From Candidatus Latescibacterota bacterium (GTDB lineage Bacteria > Latescibacterota > UBA2968 > UBA8231), in NCBI GenBank assembly GCA_965203175.1, contig OZ241867.1, positions 672,001 through 736,000 of the forward strand: a stretch of DNA of 64,000 bases, written 5' to 3'. The notes under the pieces are model-generated. The model was not told the origin of the DNA. It saw only the letters and a program-made list of their open reading frames with translations, and ran no database searches. Positions within the stretch are counted from its first letter, which is position 1; every line of letters starts with the position of its first letter. The position numbers and the translations under genes were made by a program. Of this stretch, positions 1-64,000 are shown one piece after another.

Positions 1-2198
1 AAATAACCCGCTGCTCCACGGCCCCCGTCGAGGCGACGGACGCGCCGCCCATCCAACGAATAGATCCACACCTCCGGCTCGACCTCCACATTCAGGACCA
101 AGAAGCGTATCTGGACTTGGTCGCCGATCCCGTCTCCGTTGGGAGTGGCGATGCGAGGCGCGACCGAGAGATTGGCAAGCAAGCGATCGGACTTGGGGAC
201 GTTCGGGAAAAAAACTTGCGTCGCGCGCGGCACGCTGCTGGTGGGCAGCACCTCCTGCCACAAATCGGGCACCTCGGTGCGGGCCACAAAGGCCCGGAAC
301 AGCGTGGGGTTTTGCTCGATCTGGACGCGCAGTTGCACCCGCACAGTATCCGCGTCTTGCTCCACGACCTGCGGCAGTTGAATCAACAGAGAGTCGGGCG
401 CGGTCTGCGACCACTCCACCGCGGGCTGCGCGACGCCACCGACCCACACTTGGAGGCTGTCGGGATCGATTCGGGACGGGGTTTCGAAGAGGAGTTGGTC
501 AAAGCCGCCGCCCTCTGCGAAGTCGCCCCACAGCTTGTAGGTAAAGGTTTCGGGCACGCCCGGAGCAGCCGCTTGGGGCGCGATGCGGCCTTCAATGCCC
601 CGTATTAAGGCGTCGATGAATCGCACTTCAAGGTTTTTCACGGTCGGCGCGGCTTCGGGGCGATCCGAAGTAAGCAAGAGCTGGAGCTGCAACAGCCGCC
701 GCGGACTCGGCGAGAGGAAAATGCCCTGTTCGAGGTACTCCGTGCTCCAAGCACTCCAATCGGAGCCGGCGACGATACTGGTGTCGGTATCGCCGCGCAG
801 GAATTTATTCGTGCTTTCGTAGGCCGCTTTGTCGGCCAGCAGGGTTCCGTCCTTTTTGTAGTAATCAATTTTCTCGGTCAACTGGTGGCCCGTGCGGCTC
901 CGCATCTGCACGTGGGTGCCTTCGGGCACATCGGCATCCCAGTGGATCCCCAAGATCTGCTTGGAGCGCCTGTCTCCGGTGAATTCCCCGAGGTCGATAA
1001 AACCGGATTCCAAAGCCACCCCGGCCACGTGTCCGGTGGGAATAACCATGACCTCCGACATATCCCCGTTCCGGTTTTTGTAAACCCCTGCCAAATAGCG
1101 GAAGGCGCGCGGCGTGGGCAGGAAGTACTGGAGATCGTAGCGACCTCCGCCGAGGGGCGTGAGAAACTCGTGGATCACGGCAAAATCTATGTCGCCGACC
1201 TCCAGCTTGCTCTCTTCGGCCGAGCCGAGCAGCAGGTGATCCTCAACCATGTCGCCGACCGCGTAGCCGCGCTTTTCCGCCCCCAGCATGAGGATATTCT
1301 TTACCCAATAGCGCGCGCCTAGGTCCAACACCCAGATTACATCGCGGCCCCCGGTGACGGATTGCGCCCAACTCGTGTTTTGATCGCCGTCGATCAACAC
1401 TGCGCCGCGGCCGGACTGTTCCTCCAATTGGCCACCCCGCCGGATGGCCTGTAGGGCCACGTTCTCGCCGAAGGTGTAGGCTTCTACCTCGGCGAGAGCG
1501 GCGTCTTCGCTCTTGGAATCGGCCCGGATGCGGATGTACTGCACGGGCTGGAAGGGCGGGGGCGTTATATCCGTGGCGCTTTCCGCGCCCGTGTACAGGA
1601 TGCGCGTGGTCAATTCCCGCCAAGGGCTTAGTTCGTATTCCACGACCGTCTGGTCGTTGTAGCGGGTGGTCCCGCCCAACACGCTGTATGCAAATAGATC
1701 CTGGCCAATGGCCTCGCGGTAGCCCCGCGTCCCAAAAATCCGGAAATCGCGCAGGGGCCGTGCCCCTTCCTCGTCGGGAAAAATTAGCCGGATCTTGGTC
1801 AGCGGCACCACGCGCCCTAGATTGACCTCAATCCACCAGTCCTCGAGCGGGGCGTTCGGATCGGGTTTCCAGAAGGTTTGATAGTCGCCGTCAATGATGT
1901 TGCCGGCGGCGATCCCGGCCGCGCGGGCCGTAGAGCCCGCCCGCCGCACGCCGCCTTGGATCTCTGTGTTGCCCGCTCCTATATGCGTGTACTCGGGAGC
2001 GTCGAGTGCGGCATTGACCGTATCTGGGAACGCTACTAGCGTGAAGGCACCGTCCGGGTCGAATTGGAGGAGACCTGGGGGAAAGGTCCATTCCTCCCAT
2101 TGGGCCTGGCGATCCAGGCGATAGGCTTGGTGCTGGCCCCAAGCGGCACTGCCCGCCAACAGGGCCAGCAACAGAGGAAACACTGCGATCCGGTTCAT
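1..2198 (-). CDS. Secreted protein with discoidin/FA58C-like regions and C-terminal TPNGDG/FlgD-Ig-like domain (3' end runs off the window)
   Basis: Not in the ORF track because no stop lies inside the window. Hand translation from ATG at 2198 gives MNRIAVFPLLLALLAGSAAWG (signal peptide), NIIDGDYQTFWKP..WWIEVNLGRVVPLTKIRL, WSAWS..SPSPRRLLQLQL and RIATPNGDGIGDQVQIRF..IYSLDGRRVRRL. Paralogous to the two upstream genes. Confidence 0.85.
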   Translation of the reverse strand, partial: MNRIAVFPLLLALLAGSAAWGQHQAYRLDRQAQWEEWTFPPGLLQFDPDGAFTLVAFPDTVNAALDAPEYTHIGAGNTEIQGGVRRAGSTARAAGIAAGNIIDGDYQTFWKPDPNAPLEDWWIEVNLGRVVPLTKIRLIFPDEEGARPLRDFRIFGTRGYREAIGQDLFAYSVLGGTTRYNDQTVVEYELSPWRELTTRILYTGAESATDITPPPFQPVQYIRIRADSKSEDAALAEVEAYTFGENVALQAIRRGGQLEEQSGRGAVLIDGDQNTSWAQSVTGGRDVIWVLDLGARYWVKNILMLGAEKRGYAVGDMVEDHLLLGSAEESKLEVGDIDFAVIHEFLTPLGGGRYDLQYFLPTPRAFRYLAGVYKNRNGDMSEVMVIPTGHVAGVALESGFIDLGEFTGDRRSKQILGIHWDADVPEGTHVQMRSRTGHQLTEKIDYYKKDGTLLADKAAYESTNKFLRGDTDTSIVAGSDWSAWSTEYLEQGIFLSPSPRRLLQLQLLLTSDRPEAAPTVKNLEVRFIDALIRGIEGRIAPQAAAPGVPETFTYKLWGDFAEGGGFDQLLFETPSRIDPDSLQVWVGGVAQPAVEWSQTAPDSLLIQLPQVVEQDADTVRVQLRVQIEQNPTLFRAFVARTEVPDLWQEVLPTSSVPRATQVFFPNVPKSDRLLANLSVAPRIATPNGDGIGDQVQIRFLVLNVEVEPEVWIYSLDGRRVRRLDGGRGAAGY

Positions 2199-2209
2199 GC
2201 TCACTCGTC

Positions 2210-4312
2210 TCAATAGACCAAGGCCACGGACTGGGTGCGTTCAAAGCGGCCCCGGCCGGTCTGGGCCTGCACTTGGCACAAGTACAACCCCGGTCTAAAC
2301 AGCCGGCCGGCCGCATTGCGACCAGTCCACAATGCGGTGTGAACACCGCCGCCTTGGTGCTCGGCGAGAATGCGATCTACGGGTTCGCCCGCGAGCGTGA
2401 AAAACGTGATTTCCACGGCCGCGTCCAAAACCCCGAACAAGGTGTACTTAATTTTTAGCAGGTCGTTGTGCCCGTCTCCGTTGGGAGTGAACGTGCGGGG
2501 CGCGATTTCCAGCCCGCCGAGGACCTGCTCGACGGCGCGGCCCGCAGCGACCACTTGTAGCTGTTGGGTGCCGATCGCCGCGACTGCATCGCCTTCTTCA
2601 ACCTGCTGGCGCAAGACGCTATTGGCGCGGTTGAAAACCTCGCCGCGCAACTGGGCCGAGACCGTATAGAGCGCGGTCTTGAGGCCGATCCGCAAGGTCT
2701 CGTCGGCGCGAATCGGCTCGGGCAGATACAGGGTCAAGCCTGCGGCATCGGTCCGCGCGCTGTCGGGTTGGACGGCCTCATCGGCAGCATCCCTCAGATA
2801 CAAAAACTCTGGCTCGGCTGGCGTGGCGATGTGCAAGGCGTCGAAGCCGGCTGCCGCCCCGCCGCCAAAGCCAGCGCGGATGGCGTATGCGAACTCGGTT
2901 GGCTCGCCTATGGGCACTTGGGCCAGTATTGCAAGGGAATCGCCAAGCAGGCCGACCTCGCCGACTAGGGTGGGAACCAGCAGCGGGAATAGTTCAATGG
3001 ACAGCGAATCCACCCGCGCCATTTCTACCGAGCTGGCCGTCGTCATTTGCACCTCTAACTGGAAGAACCGGCGGCTGGGCAGGTCGAGGCGCGTGCCAGA
3101 TTGATTCACCGCGCCAGACCAAGGCGTCCACTCTTCTCGATCCTCGGTGACGGGCCCCCGCCAGCCCACGAAGCTCGGGTCGCTGTCGTAGGCCCGCAAC
3201 TTGAGTCCATCCCACGCAGTCCGCTCGATCTCGGCCAATTCGCCTAGGTCGTTCCAAGTGAAGTACGTCAGGGGATCGGCGTCCGTGCCGTTTTTGAGGC
3301 GGAAGACGACGTCCACTTCGGCGTCCGGCGCTTCGACCAGTTCGCCGACCTGCCAGCGGCGCTCGCCATCTGCGGTTTCGCTCCACCCAGCGCCTTGTCG
3401 CCGCCACTTGCTGACCGCCATGAACACCCTTCCCAGCGTGGCCGGCTGACCCAAGTCTTGGACGTGGCTTACGTAGCGAGTCTGGCCGGCAAAGCCGCGG
3501 CCGTACAACTCAAACTCGCCATACGCGAGGGCGAAGTTGATCTTCACCCCGGGAACATCCGGGTTATCCGGGAAGGTTCGCCAACGCACGAAGCGCAGAT
3601 ATTGCAGTGGAAAGTCGATGATGATGGGGGCGACTAAGTGCTGCTCCACGCTGCCCAAGCGGACCGGCAAAGGCTTATAGTGCTCGCCGTACCGGTCTTT
3701 AGCGCGGCCTTCGAGCAGCATATCCGTGGTCTCAATGAGGCTGCCCGTCAGCTCGCCTTGATGGGGAATGTAGTGGGTCCAGGGCTTGCCAAACTGATCG
3801 CAGCAGTCTGGGTTAGCCGCGCCAGTCTCGAGATCGAATTCGGGCGGCAGGTGGATCTCAAAGCGCTCTACTGGCACGGGAGCACCTGGGTCAATCGTGT
3901 AAAATTCGCTATTGGTCTTGTTGCCGCCGGGGCCGAAGTTGGTGTTCCAATTGAAGGTCTGGTGATCGCCGTCAACGTACGTGGAGATGGGCTGGAACTG
4001 CTGGGCGAACTGCTTGTTGCCCGGCCCCCGCCAGAGCCGAGGCATACCCTCCGTCCAGAACGGATCGAGGGGAAACTGCCAGCGATCCCAAGCAAAGCGC
4101 TGCGACACTAGGGGGAGGAAATTGACATCGGGCCGCAACTCCCACGGCTGCAGCGCACCGGGCGCACTGGTCTCGTCGCCCATCACGTTGAGCGCAGCGG
4201 TTTCGGCCCAGGAACGGCCGCCTTGGCCCCCTAGTTTCCACAGATCCTGTGCCCACGCTAACTGCGCCTGCCAAGCCCAGAGGACGGTCCATAGTGCGAT
4301 CCACCGCAACAT
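2210..4312 (-). CDS. Secreted protein with C-terminal TPNGDG/FlgD-Ig-like domain (700 aa)
   Basis: ATG at 4312 overlaps the upstream TGA (TGATG). Signal peptide MLRWIALWTVLWAWQAQLAWA; C-terminus TFTPNGDGHND...WTGRNAAGRLFRPGLYLCQV...VALVY. Confidence 0.85.
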   Translation of the reverse strand: MLRWIALWTVLWAWQAQLAWAQDLWKLGGQGGRSWAETAALNVMGDETSAPGALQPWELRPDVNFLPLVSQRFAWDRWQFPLDPFWTEGMPRLWRGPGNKQFAQQFQPISTYVDGDHQTFNWNTNFGPGGNKTNSEFYTIDPGAPVPVERFEIHLPPEFDLETGAANPDCCDQFGKPWTHYIPHQGELTGSLIETTDMLLEGRAKDRYGEHYKPLPVRLGSVEQHLVAPIIIDFPLQYLRFVRWRTFPDNPDVPGVKINFALAYGEFELYGRGFAGQTRYVSHVQDLGQPATLGRVFMAVSKWRRQGAGWSETADGERRWQVGELVEAPDAEVDVVFRLKNGTDADPLTYFTWNDLGELAEIERTAWDGLKLRAYDSDPSFVGWRGPVTEDREEWTPWSGAVNQSGTRLDLPSRRFFQLEVQMTTASSVEMARVDSLSIELFPLLVPTLVGEVGLLGDSLAILAQVPIGEPTEFAYAIRAGFGGGAAAGFDALHIATPAEPEFLYLRDAADEAVQPDSARTDAAGLTLYLPEPIRADETLRIGLKTALYTVSAQLRGEVFNRANSVLRQQVEEGDAVAAIGTQQLQVVAAGRAVEQVLGGLEIAPRTFTPNGDGHNDLLKIKYTLFGVLDAAVEITFFTLAGEPVDRILAEHQGGGVHTALWTGRNAAGRLFRPGLYLCQVQAQTGRGRFERTQSVALVY

Positions 4313-6303
4313 CAGTACACAACTCCTATGGTGCGAGTCTCGGCGAAGGACTCCACGGCTCCTTCGACCGCAACCCTGAGCAGATATAGCCCCACGGGCA
4401 CCAAGTGGCCAGCCGCATCGCGGCCATCCCAAGTGACAGTGTGCGGGCCTCGACCCCGATCCTCGCGGAAGGCGTACACGCGGCGGCCCGATAAGTCGAA
4501 GACCTCCAGCGTATTGGGAGCGTCGTTGAGAAGCTGGAGCAGGCTGTATTGAACGGTAATCCGGTCGTTCACTCCATCGCCATTGGGGGTTATCACCCGG
4601 GGACTGAAATCCGCGATGCGCAGCACGTCGTTCCGCGACTCGGGCGACGTGAGGACTTGCAGCTTGTTGGTCGTAACCTGCGAGTTGGGATCGTCTACGG
4701 GGCGCAAAGGGCGGGGCGGCGGCAAGACCGGCTGGGGCAATTCCTCGCTTTCAGTATCTAAGGCCTGGGCATTGAAAAACGTGGACTGCACGAGTAACTC
4801 GGCATCGAAAATCACCCGCAGCGAAGTTGGAGCGGCGATCCGGTTGTCCGGAAAATACAGCGTCAGGCCGTCGGACGCCTCTTCAACGGCACTAGGAGTG
4901 ACCAGACTCCGGCTGCTCTCGTCGGCACCCAGCAAAAGCTCGACAAAAGTCGGGCGCGTTGGCGTGATAATTTTCAGCGCGTCGATCCCCACATCCGCGT
5001 CGCGGACATCGGCCAACAGGTCGTACGCGAATCGGGAGGGCACGCCTACGGGCACCATGGCAAAACCGTCTTGGGGCGCGGGGTCGGCCAGCAGGGAAAT
5101 TTCGCCGAACAACCTCCGCGCCAAGGGGGGGGAGGCAATTTCCAAGGTCAGGTCGTCAACGCGGAGGCCGTCTGAGATCTGGCCGCTTTTCATGATGACG
5201 CGGAACTGGACGTAGCGCCTCGGGCTGGGCAACGCAACCGCCCGACCCGAAGCGGTGAACGGCTCCGACCAAGTGCTCCAATTTACCTGATCGGCCTCAA
5301 CGCCACCTTTGACATCAGCGGTCAGGGACTTATAGGCATCTTCGGTGACTACGGTTAGCTCGTTGAGAAACTTGTTGGTAATCTCGTAATAGACCTCTGG
5401 CGAATCGTCGAGTCCCGAGCGCATCTGAAAACTGAGCGAGACATCTGCTTGAGGCGTTGCGTCCCCAGTACTGAGGACGGACTGCTCTACCAAGTCGCCA
5501 CTGTCCGCATCAACCCGCAGCGCGACCGCGCTCCAGTTCAGGGTGCCGAAATTAGTGGGCTCACCGAGGTCGATAACCTTGGATAGGTACTCTCCCTTGG
5601 GCACGAAACCCGAGCCGTAGATTTCGATCTCGGCGATCTCAAAGGGGTTTTTCGACAGCACCCGCAGCGCGACGTAGCGGATGAACTGGTTGGGAAATTC
5701 GACCACGGCAATGCTGTCGCGGGAAAATTCCACCCGCTTCATAAGCTGATAGATGGGCTGGTTGTCTTCGCCGAATTCGAGGCCATTGTTGACGTATAGC
5801 TCGTAGCCCCGGATGTAATCCTCCCAATAGGGGATGCCCTTGTCGTCAACGCCCGTCAGACGCGGAAAGAATGCAATGCGGTTGACCGGAAAGCGGCTTC
5901 CTAAATCGAGGGAAAAACGCCGGCCCGTTTGGTTGGAGCCGAAGCGTTTGAAGCGATCCGCGGTGGAAGTGTTGGGGTCGCCATCCACGAGGGGAATATC
6001 CGATTCCTTGAGCGGGTAGTTATTCCAGATGTGGGCTTGGGGGCGCTCGGGGATGTACCCTTCTATGGGGAAGGCCGAAACCCACGTGAGGGCTTGGATG
6101 ATGTTATCCGTCGGCTCGAATCCGGCGATCTGGATCGCGCCGGGTACGCTGAAATCAATGGCCGTAGTGGCCCGAGCCTCGGATTGCCAGCTCCGATCAT
6201 CCTCGTTGATCCCCCACGTCCGCAACTCGGAATCGGCGCTGCTCCAAAAGATCACGACCAGCAGCGCGGCGCTGACTAGGGGTCGCCGTCTGGGTGCTCG
6301 CAA
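4312..6303 (-). CDS. Secreted discoidin-like protein with C-terminal TPNGDG/FlgD-Ig-like domain (663 aa)
   Basis: TTG start 8 nt after GAGGAG; hydrophobic N-terminus; LVDGDPNT..LDLGSRFPVNRIAFFPR; C-terminus ITPNGDGVND...WDGRDAAGHLVPVGLYLLRV...IGVVY. Confidence 0.85.
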   Translation of the reverse strand: MRAPRRRPLVSAALLVVIFWSSADSELRTWGINEDDRSWQSEARATTAIDFSVPGAIQIAGFEPTDNIIQALTWVSAFPIEGYIPERPQAHIWNNYPLKESDIPLVDGDPNTSTADRFKRFGSNQTGRRFSLDLGSRFPVNRIAFFPRLTGVDDKGIPYWEDYIRGYELYVNNGLEFGEDNQPIYQLMKRVEFSRDSIAVVEFPNQFIRYVALRVLSKNPFEIAEIEIYGSGFVPKGEYLSKVIDLGEPTNFGTLNWSAVALRVDADSGDLVEQSVLSTGDATPQADVSLSFQMRSGLDDSPEVYYEITNKFLNELTVVTEDAYKSLTADVKGGVEADQVNWSTWSEPFTASGRAVALPSPRRYVQFRVIMKSGQISDGLRVDDLTLEIASPPLARRLFGEISLLADPAPQDGFAMVPVGVPSRFAYDLLADVRDADVGIDALKIITPTRPTFVELLLGADESSRSLVTPSAVEEASDGLTLYFPDNRIAAPTSLRVIFDAELLVQSTFFNAQALDTESEELPQPVLPPPRPLRPVDDPNSQVTTNKLQVLTSPESRNDVLRIADFSPRVITPNGDGVNDRITVQYSLLQLLNDAPNTLEVFDLSGRRVYAFREDRGRGPHTVTWDGRDAAGHLVPVGLYLLRVAVEGAVESFAETRTIGVVY

Positions 6304-6384
6304 GGCGTGTGCTCCTCTGGGATTTGTATTACTTCTTCAATTGACGGAATTTAATTCAACTTTTGCTAGGGAACAAATTTTAAA

Positions 6385-7896
6385 ATGACCCGGGAGAGCT
6401 TTCACAACGTCTTCGCCATCGATCTGCGCTCCCTCGCGCTCTTGCGCGTGGTCTTGGCCGCATTGGGCCTTATCGACCTCGTCATCAGGGCGGGGGACTT
6501 GGTGGCGTTCTACACCGACCAAGGGGCCTTTCCGCGCCAAGCAGCCCTCGAGTACTACCGCAGCAAGACGGTCATCTCGCTGCATCTGCTGAGCGGCGAC
6601 AGCGCGATTCAGACCGCGCTCTTCCTCGTCGCCGGTGTGGCCCTAGTGGCCTTGCTGTTGGGGTATCGCACTCGGATGGCCGCGTTTTGGGCGTTTGTCT
6701 TGTTGGCGTCCATACACGTGCGCACCCCACCTCTGCTCCAGGCTGGGGATACTTTATTGCGGGTGCTGTTCTTCTGGTCCCTCTTTCTGCCGCTGGGCGC
6801 TCGCTGCTCGCTGGACGCCGTCCTCAACCCGCGCCCTAGCCCGCCGAGCAGTCCGTCGCCACCCTTGGCGACGCATCGACATTTTTCCGTCGGCAGCGCC
6901 GCACTGCTCCTCCAAGTGGCCATGGTGTACGTGTGCAGTGCCCTGTTCAAAACCGGCGCTGAGTGGCGCGTCGATGGCACGGCCATTTACTACGCGCTCC
7001 AACTCGACTATATGGTGACTCCCGTTGGCGCGTGGCTGCGGCAGTGGAACGACCTGCTGCCGGTGCTGACTCGTCTCGTCTATTACTTTGAACTCATTGC
7101 CCCTTTCTTCCTCTTCTGCCCCGTATTTTCCACTGCGCTGCGCGGGCTGCTCCTGCCAGCTTTCGCCGTCATGCACTTGGCTTTTGGCCTGTGCCTGCAA
7201 ATCGGCCTCTTCCCCTGGGTCAGCGCGGCGGCCTTGATTCCCTTTATTCCGGCCGTGGCGTGGGACTGGCTGGGCCGGCGCATCGCCGCCAAAGGTGTGA
7301 GGCTCGGCGAATTCGCCCGCGCGTTCCTGCCCTTGCGTGACTCGTCCCATCAGACCGGCCGCATTGGCTCGGCTGCATGCGCGTTCTTTTTGCTCTACAC
7401 CGCAGCCTGGAACGCGGCGTCCCTGCCGCAAACGGCCTTTTCCATGCCCGCCTCGCTCAAGTGGATCGGCGAGTTGGTTCAGCTAGAGCAGACTTGGGAC
7501 ATGTTCGCGCCGCAGCCCTCGCAATCCAATGGCTGGTTCGTCATGCCCGGCCTCTTGGCGGATGGGACGGCCGTGGATGTGTACCGCCGGACCATATCGC
7601 CGCCTGAACGGAAGAAGCCCCGAGACGGCTCGGCTTATTTTGCCAATTATCGGTGGAGGAAATTCCTACTGACGCTGGCGCACAAGCAACACGAGAGCTA
7701 CCGATTCTACTACGGCCGCTACCTGTGCCAGCAGTGGAATGCCGGCCGCCGCGGCGACGAGCGGCTAAAGACCTTTAGCATCTATTTCGCCGAAGAAAAA
7801 ACCCTGCTATATCCGGCGGCCGAGCAGCCTGTCGAAGTGCTTTTGTGGCGTCACGACTGCTTCAAAAGGGCCGTGACCGTCCACCGTCCGCAATAA
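6385..7896 (+). CDS. HTTM-domain membrane protein (vitamin K-dependent carboxylase/LMF-like superfamily)
   Basis: IDLRSLALLRV, GDTLLRVLFFWSLFLPLGARCSLD, LLLQVAMVY..ALFK..W and QTWDMFAP motifs; many hydrophobic segments. Confidence 0.8.
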   Translation: MTRESFHNVFAIDLRSLALLRVVLAALGLIDLVIRAGDLVAFYTDQGAFPRQAALEYYRSKTVISLHLLSGDSAIQTALFLVAGVALVALLLGYRTRMAAFWAFVLLASIHVRTPPLLQAGDTLLRVLFFWSLFLPLGARCSLDAVLNPRPSPPSSPSPPLATHRHFSVGSAALLLQVAMVYVCSALFKTGAEWRVDGTAIYYALQLDYMVTPVGAWLRQWNDLLPVLTRLVYYFELIAPFFLFCPVFSTALRGLLLPAFAVMHLAFGLCLQIGLFPWVSAAALIPFIPAVAWDWLGRRIAAKGVRLGEFARAFLPLRDSSHQTGRIGSAACAFFLLYTAAWNAASLPQTAFSMPASLKWIGELVQLEQTWDMFAPQPSQSNGWFVMPGLLADGTAVDVYRRTISPPERKKPRDGSAYFANYRWRKFLLTLAHKQHESYRFYYGRYLCQQWNAGRRGDERLKTFSIYFAEEKTLLYPAAEQPVEVLLWRHDCFKRAVTVHRPQ

Positions 7897-7927
7897 AAAA
7901 GGGGACGAAGCGTGCGCCCCGTCCCCT
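7895..7927 (-). terminator. Intrinsic terminator of 7951..8880, between convergent genes
   Basis: AAAAAA-GGGGACG..CGTCCCC-T on +, i.e. a GC stem followed by a U6 tract on the minus transcript. Confidence 0.7.
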
Positions 7928-7950
7928 GCAAAGCAACCTGCCAATAAGAT

Positions 7951-8880
7951 TCAATCGAGCAGACTATGCGTGCGGCTCTTGATCCGTCCCCAAGTGACGT
8001 TTTCCACCGCCGTATCAGCAGGTTCGTGCGTCAGAATCGTCTGGAAGTCGGCAGCTTGGTCGCCGTCGGCCTGCCCGTCGGATGCGCCACCTGCGTACCC
8101 GTACTGGCCAGCACCACCGCCGCCTTCCGGGTTATCGACGTCGTTGAGGCGCGGCGTCGTGTGGGTGACCTGGTCGGGCGCGAAGGTGTAGCGCTGGTTC
8201 AAATCACCGTCTGGACCAGCCGGATCGTACGAGGCCCACAAGGCCAGCTTTATCTCATAGGTGTACTCGACGTTGCTCGACCCGTGAGTAGCGTCTGGTG
8301 GGGTCAGTTGCGTAGCAGCCAAGCCCCAAGGTGGCTGCCCTCCCCAGTCGCCCTCGGGGAAGTCGCCCCCGCCTAGCATGCCGCCGTAGTCAATGCCAAA
8401 TTCATTGGTGGCCAGCGAGTTGACTACGATGCGATAGCCGTTTTGCGCCTCCTCGATATTTTCGTTCACCAAGATCGACCCGCCAGAGTGGTCGGCATCG
8501 ACCCCGATCATCATGGTGTCGTCGTCCCACCAGTTCCGCAGGTTGTCTCCCCAACTGCTCTTGAGGCTGTCGTCGGCCACCCGAGCAAAGAAGTAGAGGG
8601 CATTGTCTGGGGGCAGGCTCCAAGCCATGAAATAGCTCGCTTGATAGTCGTCGCCTTGCGCCCCTGGCCCCTGACCGGCGAATTGCCCAGCCCAAGCCTC
8701 AATGCCGTCGGGCCCTACGGCAAAGTCCCGGTCGAACCAACCCCAGTCGTCTTCCGAGCCATCTATGTTCATAGAAGCAGGATCGGGAACTGAGGGGAGG
8801 AAGAAAATTGCCCCGGTGTGAGCCGTGGCTGCGCCAGCGAGAGCCAGCGCTAAAAGCACTGCAAGGGCGGATGTTTTCAT
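7951..8880 (-). CDS. Secreted CBM9/DOMON-like protein with C-terminal TAVExxTWGRIK motif (309 aa)
   Basis: RBS GAAAGGAG before ATG 8880; 20-aa signal peptide ending ATA; IDGSEDDW, LYFFARVADD, WWDDD, YTYEIK resemble CBM9-like folds; paralog of 14132..15052. Confidence 0.75.
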   Translation of the reverse strand: MKTSALAVLLALALAGAATAHTGAIFFLPSVPDPASMNIDGSEDDWGWFDRDFAVGPDGIEAWAGQFAGQGPGAQGDDYQASYFMAWSLPPDNALYFFARVADDSLKSSWGDNLRNWWDDDTMMIGVDADHSGGSILVNENIEEAQNGYRIVVNSLATNEFGIDYGGMLGGGDFPEGDWGGQPPWGLAATQLTPPDATHGSSNVEYTYEIKLALWASYDPAGPDGDLNQRYTFAPDQVTHTTPRLNDVDNPEGGGGAGQYGYAGGASDGQADGDQAADFQTILTHEPADTAVENVTWGRIKSRTHSLLD

Positions 8881-8929
8881 CCTGAGCTCCTTTCTGCAAA
8901 CAACGGCTTGCTGCTTGCGCGAGATACCT

Positions 8930-8964
8930 CGTAAATATCTATGTGTGGTGCAACGGGTTGTCAA
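8930..8964 (-). promoter_or_regulatory. Possible sigma70-type promoter for 7951..8880
   Basis: TTGACA on the minus strand (8964-8959) followed 17 nt later by AT-rich TAGATATTT; weak -10 match. Confidence 0.3.
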
Positions 8965-8989
8965 GAAAAATTAACGCGAGGAACTCCAA

Positions 8990-10936
8990 GTGGCCGCCGA
9001 TCAGCAAAAAATCAACACGCCCTCACACCAGCCCCCCGGGCTGACCTTGCGGGCCTTAGTCCTCGGCTTGATCCTCTCGCTACTGGTCGGCGCGGTCGGG
9101 CCCTATCTCTCGCTGTATATCCAAGGAGCCAATGCCAGCAGCTATTTTACCAGCCAGATAGCCCTTTGCGTCTTGTTCGTCCTCATCGTCGGCTGTAACG
9201 GGATACTGGGGGCTATGCGGCGCACTTGGGTCTTGCAAAAGGGCGAGTTACTCGTCGTCTTCATCCTGACCAGCTTGGCCAACTCGACCCACATCTTGGT
9301 ACATCAGTGGGTGCCCGTAGTATCCAGTCCTTTATACTACGCCCGTTCCGAAAACAACTGGTTGGAACTGATCAATCCCCACATTCCCTCCTGGCTCGCG
9401 CCGCGCGATCCCGAAGCCATCCGCGCCTTTTTTGAAGGCACCGAAGGGGAAGCCGCGGGCATTCCCTGGCAGGTCTGGTTTGAGCCGATAGCAGGCTGGC
9501 TGCCCATGGTCGTGGCCATGCACGTGGCCACCCTGTGCCTAATGGTAATCCTGCGGCGGCGCTGGGTAGAGCACGAGCGGCTGATCTATCCGGTGATGCA
9601 GGTGCCCCTCGCCATGGTGCAAGACGACGAACGGGGGTCGCTCATCAAGCCGTTTTTCCGCAATCCAGTGATGTGGGTCGGCTTTGCCGTGTCTGCAATC
9701 ACCGGAGCCGTGGCCGGCCTGCACGCGTACTTTTCCTTTGTCCCGGCGGTGCAGTTGCACGCCAGCATCCCGCTTTTCGGCGGCGTCCGGCTGAGTTTTG
9801 CCACGCTGGGCTTTTTCTTTTTAATCCAACGCGAGGTGGCCCTCGGGCTGTGGGTATTCACCCTGCTCAACAACTTGCAGGAATTCGTCTATCAAGAGAT
9901 CGGCTGGGGGGTGAGTGCTGCGCCCGCGGTGAGCGTGTGGAGCTACGGCCTGCCCAGCCTCGTCCATCAGGGCATGGGGGCGATGATCGCGCTGGTCATC
10001 GGCGGCTTCTGGGTGGGCCGCGAGCACCTGTGGAACGTCTGTCGCAAGGCATTCGGCCGCGCGCCGGACGTCGATGACAGCGACGAGGTCCTGTCCTATC
10101 GCGCCGCAGTCTTCGGGCTACTGGGCAGCACCGGAGTCATGGTGTTGTGGCTGTGGAATTTGGGCATGCCGCCGTGGGGGGTCGCGGTCTTCTTGTTTTT
10201 CGCGCTGGTGATCTTCGTCGCTCTGACCCGGGTAATCGCCGAAGGAGGCGTCGCCCTAATCTACACTCCCATGGTCGCGGCCGACGCGGCCGTGTCAGCC
10301 GTTGGCACGTCGGCCTTTTTCGGGCCAGCGGGGTTGGTCGGCCTCGCTTTCACCCGCATCTTGGGCAATGACCTGCTCAATTTCGCCATGCCGCACGTGG
10401 CCAACGGACTAAAGCTGAGCGAGCAGATCGAAGGGCGGCGGCGACGGCTGTTCTGGGGCATGTTGGCGGCTATCCTGCTGGGCCTGGCCGGGTCGCTGTG
10501 GATGCTGCTGCACTTGGCCTACACCCACGGGGCGATCAACCTGCGGCCAGTGCATTTTATCTGGCTGCCGACCTATCTAGGGGATTATACGGCCGCGCGC
10601 ATCGCCAACCCCTCGGGGCCGTACTGGCTGGGCTGGTTCCACGCCGGGGTCGGCAGCACGGCCATGGGACTTTTGATGTTGGCGCGGCGTTACTGGGGCT
10701 GGTGGCCGCTGCATCCCATCGGCTTTCCCATCAGCTCTACCTTCCACTGGATGGCTTTCAACGCCTTTTTAGCTTGGCTTTTCAAGACGCCAATCCTGCG
10801 CTACGGTGGGGTAAACGCATACCGGACGGTGCGGCCGTTTTTTCTCGGGCTGGTGCTCGGGCAATTCGCCATCTACGGCGTGTTCTGGGTGATAGACGGT
10901 CTGACCGGCATGATCGGCAACGGCCTGTTCCTCTAG
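8990..10936 (+). CDS. DUF6785/DUF6784-like polytopic membrane protein (putative transporter)
   Basis: 648 aa with many transmembrane segments; LRRRWVEHERLIYP, TRVIAEGG, WWPLHPIGFP and ILRYGG..PFFLGLVLG motifs that I associate with this family. Confidence 0.7.
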   Translation: MAADQQKINTPSHQPPGLTLRALVLGLILSLLVGAVGPYLSLYIQGANASSYFTSQIALCVLFVLIVGCNGILGAMRRTWVLQKGELLVVFILTSLANSTHILVHQWVPVVSSPLYYARSENNWLELINPHIPSWLAPRDPEAIRAFFEGTEGEAAGIPWQVWFEPIAGWLPMVVAMHVATLCLMVILRRRWVEHERLIYPVMQVPLAMVQDDERGSLIKPFFRNPVMWVGFAVSAITGAVAGLHAYFSFVPAVQLHASIPLFGGVRLSFATLGFFFLIQREVALGLWVFTLLNNLQEFVYQEIGWGVSAAPAVSVWSYGLPSLVHQGMGAMIALVIGGFWVGREHLWNVCRKAFGRAPDVDDSDEVLSYRAAVFGLLGSTGVMVLWLWNLGMPPWGVAVFLFFALVIFVALTRVIAEGGVALIYTPMVAADAAVSAVGTSAFFGPAGLVGLAFTRILGNDLLNFAMPHVANGLKLSEQIEGRRRRLFWGMLAAILLGLAGSLWMLLHLAYTHGAINLRPVHFIWLPTYLGDYTAARIANPSGPYWLGWFHAGVGSTAMGLLMLARRYWGWWPLHPIGFPISSTFHWMAFNAFLAWLFKTPILRYGGVNAYRTVRPFFLGLVLGQFAIYGVFWVIDGLTGMIGNGLFL

Positions 10937-10938
10937 CG

Positions 10939-12534
10939 CTACGGAGTGGCGGGGATGCGGTTCACCCACAAGCTCACGCGGCCGAGGCGATCGGGCGGGG
11001 GAAAGGGCGGAAAGACGTGCATCCCACCGGCGACGATGTCGGGCCGGCCATCGCCGTCTAGATCGCCCAGATCCGTGGTGATGAAATGAGAGGGGTCGCG
11101 GGTAATGGCGTGGCGCGTGAAGCGCTGCTGGCCGTCGTTTTCCAGCCAGATCAATCCTTGGCGGGGCAAGTGCTCCCAGTAATTGGCCGTGCTGCTCATA
11201 AAGCAATTGGCCGCCACAATGTCCAAGTCGCCGTCCAAATCCAAGTCGGCAGCATTCGCCGAGTACGCTCCGTAGAACCGGGTGAGATCGTGGTACACAA
11301 AGCGCAACGCGCCCACGTTCTCCAGCCACTGCACCCCGTGATACGGCTTGGCATCCGTGCCGTCAAAACCGTCGCCGTTGGTAAACAAAATGTCGAGGTC
11401 GGCGTCCTGATCTAAATCGACCAACTCAATGCCCGACGAACCAAACGCCGGATTGCGCGCTTCAAACAAAACGTGCTCGGCAAACGCACCGCCGCCTTGG
11501 TTGATAAACGCGACGATCTCTTCAAACTCTTGGGTTATCAGAGCGACGATGTCGGGCTTGCCATCGCCATTGAGGTCGCCGATGGGCACGTGCGTGCAGC
11601 CGCTTTTGCTCGACAAGGTGTGGACCTTGTTGTGCGGGCTGCCCGTCACTTGCTCCAGCCACGCGACTTCGCCCGTGCGATACCAGCCAAACATGGCGAG
11701 CGCAAAGTCCCAGTCGCCGTCGCCGTCCAAGTCCGCAGGCCGCACATCCGCGATGCGGGGCATGTCCTTTAATACGACGATGGGCCTGAAGGACTCGCGG
11801 CCGTCGTTGACCAGCAGGACCACTTGTCCGAGGAGGTCGTCCGTGGGCATCAATTGGCCCAGCAGCGCGACGACGATGTCCAAGTCGCCATCGCCTTCAA
11901 AGTCAAACACCGCAGAGCGGGCCGGTGCCTTAAAGCCCGGCAGGGGAGTGCGCAACCCCGCGAGGACGGTTTCCTCCCAGCGGCCTCCTCGCTGGTGGAT
12001 CCAAGACAACAGGTGATACTGGGCGTCGCAAACCAAGACATCTGGTTTATGATCGCGGTTCAGATCCACGACGTTGACATTGGCGATCTTGGGCCACGAG
12101 GTCCATTCTTCGGGATCGAAATCCCGCACGGGCTGGCCGAGGACGTACTTCTGCAAGGACGGTGTGGGTTCTTCGGGGTCCGATGGCAAGACCGCGAAGG
12201 CTTCAGGGCTGTTTGCGACGTAGAAATCCAAGCATTCCTTTTTGTGCGCCTCGGATATGGCAGTCTCTTGTTGCTCCATCAAATCAAACATCAACTGCAT
12301 TTTTTGCGGCCACAGTTCCTGTGTCAGGACCTGTGGATGGGGCACGGCATGGCACATGCCGCAATAGGCCAAAACAGGTGGAGGGAGGGAGTCGGGGGCT
12401 GCGATTATGGGTGGATGCGCCGGCATGGGGATCGCGGGCGAGTGCAGAGCATCCCAGAGGCCGGCTTTCTTTATTCCAATAGCGAAAGCGACTAGGGCTA
12501 GGCCGGCCAGCAGGATTTGCATTAATTTTCTCAT
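10939..12534 (-). CDS. FG-GAP/VCBS repeat beta-propeller protein with N-terminal c-type heme motif
   Basis: N-terminal signal/anchor; CGMCH (12349-12363); about seven repeats such as DLNRDHKPDV, DFEGDGDLDIV, DLDGDGDWDF, DLNGDGKPDIV, DLDLDGDLDIV, DLDGDGRPDIV. Confidence 0.85.
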   Translation of the reverse strand: MRKLMQILLAGLALVAFAIGIKKAGLWDALHSPAIPMPAHPPIIAAPDSLPPPVLAYCGMCHAVPHPQVLTQELWPQKMQLMFDLMEQQETAISEAHKKECLDFYVANSPEAFAVLPSDPEEPTPSLQKYVLGQPVRDFDPEEWTSWPKIANVNVVDLNRDHKPDVLVCDAQYHLLSWIHQRGGRWEETVLAGLRTPLPGFKAPARSAVFDFEGDGDLDIVVALLGQLMPTDDLLGQVVLLVNDGRESFRPIVVLKDMPRIADVRPADLDGDGDWDFALAMFGWYRTGEVAWLEQVTGSPHNKVHTLSSKSGCTHVPIGDLNGDGKPDIVALITQEFEEIVAFINQGGGAFAEHVLFEARNPAFGSSGIELVDLDQDADLDILFTNGDGFDGTDAKPYHGVQWLENVGALRFVYHDLTRFYGAYSANAADLDLDGDLDIVAANCFMSSTANYWEHLPRQGLIWLENDGQQRFTRHAITRDPSHFITTDLGDLDGDGRPDIVAGGMHVFPPFPPPDRLGRVSLWVNRIPATP

Positions 12535-12701
12535 TAAGGAACGGGTCCTTACCGTAGAGACGGTCGTAGGGGATGCCCTGTTTAGTACACGCCCGCGCGG
12601 AATTCGCCAATTCGTCCGACTGCGAAACGTCCGTTATAAGATAGCTCGCAATGCTTCAGTCGTTGTCCAGTACGATAAGGTCGCCCAATCGAGGCAGGCA
12701 A

Positions 12702-14033
12702 ATGCGAATAGTCCCATTCTTCATTTGGGGGCCGTTGCTGTGGGCGTGTGGAGATGCGTCAGAAGTCCATTACGACACCTGCAATCGCCACGCCGAAGAA
12801 GGACGCTATGTCCAAGCCATTGCGGAGTGTCGCCGCGCCGTGGCAGCCGATTCTTCTTACGCAGAAGCCCACCTGCTTCTGGCGCGCCTACTGCTCAAAC
12901 ACGGCCAGCCCGAATTGGCGGCACAGCACTGCCAGCAGGTGATCGAACTCGAGCCGCAGCGCGCCGAAGGCTATTTCGCGCTCGGCAGGACATTTGCGCG
13001 CCAGCGCCGCAACGACGAAGCCGAAGTCGCGTATAGACAGGCCATCCAGCTAGACTCCAGCCGCGCCGCAACCTACCACCAACTCGCGGTCGTTCTCATC
13101 GACGACGACCGCTATGCAGCTGCGGGCGACGCGCTCCAAAAGGCCCTGTCGCTCCAGCCAAAGAATGCAATCATGCAGTACAGCCTAGGCATGATCTGCG
13201 AGCGCCAGGGTCAATACGAAGCGGCCATTGCCCACTGGCAGCAGGCCGCGCAGCTCGATTCCAGCTACGCCCAAGCCCACTACCAGCTAGGACAAATCTT
13301 TGCGAAAATCGGACGCGGCCAAGAAGCAGAGGCCAGCTTGCGCGCGGCACTGCGCCAGCAGCCCGCCCACGCCAAGGCGCGCATTGCGCTGGGACAGGTG
13401 CTGCTGCAACAGGGGCAACTCGCCGCAGCCGAGGCCGCTTGGCAGCAAGCCATTGCGTCCGACCCCTTTGAACCCGAGGCATTTCACCGGCTCGGCGCGC
13501 TCTATCTCCGGCAGGGGAAGGAAGCGGAAGGAGAACGATTACTCGCAGCTTTCGCGCGACTCCAAACCGCGAGCGAGGAAATCGGGCACTACCGCTACCT
13601 GCTACAGCTCTACCCAGAGGACTCGCACGCCCACTACAATCTCGGCGTACTCTACGCCGACCAAGGGCACCCCCAAGCCGCGATCGCCGAGTATCGCAAA
13701 GCACTGTCCATCAACCCAGCCGACCTCAGTGCGCGCAACAACCTAGCCAACATCCTCCTCAAGCAGGGGCGGTTGGCCGAGGCCATACAAGAGTACGAGA
13801 CCATCCTCCGCTACCACCCGCTCTACGTCCGCGCTTACAACAACTTAGGCATCACGTACATGCGCAGGGGCCAGCTAGACGCCGCGGCCCAAGCCCTGCA
13901 AAAGGCTCTCAGAATAGACCCCAATTTCGCGGACGCCCACTACAACTTGGGGCTGATTTATCTCAAACAGGGGCAAACGGCCCGCGGCGAGGCAACCATG
14001 GCGACCTACCGGCATTTGCAGGCGCGGCCATGA
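12702..14033 (+). CDS. Tetratricopeptide repeat protein, probable lipoprotein
   Basis: MRIVPFFIWGPLLWAC lipobox-like start; many TPR units (AHYNLGVLY, AYNNLGITY, AHYNLGLIY). Confidence 0.85.
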   Translation: MRIVPFFIWGPLLWACGDASEVHYDTCNRHAEEGRYVQAIAECRRAVAADSSYAEAHLLLARLLLKHGQPELAAQHCQQVIELEPQRAEGYFALGRTFARQRRNDEAEVAYRQAIQLDSSRAATYHQLAVVLIDDDRYAAAGDALQKALSLQPKNAIMQYSLGMICERQGQYEAAIAHWQQAAQLDSSYAQAHYQLGQIFAKIGRGQEAEASLRAALRQQPAHAKARIALGQVLLQQGQLAAAEAAWQQAIASDPFEPEAFHRLGALYLRQGKEAEGERLLAAFARLQTASEEIGHYRYLLQLYPEDSHAHYNLGVLYADQGHPQAAIAEYRKALSINPADLSARNNLANILLKQGRLAEAIQEYETILRYHPLYVRAYNNLGITYMRRGQLDAAAQALQKALRIDPNFADAHYNLGLIYLKQGQTARGEATMATYRHLQARP

Positions 14034-14053
14034 GGCAAATGCCCATTTTCTTG

Positions 14054-14085
14054 TTGACAAATACAACATATAGACTTTTATATCA
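14054..14085 (+). promoter_or_regulatory. Possible sigma70-type promoter for 14132..15052
   Basis: TTGACA at 14054-14059 with AT-rich TTTATAT 17-18 nt downstream. Confidence 0.4.
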
Positions 14086-14131
14086 ACATAAAGTTTAGCC
14101 CTCCCACCTCATTCAAGAAAGGGACTTCAGG

Positions 14132-15052
14132 ATGAAACGCTCGTATCTCGCCCTGATCCTAGTGCTCGCCGTCGCTGGAGTGGCCTTGGCCCACAACGGC
14201 GTAACGGGTTTTATCCCTACAATTCCAGACCCCAACGCCATGGTCATCGACGGCTCCGAAGACGACTGGGCCTGGATCGATCCAGACTTCATCATCGCGC
14301 CCGAGCAGATCGAGGCCCAAAGCGGCGACGGCACTGGTCTCGGCGGCAACGGCGTCCCGGACGACTGGTCGGCCAGCTATCGCATGGGTTGGAGTCCGCC
14401 GCCGGACAACTCCCTCTATTTATTCGCCCGCGTCACCGACGACACCCTCGGCGCAGCCGAGTCCGAGGTAAAGCGCAATTGGTGGAACGACGACTCCATT
14501 GAGTTCAACATGGACATGGACCACTCCGGCGGGCCGATGTCCTGGACGAGCACCGAGGAAGTGTACAACGGGTATCGCATCAACATCCACCCGCTGTTCG
14601 ACTCCCAACTCGGCGGCACCATTTCCATCGACTTGCAGGAGCCCGGCCTAGAGGACTGGGGGGCATTGCCGCCGTATTGCACCACTGCGGCCACCCTCCT
14701 GCCAACGGACGCCAGCCACCTGTCGGCCAACGTCGAGTACACGTACGAGATGAAAATCTCGCCCCCGTTCGTGCGCTACGACATCCTCGGTCCAGATTCC
14801 AGCATTCCGCACGTGTTCGCACCCGATCAGGTGATCGGTCTGCACACCCTGTGGATGGACCGCGACCGGGAAGCCCACGGGCAGCAGAGCATCTTTGGGC
14901 GCACGGGCAGCGGATTCAACACCGCTGCAAACGGCGACAATCTGTGTGACTACGTGATCATCGAAACCGTCGATCTGGCCAACTATCCGACCGTATCCAC
15001 GGCCGTAGAGCACACCACCTGGGGCCGCATCAAAAATCACATCAGCCGCTAG
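14132..15052 (+). CDS. Secreted CBM9/DOMON-like protein with C-terminal TAVExxTWGRIK motif (306 aa)
   Basis: 20-aa signal peptide ending ALA; IDGSEDDW, LYLFARVTDD, DMDHSGG, NVEYTYEMK; collinear with 7951..8880. Confidence 0.75.
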   Translation: MKRSYLALILVLAVAGVALAHNGVTGFIPTIPDPNAMVIDGSEDDWAWIDPDFIIAPEQIEAQSGDGTGLGGNGVPDDWSASYRMGWSPPPDNSLYLFARVTDDTLGAAESEVKRNWWNDDSIEFNMDMDHSGGPMSWTSTEEVYNGYRINIHPLFDSQLGGTISIDLQEPGLEDWGALPPYCTTAATLLPTDASHLSANVEYTYEMKISPPFVRYDILGPDSSIPHVFAPDQVIGLHTLWMDRDREAHGQQSIFGRTGSGFNTAANGDNLCDYVIIETVDLANYPTVSTAVEHTTWGRIKNHISR

Positions 15053-15076
15053 CGCTCTGCATACCGGCAAGGCAGT

Positions 15077-15120
15077 AAAAAAGGGGACGAGGTTCAACAC
15101 ACCTCGTCCCCTTTCTATTT
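15077..15120. terminator. Bidirectional intrinsic terminator
   Basis: AAAAAA-GGGGACGAGGT-(7 nt)-ACCTCGTCCCC-TTTCTATTT between convergent genes. Confidence 0.85.
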
Positions 15121-15154
15121 CCTTTCGATCTTTTCGTCCAAAGCACCTTGTCCG

Positions 15155-16036
15155 CTAGGAGGTAATCTCAAGAGCCTCCACCTGCGCCAACAGCGTCTCG
15201 CGCTCGTCGGAACTCACGGCTCGCAACGGCCGCCGGGGGTCGCCGCACTCCATCCCAATGCGCTGACCGACCACGGCCAAGATACAGCCAAAATAGCCGA
15301 ATTGCGTCACCACGCCGTGAAAGGCATTGGCTCGTTCTTGGGCTGCTTGGGCAGCAGCCAGATCGCCCGCCTGATAGGCATTCCAAATGGCCATCCACAG
15401 TTCCGGAGCCGCGCACAAAGGACCATCGACCGACCCCACGGCTCCGACAGTCATGGCCGGCAACATCAGCTTGCCGCTGCCGATAAAGGCATCTAACCCC
15501 ATGCCGACGAATTCGATCAGGTTGGAGAATATCGGCGACGAGTGTTTCAAACCGACAGTTTGGGGCACTTCCTCGACTAGGCGCTGCATCAGAGCCGGAC
15601 TGACATCGAGACCAGTACAGCCAGGCAAATTGTAGATAAACAGCGGCCGGTCGGCCGCAGCCCCCACGGCCCGATAGTATTCTACCACTCCATCGTCGTC
15701 GCCCTGGTAGAAAAAGGGCGGCACCGCGCAGATAGCTTCCACTCCAGCTTGCGCTGCATGCGCCGCCAATTTTTCGGCCCGCGCCGTGGTGTTGGCTCCC
15801 ACGTGCATGATGACTTGAGTGCGTCCCGCGTTCTGGTCGGCGGAGATCTCGGCGATGCGCTGGTTCTCCTCGTCGTCGAGCAGGACGCTCTCGCCGGTGC
15901 CGCCGGCGACCCAAAAGCCGTGTACGCCGGCTTGTATATTGAACTCCATGGTGGCGCGGAAGGCCTCTTCGTTTAAGGTGCCATCCTCGTTTTTCGGACT
16001 GATAATCGCCGGTACCACCCCTTGGAACTGTCCCAT
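15155..16036 (-). CDS. Dihydrodipicolinate synthase/N-acetylneuraminate lyase family aldolase
   Basis: GGTGES, IYNLP and GLKHSS (Schiff-base Lys) motifs; RBS AAGGAGG. Confidence 0.9.
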   Translation of the reverse strand: MGQFQGVVPAIISPKNEDGTLNEEAFRATMEFNIQAGVHGFWVAGGTGESVLLDDEENQRIAEISADQNAGRTQVIMHVGANTTARAEKLAAHAAQAGVEAICAVPPFFYQGDDDGVVEYYRAVGAAADRPLFIYNLPGCTGLDVSPALMQRLVEEVPQTVGLKHSSPIFSNLIEFVGMGLDAFIGSGKLMLPAMTVGAVGSVDGPLCAAPELWMAIWNAYQAGDLAAAQAAQERANAFHGVVTQFGYFGCILAVVGQRIGMECGDPRRPLRAVSSDERETLLAQVEALEITS

Positions 16037-16058
16037 GTTTTCCTCCTTAGTACCACAT

Positions 16059-16067
16059 TGTTATACT
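16059..16067 (+). promoter_or_regulatory. Possible extended -10 element for 16139..17311
   Basis: TG-T-TATACT in the divergent intergenic gap. Confidence 0.3.
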
Positions 16068-16138
16068 ACCTCAGCAGCCTTTCAATATAGGCGTCGATTT
16101 CTCCCCTTCCAACACTCAAACCACCAGGAGAGGATGGT

Positions 16139-17311
16139 ATGAAGACCTATCGCGTAGCCATACTGGGTTGCCGGGGCCGCGGCACGGCCGCAGCACGCGC
16201 GTACCACGCCCACCCCCGCACGGAAATCGTCGCCCTCTGCGACCTCGTGCAAGACCTGCTCGACACCCTAGGCGACGAACTCGGTGTCGCGGCCCGCTAC
16301 ACCGACCTAGACGAGATGATGGACCAGCACCAACCCGACATCGTCGCCATTCCCACCGGCACGGAATTCCACCACTCGCTGGCGCTGCGCGTACTCGAAT
16401 ACGGTGCCCACATCGACATTGAAAAACCCCTGTGCGTCGATTGCCAAGAAGCCGACGAGGTGCTGGCCAAGGCCCGCGAAAAAAACGCGCGCATTGCCGT
16501 GCATCACCAAGGGCGCGTCGGCGTCTATATGAAAGCCGTGGCCAAAGCCCTTGCCGAGGGACGCATCGGCCAGTTGCGCCACATCCACGGCCACGGCAAG
16601 AACTACTATGGCGGCTACAACCTAATGAACATCGGCACGCACATGATCAACAACATGATCAAGGTCACCGGCCCGTGCCACAGCGTCGCGGCCACCGCCA
16701 CCACCGATGGCCACCCCATCACCCCGACGGATGTGGTGCCCTCTGCGCAGGGCATGGGCACCATCGCCGGCGAACACATCACTGCGACGCTCAGCTTCGC
16801 CGCCGACGTCACCGCAACCCTCCTGCAACACCGCTTTCCCACCGCGGTCAATCCAGTGATAGAATTCTGCGGCAGCGAAGGCCGCTTAGTGCTCTCGCAG
16901 CTCGTCTGGAAAAGGGACCTCGGCGCGTTCCTGCTGCCGCAGCCCCACTACGCCCTCAACGACCAAAGAGAACCCTATGAAGTGCTTCCGCCCATCTACT
17001 GCGAGAGCTACGATCCGCAGAGTTCCGCTCACCCAGACGACTACGCCTATGTAGAGGAATACGTCGCGGCACTCGACGAGGGCCGCGAGCACGAATGCAG
17101 CGGCCAAGCCGGCCATCACATCGTGGAAATCATGATGGGCATCTTCGAATCTGCCGCGTACGGCAAACGAGTGGACTTACCCCAACAGGACCGCGCCCAT
17201 CCCCTCCTGCGCTGGCGGAGCGAAAACGGCCTGCCCCCACCCGATCCCATGCCGCGTCCATACAAAGAGTGGCTGGCGGCAGAGGACGTGCGCTTGGGGA
17301 GGAATGGTTAA
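16139..17311 (+). CDS. Gfo/Idh/MocA family oxidoreductase
   Basis: VAILGCRGRG Rossmann start, IEKP motif, NIGTHMI. Confidence 0.9.
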   Translation: MKTYRVAILGCRGRGTAAARAYHAHPRTEIVALCDLVQDLLDTLGDELGVAARYTDLDEMMDQHQPDIVAIPTGTEFHHSLALRVLEYGAHIDIEKPLCVDCQEADEVLAKAREKNARIAVHHQGRVGVYMKAVAKALAEGRIGQLRHIHGHGKNYYGGYNLMNIGTHMINNMIKVTGPCHSVAATATTDGHPITPTDVVPSAQGMGTIAGEHITATLSFAADVTATLLQHRFPTAVNPVIEFCGSEGRLVLSQLVWKRDLGAFLLPQPHYALNDQREPYEVLPPIYCESYDPQSSAHPDDYAYVEEYVAALDEGREHECSGQAGHHIVEIMMGIFESAAYGKRVDLPQQDRAHPLLRWRSENGLPPPDPMPRPYKEWLAAEDVRLGRNG

Positions 17312-17335
17312 TTCAACGACTGACGGGAGCTCAAC

Positions 17336-18172
17336 GTGAACGACACTGAAAAATTCCTCTTCGACTTGCAGGGCTTCATCGTCGTCCGCGGGTTTCTCTC
17401 GCAACGCGAAGTCAAAGCCCTCAACGACGCTTTCGACGCCAACTGGGATCAGCGCCGCGAAGACCCAATCGGCGATCCCAGCGGCAACATGGCTGGGCTG
17501 CATAAACGCAGCATCCTCACCGGTATGCTCACCTATGAGCAGCCCCATTGCCAGCCCTTCCGCGACCTGCTCGCGCACCGCAAGCTCCTGCCCTACCTCG
17601 ACACTCTGCACGGACGCGGCTGGAAGCTCGACCACGAGCCGCTCATGATCACCGGTTCCAAGGGCATCGAAGGCCTGCGCATCCACGGCACCACCAACGT
17701 CCTCTTCAATGGCTCCCGCTTCTACGCGTACACCAACGGCCAGATGCGCTGCGGCCTGCTCGTCGTCCAGTACACTTTGCACGACCAAAACCCTGGCGAC
17801 GGTGGCCTCTGCGTCATTCCGGGCAGCCACAAGGCGAACTTTTCCTGTCCTCCGAAAATTACGACTTGGGAGGAGCACCAAGAGGTCGTGTACCAAGTGC
17901 CCTTGAAGGCCGGCGACATGGTCATCTTCAGCGAGAACACCTTGCACGGCACCCTGCCGTGGCAGGCGGACCACGACCGCCGCGCCCTGCTCTACCGGTA
18001 CACGCCGAAGTACCTGCACTACGACGGCGGCACGTACGAGGTCGCGCAGCCAGCATGGGTGTCAGAATTGACTGAAGCGCAGCAGGCGGTGCTCGAACCA
18101 CCCTACATCTACCACCACCCCCTCATAGAACCAGACGGCGAAACCGTGGTCCGTCCACGCCGCGAGGATTAG
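17336..18172 (+). CDS. PhyH-family Fe(II)/2OG oxygenase, non-canonical HGT site
   Basis: FLFDLQGF, IPGSHK, KAGDMVIFSENTLHGTLPW, RRALLYRY. Confidence 0.85.
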   Translation: MNDTEKFLFDLQGFIVVRGFLSQREVKALNDAFDANWDQRREDPIGDPSGNMAGLHKRSILTGMLTYEQPHCQPFRDLLAHRKLLPYLDTLHGRGWKLDHEPLMITGSKGIEGLRIHGTTNVLFNGSRFYAYTNGQMRCGLLVVQYTLHDQNPGDGGLCVIPGSHKANFSCPPKITTWEEHQEVVYQVPLKAGDMVIFSENTLHGTLPWQADHDRRALLYRYTPKYLHYDGGTYEVAQPAWVSELTEAQQAVLEPPYIYHHPLIEPDGETVVRPRRED

Positions 18173-19042
18173 TCAGCCCTGCCACTCCAAATTGATGCTC
18201 GTGTACCCGTCTGTATAGCGGCGCAAACGATCGGGTAGGTTGGCCAAAAACCACTGGCCTTCCTCAGGAATTTCCCAAGGGATGTCGATGCGGTGACTGC
18301 GGGCGCGGAAGCCGATGCCGCAGGAGAGGCGCGTCTCTTCAATCCGATTGGGGAACGCGCCGTGATACGTGCGATGGGCGAAGACGATCATGTCGCCGCC
18401 ATTGGTGAAAAGGGGAACGAGGCCGGGGATATCGAAGCCGTTGTACGCGCGTTCCTCCGTGCCCTCCGGGTAGAAGGAGCTCCGGTTGGCCGTCATACAG
18501 AATCCCTCCGGCCCCTCCCAGTCCTCGACGTGAGAATCCTCAATGACGCACAAACCGCCGTGCTCGGGCCGCGAACCGGTCAGGTAGAACCACTTGCCCG
18601 ACGGCCACAGCCCGCGATTGAGAACGTCGCCCGAATGCTTGATCTCGGTCGAATAGCCGCACCAATCGGTATGCCAAGCTACAGGGGCGGAACCGGTCCG
18701 GCGGATGATGGCGGCCGAGCGGTGGAGCGTCAGTTCATCCGTGCCGATCAGGTGCCGGTGAATGTCCATAAAAGGCTCGTAGTCGAGCACCTCCCAGGCG
18801 CCGGGGCCGGACTCGACCCAAGCGTGCCGCGTGCGGCTCTCGCCCGGCTGCAACGTGCGCTCTGGGTCCGCACCGTCCCACACCGCCTGCTTGAGCTTGG
18901 CGACGATCTCCGGCGGCAGCACGTCTTTGATTATCGCGAAGCCGTGCGCCGCCAAGCACTCGTCCATCGCGTCGAGCTCGTCGGTGGCGAACTCATAGCG
19001 GTAGCCCAAATCCGGCTTCTGAATGTGCGAATAGTCTTCCAT
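18173..19042 (-). CDS. PhyH-family Fe(II)/2OG oxygenase (289 aa)
   Basis: RBS AAGGAGG before ATG 19042; HGFAIIKDVL, WHTD, EDSH, GDMIVFAHRTYHG, RLS. Confidence 0.85.
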   Translation of the reverse strand: MEDYSHIQKPDLGYRYEFATDELDAMDECLAAHGFAIIKDVLPPEIVAKLKQAVWDGADPERTLQPGESRTRHAWVESGPGAWEVLDYEPFMDIHRHLIGTDELTLHRSAAIIRRTGSAPVAWHTDWCGYSTEIKHSGDVLNRGLWPSGKWFYLTGSRPEHGGLCVIEDSHVEDWEGPEGFCMTANRSSFYPEGTEERAYNGFDIPGLVPLFTNGGDMIVFAHRTYHGAFPNRIEETRLSCGIGFRARSHRIDIPWEIPEEGQWFLANLPDRLRRYTDGYTSINLEWQG

Positions 19043-19057
19043 GATTTTCCTCCTTGC

Positions 19058-19087
19058 GTAGGGGACGGTTTGCAAACCGTCCCCTAC
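19058..19087. repeat. Perfect 30-bp palindrome, GTAG-type REP-like element
   Basis: GTAGGGGACGGTTTG|CAAACCGTCCCCTAC is its own reverse complement. Confidence 0.85.
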
Positions 19088-20610
19088 AGGGCACCGTCTG
19101 CCAGCGCCAGCTCGTAGCAGGCGGCCTCGCTGTCCGTGCGCACCAACAGATAGGGTGTGGCAAGGGCCGGGGGATTCCAAGTTTTGCCAGCAAAGGCCGT
19201 CATGCGCGCTAGTTCGACGTGGCGGTCGGGGCGGGCCTCGACCAGTACCACGTCGCCCGATTCGCTCATTATCAGCAGGATATCGTCTATCAGGATGAGC
19301 TGGCCGTGGCCGTAGCGCCCGCGTTTCCAGCGGCGCTTGCCGTCTTGCGGGTCGAGGCAGACCAGCACCCCATCGTCGAGCCCATAGACAAAACCATCGC
19401 GATAGACCATGTTGGCAAATTTGGCCTTGAGCCGGGGGCTTTTCCAGACGATATCGCTCGTCAAGCCGCCGTCGGGTGCGGCGTTCACTTGATACAGCTT
19501 GGCGCCAATGCCGTAGCCAGTGGAGACCAAAACCCGGTCTCCGGGCAAGGGCAGGGGGTTGGCAACGCATTCGGCCTGATCCCAGGGCTGGCGCCAGAGG
19601 GGAGCTCCGCTCTGCGGATCGTGCGCGACGACGCTGTAGCTGTTGAAAATCAGGACCTGCTCGCGTCCAGCCAAGGTGACCAGACGCGGCGAGCTGAAGC
19701 CGGCCTTGTCCGTGCCCCCGCCCCAGACAAACGCGCCGGTTTGGCGGTGATAGGCCACTAGCGAGCGCTCATCCGGGCCTCCGGCACTGACCACGACCAA
19801 GCTGTCGAGGACCAACGGCGAACAGCTAATGCCCCACATATGGGCCTTCGCCTGGTTGCTGGTGATAATGTCCCGCGACCAAACCAACTTCCCACTGTCC
19901 AACTCCAAGCAGTTGAGGATACCAGTAGCGCCCAGCGTGAAAACCCAGTCTCCAGCAATGGTGGGCGTAGCGCGCGGGCCGATGCCGGCTATGGCGGTCT
20001 CGTAGCGGGTCGAATCGGCGTGTTGCCAGAGCTTGCGGCCCGTTGCCAAGTCGTAGCAGACGACCTGTTCCTCGGGACCGTGTTGCTCCTGAGTTACGGC
20101 CCGGCCACCCACAATGGCAAAGGAGGACCAAGCGGCACCGACGGGGCGACGCCAGACTTCGCGCGGCGGGTGCTTGGTCCAGTCGCGCTCAAGGTGGATG
20201 CCGCGCAGGCGGTTGTTGCGCTCGGGGCCGAGAAATTGCGGCCAATCGCGGGCGTCGAGCGCGGTCGCGTCACCTCCTTCGACCGCGGTGGCTTCGTCCT
20301 CAGTACTCCAACGCCATTCGAGGACCGGTACGAAGTCGCCACTCATACCCTTAATGCGAAAAAGTCCAACACCAAGCGCAATGGCGAGGACGGCACCGCC
20401 AAAATAGCGCAGGCGCCGTCCCCAAGCTAGCCGCGACGCAAAGAGCAACCAGAGCAACGCGAAGAAAATGGCAAGCATGAAGGTGGCCATGGTACTCATC
20501 ATCTGTCGCTGTCGATGAGGGGCTTCGGGCAACCAGATCCACAGAAGCGCCAAGACGACAACGCCTCCGAGCAGATAGAGGGGCCATAAGCGAGGGCTGG
20601 TCGAGGACAT
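19084..20610 (-). CDS. Membrane-anchored PQQ-like (BamB-type) beta-propeller protein (508 aa)
   Basis: Three N-terminal transmembrane segments, then DWPQFLGPERN, GPRATP, SCSPLV, GFSSP and KTWNPPAL. Confidence 0.85.
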   Translation of the reverse strand: MSSTSPRLWPLYLLGGVVVLALLWIWLPEAPHRQRQMMSTMATFMLAIFFALLWLLFASRLAWGRRLRYFGGAVLAIALGVGLFRIKGMSGDFVPVLEWRWSTEDEATAVEGGDATALDARDWPQFLGPERNNRLRGIHLERDWTKHPPREVWRRPVGAAWSSFAIVGGRAVTQEQHGPEEQVVCYDLATGRKLWQHADSTRYETAIAGIGPRATPTIAGDWVFTLGATGILNCLELDSGKLVWSRDIITSNQAKAHMWGISCSPLVLDSLVVVSAGGPDERSLVAYHRQTGAFVWGGGTDKAGFSSPRLVTLAGREQVLIFNSYSVVAHDPQSGAPLWRQPWDQAECVANPLPLPGDRVLVSTGYGIGAKLYQVNAAPDGGLTSDIVWKSPRLKAKFANMVYRDGFVYGLDDGVLVCLDPQDGKRRWKRGRYGHGQLILIDDILLIMSESGDVVLVEARPDRHVELARMTAFAGKTWNPPALATPYLLVRTDSEAACYELALADGAL

Positions 20611-20615
20611 AGGCA

Positions 20616-21689
20616 CTATACGCCTCCAGTGACGATCTCCAAGCGGACCCAATCGCCGCTGGCGACCGAGCGGGCAATGGCGGCCATGGCCCGCATCGTT
20701 TGAGTTCCATCCTCCACATCGGCCCCCGTCTGGGGCGCGCCGTGGAGAACGACGTCGGCAAAACCTTCGAGTTGTAGCCGGTAGAAATGCGCGTCGGCCC
20801 CTAGCGGCCGGCGATATTGGCCGTCGCGCGTGGAGAAGCACTCGACATCGCTGGATTTCAAAAACCACGGCAGGTAGGTTTTGCCGACGACGCTGCCGTG
20901 TTCTCCGTAGATGTGAAAGCCCTCGTGGTAGTCCATGCGCACGGCGACCGTCAGATCGAGATGTCCCTGACCGCCGTTGGCGAACTCCACTTCGACGAAC
21001 CAAGAATACGCCCCGAACATCTCCTTGCACCGCCCGCGCACGGCCGCGAGCGGGCCACCCAAAAAGCGGGCTAGGTCGATGAGATGCGAGCCGTGGGTCA
21101 GCATGAAGTAGCGCTGCTTGTCGCCCTTGGGATCGCCCACTGGTTTGCGCGCTGCTTTGCTGTGCAGCGGCAGAGGCTGGAGGTTATCAGTCATAGTATA
21201 GCGATAGGTCGAATCGCAATACCAAGCCTTCAGGGCCAACAGCGACCCCATTTCCTCTCGGATGAACTGCCGGGCAAAAGCAATGCCGGGGTCAAAGCGC
21301 TTCATGTGGCCGACCTGGAGCGTATAGCCCGAGTCGGTCACGGCCCGGCGCAAATCCTCGCACTCCTCCACGCTCGTCCCCAACGGCTTTTCCACAAAGA
21401 CGTGTTTGCCGGCCGCCAGCGCCTGCAAGCTGAGCGGGACGTGGAACTGATCAGCCGTGGCGATGATGACCGCTTCCACCTGCGGGTCCGCGAGCATGTC
21501 GGCAAAATCGGCGTAGGTCTTCTCCGGCTGGTGAACGGCGGCCATGCGCTCGACTAAGTCCGGCGCTTGGTCGCAGAGCGCATAAAGGCGCGTATTGCGG
21601 GCCTTTATGCACGACTCAAAGTGGGCGAATTGAGCGATGGGGCCGCAGCCCAACACGCCGATGGACAGGACCTGACTATCCTTGTTCAC
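20616..21689 (-). CDS. Gfo/Idh/MocA family oxidoreductase
   Basis: GVLGCGPIA, GKHVFVEKP, GHMKRFDP, HGSHLID. Confidence 0.9.
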   Translation of the reverse strand: MNKDSQVLSIGVLGCGPIAQFAHFESCIKARNTRLYALCDQAPDLVERMAAVHQPEKTYADFADMLADPQVEAVIIATADQFHVPLSLQALAAGKHVFVEKPLGTSVEECEDLRRAVTDSGYTLQVGHMKRFDPGIAFARQFIREEMGSLLALKAWYCDSTYRYTMTDNLQPLPLHSKAARKPVGDPKGDKQRYFMLTHGSHLIDLARFLGGPLAAVRGRCKEMFGAYSWFVEVEFANGGQGHLDLTVAVRMDYHEGFHIYGEHGSVVGKTYLPWFLKSSDVECFSTRDGQYRRPLGADAHFYRLQLEGFADVVLHGAPQTGADVEDGTQTMRAMAAIARSVASGDWVRLEIVTGGV

Positions 21690-22062
21690 GCGCTGGGCAA
21701 AATGGCGTACGCTTCGATCTCGACGACCAGATGCGGCTTGAGCAGCGCGGCTATGACGACCAAGGTCGAGGCCGGCAAAATCTCGCCAAACACCTCGTGG
21801 TGAGCGCGGGTGACGCCAGCGGCATGGTCCACATCCGTGATGTACACGACCGTCCGCACCACGTCTTCGAGGCTAGCACCGGTCTCGTCGAGGGCCTTGG
21901 CGATAATCCCCAATGCACCTTTGGCCTGCTCGTAGGCATCGCCCTGGTCATGCGGCGGCTGAGCGCAAGTGCCAGCGACGTGAACGTGACGGTCCACGCG
22001 CACGGCGCGCGAATAGCCAAACTCCGCGCCAAACGCACTGCCGGTCGCTATGTTTTTGCGTT

Positions 22063-22066
<4 letters not shown>
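21686..22066 (-). CDS. RidA/YjgF family protein
   Basis: GYSRAVRV, DVVRTVVYITD, PASTLV and VEIEA motifs. Confidence 0.9.
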
Positions 22067-24000
<1,934 letters not shown>

Positions 24001-24095
24001 GAGCAATAATTACGGAAAATTAGCGATTATGGGCTACTCCGCTGCCCGCTAATTTGCCATCTTCTCAGCCTACCTTTCTCCACAGGAGCCCCCCC

Positions 24096-24884
24096 ATGAA
24101 CGCAGACGACAAATACCTCTTTGACCTGACGGGCTATTTGGTCCTCAAAGACGTGCTGACCGCCGAGGAAGTAGCCCAGCTCAACGCCGGCATCGACCGC
24201 CACCGCAACCTTATGAGCGAGATCGACCGCCCGCTGTCCGGCGACTCAAAGACGATGCAAGGCACCTCGCGACGCAAGGACTTAGGCGGCATGTTGGCTT
24301 GGGATCGACCCTGGTGCGAGCCGTTTCGCGAGTTGCTGATACACCCTCGTATCAAGCCCTATCTCGAAGAAATCTTGGGCCGGGGGTATCGCCTCGATCA
24401 CGGGCCGGGGCTGATCGCCATGGACACAGGCTGCGAGGGCGGGCTTTTGCACGGCGGTGGGGTGGAGCGCGGGGACATCTCCGAAGTGTACTTCTTTAAG
24501 AACGACCGCATCTTCACCGGGCTGACCGTGGTCGAGTATCTGCTAGCCGACGAGGGGCCGGGCGACGGGGGCGTGGCGGTGGTACCGGGTAGCCACAAGG
24601 CCAACTTAGCCTGTCCGCGGAGCATGATTAAGTGGGAAAAGCACCAAGAGCACGTGCTCGAAGTAAACGGCAAGGCCGGCGACGCTGTGATCTTCACCGA
24701 GACCTTGACGCACGGCACGCTGCCGTGGACGGCCGCACACGAGCGGCGGGCACTGCTGTACAAGTTCAGCCCAGGCACCCTATCCTATGGCTCGGGCGCG
24801 CACCAGACGGCGTATTCCGAGTACATCGAGGACATGACTGAGGAAGAGCGGGCCGTGATGGAAGCGCCGCACATTAGGCGGTAA
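24096..24884 (+). CDS. PhyH-family Fe(II)/2OG oxygenase, non-canonical HGG site (262 aa)
   Basis: RBS AGGAG; YLFDLTGY, LLHGGG, VPGSHK, KAGDAVIFTETLTHGTLPW. Confidence 0.85.
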   Translation: MNADDKYLFDLTGYLVLKDVLTAEEVAQLNAGIDRHRNLMSEIDRPLSGDSKTMQGTSRRKDLGGMLAWDRPWCEPFRELLIHPRIKPYLEEILGRGYRLDHGPGLIAMDTGCEGGLLHGGGVERGDISEVYFFKNDRIFTGLTVVEYLLADEGPGDGGVAVVPGSHKANLACPRSMIKWEKHQEHVLEVNGKAGDAVIFTETLTHGTLPWTAAHERRALLYKFSPGTLSYGSGAHQTAYSEYIEDMTEEERAVMEAPHIRR

Positions 24885-24949
24885 AAATAGTCCGAGTGAG
24901 CTACGTGAAAGGGTAAGTACTTAAATTCTTTTTTCGCTCTTCGCCTCGC

Positions 24950-26134
24950 TCAGACCAAGGCCATGAGAAATTTGCTGGCTGGTACCACCCGGACGCCGGT
25001 GGTGCGATCCAAGTAATCGTGCTGGTCGGATGCCGTCACACAATAGCGCTGTTCGATCCCCAGCTTGTCGGCGAAATAGCGGAGAGGCCCCAAGCCTTTG
25101 GGTGCCCCGACTTTGCACTCCACCAAGAACCAAGGCTCACCTTCCCATACCACCAAGAAATCAACTTCGCGCTTCTCCAGATCGCGCAGATAGTACAACG
25201 CGGCGTCAATGCCGTGGCTATCCTCGTAGTAATGGCAGAATTTCAACAGATGGGCCGCAACCATATTCTCAAAGCGGGGTCCTTCCTCCTCCGCTTCGGA
25301 CCAGTCCCACAGGTAGTACTTGCCCTCCTTTTTGAGGGCCCGTTCTAGACGCCGGTGATAGGGGGGCACGCGAAACAGATAGTAGTTGCGGGCCAGCAAC
25401 TCGATCCAATTCTTGACGGTTTTGGGGCTAGCTTCGACATCTTCAGCTATATTGCTGATCGACAGAGGCGAGCCGACTCGTCCGGGAATCAGGCTGCCTA
25501 GCAGTTCGACTTGGGCCAAGGCGCGCACAGTCTCGGTCTCGCGGATATCCTCCCGGAATACCCGCTCAAAGCGCTCTTTCTGCCAGCGTTTAAGGGTGCG
25601 CTGACGAGCGGCAATACAGGGTTCGGGAAAGCCACCGAAGGTGAGCAACGTGTCCAAATCGCCACCTGCTTGGTCAAAAATCAAGCTGGGCCGCTCGGTG
25701 GGAAAGGGCAACATGGCCGCGCTAGGGGCGTTCAATTCGCGCAGGGAGAAGGGATGGAGGCGGTAATAGCGGTAGCGCCCCAAGAGCGAATCGCCGCCCC
25801 GCCGGAAAATGTCGAGTCGGGAACTGCCCGTGACCATGATGCGCTGGTCAGATGGGCGGGTATCCCACAGCCCCTTGACCAGCCCTTTCCACCGGGGATA
25901 TTTGTGGATTTCGTCGAAAATGAGAAGCTCGGTCTCAGGGGGCCAATGCCCGTCGAGCAGGGCGCGGCGGTGAGCGCGGTTGTCCCAGTTCAGATAGGTC
26001 GTTGCCTTGAAATCCTTGCCGACCAACCGCGCCAGCGTGGTCTTGCCCACCTGTCTGGGGCCACCGACAAAGACCATGCGCTGGTCCAAGTCTTCTGCGA
26101 TATGGCTTTCGAGATAGCGGCGCTGGAAGGGCAT
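24950..26134 (-). CDS. AAA_14 ATPase with DUF4143 (PD-(D/E)xK-like) C-terminus
   Basis: GPRQVGKTT, IFDEIHK, VTGSS, SLLGR, GGFPE, FENMVA and REVDFLV..LVECK. Confidence 0.9.
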   Translation of the reverse strand: MPFQRRYLESHIAEDLDQRMVFVGGPRQVGKTTLARLVGKDFKATTYLNWDNRAHRRALLDGHWPPETELLIFDEIHKYPRWKGLVKGLWDTRPSDQRIMVTGSSRLDIFRRGGDSLLGRYRYYRLHPFSLRELNAPSAAMLPFPTERPSLIFDQAGGDLDTLLTFGGFPEPCIAARQRTLKRWQKERFERVFREDIRETETVRALAQVELLGSLIPGRVGSPLSISNIAEDVEASPKTVKNWIELLARNYYLFRVPPYHRRLERALKKEGKYYLWDWSEAEEEGPRFENMVAAHLLKFCHYYEDSHGIDAALYYLRDLEKREVDFLVVWEGEPWFLVECKVGAPKGLGPLRYFADKLGIEQRYCVTASDQHDYLDRTTGVRVVPASKFLMALV

Positions 26135-26171
26135 GGGCAATTCCCCGAAACGCGAGATACGTCACCATGAG

Positions 26172-26231
26172 AAAATGGACCCCAACTCCAAAATTATCAA
26201 TACAAAAATGGAGTTGACTCCCAAATTATCA
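26172..26231. promoter_or_regulatory. Operator-like direct plus inverted repeat in a divergent promoter region
   Basis: AAAATGGA..ACTCC.AAATTATCA occurs twice; CAACTCCA (26183-26190) and TGGAGTTG (26209-26216) are inverted. Confidence 0.5.
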
Positions 26232-26250
26232 CGCTAGAAAGGAGCATTCC

Positions 26251-27291
26251 ATGACAGAGCGAAGGGTGGATTTGCGCAGCGATACAGTGACCCGGCCGAC
26301 CGAGGCGATGCGGGCGGCCATGATGGCGGCACCCGTGGGCGACGACGCGTACGGCGAAGATCCCACGGTCAATCGGCTGGAAGAACTAGCGGCCGCCAAA
26401 GTGGGCATGGAGGCAGGGCTGTACGTGCCCTCTGGCTCCATGGGCAACCGCTGTGCCTTAGAGGCGCACACGCGGCCGGGCGACGAGGTATTGTACGGGG
26501 CCGGGGCACACGTCTTTGGCGGATACCGGGCCCAATCCGCGGCCGAAGCCTGTCTAGCCGCGCGCTCAGTACCGCTGGAATTCGGCGTCATGCAGCCCGA
26601 GCAAGTAGAAGAGATCGCGGACCAGGCCAACCCCAATCGCGCCCGTCCCTCGCTAGTGTGGATTGAGAATCCGCACAATTTGAGCGGCGGCTCGGCTTGG
26701 TTGCCCGCCCAAGTGGAAGCCGTGGCCTCGGCCGCCCACAAACACGAACTCAATTTGCACATTGACGGAGCGCGCATCTTCAACGCGGCCGTAGCCATGG
26801 GCGTGGATGTGCGCGCCTATACCGAACACGCCGATTCAGTGATGTTCTGCGCTTCCAAGGGGCTCAGCGCGCCCGTGGGCTCGCTGTTGTGCGGGCGGCG
26901 CGAGTTTATCGAGCGGGCCCGGCAGGTGCGTTCGCGCCTAGGCGGCGCCATGCGACAGGCCGGGATTGTCGCGGCCGGAGCCATCGTGGCCATAGAGACC
27001 ATGATCGAGCGCCTAGCCGAGGACCAGGCCCACGCCCAATTGCTGCACGAGGGTCTAGCCGACATTGACGGACTCGAATCCATCCAACCGCCGCACCCGA
27101 CCAATTTTGTGACCGTGGATTGCAGCCGTCTGGGCTGGAGCAGCCAGGGATTGGTCGACCGCTGGAAGGCTTGCGGCATCCTGAGCCACCCCCGCCCGCC
27201 ACACCGGGTGCGCCTAGTTTTTCACCGCCACATCAAGGCGGACGATGTCGAGTACGTCCTAGCCTGTACCCGGCGTCTAGTGGATCATTGA
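26251..27291 (+). CDS. ltaE: Low-specificity L-threonine aldolase
   Basis: [39 protein letters not shown] (PLP Lys), GGAMRQAG. Confidence 0.9.
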
Positions 27292-27295
27292 AAAA

Positions 27296-29143
27296 TTACT
27301 TAGCCTCGCGCAGCAGGAACACGCGGTCGCTGTTGAAGAAGTCGCCAACCCGCTTGTCGCGGTACGCACCACCAGCGATCAACAAACGGCCGTTGACAAC
27401 AGCAGCAGCAGCCCAGCTAACCGGCGAGGGCACGTCGGGACCGCGATGCCACTGGCCGGTAGCCGGTGTGTAGGCAAAGCTCGCCGTCTGGCCGCTTTTG
27501 GCCCCCCGTCCTCCCATGACCCAGACGCTGCCGTCGAAGGCCGTACTCAGCGGAGCACCAGGAGGTCGCGACGGGTGCTCAATCTCGCTCCAGCTATCCT
27601 GCTCGGGGTCATAGACGAACAGACCCGGGCATTGGGACGCGGGGCCCGCGGCAATGTAGATCTTGCCATCCAGAACGCAGCCGCTCGCCTGAAACACCGG
27701 GCCGGGCGCAGGAGCGTCAACTCGCCAACTCGTCTCCCCGGTTCCGATGCTCAGGACCTCTGCCGTCGGGCTTTCGTCGTCGGCACCGCCCACGGCGTAC
27801 AACCGGTCATTGACGGTCAAAGCCACCACTTGACCTGCTTTGCGCGGTAGCGGCGGGCCAAGGCGATAACTCCGCGTATGGGGATCGAAAATCTCGACAG
27901 TCTCCGTCGCCCGCGTCCCGCCACCAGCGCGGAAAAGGCCCCCCAAAAGCCATAACTCGTCGTCGAGAGCGGCGATGCCAGAATAAGCCTTGCCCGGCTC
28001 CAGCATGGGCGGCTCCACGCGCCAAGTGCCCGAGGGAATGTGGTAGGACCACACGTGATCGAGGTTTACCCACTCCGCCGCGGGCCAGCCGAAGAAGGTC
28101 TTGCCCCCAGCGGTGTACAGACGGTCGCCGATGTGGGCAAAGATGTGGTCGTGGTTGCCCGCTGGCATCCTCGGCTGCTCGTCCCAGTGCTCGTGCCAAG
28201 CTTGCTCGAGGTCGGTGAGACGCTCAACCTGTCCCGCCCTCAATACCCAAAGACTACCAGACCGGGCGTGCAGCAGCGCCTGCACCGGACCACCCCCATC
28301 CGTCTGAATCTCCCGCCAAGCCGGCGGACCGTCGGCATCCACAGTCAACTCGCGCAGGCTACCATCGGCAAAGCCGACTACGATCTGATCACCGCCGCGC
28401 GCAATCGCGGTAATGCGAGCATCGACGGGGTTGGCAAAGGAGCGATGAGGCCCGGACGAGCGGGGATCGGCGCGCAGGACGGAGGCCTCCAAGGCCACCC
28501 AGACAAAACCAGCGTCGTCGGTGACAGCACCCTGCCAGGAGCTAGCGAGTTGATTCGCAGGCAGGTCGAGGAGCTGCCAGCCGTGGGGACGTTGGTCCGT
28601 CAGGACGGCGACATCCCGCCGCTGGCCATCGTCAGCAATAGCCCACACATTGCCGAAGGGATCGTCGCACACTGGCGTGATCGCCCACCCGGGTGGAGAG
28701 AACGGCGCGGCCTCGAACATGGCGTCGCCCCGACGCACGGCACCGCACCCAGCACACCAGACATCGCCCCAGCGCGTCGCCAGCAATGGTCCCGGCGACC
28801 CTTGGACAAGGAAAGAAGGCGTCCGAGAAACCGGCTCGCCCCCTTGGCGCGGGAAGCGCAAGACCTCGTCGTCGCGGGCCATCCACACATCCCCATCGGG
28901 GGCAATCTGCAGGCCCTGGACGCGCCCCTCGGCAACGACCTCCCAAGTGTCGGTGTCATCAGAGGCGTTGCGAGCGATGATCCCTTCGGAGCCGAGGACA
29001 GCAACGTAGATTCGTCCGTCGCGATCTTCGAGGAGAAGGCCCGGCCCGGCAGGCAAGGTATCGGCCGCGGCAAGTCCAGCGGAAATGACCATGAGGAAAC
29101 CTATTCGATAGAGGAATCGGAGTGAGATGGAATCAAGTAGCAT
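27296..29143 (-). CDS. Secreted double beta-propeller protein with C-terminal Kelch repeats (start uncertain)
   Basis: N-terminal repeats APDGDVW, DPFGNVW, DDAGFVW; C-terminal Kelch units LYTAGG, LWLLGG, LYAVGG, VWVMGG, LLIAGG. Confidence 0.75.
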   Translation of the reverse strand: MLLDSISLRFLYRIGFLMVISAGLAAADTLPAGPGLLLEDRDGRIYVAVLGSEGIIARNASDDTDTWEVVAEGRVQGLQIAPDGDVWMARDDEVLRFPRQGGEPVSRTPSFLVQGSPGPLLATRWGDVWCAGCGAVRRGDAMFEAAPFSPPGWAITPVCDDPFGNVWAIADDGQRRDVAVLTDQRPHGWQLLDLPANQLASSWQGAVTDDAGFVWVALEASVLRADPRSSGPHRSFANPVDARITAIARGGDQIVVGFADGSLRELTVDADGPPAWREIQTDGGGPVQALLHARSGSLWVLRAGQVERLTDLEQAWHEHWDEQPRMPAGNHDHIFAHIGDRLYTAGGKTFFGWPAAEWVNLDHVWSYHIPSGTWRVEPPMLEPGKAYSGIAALDDELWLLGGLFRAGGGTRATETVEIFDPHTRSYRLGPPLPRKAGQVVALTVNDRLYAVGGADDESPTAEVLSIGTGETSWRVDAPAPGPVFQASGCVLDGKIYIAAGPASQCPGLFVYDPEQDSWSEIEHPSRPPGAPLSTAFDGSVWVMGGRGAKSGQTASFAYTPATGQWHRGPDVPSPVSWAAAAVVNGRLLIAGGAYRDKRVGDFFNSDRVFLLREAK

Positions 29144-29332
29144 CGTGTCCAGCTTTCTTTGTTTGCAGGGTACGTCCTCTGTCGTTTCAATACTTGAGAA
29201 GTTGCAATAATAGATACCTGCCCAGAGGCGGTCAATCTCGACGATAATTGCACAAGACGGGCTTTTTCGTTCTATTGACCCCGTAACGTTCGGCTCGACA
29301 ACTTCGCGCTGATACCACATGGCGAGGCCCCT

Positions 29333-30520
29333 ATGACCAGTACCCTGACCAATCAACAGATCGCCGACTACCGCGCAAACGGCTACCTCATCATCCGCGA
29401 TGTCGTCTCTTCTCAGGAGACCTCCGAGCTGCGAAGCATCGTCCAGCGGATGGCCCGCGCAGGAGCGTATCCATCCTCTCTGAAATACCCCACACCCGGC
29501 AAGTACACCATCAGCGGCAACCGGATCGCCGAGCCCGGATTGTCTCCCATTGCCGAGCATCCTGCGGTCGTCGACGCGGTCGAAGCCATACTTGGACAAC
29601 CCACTCATCTGACCGCGTACGTCGCCTATCTGCGCTCCCCTAGCGACAAAGGCGGCGGCGCTCACTGCGACTACAAGCGCTGGCGCCCCGTGGGTTCCTC
29701 CATGCGTTGGCTCTTCGCCATCATCCCACTAAACGACTTCAACCGCGAATACGGCCCACTGCTCGTCTCGCCCGGATCACACAAACTCGCGCAAGTCATC
29801 GACCCAGATGCTCACATCTTGGATCTCACGCGCCCCGATCCCGAGCAACTGCCCGACTTCATCGATCCCGAACTCAAAGCCGGCGACCTGCTGCTGATGG
29901 ATATGCATACTTGGCACAAGGCACCGGGAGGAACCACCTCTGACGACCGCGTTGGGATTTTCAACAAGTACTGCGCCGTCAACGCACCGCCCGCCGCAGG
30001 CTACTATTCCTACGACCGCACCGCCTACGAAGCGTTGAGCGACGCTGGCAAACGGCTAATACCCCTCCACTTCGACCAACCGATCACCGACACCCGTCTG
30101 CTCATCGAATCGACATCCGATTCAGAGTCTCGTTATCTCCTCACCAGCACTGACGGCAATGGAAGCTGGGAACTGCCCGGCGGCACAGGCTGGGAAGAAG
30201 AAAGGGTCGGCTGGGACGTCGGCGCTCGAATCGGCTCCTTGCAGTCGCTCATCAAGAATCAGTTAAACGTCGATATCCCTTGGGCATCCTACATCGAAGA
30301 CGTCGTAACCGATGGCGGCGTCTCTCGACTCTACGGGTATGCAGACGCTGAAGTGGATCGCGGATCACTTGGCGATGGAAACTGGTTCACGCAAGACCAA
30401 CTCCTGAACATGCTCGGCGAGTCGCACGCCATCTGCCGCGCTGTCTCCACATGGCACAGAGAGGATCTAATTCGGGGCAGGGGCAAGGCGGTCAGCCAGA
30501 GCCGACAGCAATTCGAATAG
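29333..30520 (+). CDS. PhyH-family oxygenase fused to a degenerate Nudix-like domain
   Basis: YRANGYLIIRDV, HCD, SPGSH, KAGDLLLMDMHTWH; C-terminal YLLTS..WELPGG. Confidence 0.75.
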   Translation: MTSTLTNQQIADYRANGYLIIRDVVSSQETSELRSIVQRMARAGAYPSSLKYPTPGKYTISGNRIAEPGLSPIAEHPAVVDAVEAILGQPTHLTAYVAYLRSPSDKGGGAHCDYKRWRPVGSSMRWLFAIIPLNDFNREYGPLLVSPGSHKLAQVIDPDAHILDLTRPDPEQLPDFIDPELKAGDLLLMDMHTWHKAPGGTTSDDRVGIFNKYCAVNAPPAAGYYSYDRTAYEALSDAGKRLIPLHFDQPITDTRLLIESTSDSESRYLLTSTDGNGSWELPGGTGWEEERVGWDVGARIGSLQSLIKNQLNVDIPWASYIEDVVTDGGVSRLYGYADAEVDRGSLGDGNWFTQDQLLNMLGESHAICRAVSTWHREDLIRGRGKAVSQSRQQFE

Positions 30521-30557
30521 GACGGTCTTACCAGCCACGAAGACTAGGCCACTAGGA

Positions 30558-31895
30558 TCATCGAGGTTTGAGATGATCGATGCGCCCTTCCTGGAAATCC
30601 ACTTCCAGCCAAGGGTCGGCTGTGTCGTGGCGGAACTCGTAGAGTTGAGCGCGCATCTGAGCCGCCACCTCCTGCAAGTCGGGGTCGTCAATCCGATTGA
30701 CGCTTTCGGTGGGATCGGCCTCTATATCGTATAACTCCTCGGGCTCCCGCGTGATCACGTGGCGAGTGGGGCGCTGGCCCATAGAGGGAATCGCGTCGCG
30801 CCGCACCGCCGTCCACGTAGTCGAACGAAATAGATCCGTGGGCAGCATGGTGGTGAGACCAGCGGCCAAGTTGCGCACGAATTTGTAGCGCCGGCCGCGC
30901 AGCACCCGGTAGGGATTGTAATCGACCACCTCGTGAAAGCAGTGCGAAAAGAACGTGTACTCCCAGTCGGGGACGGACGGATCGGCTAGTCCCGGCAGGA
31001 GAGAGCGACCGGGCAAGTCCTCGGGAGCGGGAACTCCGCACCAATCGTGCAAGGTGGGGCGGATATCGGTCCAATTGATGAGGGACTGACTACGGGTGCC
31101 GGGGGTAGTGATGCCCGGCACCCGCAGGATAAAGGGGCAGTGGTGGCCGCTGTCGAAGAAGGATGCTTTGGCCCCGGGGAAGGGCATGGCGTGGTCGGTT
31201 GTAACGATGACCAAGGTCTCGTCGGCCCATCCCGATTCCTCCAGTGCGTCGAGCAGACAGCCCACGCCAAAGTCGAAGCGGGAGACCGCCTGATAGTACT
31301 CGGCGAGGTCGGCGCGCACGTCGGGTACGTCGGGCAGATAGGGCGGCACCACCACGTCGTCGGGGCTGTACTGAGTTTCCGGCACGTCGGGATAGGGACG
31401 CTCATTGCCAAAACCCCGACCCGCGCGGTGGGGATCGGTAAACCCCACGTGCATGTAGAACGGCTGGTCGGGGTGAGCGGCCCAAAAGTCGCGCGCGGCA
31501 CGGGCCAATTCGACGCCGTTTCTGGCATTGACTCCAGGCTCAAAGTCGAACGGGTACACACTGGGCGGCTCTACGTGCTTTTTGCCGATGCAAGCCGTGG
31601 CGTATCCATGTTCCTTGAGGCTAGAGAGCGTCGAGGTAATATGGGGGTGCGTGGAGAAACCGTGGATGCCGTGGCAGTGGCCGTACTGGCCGTGGGTGTG
31701 GCTGTGGTATCCAGCGAGGATGCAGGCACGGCTGACCGCGCAGGAAGGGCTAGTGCAGAAGGCTTGCTCGAAGACCGTGCCCTCGCGGGCAAACGCGTCA
31801 ATGCGGGGCGTGCGGACGACGCTATTGCCGTAGCACTCGGCAATGCGGCTCCAGTCGTCGGCAATGAGGAATAGGACGTTGCGCTGGGCAGTCAT
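30558..31895 (-). CDS. Sulfatase, N-sulfoglucosamine sulfohydrolase-like (445 aa)
   Basis: NVLFLIADD, TPRID, CAVSRACILAG, GKKHV, DPHR, TTDHAMPFPGAK, EELYD. Confidence 0.88.
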   Translation of the reverse strand: MTAQRNVLFLIADDWSRIAECYGNSVVRTPRIDAFAREGTVFEQAFCTSPSCAVSRACILAGYHSHTHGQYGHCHGIHGFSTHPHITSTLSSLKEHGYATACIGKKHVEPPSVYPFDFEPGVNARNGVELARAARDFWAAHPDQPFYMHVGFTDPHRAGRGFGNERPYPDVPETQYSPDDVVVPPYLPDVPDVRADLAEYYQAVSRFDFGVGCLLDALEESGWADETLVIVTTDHAMPFPGAKASFFDSGHHCPFILRVPGITTPGTRSQSLINWTDIRPTLHDWCGVPAPEDLPGRSLLPGLADPSVPDWEYTFFSHCFHEVVDYNPYRVLRGRRYKFVRNLAAGLTTMLPTDLFRSTTWTAVRRDAIPSMGQRPTRHVITREPEELYDIEADPTESVNRIDDPDLQEVAAQMRAQLYEFRHDTADPWLEVDFQEGRIDHLKPR

Positions 31896-31902
31896 AGCGC
31901 AA

Positions 31903-32331
31903 TCAGGCAGAAGCCGATTCAGAGGTGCCCTTGTGCCGCTCGCCGTACGGGATTTCGCACGCCTCATCAACGCATTCGACCCTGCCGAACCGATGCCGAT
32001 TGCGCGCGACGAGATCGTAGCCTGCGCGAAAGAGCTGCTTCAGCCCCGGAATGCGGTACACCCCGGTAAATAGATTCCAAGGAGGAAGCCGGCGGTAAAT
32101 CTGGTACACAGCATCCGCCCCGACATCGATCTGCCCGCCAGCGTGAATGAGGCGCAGGCCGGTGTTAAAATCAGAACTGGAGAGGATGGGAAACCGCTCT
32201 TCAATGCCGGTCGTTTGGCGCGGCAAGTACTCAAAGCGGTCATTGCGGTCAAAGCGGCGAATGCGGCCGACACTCCACAGGCAGAAGCGGCATTCGCCGT
32301 CGTACACGATTACGGGACGGGTTTCGCTCAT
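31903..32331 (-). CDS. DCC1-like thiol-disulfide oxidoreductase (DUF393)
   Basis: VYDGECRFC, GADAV, YDLVARNRHR. Confidence 0.88.
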   Translation of the reverse strand: MSETRPVIVYDGECRFCLWSVGRIRRFDRNDRFEYLPRQTTGIEERFPILSSSDFNTGLRLIHAGGQIDVGADAVYQIYRRLPPWNLFTGVYRIPGLKQLFRAGYDLVARNRHRFGRVECVDEACEIPYGERHKGTSESASA

Positions 32332-32559
32332 ATTTCTAAGATTCCTTCTACATTGCAAGTATTTATGATTATACAACAGAAGTAGTAACGTCAACAAACG
32401 CGTTGTGTAGGTGCTGAGTTTATGAGAAATTACAAAAAAAGACTATTCGCTGCGCATTATGAGACATGCTGTAAGTGAGACTATGGCAAAAACGGAAAAC
32501 AGCTTCTTGGATTCTAATAGTGGCCCAATTCGCTGTTCTGACGAAAGGCAAGGCTGACG

Positions 32560-33366
32560 ATGATGACCGAAGAACAACGCTATCTTTTTGATCTATGCGG
32601 TTTTCTGCACCTGAAAAACGTCCTGACCCCGGAGGAACTGGATGCGGCTGCGGATGCCGCTAGTCGCTACATCAACAGCGCACCGGAAGACCTGCCGCCG
32701 CATTTCGGACGATCAGAAAGTCTCAAGGGCTTTGCTCACGGCTTCGCCTTCGACCGGGCGTTGGAAAAGCTGGTCTTTCTGCCGGCCGTCTGGCCCATCG
32801 TGCTGGAGCTGACCAACGGCAAACCCATGCTCGCTAGCGGTACCATGATGCTCGACTCTCCCGACGGACATACCGAGGCAGTGCAACTGCATTGTGCCCG
32901 CGACGACTACGGCTTTGAGAGCGCCCGTTACGAGGTGCGCCAAGGCCGTATCTACTGCGACGACTTTGTAGTGTTTCCCTACCTGGACGATGTGCATCCC
33001 GGTGATGGCGGGCTACTATTGGTGCCGGGGTCGCACAAAAGCGAGTTCGACCGGCCGCCGCAGCTTTTTAATCAGGGTCGCATCGAAGGGGAGGTCCCGC
33101 CGGGTATCGTCAATATCACGCCTGCGGCTGGAGATGTGGTGATCATGCCCGAATGCGTAACCCACGGGGTTCTACCCTGGCGAGCCCCCGACCGCCAGCG
33201 CCGGGTGCTGACGCTGCGCTACCGGCCACACCACCGCCAAGCCGGCCCCATTCCGGAGGCAGTCAAAGAGCGGCTGGCACCCGAAACGCTCGAATTGGTC
33301 GAATCAGCGCACTATACCCAAGAAAAGAAAATCGCCACTCAGCAACGGGTGTGCCTCAGCCAGTAA
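32560..33366 (+). CDS. PhyH-family Fe(II)/2OG oxygenase, non-canonical HCA site
   Basis: YLFDLCGF, QLHCAR, VPGSHK, AGDVVIMPECVTHGVLPW. Confidence 0.85.
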   Translation: MMTEEQRYLFDLCGFLHLKNVLTPEELDAAADAASRYINSAPEDLPPHFGRSESLKGFAHGFAFDRALEKLVFLPAVWPIVLELTNGKPMLASGTMMLDSPDGHTEAVQLHCARDDYGFESARYEVRQGRIYCDDFVVFPYLDDVHPGDGGLLLVPGSHKSEFDRPPQLFNQGRIEGEVPPGIVNITPAAGDVVIMPECVTHGVLPWRAPDRQRRVLTLRYRPHHRQAGPIPEAVKERLAPETLELVESAHYTQEKKIATQQRVCLSQ

Positions 33367-33425
33367 TGGAGTCCAATGCTGTTCGGAACCGAAAATCAGA
33401 GAAAAATTGTTGAGGAGGATTCAGA

Positions 33426-33797
33426 ATGGAGCTGATTCGCTCGCCGGACATTCAGGTGTTCTGTAATTCTGGAATAGAATCTCGACAACTGCTATTTCCC
33501 GAGAACTCTTCTTCGGAAAGGATCGCGATTACACACGTCACCATCCCACCTGGAGGTAAAAACCCTGCACATCGACATAAAACATCAGAACAGATTTGGA
33601 TTGCCTTGCAAGGTTCTGGAAATTTGATCCTGGAAAACGAGACGGTAGAGAAATTCGCTGCCGGTGACGTTGTTCGATTCGAGGACGGTGACCTTCATGG
33701 GTTTGTCAACTCGGGAACCCAGCCCTTTACCTATATGTCAGTCACATCGCCGCCCTTAAATTTTCGTGCGGCCTATGACAGTGGTTGGTCAACGTGA
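33426..33797 (+). CDS. Cupin domain protein
   Basis: PAHRHKTSEQIW..G.G and GDVVRFEDGDLHGFVN; RBS GAGGAGG. Confidence 0.88.
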   Translation: MELIRSPDIQVFCNSGIESRQLLFPENSSSERIAITHVTIPPGGKNPAHRHKTSEQIWIALQGSGNLILENETVEKFAAGDVVRFEDGDLHGFVNSGTQPFTYMSVTSPPLNFRAAYDSGWST

Positions 33798-33842
33798 TTG
33801 CACTGAAATGGATTGCCCTAACAGTATGTATCATTTGCAACG

Positions 33843-34748
33843 ATGACCGCAAAAGAACCACAAATAGAGCAGCTGCTTGATCATCGCGATGAGATCGAGG
33901 CCAGCGTCAGTGCCTATCTGGGACACGAGTGGGGTGTCAGTGAAATTCAAGACCTAGCGAAAAAGTCTTCTCACCCTTCCGCCGTCCTTTCAGACGGGGA
34001 GTTCGGGGTGTTTGCAAAACTCGGACGTGGCCGCTACGCCGCCGAGCAGTTTCGCTGCGAGACTGTAGGATTGTCGGCAATGTCTGCCATGGCTGGTGTC
34101 CTGACTCCCATCGTCGTCGACTGCTTGTCGATACCCAATGGCGCGCTGTTGGTGCTGAAAGCCGTGCGTATCATCGAACGCACGAAGACAGCGTGGGAGG
34201 AGGCGGGGCGTTCGTTGGCACGGCTCCATGCTGTCAGAGGGCCTATATTCGGGTTCGACGAGGATAGCTACTGGGGCGATTTCCGGCAGAACAATCGACC
34301 GCTCGACAGTTGGGACGCGTTTTTCTGGGAACGCTGGATCGAACCCAGAATTGCGTACGGCCTAGATAAAGGACACTTGACAGTCGATTTTGCAAGGGAA
34401 GTTGAGCGGCTGGCGCACCGTCTCGATACAGTCTGCGGATCCCGAGTAGAACCCTCGCTTGTGCACGGAGACGCGCACCAAAACAACATCCTCAGTACCC
34501 CTGAGGGTCCCGTGTTCGTCGACCCGAATGTCCACTTCGGCCATCCTGAACTTGACTTGGCATTCGTCGACTACTTCCAACCGGTGCCGGAGGTCTTGTT
34601 TTCGGCCTACGCCGAGATATTGCCCATCGATACAGATTTTCCCAACCGGCGCGAGTTATGGCGTATGCCGTTCTACCTAGCAATGGTCGAAGGTCACGAG
34701 GGCATTCCTCAGGACCAAATTCGCGCAGTGCTGGATCAATTCTTATGA
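33843..34748 (+). CDS. Fructosamine/ketosamine-3-kinase family protein
   Basis: FAK, E..GL, LARLH, FGF, PSLVHGDAHQNN, FVDPNVHFGHPELDLA. Confidence 0.85.
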   Translation: MTAKEPQIEQLLDHRDEIEASVSAYLGHEWGVSEIQDLAKKSSHPSAVLSDGEFGVFAKLGRGRYAAEQFRCETVGLSAMSAMAGVLTPIVVDCLSIPNGALLVLKAVRIIERTKTAWEEAGRSLARLHAVRGPIFGFDEDSYWGDFRQNNRPLDSWDAFFWERWIEPRIAYGLDKGHLTVDFAREVERLAHRLDTVCGSRVEPSLVHGDAHQNNILSTPEGPVFVDPNVHFGHPELDLAFVDYFQPVPEVLFSAYAEILPIDTDFPNRRELWRMPFYLAMVEGHEGIPQDQIRAVLDQFL

Positions 34749-34824
34749 ACTTTGATGTCGAAGGCTAGGCCGGAATAACCGCCAAGCCAATCAACCTACT
34801 CGATTTTAACAAGGAGTTTTCGAT

Positions 34825-35568
34825 GTGCCAGGTGTCATGTCATGGGAGGAAATGAACTGGCTTTTGCCTGATTTTGATGAGACCGGGTTGATCTATCACG
34901 GAAGTCAGCCCGAGAACCTCATTAGTATCTTCCAAAATGGACTGATTCCCCGGTACAAAAGTCCAAGGGACGGTGCTGAAACTATCTACAATGCGCACTA
35001 CCGGCACCGGCCGAAGTCCATTCCTGACTGGGTAGATCCGCGGCAATGCATTTTCGGTTACATGAACAGGGTCAGGCAAGGAGGCTCTGACGGCATTGTA
35101 GATGGCAAAGTCAACGGAGTGACATTTGGCATTGAAGCGACCGCTCGTGTACGTAGTCGGACTTGGACAGCCTGCTTTCTGTTTTCAGATATGGTGTACT
35201 GTCCAGAGGAAGGGGGGTACTTCGACACGCAGGAGAGAAAAACCTTCTTTGAGGAGAGGATTGAGCCGATTTCCTGTGAAGCATACTGGAAAACCAGCCT
35301 CTCCTTCGACGAAAACTTGAAGATTCGCTGGGATCACCTGTTCACAATGCAGGAATATCATGAGCTATTGATCTGTATGGAGATCGATCCTGAGTTACTA
35401 AGTCTCCAAGGATTCAGGGTGCGGGGGACCAATGGGATACGCGAGGTTCTCAGGAGTGACCTGCGCGAGGTGTTTTTGAATGCCGAGGAGAAGCTCCGGA
35501 ACAACGCGGAGATCGTGCGGGAACTGAAGGAAGTCGCCGAGTTCTGCGGGAGTTCCGTCAGCACCTAA
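34825..35568 (+). CDS. Hypothetical protein, possible ADP-ribosyltransferase-like fold
   Basis: LIYHGSQPENLISIFQNGLIP near the N-terminus and HELLICMEIDPELL later; RBS AAGGAG upstream; start could be 34825 or 34837. Confidence 0.55.
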   Translation: MPGVMSWEEMNWLLPDFDETGLIYHGSQPENLISIFQNGLIPRYKSPRDGAETIYNAHYRHRPKSIPDWVDPRQCIFGYMNRVRQGGSDGIVDGKVNGVTFGIEATARVRSRTWTACFLFSDMVYCPEEGGYFDTQERKTFFEERIEPISCEAYWKTSLSFDENLKIRWDHLFTMQEYHELLICMEIDPELLSLQGFRVRGTNGIREVLRSDLREVFLNAEEKLRNNAEIVRELKEVAEFCGSSVST

Positions 35569-35653
35569 CGACACGGCTTGCGCTGTGGCCCATGTACGCC
35601 TCGTCCTACGCCCAACCGCTGCGCGGTTCCTCCATAGAAAGGTATAGAAAAAA

Positions 35654-36535
35654 ATGCGTCTCCTACCGATTTTAGGAATCTTGGCCGTTTCAACAAATTT
35701 CCAATGTCAGCCGCAGGCAGATTTCAATCGTCAGCCTGTATCCGAAGAGGTGTTCGCAACGATTGCCGACCGCTACGAGTACGACCGGTCTCAGCCTCTG
35801 GACACATCTGTCATAGGCGTTTGGCCTCATAGGCGACCGTATATTATCGAAAAAGTAGAATTTAGTAGCATTAACAATGAGCGCGTGCCCGCCTACTTTA
35901 CTTATCCTAAAGATTCTATTTTTTCGATCGCAACGCGCCATCCAGCCGTTCTGCTGCTTCACGGAGCCAACGATTTCTGGGGCAAGAACGAGGACTGGTC
36001 GCTCGAGTGGATGGATATTCTCTCGCGCGAGGGGTGGTGTGTGTTGGTCGCTGATTTTTATGGCTTCGGCGAACGGAAAAAGGCTGGACAGAAGCCCCAG
36101 TGGTGGGTATCAGGCTCCTACATTCAAGCCGTGACCGACCAGAGACGGGGCATTGACTTTTTGTTTTCCCGTCCAGAAGTGGACACGACCAAGGTCGCCT
36201 TGATGGGTGGGAGCATGGGCGGTTATTTCGGTACTTTCGTAGCGGGTCTTGAAAGCCGATTCACTACTGTCGTCCTGACAGTGACCGGGACCTCGTCGGT
36301 AGGGGCGACAGACGATGCATTGCATCGATTTAGGCATATACTGAATTTTGCCCCTCGGGTTAGTGCACCAGTACTTATGGTCAATGCGACCGGAGATGGT
36401 CGTCCATTTGGCGAAGAGCTCTATAACGCAATGCCAGAACCCAAGCAGCAAATCTGGTATGAAAGTGAGCATTATTTACCGCCAAGAGAATACAACGAGG
36501 ATATACTTAACTGGCTCCACGAACACCTTGATTAA
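35654..36535 (+). CDS. Secreted alpha/beta hydrolase (esterase-like)
   Basis: Signal-like N-terminus, VLLLHG, DFYGFGER, GGSMGG nucleophile elbow, C-terminal His (SEH). Confidence 0.85.
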   Translation: MRLLPILGILAVSTNFQCQPQADFNRQPVSEEVFATIADRYEYDRSQPLDTSVIGVWPHRRPYIIEKVEFSSINNERVPAYFTYPKDSIFSIATRHPAVLLLHGANDFWGKNEDWSLEWMDILSREGWCVLVADFYGFGERKKAGQKPQWWVSGSYIQAVTDQRRGIDFLFSRPEVDTTKVALMGGSMGGYFGTFVAGLESRFTTVVLTVTGTSSVGATDDALHRFRHILNFAPRVSAPVLMVNATGDGRPFGEELYNAMPEPKQQIWYESEHYLPPREYNEDILNWLHEHLD

Positions 36536-36553
36536 GTTGGAGAGGCCTTCTGA

Positions 36554-36578
36554 GGTAGGTCCTTATCTGGACCCTACC
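36554..36578. repeat. Imperfect GTAG..CTAC hairpin (REP-like or terminator remnant)
   Basis: GGTAGGTCC-TTATCT-GGACCCTACC with one bulge. Confidence 0.35.
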
Positions 36579-36625
36579 CGGCTGGCAAATCCTATAACAT
36601 GTAACAGTACGATAGACCACTCACA

Positions 36626-37414
36626 ATGATTAATGATTCTTACAGTTCGGGAGCGAAGCACTACGACGCGGCATACAGCGTCAAAGAAGATTTGGTGGAC
36701 AGGGACTTTTATCTCGATCTAGCCAATGAGTATGGCGGACCGGTCCTCGAATTTGGCTGCGGCACAGGGAGAATCACCCTGCCGTTGGCGCGACAAGGTG
36801 TTGATGTCACGGGGATGGATGCTTCTCATTCCATGCTGGAGGTCTTGCGCGCCAAGCTCACCAAAGAAAGTGAATGCGTACGACGGAGAACACGAGTTAT
36901 AGAAGGAGATTTTCGCACCCATTATCTGGACGATCAATTTTCCTTGGTAGTAATCCCATTCAGACCCATGCAGCACATGTACACTGCGGAAGATCAACTG
37001 GCGGCCCTGCAAAACGCTAGGAAACACTTGGCCGAGGGTGGTATTCTCGCGTTTGACGTATTCAATCCCAATTTCGCCAAAATTCTAACGGGCGTCGGCG
37101 AAGAATACTTGGACCTGGAGTGGCCCGCGCAAGATGGGACGGATCGGATGGTCCGACGGTACTTTGTAAAGGACGAGATTGACTTGATCAACCTGAATTT
37201 CTCGGGCAGGTTCATCTTCCGATTGTGTGAGGGTGATAAAGTTCTGTCTGAGGAAGCACAGCCATTGAAGATGAGTTTCTATACGTATCCTCACCTCAAA
37301 GCTCTTTTCTACGCCGCAGGTCTTGAGAGTGTCGGAGAATTCGGATCATTTGATCGGAGACCAATCGGACCTGACGCGCCCGAAATGATATTCCTACTGA
37401 AGCGCCGGCAATAG
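36626..37414 (+). CDS. Class I SAM-dependent methyltransferase
   Basis: VLEFGCGTGRI, GDFR, HLAEGG. Confidence 0.9.
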   Translation: MINDSYSSGAKHYDAAYSVKEDLVDRDFYLDLANEYGGPVLEFGCGTGRITLPLARQGVDVTGMDASHSMLEVLRAKLTKESECVRRRTRVIEGDFRTHYLDDQFSLVVIPFRPMQHMYTAEDQLAALQNARKHLAEGGILAFDVFNPNFAKILTGVGEEYLDLEWPAQDGTDRMVRRYFVKDEIDLINLNFSGRFIFRLCEGDKVLSEEAQPLKMSFYTYPHLKALFYAAGLESVGEFGSFDRRPIGPDAPEMIFLLKRRQ

Positions 37415-37448
37415 GTACGCACTGAGACGCAGAGGGAAAGAACGAGCC

Positions 37449-38585
37449 ATGAAAACAAGTACTTTACTCGACCATTTCGTCTCTATGCTAAAAGCTAACC
37501 AGTGCCTGAAGTCGGCAAGACTGGAGCACGCGGTGCGAGCTGTCCCGCGCCAATGGTTCGTCGACCGGATGCACACACAATCAAGGTACTTCCGTTTAAT
37601 CAACGTAAATACATCTCGTCCCACGAGGCACCAGCTCGAGCGCATCTACTCAGATGAAGCACTGCTCAGTCACCGAGATCCGCCGAGTTCCACGTCACAG
37701 CCGTCGCTGGTGATGGACATGCTTGAGGCGCTAGACGTTCGTCCTAGAGCGCGAGTGCTCGAAATCGGTGCAGGCACCGGATGGAACGCCGCGTTGATGG
37801 CTCACCTAGTGGAATCATCTGGGTCCGTAGTCAGCATCGACAACCAGCCCGATGTAGCGCGAAGTGCACGGCGGCACCTCAAGCGTACTGGACTGAAGAA
37901 CGTCCACATAGTTACCGGCGACGGCGCCAACGGGCATCCAAAATCAGCGCCATACGACCGCCTGATCACCACCGTCAGTTGTCCAGATGTCTTCCCGGCT
38001 TGGCTGCAACAACTCAAGCCTGGCGGCATTGCCGTAATCACATTGAGCGAGCTTCCCGGTGAGAGTTGGTGCTTGATGCTCAAGCTGCGCAAAACGAAAA
38101 CTCACCTGACAGGAGAGGTGGTTAGCCTGCCTGGATTCATGCTGTTTACGGGTAAGCATGGCAGTCCACCGACTGCGAGCCAGGCCCAGCAGCACCTTGA
38201 CGAGCACACTGGGGCCAAGGTTCGAAAACACCGCGCTGTGTGGGCGATTTTTTCGGGTCAGGGCAACATCGCGATGCGGCGCGACTTGGCTTTTTTCGCC
38301 CATCTGGAAGGACTGCGCGTGGAGTCTCTGGGGAACCGATTCGTCCTATCTGCACCTGACGCCAAGGGACTCTGCGTTCTGGATGACACACATATCGATG
38401 TGCTTGGTGGCACCGAGTGCTACAGTCTGTATGAGAAAATCCAAGATCGGTGGCTGAACCTAGGCGCCCCAAAGCGCCTGCAATACCGCGTGGAAGTGTG
38501 GCCGCTGGCCGTGCAGAAACGCCAGCCTCGCAATGGCTGGCTAACGCGCAGATCGCACTGCCAGTTAATATTCCGACTCAAGTAA
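37449..38585 (+). CDS. Protein-L-isoaspartate O-methyltransferase family, long form with C-terminal extension
   Basis: VPRQWF, SSTSQPSLV, VLEIGAGTGWNAAL, GDG..G....APYDRLI, QLKPGG; extension ending WLNLGAP. Confidence 0.85.
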   Translation: MKTSTLLDHFVSMLKANQCLKSARLEHAVRAVPRQWFVDRMHTQSRYFRLINVNTSRPTRHQLERIYSDEALLSHRDPPSSTSQPSLVMDMLEALDVRPRARVLEIGAGTGWNAALMAHLVESSGSVVSIDNQPDVARSARRHLKRTGLKNVHIVTGDGANGHPKSAPYDRLITTVSCPDVFPAWLQQLKPGGIAVITLSELPGESWCLMLKLRKTKTHLTGEVVSLPGFMLFTGKHGSPPTASQAQQHLDEHTGAKVRKHRAVWAIFSGQGNIAMRRDLAFFAHLEGLRVESLGNRFVLSAPDAKGLCVLDDTHIDVLGGTECYSLYEKIQDRWLNLGAPKRLQYRVEVWPLAVQKRQPRNGWLTRRSHCQLIFRLK

Positions 38586-38601
38586 GGGAACTCGTCATAC
38601 C

Positions 38602-39417
38602 GTGCAACACTTGACCGACGACATGAGACACAACTGGGTGGAAAAGGGCTATATTCTGCTCAAGGGTGCCCTCACCCGCGACCAAGTCGCAGGCTATCTG
38701 GCCGCTACCGACGAAGTGATCACCAAATACCGCGAGACCCATCCCGAGGCCCGCGAGCAGGACGCCCTCAACATCATCCAGACAGTCGAGCGGTCCCCAA
38801 ATTTCGATTCGCTGATCGACCATCCTAACACCTTCGGCGTCATCGTCGACCTGATGGGCCCCTATCTCCAGATCATGGGCACGGTGATTTACGTCCGCTA
38901 TCCCAGTAGGGACATGCCCTTCGGCTGGCACACCGACGGAGGAGCCTCATTGCGCGAGTTCCGCGTCGCGCCGGACAGCTGCCCCCTCAACTTCAAGATC
39001 CAGTATTTCCTGACCGACATCCCCGCAGACAACCGGGCCAACTTCTGCTTCGTGCCCGGCAGCCATCGCCGGGATTTTCCAGAGGAGGGTTTTGCCAAGG
39101 GAGCATGGCCAGAAGGCGGCGTCCAGCTAGTCGCCGAAGCCGGCGACGCCATCATCTTCACCTACGGCCTGTGGCACGGCGTGGCCCCAAATGAGGGAGA
39201 GGACGTCCGGCGCAGCCTTACCTTTCGCTACGGGCAACTATGGTCACGGCCGTGGGACTACGATAAAGCACCGCCCGAAGTGCTGGCGCGCATGACGCCG
39301 CGCCAGCGACGCCTGATGGGCGACATCGGCCCTAATAGTGCGCCCGGCGCGTACTATGCGCCCCAGGACCAGCTCGACATCATCCTCGACGGCATTGAAG
39401 AACAGCCGGCGGGGTGA
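38602..39417 (+). CDS. PhyH-family Fe(II)/2OG oxygenase
   Basis: KGYILLKGAL, WHTDG, VPGSH, AGDAIIFTYGLWHG, RRS. Confidence 0.88.
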   Translation: MQHLTDDMRHNWVEKGYILLKGALTRDQVAGYLAATDEVITKYRETHPEAREQDALNIIQTVERSPNFDSLIDHPNTFGVIVDLMGPYLQIMGTVIYVRYPSRDMPFGWHTDGGASLREFRVAPDSCPLNFKIQYFLTDIPADNRANFCFVPGSHRRDFPEEGFAKGAWPEGGVQLVAEAGDAIIFTYGLWHGVAPNEGEDVRRSLTFRYGQLWSRPWDYDKAPPEVLARMTPRQRRLMGDIGPNSAPGAYYAPQDQLDIILDGIEEQPAG

Positions 39418-39962
39418 GCACTTCGTCTAACAAGCTTCCACTTAGAGTGCAGACGACGCGGTTGACCACCTTCGAGCGCGAACGTCACACTTGGCCCATC
39501 TCCCTGCGCCGAAAGTACTCGGTGGATCCGGGGCGAACTTGGGTCTTCACGGATGGTGGCGGTGATGGGAGGTTCTCGGCTGTCGTCGTGCGTCCGCGAA
39601 TCGAAGAGCACCGAATAGCAGGACAGCGCGAATCGCGGTCCAACAGCGTGGTTGCTGAACTCGATGGCGTCGTATTGGGCCTGGAGAATTGCCTACCGGG
39701 TGAGAGAATCGCGATCGTGTCGGACTACCTGTGGACAGCATACTACATCAATGGCTGGCGCCGCGTGCATCACCCTCGGCTGCGTGAAGGGGTTTTACAG
39801 GCGAGGACTTGTCTCGAAAAGCTACGGAGTGCCGTGTTCGTGCATTACGACCTGGAAACCGGAGGCGAATGTGCCTTCAGACGATGGAACGCTGTCGCTC
39901 ATGGCCTGTGTCAAAAGGACATGGTCGGGACCAACTCGCGTACGCGTTGCGAAATCGCTTAA
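39414..39962 (+). CDS. RNase HI-like protein
   Basis: VFTDGG, SNSVVAEL.GV..GL, IVSD..W....NGW, WNAVAHGL; GTGA overlap with the upstream gene. Confidence 0.65.
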   Translation: MSTSSNKLPLRVQTTRLTTFERERHTWPISLRRKYSVDPGRTWVFTDGGGDGRFSAVVVRPRIEEHRIAGQRESRSNSVVAELDGVVLGLENCLPGERIAIVSDYLWTAYYINGWRRVHHPRLREGVLQARTCLEKLRSAVFVHYDLETGGECAFRRWNAVAHGLCQKDMVGTNSRTRCEIA

Positions 39963-39966
39963 CATC

Positions 39967-39994
39967 GTGCCCCGGCTCTATACCATCGGGGCAC
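39967..39994. other. GC-rich hairpin after the RNase H-like gene
   Basis: GTGCCCCG-(12 nt)-CGGGGCAC with no U tract. Confidence 0.35.
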
Positions 39995-40019
39995 TAGTGC
40001 TACAACTCACCGAGTCCGC

Positions 40020-40991
40020 ATGAACAATCGCTGGAACGACATCGCCACCGCCGCCTACGGTCTCACTGATCTGCAGTTGACTGAATCGCGAGCGCATTTC
40101 AGCACTCACTTCTTCATAGAATCGTCTCAGGGACAATTCGTCCTGTCCTGCTCTCCGTTCCAAGCAGACAGAATGGTAAAGAGCTATCAGTTCCAGCTAA
40201 TGGAAGTCCTCAAAGACAACGGTTTTAGACAAGTTTCATTGCCGGTGCAGACGCTGGATGGAAGGTACTGCTACTGGGGAGGGGAAGACTGGTGGGTGTT
40301 GAACCCCTACATGCCATTCGACGAGAATCCTCCGTGGGACTCCCGTGATCTGATTGTTGAGGCAGCCCAGACGCTAGCGGCACTGCACTCGACAGGTCGC
40401 AAATACGGGGATGAACTCCGAGTTGAATCGGCAAGAGAGGACTTGGGTTGGTACTACGTACCTTCGACCAGATGGGCTGAATTGTCGCCAAAAATTGCTG
40501 GCGCTTTCCAGTGGAGCAAGCTGAGTGAAGATGACACAACATTCCTTCGATCTCAACTCCATTTCGTACAATCCAACGCCGCCGCAGTGAAATCACTATG
40601 CGATGAGCGGGGAATGCTGTCGATCACACACCAAGACTACCGCCCTGTTAACTTGCGGATATGGGAGTCGAAGATAGCCACAGTGTGGGACTTCGACATG
40701 GCCGTCATTGACTACTCGCTCTACGATGTGGCATTCGCGTCGCTCCAATTCGGCGGTCGGGAATGCCTCTTCCCCGAAGTATCGCTGGACCTCGCCAAGC
40801 AATTTATCGAGGCGTATATAGCGGCAACAGATACGCCCGAACCCGTTGGGGAAGAGGATGTCTTCCGGTGGTTTCTAACAGTAGCTGTGCTACGACGACT
40901 TCTATTGAACTATCACATCCCAGAGAGGATGGAGTTGCTACGGAAAATTGCGAGTTGGGATTGGCTGAATCGCATTGGCACTCTGACATGA
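40020..40991 (+). CDS. Aminoglycoside phosphotransferase/kinase-like family protein
   Basis: LAALH, THQDYRPVN (Brenner motif), WDFD, YDVA. Confidence 0.8.
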   Translation: MNNRWNDIATAAYGLTDLQLTESRAHFSTHFFIESSQGQFVLSCSPFQADRMVKSYQFQLMEVLKDNGFRQVSLPVQTLDGRYCYWGGEDWWVLNPYMPFDENPPWDSRDLIVEAAQTLAALHSTGRKYGDELRVESAREDLGWYYVPSTRWAELSPKIAGAFQWSKLSEDDTTFLRSQLHFVQSNAAAVKSLCDERGMLSITHQDYRPVNLRIWESKIATVWDFDMAVIDYSLYDVAFASLQFGGRECLFPEVSLDLAKQFIEAYIAATDTPEPVGEEDVFRWFLTVAVLRRLLLNYHIPERMELLRKIASWDWLNRIGTLT

Positions 40992-42052
40992 TAAAAATTC
41001 TCTCAGAAGATCAGTTGAAAGCCATTTCTCGGGCTTATTCAGGATTGTCCCGTGAACGACTCAGATTATCATCATCTGAAGTACAAGAACTATTGATGCA
41101 GGATTTGCCAGACGTTCAAGTATCTCAGCTAAAGCAATTTCCGCTAGGCGGCCCCAATGAATTATATCGGCTTCTTCTGGAAGACTCAGAACGAGAATTG
41201 TCTCTTAAAATTGTAAACAAAGGCGCAGAGTCTAAACATGATGGTTATCTCTGTGCCCGAGAAGCCTTTGCTCTTACTCTGGCATCAAATGCTCAGGTGC
41301 CTGTCCCCTCAGTCTACGTTTCCCATTCTGGCGGTAAGAATCTTGGGCGTCCATATTTAGTTACCGAATGTGTAAGGGGTGAGCCGCTGGTAATGATTCT
41401 TTCGAAACTTTCAGAAAATTGTCTTCGGCAAATCGGATACGAAGTGGGCGAAGCTGTTGCAACACTCCATAGCATAACCTTTCGTTTCCATGGAGATCTA
41501 CCGATCCCTGATTGGTCTTTGCCGATTCCACATTTCAAACCTGTTCTTTGGAGTATTGAAGGAACCTCTGATGAGGTATTTATACACAGGGTTACTTTCA
41601 TCCTCGACTTGTATAGGAAACACGGCATTCTGTCGAAGGATGACTGTGAAAATTTGGAGCATTGTTTTCAAAAAAGAGCTAGGACATTACTGTCTTCAGA
41701 AGCATCTTCTTGTCTTGTTCAAGCAGATATCGATCCCAAGAATATCCTGATTTCTCAAGGGAAAGATGGGTGGAGCTTTGCGGGCTTGGTAGACTTCGAC
41801 CGCGCATTAGCTTTGCTCCCAGAGGCGGATCTTGGAATTATGAAAAATCGTTGGATCGCTGGTGCCTCTGAGGATCGAGTGAAGGCATTCAACAATTTCC
41901 AAGAGAGCTTTCTGGAGGGCTATCGGTCGGATGTCAATCTCTTGCCGGGATGGCAAGAAAGAGCAGAGCTTTTCTTTGCGTTGGAGTCTTTGGAGAGAAT
42001 CTACAGTAAGGATGCTAGAGATTATCTATCCAACTATGCAAAACTAGATTGA
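40988..42052 (+). CDS. Aminoglycoside phosphotransferase family protein (354 aa)
   Basis: ATGA overlap at 40988; VPVP.V, GRPYLVTECVRG, LVQADIDPKNIL, LVDFD. Confidence 0.8.
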   Translation: MIKILSEDQLKAISRAYSGLSRERLRLSSSEVQELLMQDLPDVQVSQLKQFPLGGPNELYRLLLEDSERELSLKIVNKGAESKHDGYLCAREAFALTLASNAQVPVPSVYVSHSGGKNLGRPYLVTECVRGEPLVMILSKLSENCLRQIGYEVGEAVATLHSITFRFHGDLPIPDWSLPIPHFKPVLWSIEGTSDEVFIHRVTFILDLYRKHGILSKDDCENLEHCFQKRARTLLSSEASSCLVQADIDPKNILISQGKDGWSFAGLVDFDRALALLPEADLGIMKNRWIAGASEDRVKAFNNFQESFLEGYRSDVNLLPGWQERAELFFALESLERIYSKDARDYLSNYAKLD

Positions 42053-42146
42053 GGGAAGAAAGCCCTCTTCGCGTACCGCCCTAGCACGCCTATCTCACCC
42101 CAGCGTACATCATCGCTTAACACGTCCGTTTCGGTAATAAATATAA

Positions 42147-43046
42147 ATGACAGAGATTCGTCTCAAATCGCTTCCTGATACTGATGATTACTGGCAATAC
42201 CAGTTTGATGACATGGTATTTCGCACGGAATCCTTGTCTAAATCGGATCACCAACGAATTATCCCTCTGGGACAAGCCAGCGGCATCCTAATGGCTTACA
42301 TGGCGCGGCATCGCGATCTCTTGCAAGGGAAAAGAGTTATTGAGCCTTTTGCAGGCAGTGGTCCACTAGGTCTTTTAGCGCTTCACCTAGGTGCAGAATC
42401 GGCTCATTTTGTCGATCTCAATCCCAGAGTCAGCGATTTTATTCATCACAATGCAATGGAAAACGGGATTCCCGATCATCGCTATGCAGTCCATATATCT
42501 GGTATAGAGCGGTTTCATCTCCAGAAGCCGTTCGATTGGCTCTTTGCCAATCCCCCTTTCGTCCCCACTCCTCCCAAGGTCCCAGGCGTCCTTCATTCAT
42601 CGGCTGGGCCGGATGGGAATCGTTTAGCGGAAGTTCTGATACGACGGATTCCACAATTACTTCACACGACCGGCGAAGCCTTAATCTATCTCCTGCAATT
42701 GGAAGTAGATGGACGCCCATTAGCATCCTTCGCTTGCGAGGAATTTTTGCCGGATCGGTCCGTCGAATTTACTAGGGGCTGGCAGTATCAACTCCCCTTC
42801 GAGAGCCTAGTTACAGCCTACCTCGACCAACTCCCCGAACAAAAATCCGCGATCGATGAGTGGTCTTCTTCTATAGCGGAAAAATGGGGAGAAGAGCTGA
42901 CCTTAGATTCGTATGTGATCCACATTGGGCCTATGGGAGCGCAGCCTGGAATACGCATCCGCAACTATGACGGAACAAAGTATGGCAGTGGTTTTTTTAA
43001 TTCTCGTGATTCTTTGCAAGAGGTTGTTGCGGAGAACTTAATTTGA
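42147..43046 (+). CDS. Class I SAM-dependent N-methyltransferase (NPPF type)
   Basis: EPFAGSGPLGL, VDLNP, ANPPFVP, AGPDG. Confidence 0.8.
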   Translation: MTEIRLKSLPDTDDYWQYQFDDMVFRTESLSKSDHQRIIPLGQASGILMAYMARHRDLLQGKRVIEPFAGSGPLGLLALHLGAESAHFVDLNPRVSDFIHHNAMENGIPDHRYAVHISGIERFHLQKPFDWLFANPPFVPTPPKVPGVLHSSAGPDGNRLAEVLIRRIPQLLHTTGEALIYLLQLEVDGRPLASFACEEFLPDRSVEFTRGWQYQLPFESLVTAYLDQLPEQKSAIDEWSSSIAEKWGEELTLDSYVIHIGPMGAQPGIRIRNYDGTKYGSGFFNSRDSLQEVVAENLI

Positions 43047-43133
43047 CGAGCCGTCACTATAGTTCTACAGCTTGATACCTGCTATATTGCATCAAACACT
43101 AAAGTGCCTATTTTCCGCAAACCGGAGCCGCCC

Positions 43134-44402
43134 ATGACATCCAATACCGCTACCGTCCATCGACGACGCGAGCACGCGCGCTACGGGGCCGCATCCCAGC
43201 AGAAGTTCGACGGACCGCTGCCGCAGCCCTTTCCCCGCGAGATCGGCCCGCGCGCCATAGAATACCTAGCCGAGGTCGTCGATTCCGGTCTCACCTGCGA
43301 CATGGTGGGCCGGTTCGAGCAAGCCTTCGCCGAAACCCACGGCGTCGCACACTGCATCGCCACGCCGGGCTGCACGCCAGCCTTGGCCGTGCTGGCCGCA
43401 GCCTTCGGCTTCGAGCCCGGCGACGAAATCGTAGTCAGCTCGGTCAGCGACTACGGCACCGTGCAGGGCCTGATCAGCGCCGGCTACATCCCCGTGTTTG
43501 CCGACGCCGCACCCGGCACCATCAACGTCAATGCCGAGACCATTGAGGCGTGCATTTCCGAGCGCACGCGGGCGATCCTCGTCGTGCACCTGACCGGCCT
43601 GATCTGCGACATGGACGCCATCAACGAAGTCGCCGCGCGCCGCGGCCTAGTGGTCTATGAGGACGCCTGCCAAGCGGTCTTCGGCCGCTACAAGGGCCGC
43701 TACGCCGGCACCCTATCGACAGCGGGTGCCTTTTCCTTCGACTCGGAGAAAACCATGGGCTCCGACGTGGGCGGCTGCATCCTCACCAACGACGACGCGC
43801 TAGCCGAGCGGGCACGCTTCGTCGGCCAGAGCCGCGGCGGAGAGATGGTCGAGCACTTCGGGCGCGTACACACGGTCAACGGCTTCGCCCACCGCATGAC
43901 CCAATCGACCGCGGCGATCTGCCTAGCCCAGCTAGAAATCATCCAGCCGCAGGTAGAGAAGCGCGATCGCATGATCCGTCTGCTAAGCACACTCCTCGAT
44001 GAAATTCCAGGCGTGTCGGCGTTGCCGATCCCACCGGAGACCGAGGTCTATTCCTGCTGGATGGCAGGATTTGCCATCGACCTCGACCAGTTCCGGTGTG
44101 ACGCAGAGGAGTTCGGCGCGCAGGTAGCAGCCGCCGGCATCCCAGGAGCGAGCCAAGCGCGCTACTATCTGCTGCCAGCGGCCCTGCCCTATCTCACCGA
44201 AGCAGCCGAGCGCCAGCGTTTCCCGTACTCGCAACCACCGGCGTCGCGCACCTACCGCTACGACGCAACGTGCTGTCCAAATGCACACAAACTGCTAGAG
44301 CGCTTCATCCGCTGGAGCACGTTCTGCGATAAGTACGAGCCCTACCACTGCGAGCAGGCGGCCGCAATCGTGCGCCGCGTCGCCGACGAGTACCGGCTAT
44401 GA
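43134..44402 (+). CDS. DegT/DnrJ/EryC1/StrS family PLP aminotransferase
   Basis: PGDEIVV, PVFAD, VVHLTG, EDACQA, FSFDSEKTM..GG; RBS GGAG. Confidence 0.9.
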   Translation: MTSNTATVHRRREHARYGAASQQKFDGPLPQPFPREIGPRAIEYLAEVVDSGLTCDMVGRFEQAFAETHGVAHCIATPGCTPALAVLAAAFGFEPGDEIVVSSVSDYGTVQGLISAGYIPVFADAAPGTINVNAETIEACISERTRAILVVHLTGLICDMDAINEVAARRGLVVYEDACQAVFGRYKGRYAGTLSTAGAFSFDSEKTMGSDVGGCILTNDDALAERARFVGQSRGGEMVEHFGRVHTVNGFAHRMTQSTAAICLAQLEIIQPQVEKRDRMIRLLSTLLDEIPGVSALPIPPETEVYSCWMAGFAIDLDQFRCDAEEFGAQVAAAGIPGASQARYYLLPAALPYLTEAAERQRFPYSQPPASRTYRYDATCCPNAHKLLERFIRWSTFCDKYEPYHCEQAAAIVRRVADEYRL

Positions 44403-45175
44403 CAGATAACGCGCTACAACTCGCCGCCCGTTACTACCGGGCCTTGCCGATTGATCGCCCTGGATACGAACAGGTCACCTTGTCGCTGCCAGTGGACAAG
44501 ACAGCCTTGGTGGGCATGCACTGCTGGAACATCGGCTGCCCCGACGGGCCGCCCGTGGACGTCAACTACTGCGTCGGCATGGGTTGGCCCCAGTCAACAG
44601 AGGAGGCCGGGCGCATCATGGCCGAGGTCATCCGCCCGGCCATGGACGCGGCCCGCGCAATTGGGATGCCGGTCTGCCACGTCGAGACGGACTGGATGGA
44701 CCACCAGTATCCCCACATCGAGTCGCGGCGCTCGGGGGAGTCGGGATCCGTGCACCCACACCAACAGGAAATGCTCGAACGAGCCCACGGCGTCGGCTAC
44801 ATGGAGCGCTCACCGCTAGCGCAGATGCGGCGCGCCGAAATCGTTTCCCCGGTTGGAGACGAGCCCCTCTTTTTCTACTCCGACGTGCTAGACGAATACC
44901 TGCGCAGCCGCGGCGTGGATACACTGATCTACATGGGGTTCGCAGCCGACATGTGCCTGCTCGGTGCCGAGGGGGGAGCGCGGCCCATGCTGGCGCGCGG
45001 CTATCGCTGCGTGGTGATACGCGATGCGACTGTCGGAGTGGAGACGCCAGCGTCGTTCCCGCAGCGATTATCGACCAACTACGCCCTCCACATCTTCGAG
45101 TGGACCTTGGGCTTCGGCTGCACCTTCGCGCAATTCCAACAAGCCATCGATCAGATGAAAGGTAAGCAGCCATGA
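44399..45175 (+). CDS. Isochorismatase/cysteine hydrolase family protein
   Basis: KTALVGMHCWN, LRSRGVDTLIYMGFAADMC, RGYRCVVIRDAT; ATGA overlap. Confidence 0.8.
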   Translation: MTDNALQLAARYYRALPIDRPGYEQVTLSLPVDKTALVGMHCWNIGCPDGPPVDVNYCVGMGWPQSTEEAGRIMAEVIRPAMDAARAIGMPVCHVETDWMDHQYPHIESRRSGESGSVHPHQQEMLERAHGVGYMERSPLAQMRRAEIVSPVGDEPLFFYSDVLDEYLRSRGVDTLIYMGFAADMCLLGAEGGARPMLARGYRCVVIRDATVGVETPASFPQRLSTNYALHIFEWTLGFGCTFAQFQQAIDQMKGKQP

Positions 45176-46176
45176 GCTTGAGCATCTGTCCGTGGAAGTA
45201 CGGCAAGCGCTGGGTTTACTCGATCACCTACGACGAGGCCCTAGCCGACCTGCACCGCTTCGCCATCCCCATGCACGAGGAGTACAGCATCCCCGGCCAC
45301 GTAGAACTGCTCGTCGGCCAGATGGGTGAGATTCGCAAAGCCGGCAACTCCAGCTACAACGGCTACCGCCACATGAACGCAGACGAGTTGCGCGACCTAC
45401 TCGCCCGCGGCTGGGGCGTGGGCAACCACTCGTGGACCCACGAAATCATCACTCCAGAGATGGTGGATCAGGAAATCGGCCACGCCAAGCAAGTGCTGGA
45501 GGAAACCCTCGGCGAACCGATAATCCTCTACTGCTCGCCCGGCAACAACACGAACATGGCCGACCACGTCCTCGAAGCCTGCCGCCGCTACGGCTACCTA
45601 GGCGCCATGAGCCTGACGGACGCGCTCAACCTGCCCGAGGACGAGCTGTTCTGGATCAACCGCACAGCGCTGCACGACCACTACTACGAGCCGTTCTACA
45701 GCGCCTACGACCCGTACCGCAACATCCGCCAAGCACAAGCCGTGCAGGGCTGGCTCATCGACTATTGCCACTGTCCGCTGGAAACAGCCGTGCATCCCAA
45801 CAAGGATTGCTCCGAGGCCCAGCTACGGCAGCGCTTTGAGACGGTGCTGTCCGAGGGAGGCGATGCGGTCTGGTGCGCAGTGCCCGAAGAGGCGCTCAGC
45901 TACCATCTGATGCGGCGTCACGCTCAGATCGAAGCCGTGGACGGCGGTGCCGAAGCGCAGCACTTTCGCATCGGCCTGCCGGAGTTGCCCGGGCAGGTGC
46001 CGTACCGCACCCTGACTCTAGAGGCTAACGTACCAGCGGCTTGGTGCCGCGACCCCCGCGTAGTAGTGGACGGGCGGGAGCTAGGAGCGGAGGTCGTGCG
46101 ACCCGGCGTGTTGCGGGTGACGACGCCGGTGCGGGACGGAACTCAGGTCGAGGTGCGGGCTACGCCGCGCCCTTGA
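45172..46176 (+). CDS. Polysaccharide deacetylase (NodB-like) family protein
   Basis: SITYDEA, GWGVGNHSWTH; ATGA overlap. Confidence 0.8.
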   Translation: MSLSICPWKYGKRWVYSITYDEALADLHRFAIPMHEEYSIPGHVELLVGQMGEIRKAGNSSYNGYRHMNADELRDLLARGWGVGNHSWTHEIITPEMVDQEIGHAKQVLEETLGEPIILYCSPGNNTNMADHVLEACRRYGYLGAMSLTDALNLPEDELFWINRTALHDHYYEPFYSAYDPYRNIRQAQAVQGWLIDYCHCPLETAVHPNKDCSEAQLRQRFETVLSEGGDAVWCAVPEEALSYHLMRRHAQIEAVDGGAEAQHFRIGLPELPGQVPYRTLTLEANVPAAWCRDPRVVVDGRELGAEVVRPGVLRVTTPVRDGTQVEVRATPRP

Positions 46177-46247
46177 CAGATTTCTCTACTCGTTATACTC
46201 GGATATCAGCAGTTAACTGAAAGCAGCAAAAAAGAAAGGAATTCAGA

Positions 46248-47360
46248 ATGGGTTACCCCGCAATTGACCAACCGGCCCCCGCGATCGAGGTCAGTGAATG
46301 GATTAGCGGTAAGCCAGAAAAAGAAAATGGATTTTCTGGCAAGAATGTAATCCTTGAATTCTGGGGCACTCATTGTGGACCGTGTATCGCCGCCATACCT
46401 CATCTCAATGAACTCGTCGCCACGTATGGCAGTAAGGACACCCTTTTTGTCTCGTTGACCCGTGAAGAGCCCCACATCATAGAACGCTTCCTGGAAAAAA
46501 GGCCGATAAAGGGCGGAGTCGCCACAGATCGAGAGGATGCAACGTTCAATGCCTATGGGATACAAAGTATCCCTCATACCTTTCTCATAGACTCACAAGG
46601 TTTACTTCGTTGGCACGGTCATCCAGCTTTTTTTACCGCAGAATTGTTAGAAGAGTTTCTCCAGACGGACAACGTGCCCAAAGTAGACGAACCAACCACC
46701 TCTTCAGAAACCGTGCCGGCGGTCACTCCAGACACCCTGTTTTTTCTAAAAATTGATCGAAATGCTTCCGATCGCAGAGAGGCTAGTTTGGGTATTGGCG
46801 ACGAGCAATTCGAGGCAGAATTTTACGGGCATCGAGTGATCGATGTGATTCGCTGGCTATTGGATCGTCCCCTCTCCCGGATGCGGATTGAAGGGGAAGA
46901 GCCAGAAGAGCTGTTGGACATTGAGTTGCGTTCTTTCCATCCCTTGAAAACAAAGGCGGCAAGAGAAAGAGCGGTAGACGTGCTGTGCGACATGTTTGGC
47001 ATCGCGATTTGTCGTGTTGTGGAACAACGGGAAGGATGGACGCTAACCTGTTCTAACCCTCAATTGACGGATGTATCTGACTTGGGCGGCGGCATGTCCA
47101 CGGGCGGGTTCAATAATAAGTTTACCGGCTCCAATCTCACGATAAATCAGCTTACCGATTACCTTGAGAGTTCGATGAAATGCATATTTTTCAACGAAAC
47201 ACACTTGGCAGGGAAATATGACTTTGTATTGCCGGTTAAAACCTTTGATCAGACACGGCGAGCTTTAGAAGAAGAGTACGGCATCAAAGTCGAATCGGCA
47301 GTACGCGAAGTAGAAATAGTGATTCTGCGCATGACGGATGCCGCTATCAGGGCTTCCTGA
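46248..47360 (+). CDS. TlpA/redoxin domain protein with DUF3738-like C-terminal domain
   Basis: LEFWGTHCGPC, IPHTFLID..G; C-terminal NETHLAGKYDF..L...YGI. Confidence 0.8.
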   Translation: MGYPAIDQPAPAIEVSEWISGKPEKENGFSGKNVILEFWGTHCGPCIAAIPHLNELVATYGSKDTLFVSLTREEPHIIERFLEKRPIKGGVATDREDATFNAYGIQSIPHTFLIDSQGLLRWHGHPAFFTAELLEEFLQTDNVPKVDEPTTSSETVPAVTPDTLFFLKIDRNASDRREASLGIGDEQFEAEFYGHRVIDVIRWLLDRPLSRMRIEGEEPEELLDIELRSFHPLKTKAARERAVDVLCDMFGIAICRVVEQREGWTLTCSNPQLTDVSDLGGGMSTGGFNNKFTGSNLTINQLTDYLESSMKCIFFNETHLAGKYDFVLPVKTFDQTRRALEEEYGIKVESAVREVEIVILRMTDAAIRAS

Positions 47361-47372
47361 CCGACAGAACTC

Positions 47373-48059
47373 ATGTCAAACGACTTTGATTTTGACGGAG
47401 CCGTCCCGCCATGGGGCCGTAGCGCAGCCGAATACGAGGCGTTCTTCGCCTTATCTGACGTTCCGCCATCTGCGCGCATATTGGACTGCGGGGGTGGACC
47501 GTCGTCGTTCGCTGCGGAATGGAGTAGAAATGGACGATACGTCGTCGCCGCTGACCCCATGTACAGGTTTCCCGCCAGAGATTTTCTAGCCGACTTCGAT
47601 CTCACAGCGGCACAGATGCTCGCGGGAATGCAGAAGGCCCGGAACAGGTTCAAGTGGGATTACTACGGCAGCCCAGAAAATGTCGTCCAACGCCGGCGCG
47701 ACGTTCTCACATCCTTCATTGCCGATTTTCAGGCGGCGACGCGGAGGGGTCGCTACGTATCTGCCTGCCTACCGGAATTGCCTTTCCTGTCGGAATCCTT
47801 CGATCTCGTACTTTGTTCTCATCTACTATTTCTCTACTCTGCCGAATTCGACGCAGCAACCCACCTCTCCTTCCTGCGGGAATTGCTTCGCGTAGGTCGA
47901 GAGGTTCGCGTATTTCCATTGCTCGACATGGATGGGAACCCTTCCGCGCATTTGGATAACACCATTCAGGCCCTGCGAGCGTCAACACGCGTTGAGCTTG
48001 TTCCACTGTCTTTCGAGTTTCGGTCTGGCGATTCGAAAATGCTGCGTTTAAAGCCTTAG
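47373..48059 (+). CDS. Class I SAM-dependent methyltransferase
   Basis: ILDCGGGPSSF, LPELPF..SFDLVLCSHLLFLYS, EVRVFPL. Confidence 0.85.
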   Translation: MSNDFDFDGAVPPWGRSAAEYEAFFALSDVPPSARILDCGGGPSSFAAEWSRNGRYVVAADPMYRFPARDFLADFDLTAAQMLAGMQKARNRFKWDYYGSPENVVQRRRDVLTSFIADFQAATRRGRYVSACLPELPFLSESFDLVLCSHLLFLYSAEFDAATHLSFLRELLRVGREVRVFPLLDMDGNPSAHLDNTIQALRASTRVELVPLSFEFRSGDSKMLRLKP

Positions 48060-48078
48060 CGGAATGTCGCTAAGGCCC

Positions 48079-50586
48079 TCAGCGGGGGCGCAGGATGGCA
48101 CCGCCTCGCCGGACCACGTCGAAGGCAAACTCCCGATCACCAGCGCGCAGCCGGAACCGGTCACCCTCCTGTACAACCCGAGCCTTCGCCGAGCGGCTGC
48201 AAAAAGCGAGGACGAGAACACCGTCATCCGTACCCGCCACTATACGCGTTGACGCCTCAGCAGCACCCGGCAGAAAGCTGACGAGGCTACCGGCAGCCAG
48301 TCCAGAAGGCGCAAAGGGCACCTCTTCGGTCCGCAGTCGAAGACCCTTTCCAAACACCGTCATCACCTCCACCACGCGCGGCCCAGCACCAAGACGGGCG
48401 CGTGCCTTACTCAGACCCCGCAGGTCCACCGGATTCAGTTTATAAGCCAACTCTCCACCACCCATCTCCGGTCCCAGTCCCTTATCCGGATCCACGGTCA
48501 GCCGCCGACGGCCCAGACAGCGCAGGTCAATAAGAGCTATATCGCAGTCCGCAGAGACACCGGGCGTCTGCACGGCACCGCCGAAGGCGAGGGTGGAGTG
48601 AGGCCACACGTAAAAGGTGCGCGGTTCCTGCCGCGAGGCGAGTCCCTGAGAGTCACGGCCCACCTCGCCGAAGGTAGCCGGATCGTCGATACATTTCGCC
48701 TCGCCATCGACAGCAATCTCCATCCACGGCCTGCCCGCGCGCCGATTGAAGCCACCCCATCCAATCTCAACCTCATGCCAAACTCCAGCGTCCACTCTAC
48801 TCGGTGCACACACGGTAACTTCGTGGCCGTTCTGACTCTGTACGCTGAAGCGCATCCTACCGTCCGTTTCAGCGACGAGAGCAAAGGTATTGACCCTCGT
48901 CCCCCCGATCCCACCGACGCCGTTCCCCGTGTTGAACAACACCCGAGGACCGTCCTCGTGCCCTCGCAATCGGAAGCGCATACGCAGGCGGCCGCCGTTG
49001 GAACAGAACCAAGGCCGGGCCTCGTACTGCAAGGCGTCGCCCCCACTCAGCCGGACGATGCCATCGACGAGCCGGAGACCGCGCGGTCGGCGACGCAGCA
49101 CCACGAGAACAACCGGATGCTCTCCGGTCAACAGCCAGTATTCCTGCTCGGTGCGCCGAGCGGAGACGCGCAACCGCTGCCAATCCTGCGTGCTCTCCAA
49201 ACCGCCCGGCACGGCGACGATCTCGTTCTGGCCGCCCACGCAGGGCAGGCTGCCGCAACTCACCGGCTGGGCCTCGGCCGCACTGATCGCGCGCAGCACG
49301 GGATTGCCCGCCCACTGCACGTGCAAGTTCATAAAGCCGTGGGCCACATCGCCGTCGTACCCACTGACCCAGAGAATCGCCGCGTCGGGTCCGTGGTCGC
49401 TGCGCATTATAGCAGAGCGGTCGCCGCGCGCCGCGAAACGACGTACCAACGGAGCCGGCCGGCGCTGCTTGGCCGCCCGGAAGTCGGGATCGTAAAAGCA
49501 GTAGGCGTAGGGCCCGTAGGAGATCATACACTCCGCGGTCGAGCCTTTGACGCCACCACCGAAGCGATAGATCCGGCCTAGACGCGGGTCGGCGAGAGCG
49601 GCGTCGCGCAGCATCTCGTCGCCAGCCTCTTGGGCCAGCCGCAGGAGCGCGGGAGAGCTGGCGTTGAGCTGGGTGCCGAGTACGTTGGCGTTGGCGGGAT
49701 AGTAGAGCTGGTCGGGAATCTTGCGCGGAGCTGCCCAGTGGGCGCGGAACCAAATCAGCGGCCGCCGCAGCCGGGCCGGAACCTCGCGGCCGAGATCAAT
49801 GCCAGTGACATTGCGCAACGCGTCGGCAAACTGCAGAAGCCAGAGGTTCTCCCAAGGCCAAAAGGAAGGGCCGTCCACTGGCTCGCCAGCGGGGCCGCAG
49901 CCGTGGGGCAAGATGGCGGCGCGGAAGCGATCGATAACCGCCTGCACCCACGCCTCCGCCTTGGGATGTTCGCCCAGCAGGTGCAGAGCAGCCACGCCAA
50001 AGTGCCCGTTGTCCACAACGGCGTGGTGCCCACCTTCCTCCGAGTGGCGTTGCTCCTCCACATCAGGCCACCAGCGCTCCAACTGCCGCACGAGACATGC
50101 GCGGACTTGACGCTTCTCAGTGGCCGTCAACTCCCCGTCCAGCAGATCGAGAGCCAAGGCAAAAGCCTGCATGTAGCGGTTGGCTGTGTAGAAGTGCTCC
50201 TCCACCCGGTCGTCGTGATCCCAATCAGCCGCCGCCCGCAGCCAGATGTGGGCCCGGTCTAGCCAGCGCTGGTCGCCGGTCAACCGCCAAGCAAAGGCGT
50301 AGTTCTCGATCAAAGCCGTAGCCTGCATGGCAGTGTAGAAGGTCAGATAAAGCTGGTGGTACGGGTGAGGACTGTCCGGCCGCCTTGGAATCCGCGGCCA
50401 CGGTCGCTGTCCAGCATACAACTCGCAGTCGTCTAGGAGATTGGCGAGGATGCGCCGACGCACGGGATCAGTCGGCGGCTCAAAGCGGAAGTGGGGATCG
50501 TCGAAGGGCCGCAGCAGCCGGGGCCGCTCGCGGCGGATGACCGGGAGCTGGACCTGCTTTGGGGAGTTGGCCGGACGCACGGACAT
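48079..50586 (-). CDS. Heparinase II/III-like (alpha/alpha toroid) lyase-like protein with LamG-like insertion (835 aa)
   Basis: TGATG overlap at 50586; AFAWRLTGDQRWLDRA..W, G...DGPSFW, LRNVTGIDL; later GVWHEVEIGW..IAVDG (LamG-like). Confidence 0.6.
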   Translation of the reverse strand: MSVRPANSPKQVQLPVIRRERPRLLRPFDDPHFRFEPPTDPVRRRILANLLDDCELYAGQRPWPRIPRRPDSPHPYHQLYLTFYTAMQATALIENYAFAWRLTGDQRWLDRAHIWLRAAADWDHDDRVEEHFYTANRYMQAFALALDLLDGELTATEKRQVRACLVRQLERWWPDVEEQRHSEEGGHHAVVDNGHFGVAALHLLGEHPKAEAWVQAVIDRFRAAILPHGCGPAGEPVDGPSFWPWENLWLLQFADALRNVTGIDLGREVPARLRRPLIWFRAHWAAPRKIPDQLYYPANANVLGTQLNASSPALLRLAQEAGDEMLRDAALADPRLGRIYRFGGGVKGSTAECMISYGPYAYCFYDPDFRAAKQRRPAPLVRRFAARGDRSAIMRSDHGPDAAILWVSGYDGDVAHGFMNLHVQWAGNPVLRAISAAEAQPVSCGSLPCVGGQNEIVAVPGGLESTQDWQRLRVSARRTEQEYWLLTGEHPVVLVVLRRRPRGLRLVDGIVRLSGGDALQYEARPWFCSNGGRLRMRFRLRGHEDGPRVLFNTGNGVGGIGGTRVNTFALVAETDGRMRFSVQSQNGHEVTVCAPSRVDAGVWHEVEIGWGGFNRRAGRPWMEIAVDGEAKCIDDPATFGEVGRDSQGLASRQEPRTFYVWPHSTLAFGGAVQTPGVSADCDIALIDLRCLGRRRLTVDPDKGLGPEMGGGELAYKLNPVDLRGLSKARARLGAGPRVVEVMTVFGKGLRLRTEEVPFAPSGLAAGSLVSFLPGAAEASTRIVAGTDDGVLVLAFCSRSAKARVVQEGDRFRLRAGDREFAFDVVRRGGAILRPR

Positions 50587-51677
50587 CAGAAATGGTCGGG
50601 TTCCCAGAAGATGACCTCGCGGCGGGGAAACCACTCCTCAAGTTGGCGAGCTTCCCCAGCCTCCAGCGAGATCCCTCGGGCGCGGAGGATGGGTTCCAAG
50701 TCGCGGCCAGAGGACTCGCCAAACAGGAGCCGGCATATCAGATCGTCCGGCAGCCCGCGGACCGATTCCGCCGCTTCGGGCACGGCCTTGGCAACCAGCG
50801 CGCCGAGGTCGAAGGGCAGGGCCATCATCGAACTGTCGCCCGTGAGCCCCAGATCGGCGTCAGCGGTAGCGACTAGGGCATCGACAAAAGGGTGGGTGTA
50901 GGGGATCTCGCCGTGGATCTGCGTAACTCCAGCCGCCGCGCACTCATCGAGCAGGTACTGCACGAGGGCATCGAGGGCCGGGCCGCTCTCGTAAGCAACT
51001 TCATACACCTCGGCACCGTCGTCGTCGCCCTCCCAGTTGATATACCCGCTGAGCCCCGCCGGGCCACGAACGACGGCGGTGGGCAGCACGCCCCGCACGC
51101 GGGAGGGGGCGTAGTCCCAGTACGGACGCGGACGCAACAGACTACCGCTGCGGCCAGCATTGTATCGCTGGTAGAGCGCTACCGTCTCCTCCAAGTCGCG
51201 GCTCTCGTCAAACGGCAGCACCTCAAGTGCAGATCGCCCCGGCTGCGGAGGACGACTCAGCCTAGCGTGAAATCCCATGAGTGGCACGCAACTCCATCCG
51301 AGACGCCGGTAAAAGCCCGCCGCGATCATTGTGAACAGCAGACCTAAGTCGTAGCCATCGTCGCGCATGTACTCAGCCGCATGCTCCATGAGCCGCGTCG
51401 CTATGCCGCGTTGCCGGTAGTCGGGATGCGTGGTGACGCCGCCGATGCCGCCCATGCGGACGGGCGTGGCGCCGAGGTGGACCCAGCGGTCCCAGATGCG
51501 CAGCGTCGATACGATGCGGCCTTCGACGACGATGACCGGCGTCTGCGACGGGCACCAAGTCGGGTCGCCTTCCATGTACCCTCGGTAGCGCTCGTAGCCC
51601 TCAGGGTTGTGCACGGCGCAGAGCAGGTCGATGAGTTCGTCGAGTTCCGACTCGCGGATGGGGCGAATGGTTTCCAT
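50586..51677 (-). CDS. GNAT N-acetyltransferase (Eis-like, tandem GNAT)
   Basis: MGGIGGVTTHPDYRQRGIATRLM, FYRRLGW. Confidence 0.88.
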   Translation of the reverse strand: METIRPIRESELDELIDLLCAVHNPEGYERYRGYMEGDPTWCPSQTPVIVVEGRIVSTLRIWDRWVHLGATPVRMGGIGGVTTHPDYRQRGIATRLMEHAAEYMRDDGYDLGLLFTMIAAGFYRRLGWSCVPLMGFHARLSRPPQPGRSALEVLPFDESRDLEETVALYQRYNAGRSGSLLRPRPYWDYAPSRVRGVLPTAVVRGPAGLSGYINWEGDDDGAEVYEVAYESGPALDALVQYLLDECAAAGVTQIHGEIPYTHPFVDALVATADADLGLTGDSSMMALPFDLGALVAKAVPEAAESVRGLPDDLICRLLFGESSGRDLEPILRARGISLEAGEARQLEEWFPRREVIFWEPDHF

Positions 51678-51699
51678 AGTATCCCGATAAACTAATCAA

Positions 51700-52473
51700 T
51701 CAGTTCAGACGCCGCAGCCGAATCATCCGCAGCACCCAATAGGCACCCAAGGCAGCGAACAAATGCTTGCATGTATGACCGCTGATGATTCCCCCAACCG
51801 TGTAGAAGGCCTGGTCAAACACCTCTGCGGCTTTCGCAAGCAAATAAAACAGGCCGGCGATGTAGAGGTCAGACCCACGCGTGTACGGCGACGGCAGCAG
51901 ACGCACCATGAGAGGCACGAACAAAATCGGATAGCCTTGGGCGACGATATAATAACGGAGGTCTCCGGCCCCAGCCTGCTCGGTATAATACCAGTACAAC
52001 ACGCTAAAAACGCCGAACGCAATCAGCGGCAGCAAGGTGATGATGCCAGCGCGCCGGTCCAGGCGCTCGGTGATCGCAGTAGCGAGAAACGCCATAAAGG
52101 CAATGCTCATCGGCAGGCGATCCCACAAGAGCGTTCCGTTGCTAGGGGCCAAGTGATAATAGGCAGAGCCAAGGCCAACCAGCGCGACCGCAAGGAAGAG
52201 GATCTGATACGCCAGCGAATCGGCCGGGCGCACAAACGCCTGCTGCGCGGGATCTGTGGCGAGGCGGAAAACAACACTGAATCCCCACAGCCCTACCAAC
52301 AGAAAGGGCAGATTGGAGATCACGTTCAGGAAATGGGGGATGCCCAACAGGGTGCGCTGATCGGCAAACTGGTGATAGGCGGGGTCTTGCGGAATGGGTG
52401 CCTGCAGGAAAATAATCGCCCAGAAGGTAATCGTCAGATAGGCGAGAATCCGGAGGCGGTAATTGCGTTTCAT
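51700..52473 (-). CDS. Ceramidase-like (alkaline phytoceramidase/CREST) membrane protein
   Basis: QDPAYHQFADQR, NVISNLPF, GSAYYH, WDRLPM, SGHTCKHL. Confidence 0.85.
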   Translation of the reverse strand: MKRNYRLRILAYLTITFWAIIFLQAPIPQDPAYHQFADQRTLLGIPHFLNVISNLPFLLVGLWGFSVVFRLATDPAQQAFVRPADSLAYQILFLAVALVGLGSAYYHLAPSNGTLLWDRLPMSIAFMAFLATAITERLDRRAGIITLLPLIAFGVFSVLYWYYTEQAGAGDLRYYIVAQGYPILFVPLMVRLLPSPYTRGSDLYIAGLFYLLAKAAEVFDQAFYTVGGIISGHTCKHLFAALGAYWVLRMIRLRRLN

Positions 52474-52480
52474 AATCACC

Positions 52481-53029
52481 TCAACATCGGGCTGATTCGT
52501 TTCTACTGCTTTTCCATTCACGCCTCAATATAGCCATGATATAGAAACTCCAATATCCATCGTCGGCCTTTCGGCATTCTCTGAGGTGTCCTTCCTTCAC
52601 AAACCCGACCTTCTCGTAGCAGCGTATGGCACTTGTGTTGAAGTCGAACACGGCTAGCTCAATGCGATGAAGACCAAGCTGACAAAAGCCGATCTCAACG
52701 ATCTTCTCCATCATAACCGTTCCGATGCCCTTCCCTCTGTAAGCAGGGTCGCCGACGAGTACTCGACACACGCGGGCGCTTCCGTTGCGACGGTCAATCG
52801 CCGCTAGCTCAATGTGCCCAATTACCGTCCTATTCTCACTATCCACGGCCTTGTAGATCAGCTTGCTCGGCAAATCGCCCTGAGCGCCCGTCAGATATTC
52901 GCTTAGCCGTTCGCGATTAAGCGGATACTCAAAGTCCGGCCCCGCCCATTGTAAAAGAAAGCCACTGGACGGGATCCAACCAATCAACCTGTCGAAGTCC
53001 GCTTCAGTGAATGGCTCTAGGACTACCAT
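52481..53029 (-). CDS. GNAT acetyltransferase (RimJ/RimL-like)
   Basis: YRGKGIG, LHRIELAVFDFN..AIRCYEKVGF..EG.LR. Confidence 0.9.
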   Translation of the reverse strand: MVVLEPFTEADFDRLIGWIPSSGFLLQWAGPDFEYPLNRERLSEYLTGAQGDLPSKLIYKAVDSENRTVIGHIELAAIDRRNGSARVCRVLVGDPAYRGKGIGTVMMEKIVEIGFCQLGLHRIELAVFDFNTSAIRCYEKVGFVKEGHLRECRKADDGYWSFYIMAILRREWKSSRNESARC

Positions 53030-53054
53030 TTTCTTTTTGTGTCTTGAGACGCGT

Positions 53055-53396
53055 TCATGCTTCCAGATGAGAAAGTTCTGTCAATGCCATTGGTACCGTT
53101 GAGGTCATAAAGGACTCGTCCGTCTCCGTGAAGAGCGGATCCAACTCCTGTCGTCGATACTCTTGAGCCGCAATCGAATCGGCATCCTTAGCGACCAAGC
53201 TCTGCACTTCCTGGTAATGGTCAAAGCTCTGATAAACCCACACAGCGACGATCTGGAGCCCATCGTCTGTTTGGAAACGACCGACGAGACGGGCCCCGTA
53301 CCTCTTCTGAACGGGAAACAGTCTCGTTAAGAAGAAGTCGTTGAACGCTTCCGTCTTGCCGGGGACGACCTGATATCTCCGAATCCTAAACATCAT
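53055..53396 (-). CDS. NIPSNAP family protein
   Basis: IRRYQVVPGK, YGARLVGRF, W.YQS pattern. Confidence 0.75.
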   Translation of the reverse strand: MMFRIRRYQVVPGKTEAFNDFFLTRLFPVQKRYGARLVGRFQTDDGLQIVAVWVYQSFDHYQEVQSLVAKDADSIAAQEYRRQELDPLFTETDESFMTSTVPMALTELSHLEA

Positions 53397-53446
53397 CTCG
53401 ACAAAATCCTCTCCTCTTCATTGCTGTTCCGATACCGAGTGGCGAT

Positions 53447-54022
53447 TCATGCGATTCCATTTTGCGCAGCCATTCGCTCAAATACGCTAGGGGGTTGGCG
53501 GGATTCCCAAGCAGCGACTAGCGTGTTTACATTGGTCTGACACGGCTGCATCGAGTCAATTTCCAGATCGTATGCAGCGAAACTGTGCACCACTTGATAG
53601 TCCGTTCGAGCCTCCCCAACTGTCCGATTCCCTCTTTCGCGCTCCCTGCGCTCAAGCTCGGGAAGCGGACAGTGCACGCCAACAAAGAATACGTCCAAAC
53701 CGGCAAGTAATTTCACCAGATCCCACATCCATATCTCATTTTCAATAATGTGATCGACGATGAGATTGTTGCCCGCCTCAGCTAAAACGGGCAAACACCG
53801 ATGAAACCCATCGAAGACGGCAGGCCTCATAGCGGACCAATCAATTTCACCGCTGCGAACGCGTTCCATCGGCAGGGCGTTAGAATCGCGCAAGTGATCA
53901 AACGAAAAATGCCAGAATGGGATCGGTAGCGTCTGCTGTAGCTGGCGTGCAAGCGTCGACTTCCCCGAACTCGACGCACCGTTGATGAGGATAATCTTCC
54001 CTAGTTCGCGATTGGTGTCCAT
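53447..54022 (-). CDS. Chloramphenicol phosphotransferase (CPT)-like P-loop kinase
   Basis: IILINGASSSGKSTLA, GNNLIVDH, VGVHCPLPELERRERERGNR, YDLEID. Confidence 0.88.
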   Translation of the reverse strand: MDTNRELGKIILINGASSSGKSTLARQLQQTLPIPFWHFSFDHLRDSNALPMERVRSGEIDWSAMRPAVFDGFHRCLPVLAEAGNNLIVDHIIENEIWMWDLVKLLAGLDVFFVGVHCPLPELERRERERGNRTVGEARTDYQVVHSFAAYDLEIDSMQPCQTNVNTLVAAWESRQPPSVFERMAAQNGIA

Positions 54023-54136
54023 TGGACTATCTTGTCCCAACTTCTCTGCTAAACTACCTTAAATCGCCGTAAACGCCAGACCGTGCGGCGCTTTCTCGCC
54101 AGCGAGCCCTCGACAAAGACAAGGTATACTCAGAGG

Positions 54137-55792
54137 ATGCGCATTCAGCTCGATATTTCAATACCCATGCGCGACGGGGTGCGGCTCTACGGAGCCCTGT
54201 ACCGGCCGGACGCAGGGGAGCGCTTCCCCGTGCTGCTGATCCGCTCGCCCTACAGCACTCAGCATCCCCGCTACGTGGAGTGGGCCCGGCGCTTTGTGGC
54301 GGAAGGGTACGCCGTGCTCATGCAGGACAGCCGGGGCCGGTACGAGTCGGAGGACGAATGGCGTCCCTATGTCGACGAGCGAGACGACGGGTACGATACG
54401 CAGCAGTGGATCGGCCAGCAGCCCTGGTGCGACGGCACCATCGGCACCTTTGGAGTGTCCTATCCGGGTTTCACCCAGATCCTGCCGGCACCGCTGCGCA
54501 GCCCTTATGTCAAAGCCCTCGTGCCCATCGCCAACCAAGAGGACAACTACGGCCACATGCGCTACAACGGCGTTTTGCAACTGCAGAACGCCATGAATTT
54601 CATCTGGCTGGGCCAGCGCACCAACCAGAACGCCCCCAGAGATCTAATCGACTGGGATCAGGTCTACCGCCGCCTGCCGCTGTTGACAGCGCTCGACGAC
54701 ATAGGCGAACGGCCCTTCTACCGGGAGATCATTCGCCACCCCTGCTTCGACGAGTTCTGGGCTTCGTACAGCATGAAGGGCCGGTATAGCGAGGTGGAAA
54801 CGCCCGCCTATTTCATCACGGGCTGGTACGACAATTTGCTGCACGAAGGTTTCAAGTGCTTCAAGGGCTGGCGGCAACAAGCCAGGGGGCGGGAAGCCCG
54901 CGAGCAATCGCGCCTCATGGTGGGGCCGTGGACCCATACGCAGATCGGCAGCGACGATCCCTTCGGCGATGTGGACTTTGGACCTGCGGCCCGGGTGGAT
55001 ATGCCGCAGGCGCATTTGCGCTGGTACGATCAGCGCCTCAAGGGCCTAGACAGCGGCATCGACCGGGAGGCGCCGGTGCAGTTGTTCGTCATGGGGGAAA
55101 ATGTTTGGCGGGGCGAAGAGGCGTGGCCCCTAGAGCGGACCCAGTACACCCGCTTCTTTTTGCACAGCGGCGGGCGGGCCAACTCAATGCACGGCGATGG
55201 ACGGCTGAGCCCTCAGGAGCCTGGAGACGAGCCGTGCGACGGCTATACCTACGATCCAGACGATCCAGTGCCCACCCTCGGAGGACAGAGCATGTTCATC
55301 GACAACACCGGACCCAAGGACCGCCGGCCGGTGGAGCAGCGCGACGACGTGCTGATCTACACCACCGAGCCGCTGGCTGCGGACGTGGAAGTTACCGGGC
55401 CGGTGGAACTAGTGCTGCACGCAGCCTCCAGCGCGGTGGAGACCGATTTTACCGCTACCCTAGTCGACGTACACCCCGGGGGCAAGGCCATCCACTTGTG
55501 CGAGGGAATTGTGCGGACCTGCTTCCGCGACTCCTACCAAGACCCCAGCCCCATCGAACCAGATCAGGTGTACGTCTATCGGATCGAGCTGTGGGAGACC
55601 AGCAACCTCTTCCGGGCCGGGCACTGCATCCGGCTGGAGGTCTCCAGCAGCAATTTCCCGCGCTTTGACCGCAGCCTCAACACCGGCCATCCGCACGGTT
55701 TGGACGACGAGATGCAAGTGGCCCAGCAGCGGATCTACCACGACCGAGCCCATCCCTCCCACCTGATCCTGCCGGTGATACCGCGCCCATGA
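54137..55792 (+). CDS. CocE/NonD family hydrolase
   Basis: IPMRDGVRL, RSPY, QDSRGRYES, GVSYPG, GWYD, GPWTH, SSSNFPRFDR. Confidence 0.92.
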   Translation: MRIQLDISIPMRDGVRLYGALYRPDAGERFPVLLIRSPYSTQHPRYVEWARRFVAEGYAVLMQDSRGRYESEDEWRPYVDERDDGYDTQQWIGQQPWCDGTIGTFGVSYPGFTQILPAPLRSPYVKALVPIANQEDNYGHMRYNGVLQLQNAMNFIWLGQRTNQNAPRDLIDWDQVYRRLPLLTALDDIGERPFYREIIRHPCFDEFWASYSMKGRYSEVETPAYFITGWYDNLLHEGFKCFKGWRQQARGREAREQSRLMVGPWTHTQIGSDDPFGDVDFGPAARVDMPQAHLRWYDQRLKGLDSGIDREAPVQLFVMGENVWRGEEAWPLERTQYTRFFLHSGGRANSMHGDGRLSPQEPGDEPCDGYTYDPDDPVPTLGGQSMFIDNTGPKDRRPVEQRDDVLIYTTEPLAADVEVTGPVELVLHAASSAVETDFTATLVDVHPGGKAIHLCEGIVRTCFRDSYQDPSPIEPDQVYVYRIELWETSNLFRAGHCIRLEVSSSNFPRFDRSLNTGHPHGLDDEMQVAQQRIYHDRAHPSHLILPVIPRP

Positions 55793-57864
55793 TCCGCATT
55801 GGCGCCGATGTGGGAGGCACTTTCACCGACGTGGTGACCCTCGACGATCAGGGCGGCATCTGGACCCACAAAGTGCCGTCGACCCCACCCCATTTCGAGC
55901 GCGCCGTGCTGGCTGCCCTCGACCAGCTCACACCCCACTTCAGCGCTGCGGACCGGACCGTATCCGAAGTGGCACACGGCACCACTGTGGCCACCAACGC
56001 GGTACTCGAACACCGGGGCGCGCGCACGGCCCTAATCACCACCCGGGGTTTTCGCGATGTGCTGGAGCTGCGCCGCGTCCGGGCCCCTCAGCTCTACGAT
56101 TTGTTCTTCGACAAACCCCGACCCCTAGTCGAGCGCCGCCTGCGCCTCGAAGTGGACGAGCGGGTGGCGGCCGACGGCGAGGTCCTGGTCTCCCTCGAAG
56201 AGCGAGAACTCGAGCGGCTCGGCGAGCGGCTCGAAGCCGAAGGGGTAGAAGCAGTAGCCGTATGCCTACTGCACGCGTACGCCTTTCCACAGCACGAACT
56301 CCGCCTGGGACAGTATTTGCGCGAGCGCTTGCCTGAGGTACCAGTGTCGCTGTCGTCAGAAGTGCTGCCCGAGCGCCGCGAGTACGAGCGCAGCGCCACC
56401 ACCGCGGTCAACGCCTATGTCCAGCCCGTGGTGCAGCGCTATCTGGGTGCCCTGCGCCACGGGCTGGAGCAGCGCGGCGTGGACGCGCCGCTGCTGATCA
56501 TGCAGTCAACCGGCGGGCTAGCCCCAGACTGGGAGGCGGCCCGCCGGCCGGTCTTTGCCCTCGAATCGGGTCCCGCAGCCGGGGTCCTCGGTGCCAGTTT
56601 CGCCGCCGGGCAACTGGGATTGGACCAAGTCATCACCCTAGATATGGGCGGCACCACGGCCAAGGCGGCTATGATCGAAGAGGGCCGCATCGCCCACAGT
56701 CCCGAGTACGAGGTGGGTGCCTCGCTGTCCGCGGGCAACCGGCTCATCGGCGGCGGGGGCGAGTTGATCCGGGCACCCAGCATCGATATCGCCGAAGTGG
56801 GGGCAGGAGGTGGTAGCATCGCCTTTTTGGACCAGGCCGGCGGTTTGCGGGTGGGGCCGCGCAGCGCCGGGGCCGTGCCGGGGCCGGCCTGCTATCAGCG
56901 AGGAGGGATCGAGCCGACGCTCACCGACGCCAATGTGGTGCTGGGCTATATCCGCCCCGGGGACCTGGCCGACGGCGAGGTATCGATCGACGTGGAGGCT
57001 GCGCAGCAGGCGGTGCACGACCGCATTGCCGCGCCCCTCGGACTAGATTTGCTGCAGGCGGCCGAAGGCATCCACCGCATTGCCAATGCCCGCACCATGC
57101 GGGCCCTGCGGGCCGTGTCCACCGAGCGGGGGCGGGACCCGCGCGACTTCGCTCTGATGGCTTTTGGCGGGTCCGGGCCCATCCACGCCGCGGGCCTAGC
57201 TCAGGACCTAGCCATTGGCCAGGTCGTGGTGCCGCCGCTGCCGGGTCTGTTCAGCGCCCTCGGGCTTTTGTGTTCCGGGGTGGAGCACCACGATGTGCGC
57301 AGTTGCCTGCTGGGGGGAGAGGATCTTCAAGCCCCGGCTCTGGAGCAGATCCGGGCCCAGATGCAGGAGCAGCAGTTGGCCCAGTTCGCCGCCGAAGGGT
57401 TCGGGGCCGACCAAGTCGGGCTGCGCTGCAGTGCCGACGTGCGCTTTAGAGGGCAGACCTCGGAGATCGGCATCGACCTAGCCGACGGGCCCATAACCCC
57501 GGAGGGAGTCGCCCGCTTGCACGCCGACTTTGTGCGCGAGCACGAGCGCCTGTACGGGCATCGCTCCGACCCGGACAACCCCGTGGAAGTGGTGGCCGTG
57601 CGCCTAGTCGGCCAGGCCGGAGTGCGCGGTCTGGGCCATGGCCTGGAAACAGCGGTCCAGTCTGTTGCGGGCGAGGGCAGTCGGACGGCCTATTTCGCTG
57701 GCGAGACCTTGGCCGTCCCCCTAGTCGACCGCCGGGACCTCGACCAAGGAGCCGAGGGGCCCCTGCTCATCGACGAGCTCGATTCCACCATTGTAGTGCC
57801 GCCGAATATGCGCGCCCGGCTGCACCCTCTGGGCCACCTCCTCATCGAAGTGCGCTCCAGCTAG
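55789..57864 (+). CDS. hyuA: Hydantoinase A/oxoprolinase family, ATP-binding subunit
   Basis: DVGGTFTD, HGTTVATNA, ESGPAAG, DMGGTT, GAGGGSIA, AFGGSGP. Confidence 0.92.
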   Translation: MIRIGADVGGTFTDVVTLDDQGGIWTHKVPSTPPHFERAVLAALDQLTPHFSAADRTVSEVAHGTTVATNAVLEHRGARTALITTRGFRDVLELRRVRAPQLYDLFFDKPRPLVERRLRLEVDERVAADGEVLVSLEERELERLGERLEAEGVEAVAVCLLHAYAFPQHELRLGQYLRERLPEVPVSLSSEVLPERREYERSATTAVNAYVQPVVQRYLGALRHGLEQRGVDAPLLIMQSTGGLAPDWEAARRPVFALESGPAAGVLGASFAAGQLGLDQVITLDMGGTTAKAAMIEEGRIAHSPEYEVGASLSAGNRLIGGGGELIRAPSIDIAEVGAGGGSIAFLDQAGGLRVGPRSAGAVPGPACYQRGGIEPTLTDANVVLGYIRPGDLADGEVSIDVEAAQQAVHDRIAAPLGLDLLQAAEGIHRIANARTMRALRAVSTERGRDPRDFALMAFGGSGPIHAAGLAQDLAIGQVVVPPLPGLFSALGLLCSGVEHHDVRSCLLGGEDLQAPALEQIRAQMQEQQLAQFAAEGFGADQVGLRCSADVRFRGQTSEIGIDLADGPITPEGVARLHADFVREHERLYGHRSDPDNPVEVVAVRLVGQAGVRGLGHGLETAVQSVAGEGSRTAYFAGETLAVPLVDRRDLDQGAEGPLLIDELDSTIVVPPNMRARLHPLGHLLIEVRSS

Positions 57865-57878
57865 CGAGGAGTAAAGCG

Positions 57879-59606
57879 ATGGCGGCCATAGATCCGATCA
57901 CGCGCGAAATCGTGCGCAACGCCCTAGCTTCGGCGGCCGACGAAATGGCCATGGCGCTCTACCGCACGGCCTATTCGACTATTGTGCGGGACTGTCTGGA
58001 CTACTCGACTTCCCTGTGCGATGCCGAGGGCCAGATGATCGCCCAAGGCGTCACCATTCCGCTGCATTTGGGCTCGGTGCCCTTTGCCATGGCGACCCTG
58101 CTGGCCAAGTACGGCGACGATATAGAAGAGGGCGATGTCTTCATCCTCAACGATCCTTTTGAAGGAGGCATGCACATCCCAGACATCTTCATTGTCCAGC
58201 CCGTCTTCTCGGAGGGCCGGCGCGTGGCCTTTGCCGTGAGCACGGCCCATCACCTGGACCTGGGAGGCCGTTTGCCGGGAAGTTCGGCCTGCGACAATAC
58301 GGAGATTTTTCAGGAAGGTTTGCGCATCCCCTGGCTCAAGCTCTACCGCCGGGGCGAGGCCGACGAGGCCCTGTTCGCCCTGATCCGCGCCAATGTGCGG
58401 GTGCCGCAGATGACCATCGGCGACTTGCGGGCCCAACTCGCGGCCTGCCACATCGGTGCCCGGGCCATCGGCGAGTTGATCGGCCGCTACGGCCCCGACA
58501 CCTTTGCGCGCTGCACCGCGGATTTGATCGACTATACCGAGCGGCTGGTGCGGTCCGAAATCGCCTCCTGGCCCGACGGCAGCCACACCTTTGTCGACTA
58601 TATGGACAGCGACGGGGTGGGAGGGCCGCCGGTGCGTTTGCAGGTGGAGATCACCGTGGCGGGAGACAAACTGCGGGCCGACTTCACCGGCACGGATCCG
58701 CAGGTGAGCGGGGCTATCAACAACACGCTTTCCTTCACGTCTTCGGTGGTGGCCCTGTGCGTGCGATCCGTGCTGCGCGAGGATATTCCCAACACCGCGG
58801 GCATGTTCCGCCCCCTCGAGATTGTCGCCCCGCCCGGCACTGTGGTCAACGGAGTCATGCCCGCGGCTTCGTCCATGCGCGGCATCACCGGCTTCCGCCT
58901 AGCCGATACGATCTTCGGAGCACTGTCCGGACTGCTCCCCGATCGGGTCCTGGCCGCCGGCGAAGGGGGCAATACCCTGGTGATTATCGGGGGGCAGCGG
59001 TCCGACCGCCAGCCCTACGTGTACTACGAGCTGCTATCGGGGACCTGGGGCGGACGGCCAGACCGCGACGGCAACGACGGCCTGTGCAATCCGGCCAATG
59101 TCGCCAGCAATATCCCCGTGGAGCAAGCCGAATCCGAGTACCCAGTGCGGGTGGAGCGCTATGGGCTGGTGAACGACAGCGGCGGGGCGGGCCGTTTTCG
59201 CGGTGGTCTAGCCATCGAGCGGTCGTGGCGTCTGCTCAATGGCCAAGCGCACCTAGCCATCCGCTCGGACCGGCGCGACCACCTGCCCTACGGCCTGTAC
59301 GGAGGCGGACCCGGCACGGCTTCGATCAATACGCTGTACCGCAACGGCGAGGCCGAGACCCTGCCGACGATGATATCCACCACCATGGCCGCTGGCGAAG
59401 TGATCTACCACCGCCAGGCCGGCGGCGGCGGCTGGGGCGACCCCCTAGAGCGCGACCCCGAAGCCGTGGCCCAGGACGTGGGCAACGACAAGGTTTCGCT
59501 CGCCGCGGCCCGGGACCAGTACGGGGTGGTCCTCGACGAGTCCCTAGCCGTAGATCACGAGGCTACGGCCACCCTGCGGGCGCAACGGGCAGCCGAGAGC
59601 ACATGA
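57879..59606 (+). CDS. hyuB: Hydantoinase B/oxoprolinase family subunit
   Basis: TAYSTIVRD..DYS, NDPFEGGMHIPD, HHLDLGG, EIFQEG, DSGGAGRFRGG, GGGGWGDP. Confidence 0.92.
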   Translation: MAAIDPITREIVRNALASAADEMAMALYRTAYSTIVRDCLDYSTSLCDAEGQMIAQGVTIPLHLGSVPFAMATLLAKYGDDIEEGDVFILNDPFEGGMHIPDIFIVQPVFSEGRRVAFAVSTAHHLDLGGRLPGSSACDNTEIFQEGLRIPWLKLYRRGEADEALFALIRANVRVPQMTIGDLRAQLAACHIGARAIGELIGRYGPDTFARCTADLIDYTERLVRSEIASWPDGSHTFVDYMDSDGVGGPPVRLQVEITVAGDKLRADFTGTDPQVSGAINNTLSFTSSVVALCVRSVLREDIPNTAGMFRPLEIVAPPGTVVNGVMPAASSMRGITGFRLADTIFGALSGLLPDRVLAAGEGGNTLVIIGGQRSDRQPYVYYELLSGTWGGRPDRDGNDGLCNPANVASNIPVEQAESEYPVRVERYGLVNDSGGAGRFRGGLAIERSWRLLNGQAHLAIRSDRRDHLPYGLYGGGPGTASINTLYRNGEAETLPTMISTTMAAGEVIYHRQAGGGGWGDPLERDPEAVAQDVGNDKVSLAAARDQYGVVLDESLAVDHEATATLRAQRAAEST

Positions 59607-61210
59607 GCCCAGCGCCAGCGGACCTGCTCATCCGGGGCGGCACCGTAATCGACGGCACGGGGAAAGAGCCCCTGAGCGCGGATGTGGCGATCAAAGACGG
59701 TCGCATTGCGCACGTGGAACCTCACTGGCCCGGGACCGCGGACCGGGTGCTAGAGGCGGCGGGTCTGTGGGTCGCACCGGGTTTTATCGACATCCACAGT
59801 CATTCCGATTTTACCTTGCTGGCCGACCCTCGGGCGATGAGTTCAATTGCCCAAGGGGTAACCCTCGAAGTGGTGGGCAACTGCGGCCACGGCTGCGCCC
59901 CCCTAACCGATCCGGCCACCGCCCAGATGAATATGTACGGGTACGCGGCCGACTATCCCATTGACTGGCGCAGCGTGGGCCAGTACCTCGAACGGCTGCA
60001 AGAGCGCCAGCCCGCGGTCAACGTGCTGACCCTGGTGCCCAACGGCCGACTGCGCCTAGCCGTGGCCGGTCTGGTGGACCGGCCTTCCACACCGGATGAG
60101 TTGAGGCGCATGAAGGACCTGCTGCAGGCGAGCCTAGAGGAGGGTGCCTTTGGCTTTTCCACGGGTCTGGAATACGGGCCAGAGCGGGCCTGCTCCGAAG
60201 AGGAAATCGCTGAGTTGTGCGGCGTGGTGGCCGAGTGCGGGGGCTTGTACGCCACCCATACGCGCAATCGGGCGGGCGAGGACCAGGAGAGCATCGCCGA
60301 GGCCATCCGCACGGCTCAAACCGCAGGCGTGGCCCTGCAGATTTCCCATATCTCGGTGGTGGCACGGCTAGCCGCAGACGGCGTCCGCGCCGTGGACGAG
60401 GCCCTAGAGCAGGTGGACCGGGCGCGGCAGGCCGGGCTAGACGTGGATTTCGATATGCACACGCGGTTGTTCGGCACGACGAATCTGAGCGCGGCGCTGC
60501 CGCCCGAGGTGCTGGAGGGCGACCAAGCCGCGGTGGCGGCGCGGCTGCGCGATCCCGAGGTGCGGCGGCGAGTGGGGGCGTACCGCAGTATTGTGGCGGG
60601 GCTGGCCCAAGGCGACTGGCAGCGGATTCTCCTGTCGCAGTACGGACCCCGTCCCGAGCTGGCCGGACAGAGTCTGGCCGATATTGGCCGGGATATGGGG
60701 CTGGAGCCCACCGACCTTATCTGCGAGTTGTTGCTGGCGGCGCAGGACCGAGTCCACGAGCCGATGATCTTAGCCTTTTGCTACCGGGAAGACGAGGCGC
60801 GCCGGGTGTTCGCCCACCCGCGCTGCATGGTCGGCTCGGACGCCACGGCCCTATGCCCCGACGGTCCGCTGCAGGGGGCCGTCTTTCACGGAGCCTATAC
60901 TTGGGCGGGCTGGTTTTTCCGGCATTTTGTGCGCGATACGGGTCTTTTGTCCCCGGAGGCAGCCGTCCACCGTCTCACCGGACTGCCAGCCGGGCGCCTA
61001 GGTCTGAAAGATCGGGGGACGATCCGCCCAGGCGCCTGGGCCGACCTAGTGGTGTTCGACGGCCAGACCTTCCGCGAACGGGGCACAATCGCCGCGCCCA
61101 ATCTCATTGCCCAAGGCATGGTCCACGTGCTGGTCAACGGCGTGCCCACCCTCGAAGACGGGGCGTGGACCGGGGCGCGGGGCGGGCAGGTGCTGCGCCG
61201 GGGCGGGTGA
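59603..61210 (+). CDS. N-acyl-D-amino-acid deacylase (D-aminoacylase) family (535 aa)
   Basis: ATGA overlap at 59603; IRGGTVIDGTG, PGFIDIHSHSD, QGVT.EVVGNCG, GSD, ADLVVFD. Confidence 0.92.
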   Translation: MSPAPADLLIRGGTVIDGTGKEPLSADVAIKDGRIAHVEPHWPGTADRVLEAAGLWVAPGFIDIHSHSDFTLLADPRAMSSIAQGVTLEVVGNCGHGCAPLTDPATAQMNMYGYAADYPIDWRSVGQYLERLQERQPAVNVLTLVPNGRLRLAVAGLVDRPSTPDELRRMKDLLQASLEEGAFGFSTGLEYGPERACSEEEIAELCGVVAECGGLYATHTRNRAGEDQESIAEAIRTAQTAGVALQISHISVVARLAADGVRAVDEALEQVDRARQAGLDVDFDMHTRLFGTTNLSAALPPEVLEGDQAAVAARLRDPEVRRRVGAYRSIVAGLAQGDWQRILLSQYGPRPELAGQSLADIGRDMGLEPTDLICELLLAAQDRVHEPMILAFCYREDEARRVFAHPRCMVGSDATALCPDGPLQGAVFHGAYTWAGWFFRHFVRDTGLLSPEAAVHRLTGLPAGRLGLKDRGTIRPGAWADLVVFDGQTFRERGTIAAPNLIAQGMVHVLVNGVPTLEDGAWTGARGGQVLRRGG

Positions 61211-61222
61211 GGGCGTTAGCAC

Positions 61223-62011
61223 TTATTTCACAGAATCGCCATACCGTAAACTCAACCACCAATCAGCGTGTGGCATCCCACTCTCGTGCGTTTTTTTCAC
61301 CAGTACATCGATATCTATCGGCACGCGACGCAACTCGATGCGAAGGCCCCTATCCTCCCATGCAATAACTCCATACTCTGCCCAAGGAGGATACTCCCTA
61401 TCGTGCAGATCACTCAATGGACGTTGAGAAACTCGGCGTATGCGCTCGTGCGCAGTAATAGGAGCACCAACACTTCCAGGATTGATTATCGTGCTATCTT
61501 CATGATAACGGATCATCTGCGTGTGCGTATGTCCTCCAGCCAATACCATAGCGCGATAACCAGACAGCATGCGTTCCATTTCCTCATCTGGAGTGGTTGA
61601 AACAATTGCATCTTCATTGGATTGTGGCGAACCGTGATAGCAAAGAAGACTGGTAGTCGCATCGAGGGGTATCTCGACCGTTGACTGGAACGTACGCATG
61701 TAGTCGAGATCGTCAGGTGATAGCTTACCGACATCCCAGGATCGAACTTCATTTCCTCGCTTGGCGTTCTTGCTCTTTCCTTCATCTGGATATGGGTTGA
61801 GACACCTCGTGTCCATGTTGCCCATGACGACCGGACAATTCAGCGTCTTCAATTGGGCAATGACCTCACCTGGTTGGGGGCCTCCGGAGACGACATCACC
61901 CAAGCACACAATGCGATCAATGTGTTCTGTTTTGAGATCGTTCAAGACAGTTTCTAATGCCACGAAATTCCCATGAATATCAGAGATGATGGCGATTCGC
62001 ATGCGCTTCAT
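61223..62011 (-). CDS. Metallophosphoesterase family protein
   Basis: ISDIHGN, LGDVV, GNMD, HGSP, GHTH, NPGSVG. Confidence 0.92.
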   Translation of the reverse strand: MKRMRIAIISDIHGNFVALETVLNDLKTEHIDRIVCLGDVVSGGPQPGEVIAQLKTLNCPVVMGNMDTRCLNPYPDEGKSKNAKRGNEVRSWDVGKLSPDDLDYMRTFQSTVEIPLDATTSLLCYHGSPQSNEDAIVSTTPDEEMERMLSGYRAMVLAGGHTHTQMIRYHEDSTIINPGSVGAPITAHERIRRVSQRPLSDLHDREYPPWAEYGVIAWEDRGLRIELRRVPIDIDVLVKKTHESGMPHADWWLSLRYGDSVK

Positions 62012-62074
62012 ACCTCCATTGTAGTGAGAAAGATCATCCTCTTAACCTTGCACAGACCTGTCCGAATCCGCACG

Positions 62075-63217
62075 CTACTCTGTCCCTTCCCTTAATATCT
62101 CCAAATACCGCTCTCCATATCCCTCATAATCCAATCCCTCACTAAACGCCTTCCCCGTCTCGCTGCCATCCAACCGAGTCACTCCCCCCTCTTCAACCGG
62201 CTCAATCTGCGTATCCTCGTGCCACTCATTCCACGAAGTAACCATCAGCATTCGCCCCGTCGATTCATCCGCATACTTTACAGCCTGCGCCAGCATCGCC
62301 CGAAATAGCGATCCAAATTCGGCTTCTTCACTCAACTTCCGCGAGACCGCCTCATGTCCATTGCGCACACCTTTATCGTTAAATCCCGGCGTCGCAGCGG
62401 GTATAAACGCTGTCCCTTCAGCATGAGCCAGTTCTCGCCAACTCGCCTGCGCCGCATAATACCAATCCACTGCCGCCTGTCCCGCATAACCCTTTGCCCC
62501 CATACTGCCGTACACGTCGTAGTTCGTCACGGCATCCAGTAGCCCAATCGCCTCAGAAGACGTCGGCGGTTGTCCAAAAACCTCATCGCCGACGATGTAT
62601 ATATCGTGTCCCGCCTCTCTAGCCGTTGCGCGCATCGCCTCCACCACCTCAGTCAGCGTCCCATTGCGCGATAGTACCCGCGTCAAATAGACAAAGAGCA
62701 CTGGCCGTCCATCGATCCGCAGATAGTTGGGGTGGTCGAAATAGCGTTCGGCTATATAGACGATGTCCGGTGCGACGCGATTGAACACTGAAAAATCCCT
62801 TGTGCGCCCTGTAGTCTCATAAAACAGCGCAATCTGCATATCGTCTAATTCATCGTGCGGCAGAATATGCTGTAGCAGAGTCTGATCTTCGCGAGAATCG
62901 GGACCCCACCAACTCGCCACCCACAGCGATATATTGGCCTGTCGGCTCCACTTGAGATGCTGGGCGATCACCGCGGGATCGCGATCGTCGTACTCGCCCA
63001 GCATCGGCAACTGCGGCGGTATCAACTCTTTGCGCATATAGCGGCCGCCGTGAAAATCGCCGCTGTACCAGGGGTAATAATAGACGCCTACGGTATAAGG
63101 TGAATCCATTTGGTCTTTATCTGGACTACTCATAGGATCTTCGCCGTTACATGCATTGGGAAACACGAGGAGGATGCTGCATAAAACAGCCAGAAGGAAT
63201 GGCCTACTAAAAAACAT
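62075..63217 (-). CDS. Secreted glycoside hydrolase, GH99/GH71-like (380 aa)
   Basis: Signal-like N-terminus; YYYPWY, SWWGP, YLRIDGRPV, PGFND, TSWNEWHEDTQIEP. Confidence 0.85.
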   Translation of the reverse strand: MFFSRPFLLAVLCSILLVFPNACNGEDPMSSPDKDQMDSPYTVGVYYYPWYSGDFHGGRYMRKELIPPQLPMLGEYDDRDPAVIAQHLKWSRQANISLWVASWWGPDSREDQTLLQHILPHDELDDMQIALFYETTGRTRDFSVFNRVAPDIVYIAERYFDHPNYLRIDGRPVLFVYLTRVLSRNGTLTEVVEAMRATAREAGHDIYIVGDEVFGQPPTSSEAIGLLDAVTNYDVYGSMGAKGYAGQAAVDWYYAAQASWRELAHAEGTAFIPAATPGFNDKGVRNGHEAVSRKLSEEAEFGSLFRAMLAQAVKYADESTGRMLMVTSWNEWHEDTQIEPVEEGGVTRLDGSETGKAFSEGLDYEGYGERYLEILREGTE

Positions 63218-63770
63218 GGGTACGCTCAATCCACTTGTCCCGATCCAAGAGAAATACACACCGCTCGGGCAATATGCGGTCCGCAAATTCGCCTTTACCC
63301 GGTCCGGGCGGTATGCGCTCCGTCTCCTCGAAACCTAGCCGGTGGAGAAGCCGGACAGACCGTTTGTTTGCAATAACGCATCTGGCTTCAATCTCGTCTA
63401 GATCCAAATCTTCAAAACCTACCTGCAGGATGACCCGGATCGCCTCCGACGCAAAGCCCTGACCCCAATAAACGGGCGACAACTCGTAGCCGATGTCACC
63501 CCGCCGGCTCTCAATGCTTTCTGTGCGCACTCCGCAGTCACCGAGTAATACCCCATTTGAGCGGTCCGTGATGGCTAGCTGGAATTTGCACCTCGGATTT
63601 TCCTTAGACAGTGCGATGCACTTGTCTACAAAGCGGGCACACGCCTCTCTAGTGTAGGGAGGCCGGTAGTAGTATTCCAGATACCTTGGATCTCTCCTAA
63701 ACTCGGCGACGGCGTCCACGTCTTGTCTGGTGAACTCCCTCAGGAGCAGGCGTTCAGTCAGCTTCTCCAT
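63207..63770 (-). CDS. GNAT acetyltransferase (RimJ/RimL-like)
   Basis: TERLLLREF, IGYELSPVYWGQGFASEA, N..SVRLL.RLGF. Confidence 0.88.
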   Translation of the reverse strand: MEKLTERLLLREFTRQDVDAVAEFRRDPRYLEYYYRPPYTREACARFVDKCIALSKENPRCKFQLAITDRSNGVLLGDCGVRTESIESRRGDIGYELSPVYWGQGFASEAIRVILQVGFEDLDLDEIEARCVIANKRSVRLLHRLGFEETERIPPGPGKGEFADRILPERCVFLLDRDKWIERTHVF

Positions 63771-63783
63771 TGCGGTTGGTGTT

Positions 63784-64000
63784 CTACTTGGAGTAGGGCT
63801 TCTGAAGGTCAGTACTGAGCGCGTGAGCCAGTTCCCGCAGCACATCGACCGCCATAAGCACGTCTTCCCTTCTACAGTCGAACTGCCCGACTTGGAAGCG
63901 GATGACAAACTGGCCCTCGTGGATTGTCTGCGTCAGGTAAATCCGGCCGTCGTCGTTGACCGCGCGGAGCAAGCGCTCGGTGGCGTCGTTGGCGTTCTCG
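63784..64000 (-). CDS. C-terminal part of a PLP-dependent aromatic-L-amino-acid decarboxylase family protein (5' part outside the window)
   Basis: Frame open to the window edge; ERLLRAVNDDGRIYLTQT...VIRFQVGQ resembles group II decarboxylase C-termini. Confidence 0.7.
   Translation of the reverse strand, partial: ENANDATERLLRAVNDDGRIYLTQTIHEGQFVIRFQVGQFDCRREDVLMAVDVLRELAHALSTDLQKPYSK

Follow-up and report, generated by a model that had tools for sequence, protein, structure and literature searches.

The Fe(II)/2-oxoglutarate (2OG) dependent halogenases carry Gly or Ala two residues after the proximal iron-binding His (position +2), in place of the triad carboxylate, and the halogenases SyrB2 and CytC3 act on substrates that are tethered to carrier proteins. 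PhyH-family members without the acidic residue have been described to act as halogenases, and SyrB2 lacks the Asp of the HxD motif (PMC2938197). Another arrangement is found in HygX from Streptomyces hygroscopicus, for which several structures are available (PDB 4XC9, 4XCA, 4XCB, 4ZPI). According to a review, its iron site reads H-X-G...E-X3-H, with the acid relocated and a Gly in its place, Lys137 takes up the space vacated by the Asp, and the protein is active in vitro and forms the orthoester in the hygromycin B pathway (PMC13374393).

The stretch of DNA analyzed here, a 64,000-nucleotide part of contig OZ241867.1 from a Candidatus Latescibacterota bacterium (hereafter the window), contains exactly six PhyH genes, as shown by a local HMM screen that covered the ORFs of 80 aa or more in all six reading frames. 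Three of them, named P1, P2 and P3, lack the canonical HxD/E...H triad and have HGT, HGG and HCA, respectively, at the aligned position, whereas the other three paralogs retain HxD (Table 1). This difference had been noticed in an initial annotation of the sequence, and its frame, residues and codons were confirmed; the deviating His residues align with the His of WHTD, AHCD and WHTD. Likewise, the reported Glu at the fourth position ahead of the distal His (position -4) is found in P1-P3 alone among the six paralogs, the canonical three having H, M and Y there in alignment A1. The E-x3-H-G-x-LPW motif around this Glu occurs once in each of the three proteins, and the N-terminal (Y/F)LFDLxG motif pointed out in the same annotation reads FLFDLQG, YLFDLTG and YLFDLCG in P1, P2 and P3. 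The Arg after the distal His (Arg215 in P1) is invariant in all six paralogs. All three proteins belong to PF05721 (59.9, 51.4 and 40.2 bits for P1, P2 and P3 versus a gathering cut-off of 22), and P1 and P2 are 44% identical in the six-paralog alignment. Regarding the gene starts, the ORF list gives TTG at 24054 for P2, but the ATG at 24096 is favoured by homology, and the minus-strand canonical gene most likely starts with the ATG at 19042 and not at the start of the 465-aa ORF. With an HMM of the subfamily, P1, P2 and P3 scored 403, 375 and 202 bits, whereas the canonical paralogs reached 88, 35 and 27 bits. Because these scores separate the two groups, the common features of P1-P3 are regarded as inherited subfamily signatures rather than three coincidences.

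Table 1. Features of the three HxD-less PhyH genes, their canonical paralogs and the gene upstream of P1; positions refer to the window.
Feature	Position	Strand	Remarks
Gfo/Idh/MocA oxidoreductase	16139..17311	+	Pfam; 24 bp upstream of P1, same strand
P1, probable HygX-type PhyH-family Fe(II)/2OG oxygenase	17336..18172	+	GTG start, 278 aa; PF05721 E 5.8e-16
P1 putative ligands			His117 (HGT), Glu200, His204; Arg215, likely 2OG C5-carboxylate binder
P1 proximal His117 codon (CAC), in GLRIHGTTNV	17684..17686	+	aligns with HxD His of canonical paralogs
P1 Glu200-x3-His204 (ENTLH), in ENTLHGTLPW	17933..17947	+	Glu codon 17933, His codon 17945
Canonical PhyH, WHTD	18173-19042	minus	HxD aligned with proximal His of P1-P3
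P2, probable HygX-type PhyH oxygenase	24096..24884	+	ATG start, 262 aa; PF05721 E 2.2e-13
P2 putative ligands			His119, Glu202, His206; H-G-G is the exact subfamily consensus
P2 proximal His119 codon, in GGLLHGGGVE	24450..24452	+	frame and residue check, six-paralog alignment
P2 Glu202-x3-His206 (ETLTH), in ETLTHGTLPW	24699..24713	+	Glu codon 24699, His codon 24711
Canonical PhyH, AHCD	29333-30520		HxD aligned with proximal His of P1-P3
P3, probable divergent HygX-type PhyH oxygenase	32560..33366	+	268 aa; PF05721 E 5.9e-10
P3 clade signature			H-C-A-R-[D/E]-D plus Glu198-x3-His202
P3 proximal His111 codon (CAT), in AVQLHCARDD	32890..32892	+	invariant in 118/118 homologs; ends model strand 108-111
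P3 Glu198-x3-His202 (ECVTH), in ECVTHGVLPW	33151..33165	+	Glu codon 33151, His codon 33163
Canonical PhyH, WHTD	38602-39417		HxD aligned with proximal His of P1-P3

HygX was the best match in the PDB by sequence for each of the three proteins (E 4.9e-9, 6.5e-6 and 1.4e-8 for P1, P2 and P3) and was recovered by the subfamily profiles A2 and A3 with E values of 1.3e-25 and 1.4e-13, respectively; the second-best solved match to the A2 profile was EctD (E 8.2e-13). AF2 models were obtained for P1 and P3 with pLDDT values of 95.1 and 94.9 and a pTM of 0.92 each. The ten best Foldseek matches of these models in the PDB were all HygX chains (E 2.3e-17 for P1 and 3.5e-15 for P3), all matches listed for the two models were Fe/2OG oxygenases, and the double-stranded beta-helix (DSBH) fold was thereby recovered. 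In the P1 model, Glu200 is situated just past strand 195-199 and His204 begins strand 204-207, while in the P3 model strand 108-111 is directly followed by a short helix (113-117). The A2 profile alignment places the family consensus 'slHgGg' on 'YLHGGN' and 'FtEaltHGt' on 'LNEALMHGT' of HygX, and the proximal His of the family on the His of WHSD in EctD and of LHRD in DhiD; ENTLH of P1 aligns with NEALMH of HygX without gaps. Pairwise HMMER alignments put LHGG of HygX 8-9 residues upstream of the corresponding His in P1, P2 and P3, the A3 profile alignment is ambiguous in the loop at the proximal His, and only the A2 profile alignment, which opens a 9-residue insertion in HygX, superimposes the proximal His residues of HygX and the family. 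The A2 profile alignment, together with the strand positions in the models, was hence preferred and the pairwise placement rejected. Lys137 of HygX corresponds to Val143 in P1, Thr in P2 and Val in P3, with 'v' in the family consensus; therefore, the second sphere differs from that of HygX.

The conservation of these positions was analyzed in 101 sequences, comprising 98 full-length representatives and the three window proteins. Of these, 98 retain the proximal and 89 the distal His. The +2 residue is Gly in 79 sequences, otherwise S (6), A (5), P (4), F (2), T (1) or a gap (4), and never D or E. At -4 an acid is present in 89/101 (85 E, 4 D); exceptions include P0184 with Gly, P0206 with His, and P0159 and P0249, which have Asp at -5. 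All 119 close orthologs of P1 have Glu at -4, and their +2 residue varies (S 72, T 17, A 13, H 6, D 5, P 5, Q 1). In the clade of P3, the proximal His (118/118), the distal His (117/118) and the -4 Glu (116/118) are retained, Ala at +2 occurs in all 118 sequences, and an acid at His+4 is invariant (D 69, E 49). The latter is a feature of the P3 clade alone that P1 lacks; given this acid and the invariant Ala, the iron site of the P3 clade may differ in detail. Conversely, in the nearest canonical clade, 112 of 114 homologs of the canonical paralog P6 have Asp at +2 and a non-acidic residue (N, W, H, Y or F) at -4. The acid at +2 and the acid at -4 show a complementary distribution between clades, a pattern that spans two or three clades and corresponds to few independent events. 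In a tree of 76 rows, a branch with an SH-aLRT value of 85 has all 59 rows of the groups sampled for Glu at -4 on the same side, among them P0184 without an acid at this position; this topology fits a single relocation of the carboxylate. The clade is large (at 50% identity, 137 clusters with E<=1e-30 and 888 with E<=1e-10), and in the literature searched no description of the clade or the motif was found beyond the HygX review and a survey of PhyH proteins in Poribacteria.

Collectively, these data make it probable that P1-P3 are active Fe(II)/2OG PhyH-family oxygenases with a HygX-type rewired facial triad. They would be devoid of the usual iron-binding Asp because they are members of a HygX-type subfamily that relies on the -4 Glu for the carboxylate. 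The initial annotation had offered two readings, a carboxylate provided by a different strand or free-standing halogenases. The former agrees with the membership in the HygX clade and the gap-free alignment of the Glu onto that of HygX, whereas the latter is not supported. The rewired triad is hence supported, but the arrangement is already known from HygX and has been present in the PDB since 2015 according to the release dates; the expectation that either reading would mean unusual chemistry was therefore overstated. By homology to HygX, the Glu would coordinate the iron in P1-P3, and the chemistry that we infer on this basis is as follows. The iron would be bound by the proximal His, where DSBH strand II ends (His117, His119 and His111 in P1, P2 and P3), and by the distal His (His204, His206 and His202), and the -4 Glu, located where the strand ahead of the distal His terminates, would stand in for the missing HxD carboxylate. 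Bidentate binding is expected for 2OG, and its C5 carboxylate would be held by the conserved Arg approximately 11 residues past the distal His, a function that we assume from what is known about the PhyH family. Two His, one Glu and 2OG would give the same coordination count as in a canonical hydroxylase and leave no site for a halide. Activation of O2 would then generate a ferryl species abstracting hydrogen from the substrate, with hydroxylation or, as in HygX, oxidative C-O cyclisation as the outcome.

The reading of P1-P3 as free-standing radical halogenases, in which the loss of the Asp makes room for a halide in the style of SyrB2, WelO5 and BesD, can refer to the Gly of P2 and the Ala of P3 at His+2, the latter being invariant in its clade, to a very weak match of P1 with the NCBIfam model 'chlorinating enzyme' TIGR01762 (16.7 bits, cut-off 226), and to the alignment of the C-terminal third with CytC3 and SyrB2. 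However, SyrB2 and CytC3 have Ser at -4, where P1-P3 have a conserved Glu placed exactly as in HygX with its relocated acid, and the Thr at +2 of P1, together with the drift of this residue among its orthologs, is unlike a conserved halide pocket. The A2 profile also brings HygX far closer to the family than SyrB2 (4.6e-5) and CytC3 (3.7e-4); no halogenase was found among the Foldseek matches listed for the P1 and P3 models, and WelO5 and BesD appeared in no PDB search result. Genes for carrier proteins, NRPS or PKS were found neither beside P1 or P2 nor beside P1 orthologs in the Pfam scan of 8 of the 45 distant loci. Hence, the halogenase reading is not supported, and we regard it as highly improbable.

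It might also be considered that the -4 Glu does not bind the metal and that a 2-His site is completed by water, a substrate carboxylate or, in P3, the acid at His+4, which would imply a reactivity different from that of hydroxylases and HygX alike. Such a site would fit the missing Lys137, the invariant D/E at His+4 of the P3 clade with the helix 113-117 right after His111, and the few representatives without an acid at -4, and the placement of the Glu at the metal is a prediction from sequence. On the other hand, the -4 Glu is as conserved as the two His residues, it matches without gaps the HygX Glu that a review names within the iron motif (PMC13374393), and the +4 acid is confined to the P3 clade, which together leave this possibility rather improbable. 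An even smaller chance, the smallest of all, is assigned to the idea that P1-P3 became catalytically dead binding or regulatory proteins with a PhyH fold after the loss of the Asp. The canonical triad is certainly broken, and related phyla associated with sponges carry PhyH genes in large numbers, reaching >1.9% of the genes in Poribacteria according to a survey (PMC3909097), which could allow degenerate copies to exist. However, hundreds of sequences at 30-60% identity retain the two His residues, the Glu, the Arg and the SHK motif, and for HygX, a homolog sharing the motif, activity in vitro has been reported (PMC13374393).

In the genomic context, the Gfo/Idh/MocA oxidoreductase gene upstream of P1 is likely its operon partner; the encoded protein shows weak similarity to inositol/glycoside 3-dehydrogenases in NCBIfam, all below the cut-offs. 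Among 22 loci of close Latescibacterota relatives, 19 have a corresponding gene upstream of the P1 ortholog, and the DHDPS-Gfo/Idh/MocA-P1-PhyH synteny is confined to these close relatives. In 33 of 45 distant loci, a Gfo/Idh/MocA or SDR gene was found within the 4-kb flanks; since 20 of the 21 SDR loci share one common arrangement including ThyX, few independent lineages contribute. The 8 of 45 distant loci scanned with Pfam displayed varied carbohydrate-type neighbours. The 22 close and 45 distant loci gave no conserved operon naming the substrate, the synteny of the close relatives being the only one recovered. In the window itself, the neighbours encode sugar-type dehydrogenases, a lyase and a sulfatase, and Pfam revealed no carrier-protein genes among them and no orthosomycin or aminoglycoside cluster around P1 or P2. 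These neighbours suggest that P1 acts in catabolism, on a small molecule derived from a sugar or polyol. A separate tailoring-like array of 16 genes, which includes a DegT aminotransferase, APH-like kinases and methyltransferases, is headed by P3.

For the PhyH family, the absence of the HxD carboxylate alone does not make a halogenase, and the residue at -4 of the distal His should be checked first. The HygX-type iron site appears as the signature of a large clade abundant in uncultivated, often sponge-associated bacteria and not as a one-off of an antibiotic pathway; this clade may merit mining for non-canonical oxidative chemistry, although no new principle is involved. A wider proposal is speculative and, taken as a whole, unlikely to be correct: the HygX-type triad, up to now described for a single enzyme of an antibiotic pathway, would mark a large environmental clade performing non-hydroxylating chemistry on sugar-derived substrates in catabolism or symbiosis, and the P3 clade, at the head of its array, would take part in making or modifying an amino-sugar- or peptide-like metabolite. 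If it were true, oxidative C-O cyclisation or desaturation in the manner of HygX would occur outside antibiotic synthesis, in a clade prominent in the sponge-associated phyla (Latescibacterota, Poribacteria, Caldilineaceae, Gemmatimonadota).

Among the known systems, SyrB2 (2FCT) and CytC3 (3GJA) resemble P1-P3 by the missing Asp of HxD and by the strand region near the C-terminus, where, however, only about 50-60 residues align. The canonical PhyH hydroxylases, i.e. human PhyH (2A1X), EctD (3EMR/4MHR) and DhiD (8ZYB), belong to the same Pfam family and fold and have the proximal His, the distal His and the Arg in equivalent positions, but they use HxD, have Ser (EctD) or Gly (DhiD) at -4, and match the subfamily profile with E values of 8e-13 to 3e-10, compared to 1e-25 for HygX. 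HygX itself differs by its low identity to the window proteins (about 20-22% with the P1 and P3 models), by the insertion after its proximal His, and by the absence of LPW after the distal His and of the subfamily Asp99; moreover, it is encoded in an aminoglycoside gene cluster, whereas P1 and P2 are situated among catabolic-looking genes of a Latescibacterota genome. Its +2 residue is Gly as in P2, with Ala in P3 and Thr in P1, for which the match is loose. HygX and the window proteins have in common the PhyH-type DSBH fold, the H-x-small...E-x3-H-G arrangement, the N-terminal Y-[IL]-F-D-x-x-G motif and the GSHKANF motif.

Exactly six genes of the PhyH family (PF05721), all confirmed by Pfam, are present in the window; when all its six-frame ORFs of 80 aa or longer were searched locally with an HMM, no further member turned up. 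The initial annotation had claimed that three of them, here termed P1, P2 and P3, lack the acid of the HxD/E motif (HGT, HGG and HCA) and that they alone share a Glu four residues before the distal His (position -4) and an N-terminal (Y/F)LFDLxG. This observation is correct in every particular, as verified by the codons and by a six-way alignment with the canonical paralogs P4, P5 and P6. The proximal His of P1, P2 and P3 falls into the same column as the His of the canonical WHTD, AHCD and WHTD motifs, the acid at the second position after it (+2) is absent from all three, and the canonical proteins show H, M and Y at the column of the Glu. The motif E-x3-H-G-x-LPW occurs as a single copy in each variant, and the N-terminal (F/Y)LFDLxG is restricted to them among the six paralogs. 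A subfamily profile separates P1, P2 and P3 (403, 375 and 202 bits) from the canonical genes (88, 35 and 27 bits); hence, the three variants share these features by inheritance within one subfamily, not by three separate coincidences. Two canonical genes deserve a remark on their extent. The ORF listed for P4 is over-long; its 5' portion runs into the end of the ORF for a PQQ-type propeller protein, and the PhyH-like sequence starts at ATG 19042 (MEDYSH...). In P5, the PhyH match stops near residue 206, and no Pfam family matches the C-terminal extension, which is about 150-190 aa long.

Features of the window, with the metal-site motifs of the PhyH proteins
Feature	Coordinates (strand)	Proximal motif	Proximal His (codon)	Glu at -4 (codon)	Description
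P1	17336-18172 (+)	IHGTT	His117 (17684)	Glu200 (17933)	variant PhyH
P2	24096-24884 (+)	LHGGG	His119 (24450)	Glu202 (24699)	variant PhyH
P3	32560-33366 (+)	LHCAR	His111 (32890)	Glu198 (33151)	variant PhyH
P4	18173-19042 (-)	WHTD			canonical PhyH
P4, ORF as listed	18173-19570 (-)				465 aa
P5	29333-30520 (+)	AHCD			canonical PhyH, 395 aa
P6	38602-39417 (+)	WHTD			canonical PhyH
Propeller ORF	19084-21030				PQQ-type propeller
P3 array	32560-48059 (+)				about 16 co-directional genes, P3 first
Secreted-looking protein	7951-8964 (-)				paralog of the next
Secreted-looking protein	14132-15052 (+)				weak CBM9-like match

Among solved proteins, each variant is nearest to HygX, an Fe(II)/2OG oxygenase from the hygromycin B pathway (4XC9; 4XCA, with Ni and 2OG; 4XCB; 4ZPI, with iron), with E-values of 4.9e-9 (P1), 6.5e-6 (P2) and 1.4e-8 (P3). 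According to a review (PMC13374393), HygX holds its iron by an H-X-G...E-X3-H motif in which the acid has moved and Gly stands in its former place. When the A2 profile, built from 106 sequences of the subfamily, was compared with the PDB, HygX was found at 1.3e-25, followed by EctD (8.2e-13) and human PhyH (2.8e-10), while a profile of the P3 clade (A3) identified HygX at 1.4e-13 and otherwise only SnoK as a partial match. AlphaFold2 models of P1 and P3 (pLDDT 95.1 and 94.9, pTM 0.92 each) gave the same picture, since the ten best Foldseek matches in the PDB are all HygX chains (E 2.3e-17 and 3.5e-15, respectively; TM about 0.65-0.73), and other PhyH-type oxygenases rank after them. In the A2 alignment, the family motif 'slHgGg' is placed on 'YLHGGN' of HygX and 'FtEaltHGt' on 'LNEALMHGT' without gaps, and the family His is set on the His of WHSD in EctD and LHRD in DhiD. 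In the models, the proximal His closes a strand (114-117 in P1, 108-111 in P3) and the Glu comes after the strand preceding the one opened by the distal His; therefore, the carboxylate comes from a different structural element, and the suggestion that it is provided by another strand is supported by this placement and by its alignment with the HygX Glu. We regard a rewired facial triad in P1, P2 and P3 as likely, in which the Glu would coordinate the iron as judged from homology. Such a triad is already precedented by HygX, solved since 2015.

The acid at -4 is widely conserved. A search of 1.84 billion cluster representatives returned 2081 clusters with E<=1e-3, of which 888 reach E<=1e-10 and 137 reach E<=1e-30, and conservation was analyzed in 101 sequences, i.e. 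98 representatives of 230-400 aa among the best 150 plus the three window proteins. The proximal His is found in 98/101 and the following Gly in 83/101, position +2 never holds D or E (G 79, S 6, A 5, P 4, F 2, T 1, gap 4), position -4 is E in 85 and D in 4, and the distal His occurs in 89; the exceptions are mainly fragments or frameshifted predictions. Glu at -4 is present in all 119 close P1 orthologs and in 116 of the 118 P3-clade sequences, 117 of which have the distal His. The P3 clade carries its own signature (H 118, C 114, A 118, R 113, D/E 118, D 101), and its invariant Ala at +2 together with the invariant acid at His+4 leaves room for a site that may differ in detail. The opposite pattern is seen in the control, 114 homologs of P6, the canonical gene nearest the subfamily: position +2 is Asp and position -4 is N, W, H, Y or F in 112 of them, and the other two lack an aligned His. 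A quick maximum-likelihood tree was built from 76 subsampled rows. One of its branches (SH-aLRT 85) has all 59 rows from the Glu(-4) sampling groups, including P0184 without acid at -4, on the same side, and support is 95 for the P1/P2 group, 99 for the P3 clade and 96 for the P6 clade. The distribution is thus consistent with a single relocation and should not be taken for many independent covariation events.

Some sequences deviate from this scheme. Among full-length clade representatives, P0184 has no acid at -4 (IFAGSALHG), P0206 has His and possibly a 3-His site, and P0159 and P0249 carry Asp at -5 (FFMDGAQxHG). Five of the 119 close P1 orthologs (P0067, P0073, P0076, P0092, P0093) combine HGD, i.e. 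Asp at +2, with Glu at -4, which may reflect reversion or a second acid that is tolerated. Eight representatives of 493-582 aa (P0127, P0130, P0131, P0147, P0151, P0154, P0209, P0269) align with P1 over two to four segments, largely in their C-terminal half, and may represent tandem or fused forms of the domain.

Of the two readings offered in the initial annotation, candidate halogenases or a rewired triad, the latter is supported in the form of a HygX-type Glu. That the variants are Fe/2OG halogenases appears very improbable, because a protein carboxylate is present at -4 and is conserved as well as the His ligands; following established coordination chemistry, two His, Glu and bidentate 2OG would leave the iron without a free halide site. 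The PhyH-type halogenases carry Ser at -4 instead (CytC3 VIFWSNTMHAS, SyrB2 IIFWSTLMHAS). With the A2 profile, SyrB2 and CytC3 score no better than 4.6e-5 and 3.7e-4, the match being confined to the C-terminal strands, and no halogenase is among the Foldseek matches listed for the P1 and P3 models against the PDB. Moreover, the +2 residue drifts in the 119 P1 orthologs (S 72, T 17, A 13, H 6, D 5, P 5, Q 1) and is not restricted to Ala or Gly; counting by sequence pattern gave similar figures. The genomic setting of P1 and P2 is not biosynthetic either, and no carrier protein, NRPS or PKS was found around them or around P1 orthologs in eight distant loci scanned.

Regarding this setting, a Gfo/Idh/MocA oxidoreductase gene (16139-17311) ends 24 bp upstream of P1, and genes for a DHDPS/N-acetylneuraminate-lyase-family protein (15155-16036), a canonical PhyH, a PQQ-type propeller, a second Gfo/Idh/MocA protein and RidA are found in the surroundings. 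P1 and P4 converge, and their stop codons adjoin each other at 18170-18175. The order DHDPS-dehydrogenase-P1-PhyH is conserved among close relatives only, with the upstream dehydrogenase in 19/22 loci. Because the flanks of distant P1-ortholog loci contain a gene of the Gfo/Idh/MocA or SDR type in 33/45 cases, there is support, though no more than modest, for a link of P1 to the NAD(P)-dependent oxidation of a substrate resembling a sugar or polyol. The Gfo/Idh/MocA gene is convergent and directly downstream of the ortholog in 12/13 such loci (L028, L031-L039, L042, L044), ThyX occurs with SDRs in 20 distant loci, and the flank arrangements are few and lineage-specific. In a Caldilineales MAG (L026, 5238-7178 (+)), a 646-aa protein with an unusual fusion of EAD1, TIR_2 and FGE-sulfatase adjoins the P1 ortholog. 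P2 stands alone, with an ABC-F gene on one side and a gene for an AAA_14/DUF4143 ATPase on the other; a sulfatase and a Kelch protein are encoded nearby. Elsewhere in the window, the two secreted-looking paralogs are alike in N- and C-terminal sequence.

P3 opens an array with patchily lower G+C (0.49-0.56 versus about 0.60-0.63 upstream), which could be a tailoring or biosynthetic island that was acquired. It encodes a cupin, a fructosamine-kinase-family protein, an uncharacterised protein, an alpha/beta hydrolase, two methyltransferases, P6, two APH-family kinases, an RsmD-like methyltransferase, a DegT/DnrJ/EryC1 aminotransferase, an isochorismatase-family protein, a polysaccharide deacetylase and a TlpA-like thiol-disulfide oxidoreductase; a further 228-aa protein has no family match. 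One of the methyltransferases is PCMT-like, with below-cut-off similarity to ATP-grasp-maturase and FxLD-system methyltransferases.

P1 orthologs of 92-98% identity belong to Candidatus Latescibacterota MAGs, some recorded as Gemmatimonadetes or Gemmatimonadota, and those of 55-70% to Gemmatimonadota, Caldilineaceae, Poribacteria and Chthonomonadaceae MAGs. In Poribacteria, PhyH has been reported as the commonest family of protein domains, with more than 1.9% of genes and mostly unassigned functions (PMC3909097); the metal motif is not among the points made in the available portion of that survey. The literature searched holds no description of the clade or its motif outside HygX. P1, P2 and P3 are uncharacterised, previously undescribed members of the HygX-type PhyH oxygenases, a clade far larger and ecologically broader than its one characterised member suggests. 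The identity to HygX is only about 20-22%, and because of a 9-residue insertion after the proximal His of HygX, pairwise and A3-profile alignments misplace this residue, which among the alignments made was brought into register by the A2 profile only. P1 residues Asp10, Asp99 and Tyr130 (codons 17363, 17630, 17723) are subfamily-specific and at least 90% conserved in A2, Asp99 belonging to an RLDH motif in the strand that precedes the proximal His. Near-invariant residues such as this Asp99, which is Leu in HygX, and the LPW after the distal His are absent from HygX. Finally, the gap left by the missing acid is occupied in HygX by Lys137 according to the review (PMC13374393), whereas the corresponding residue is Val in P1, Thr in P2 and Val in P3.
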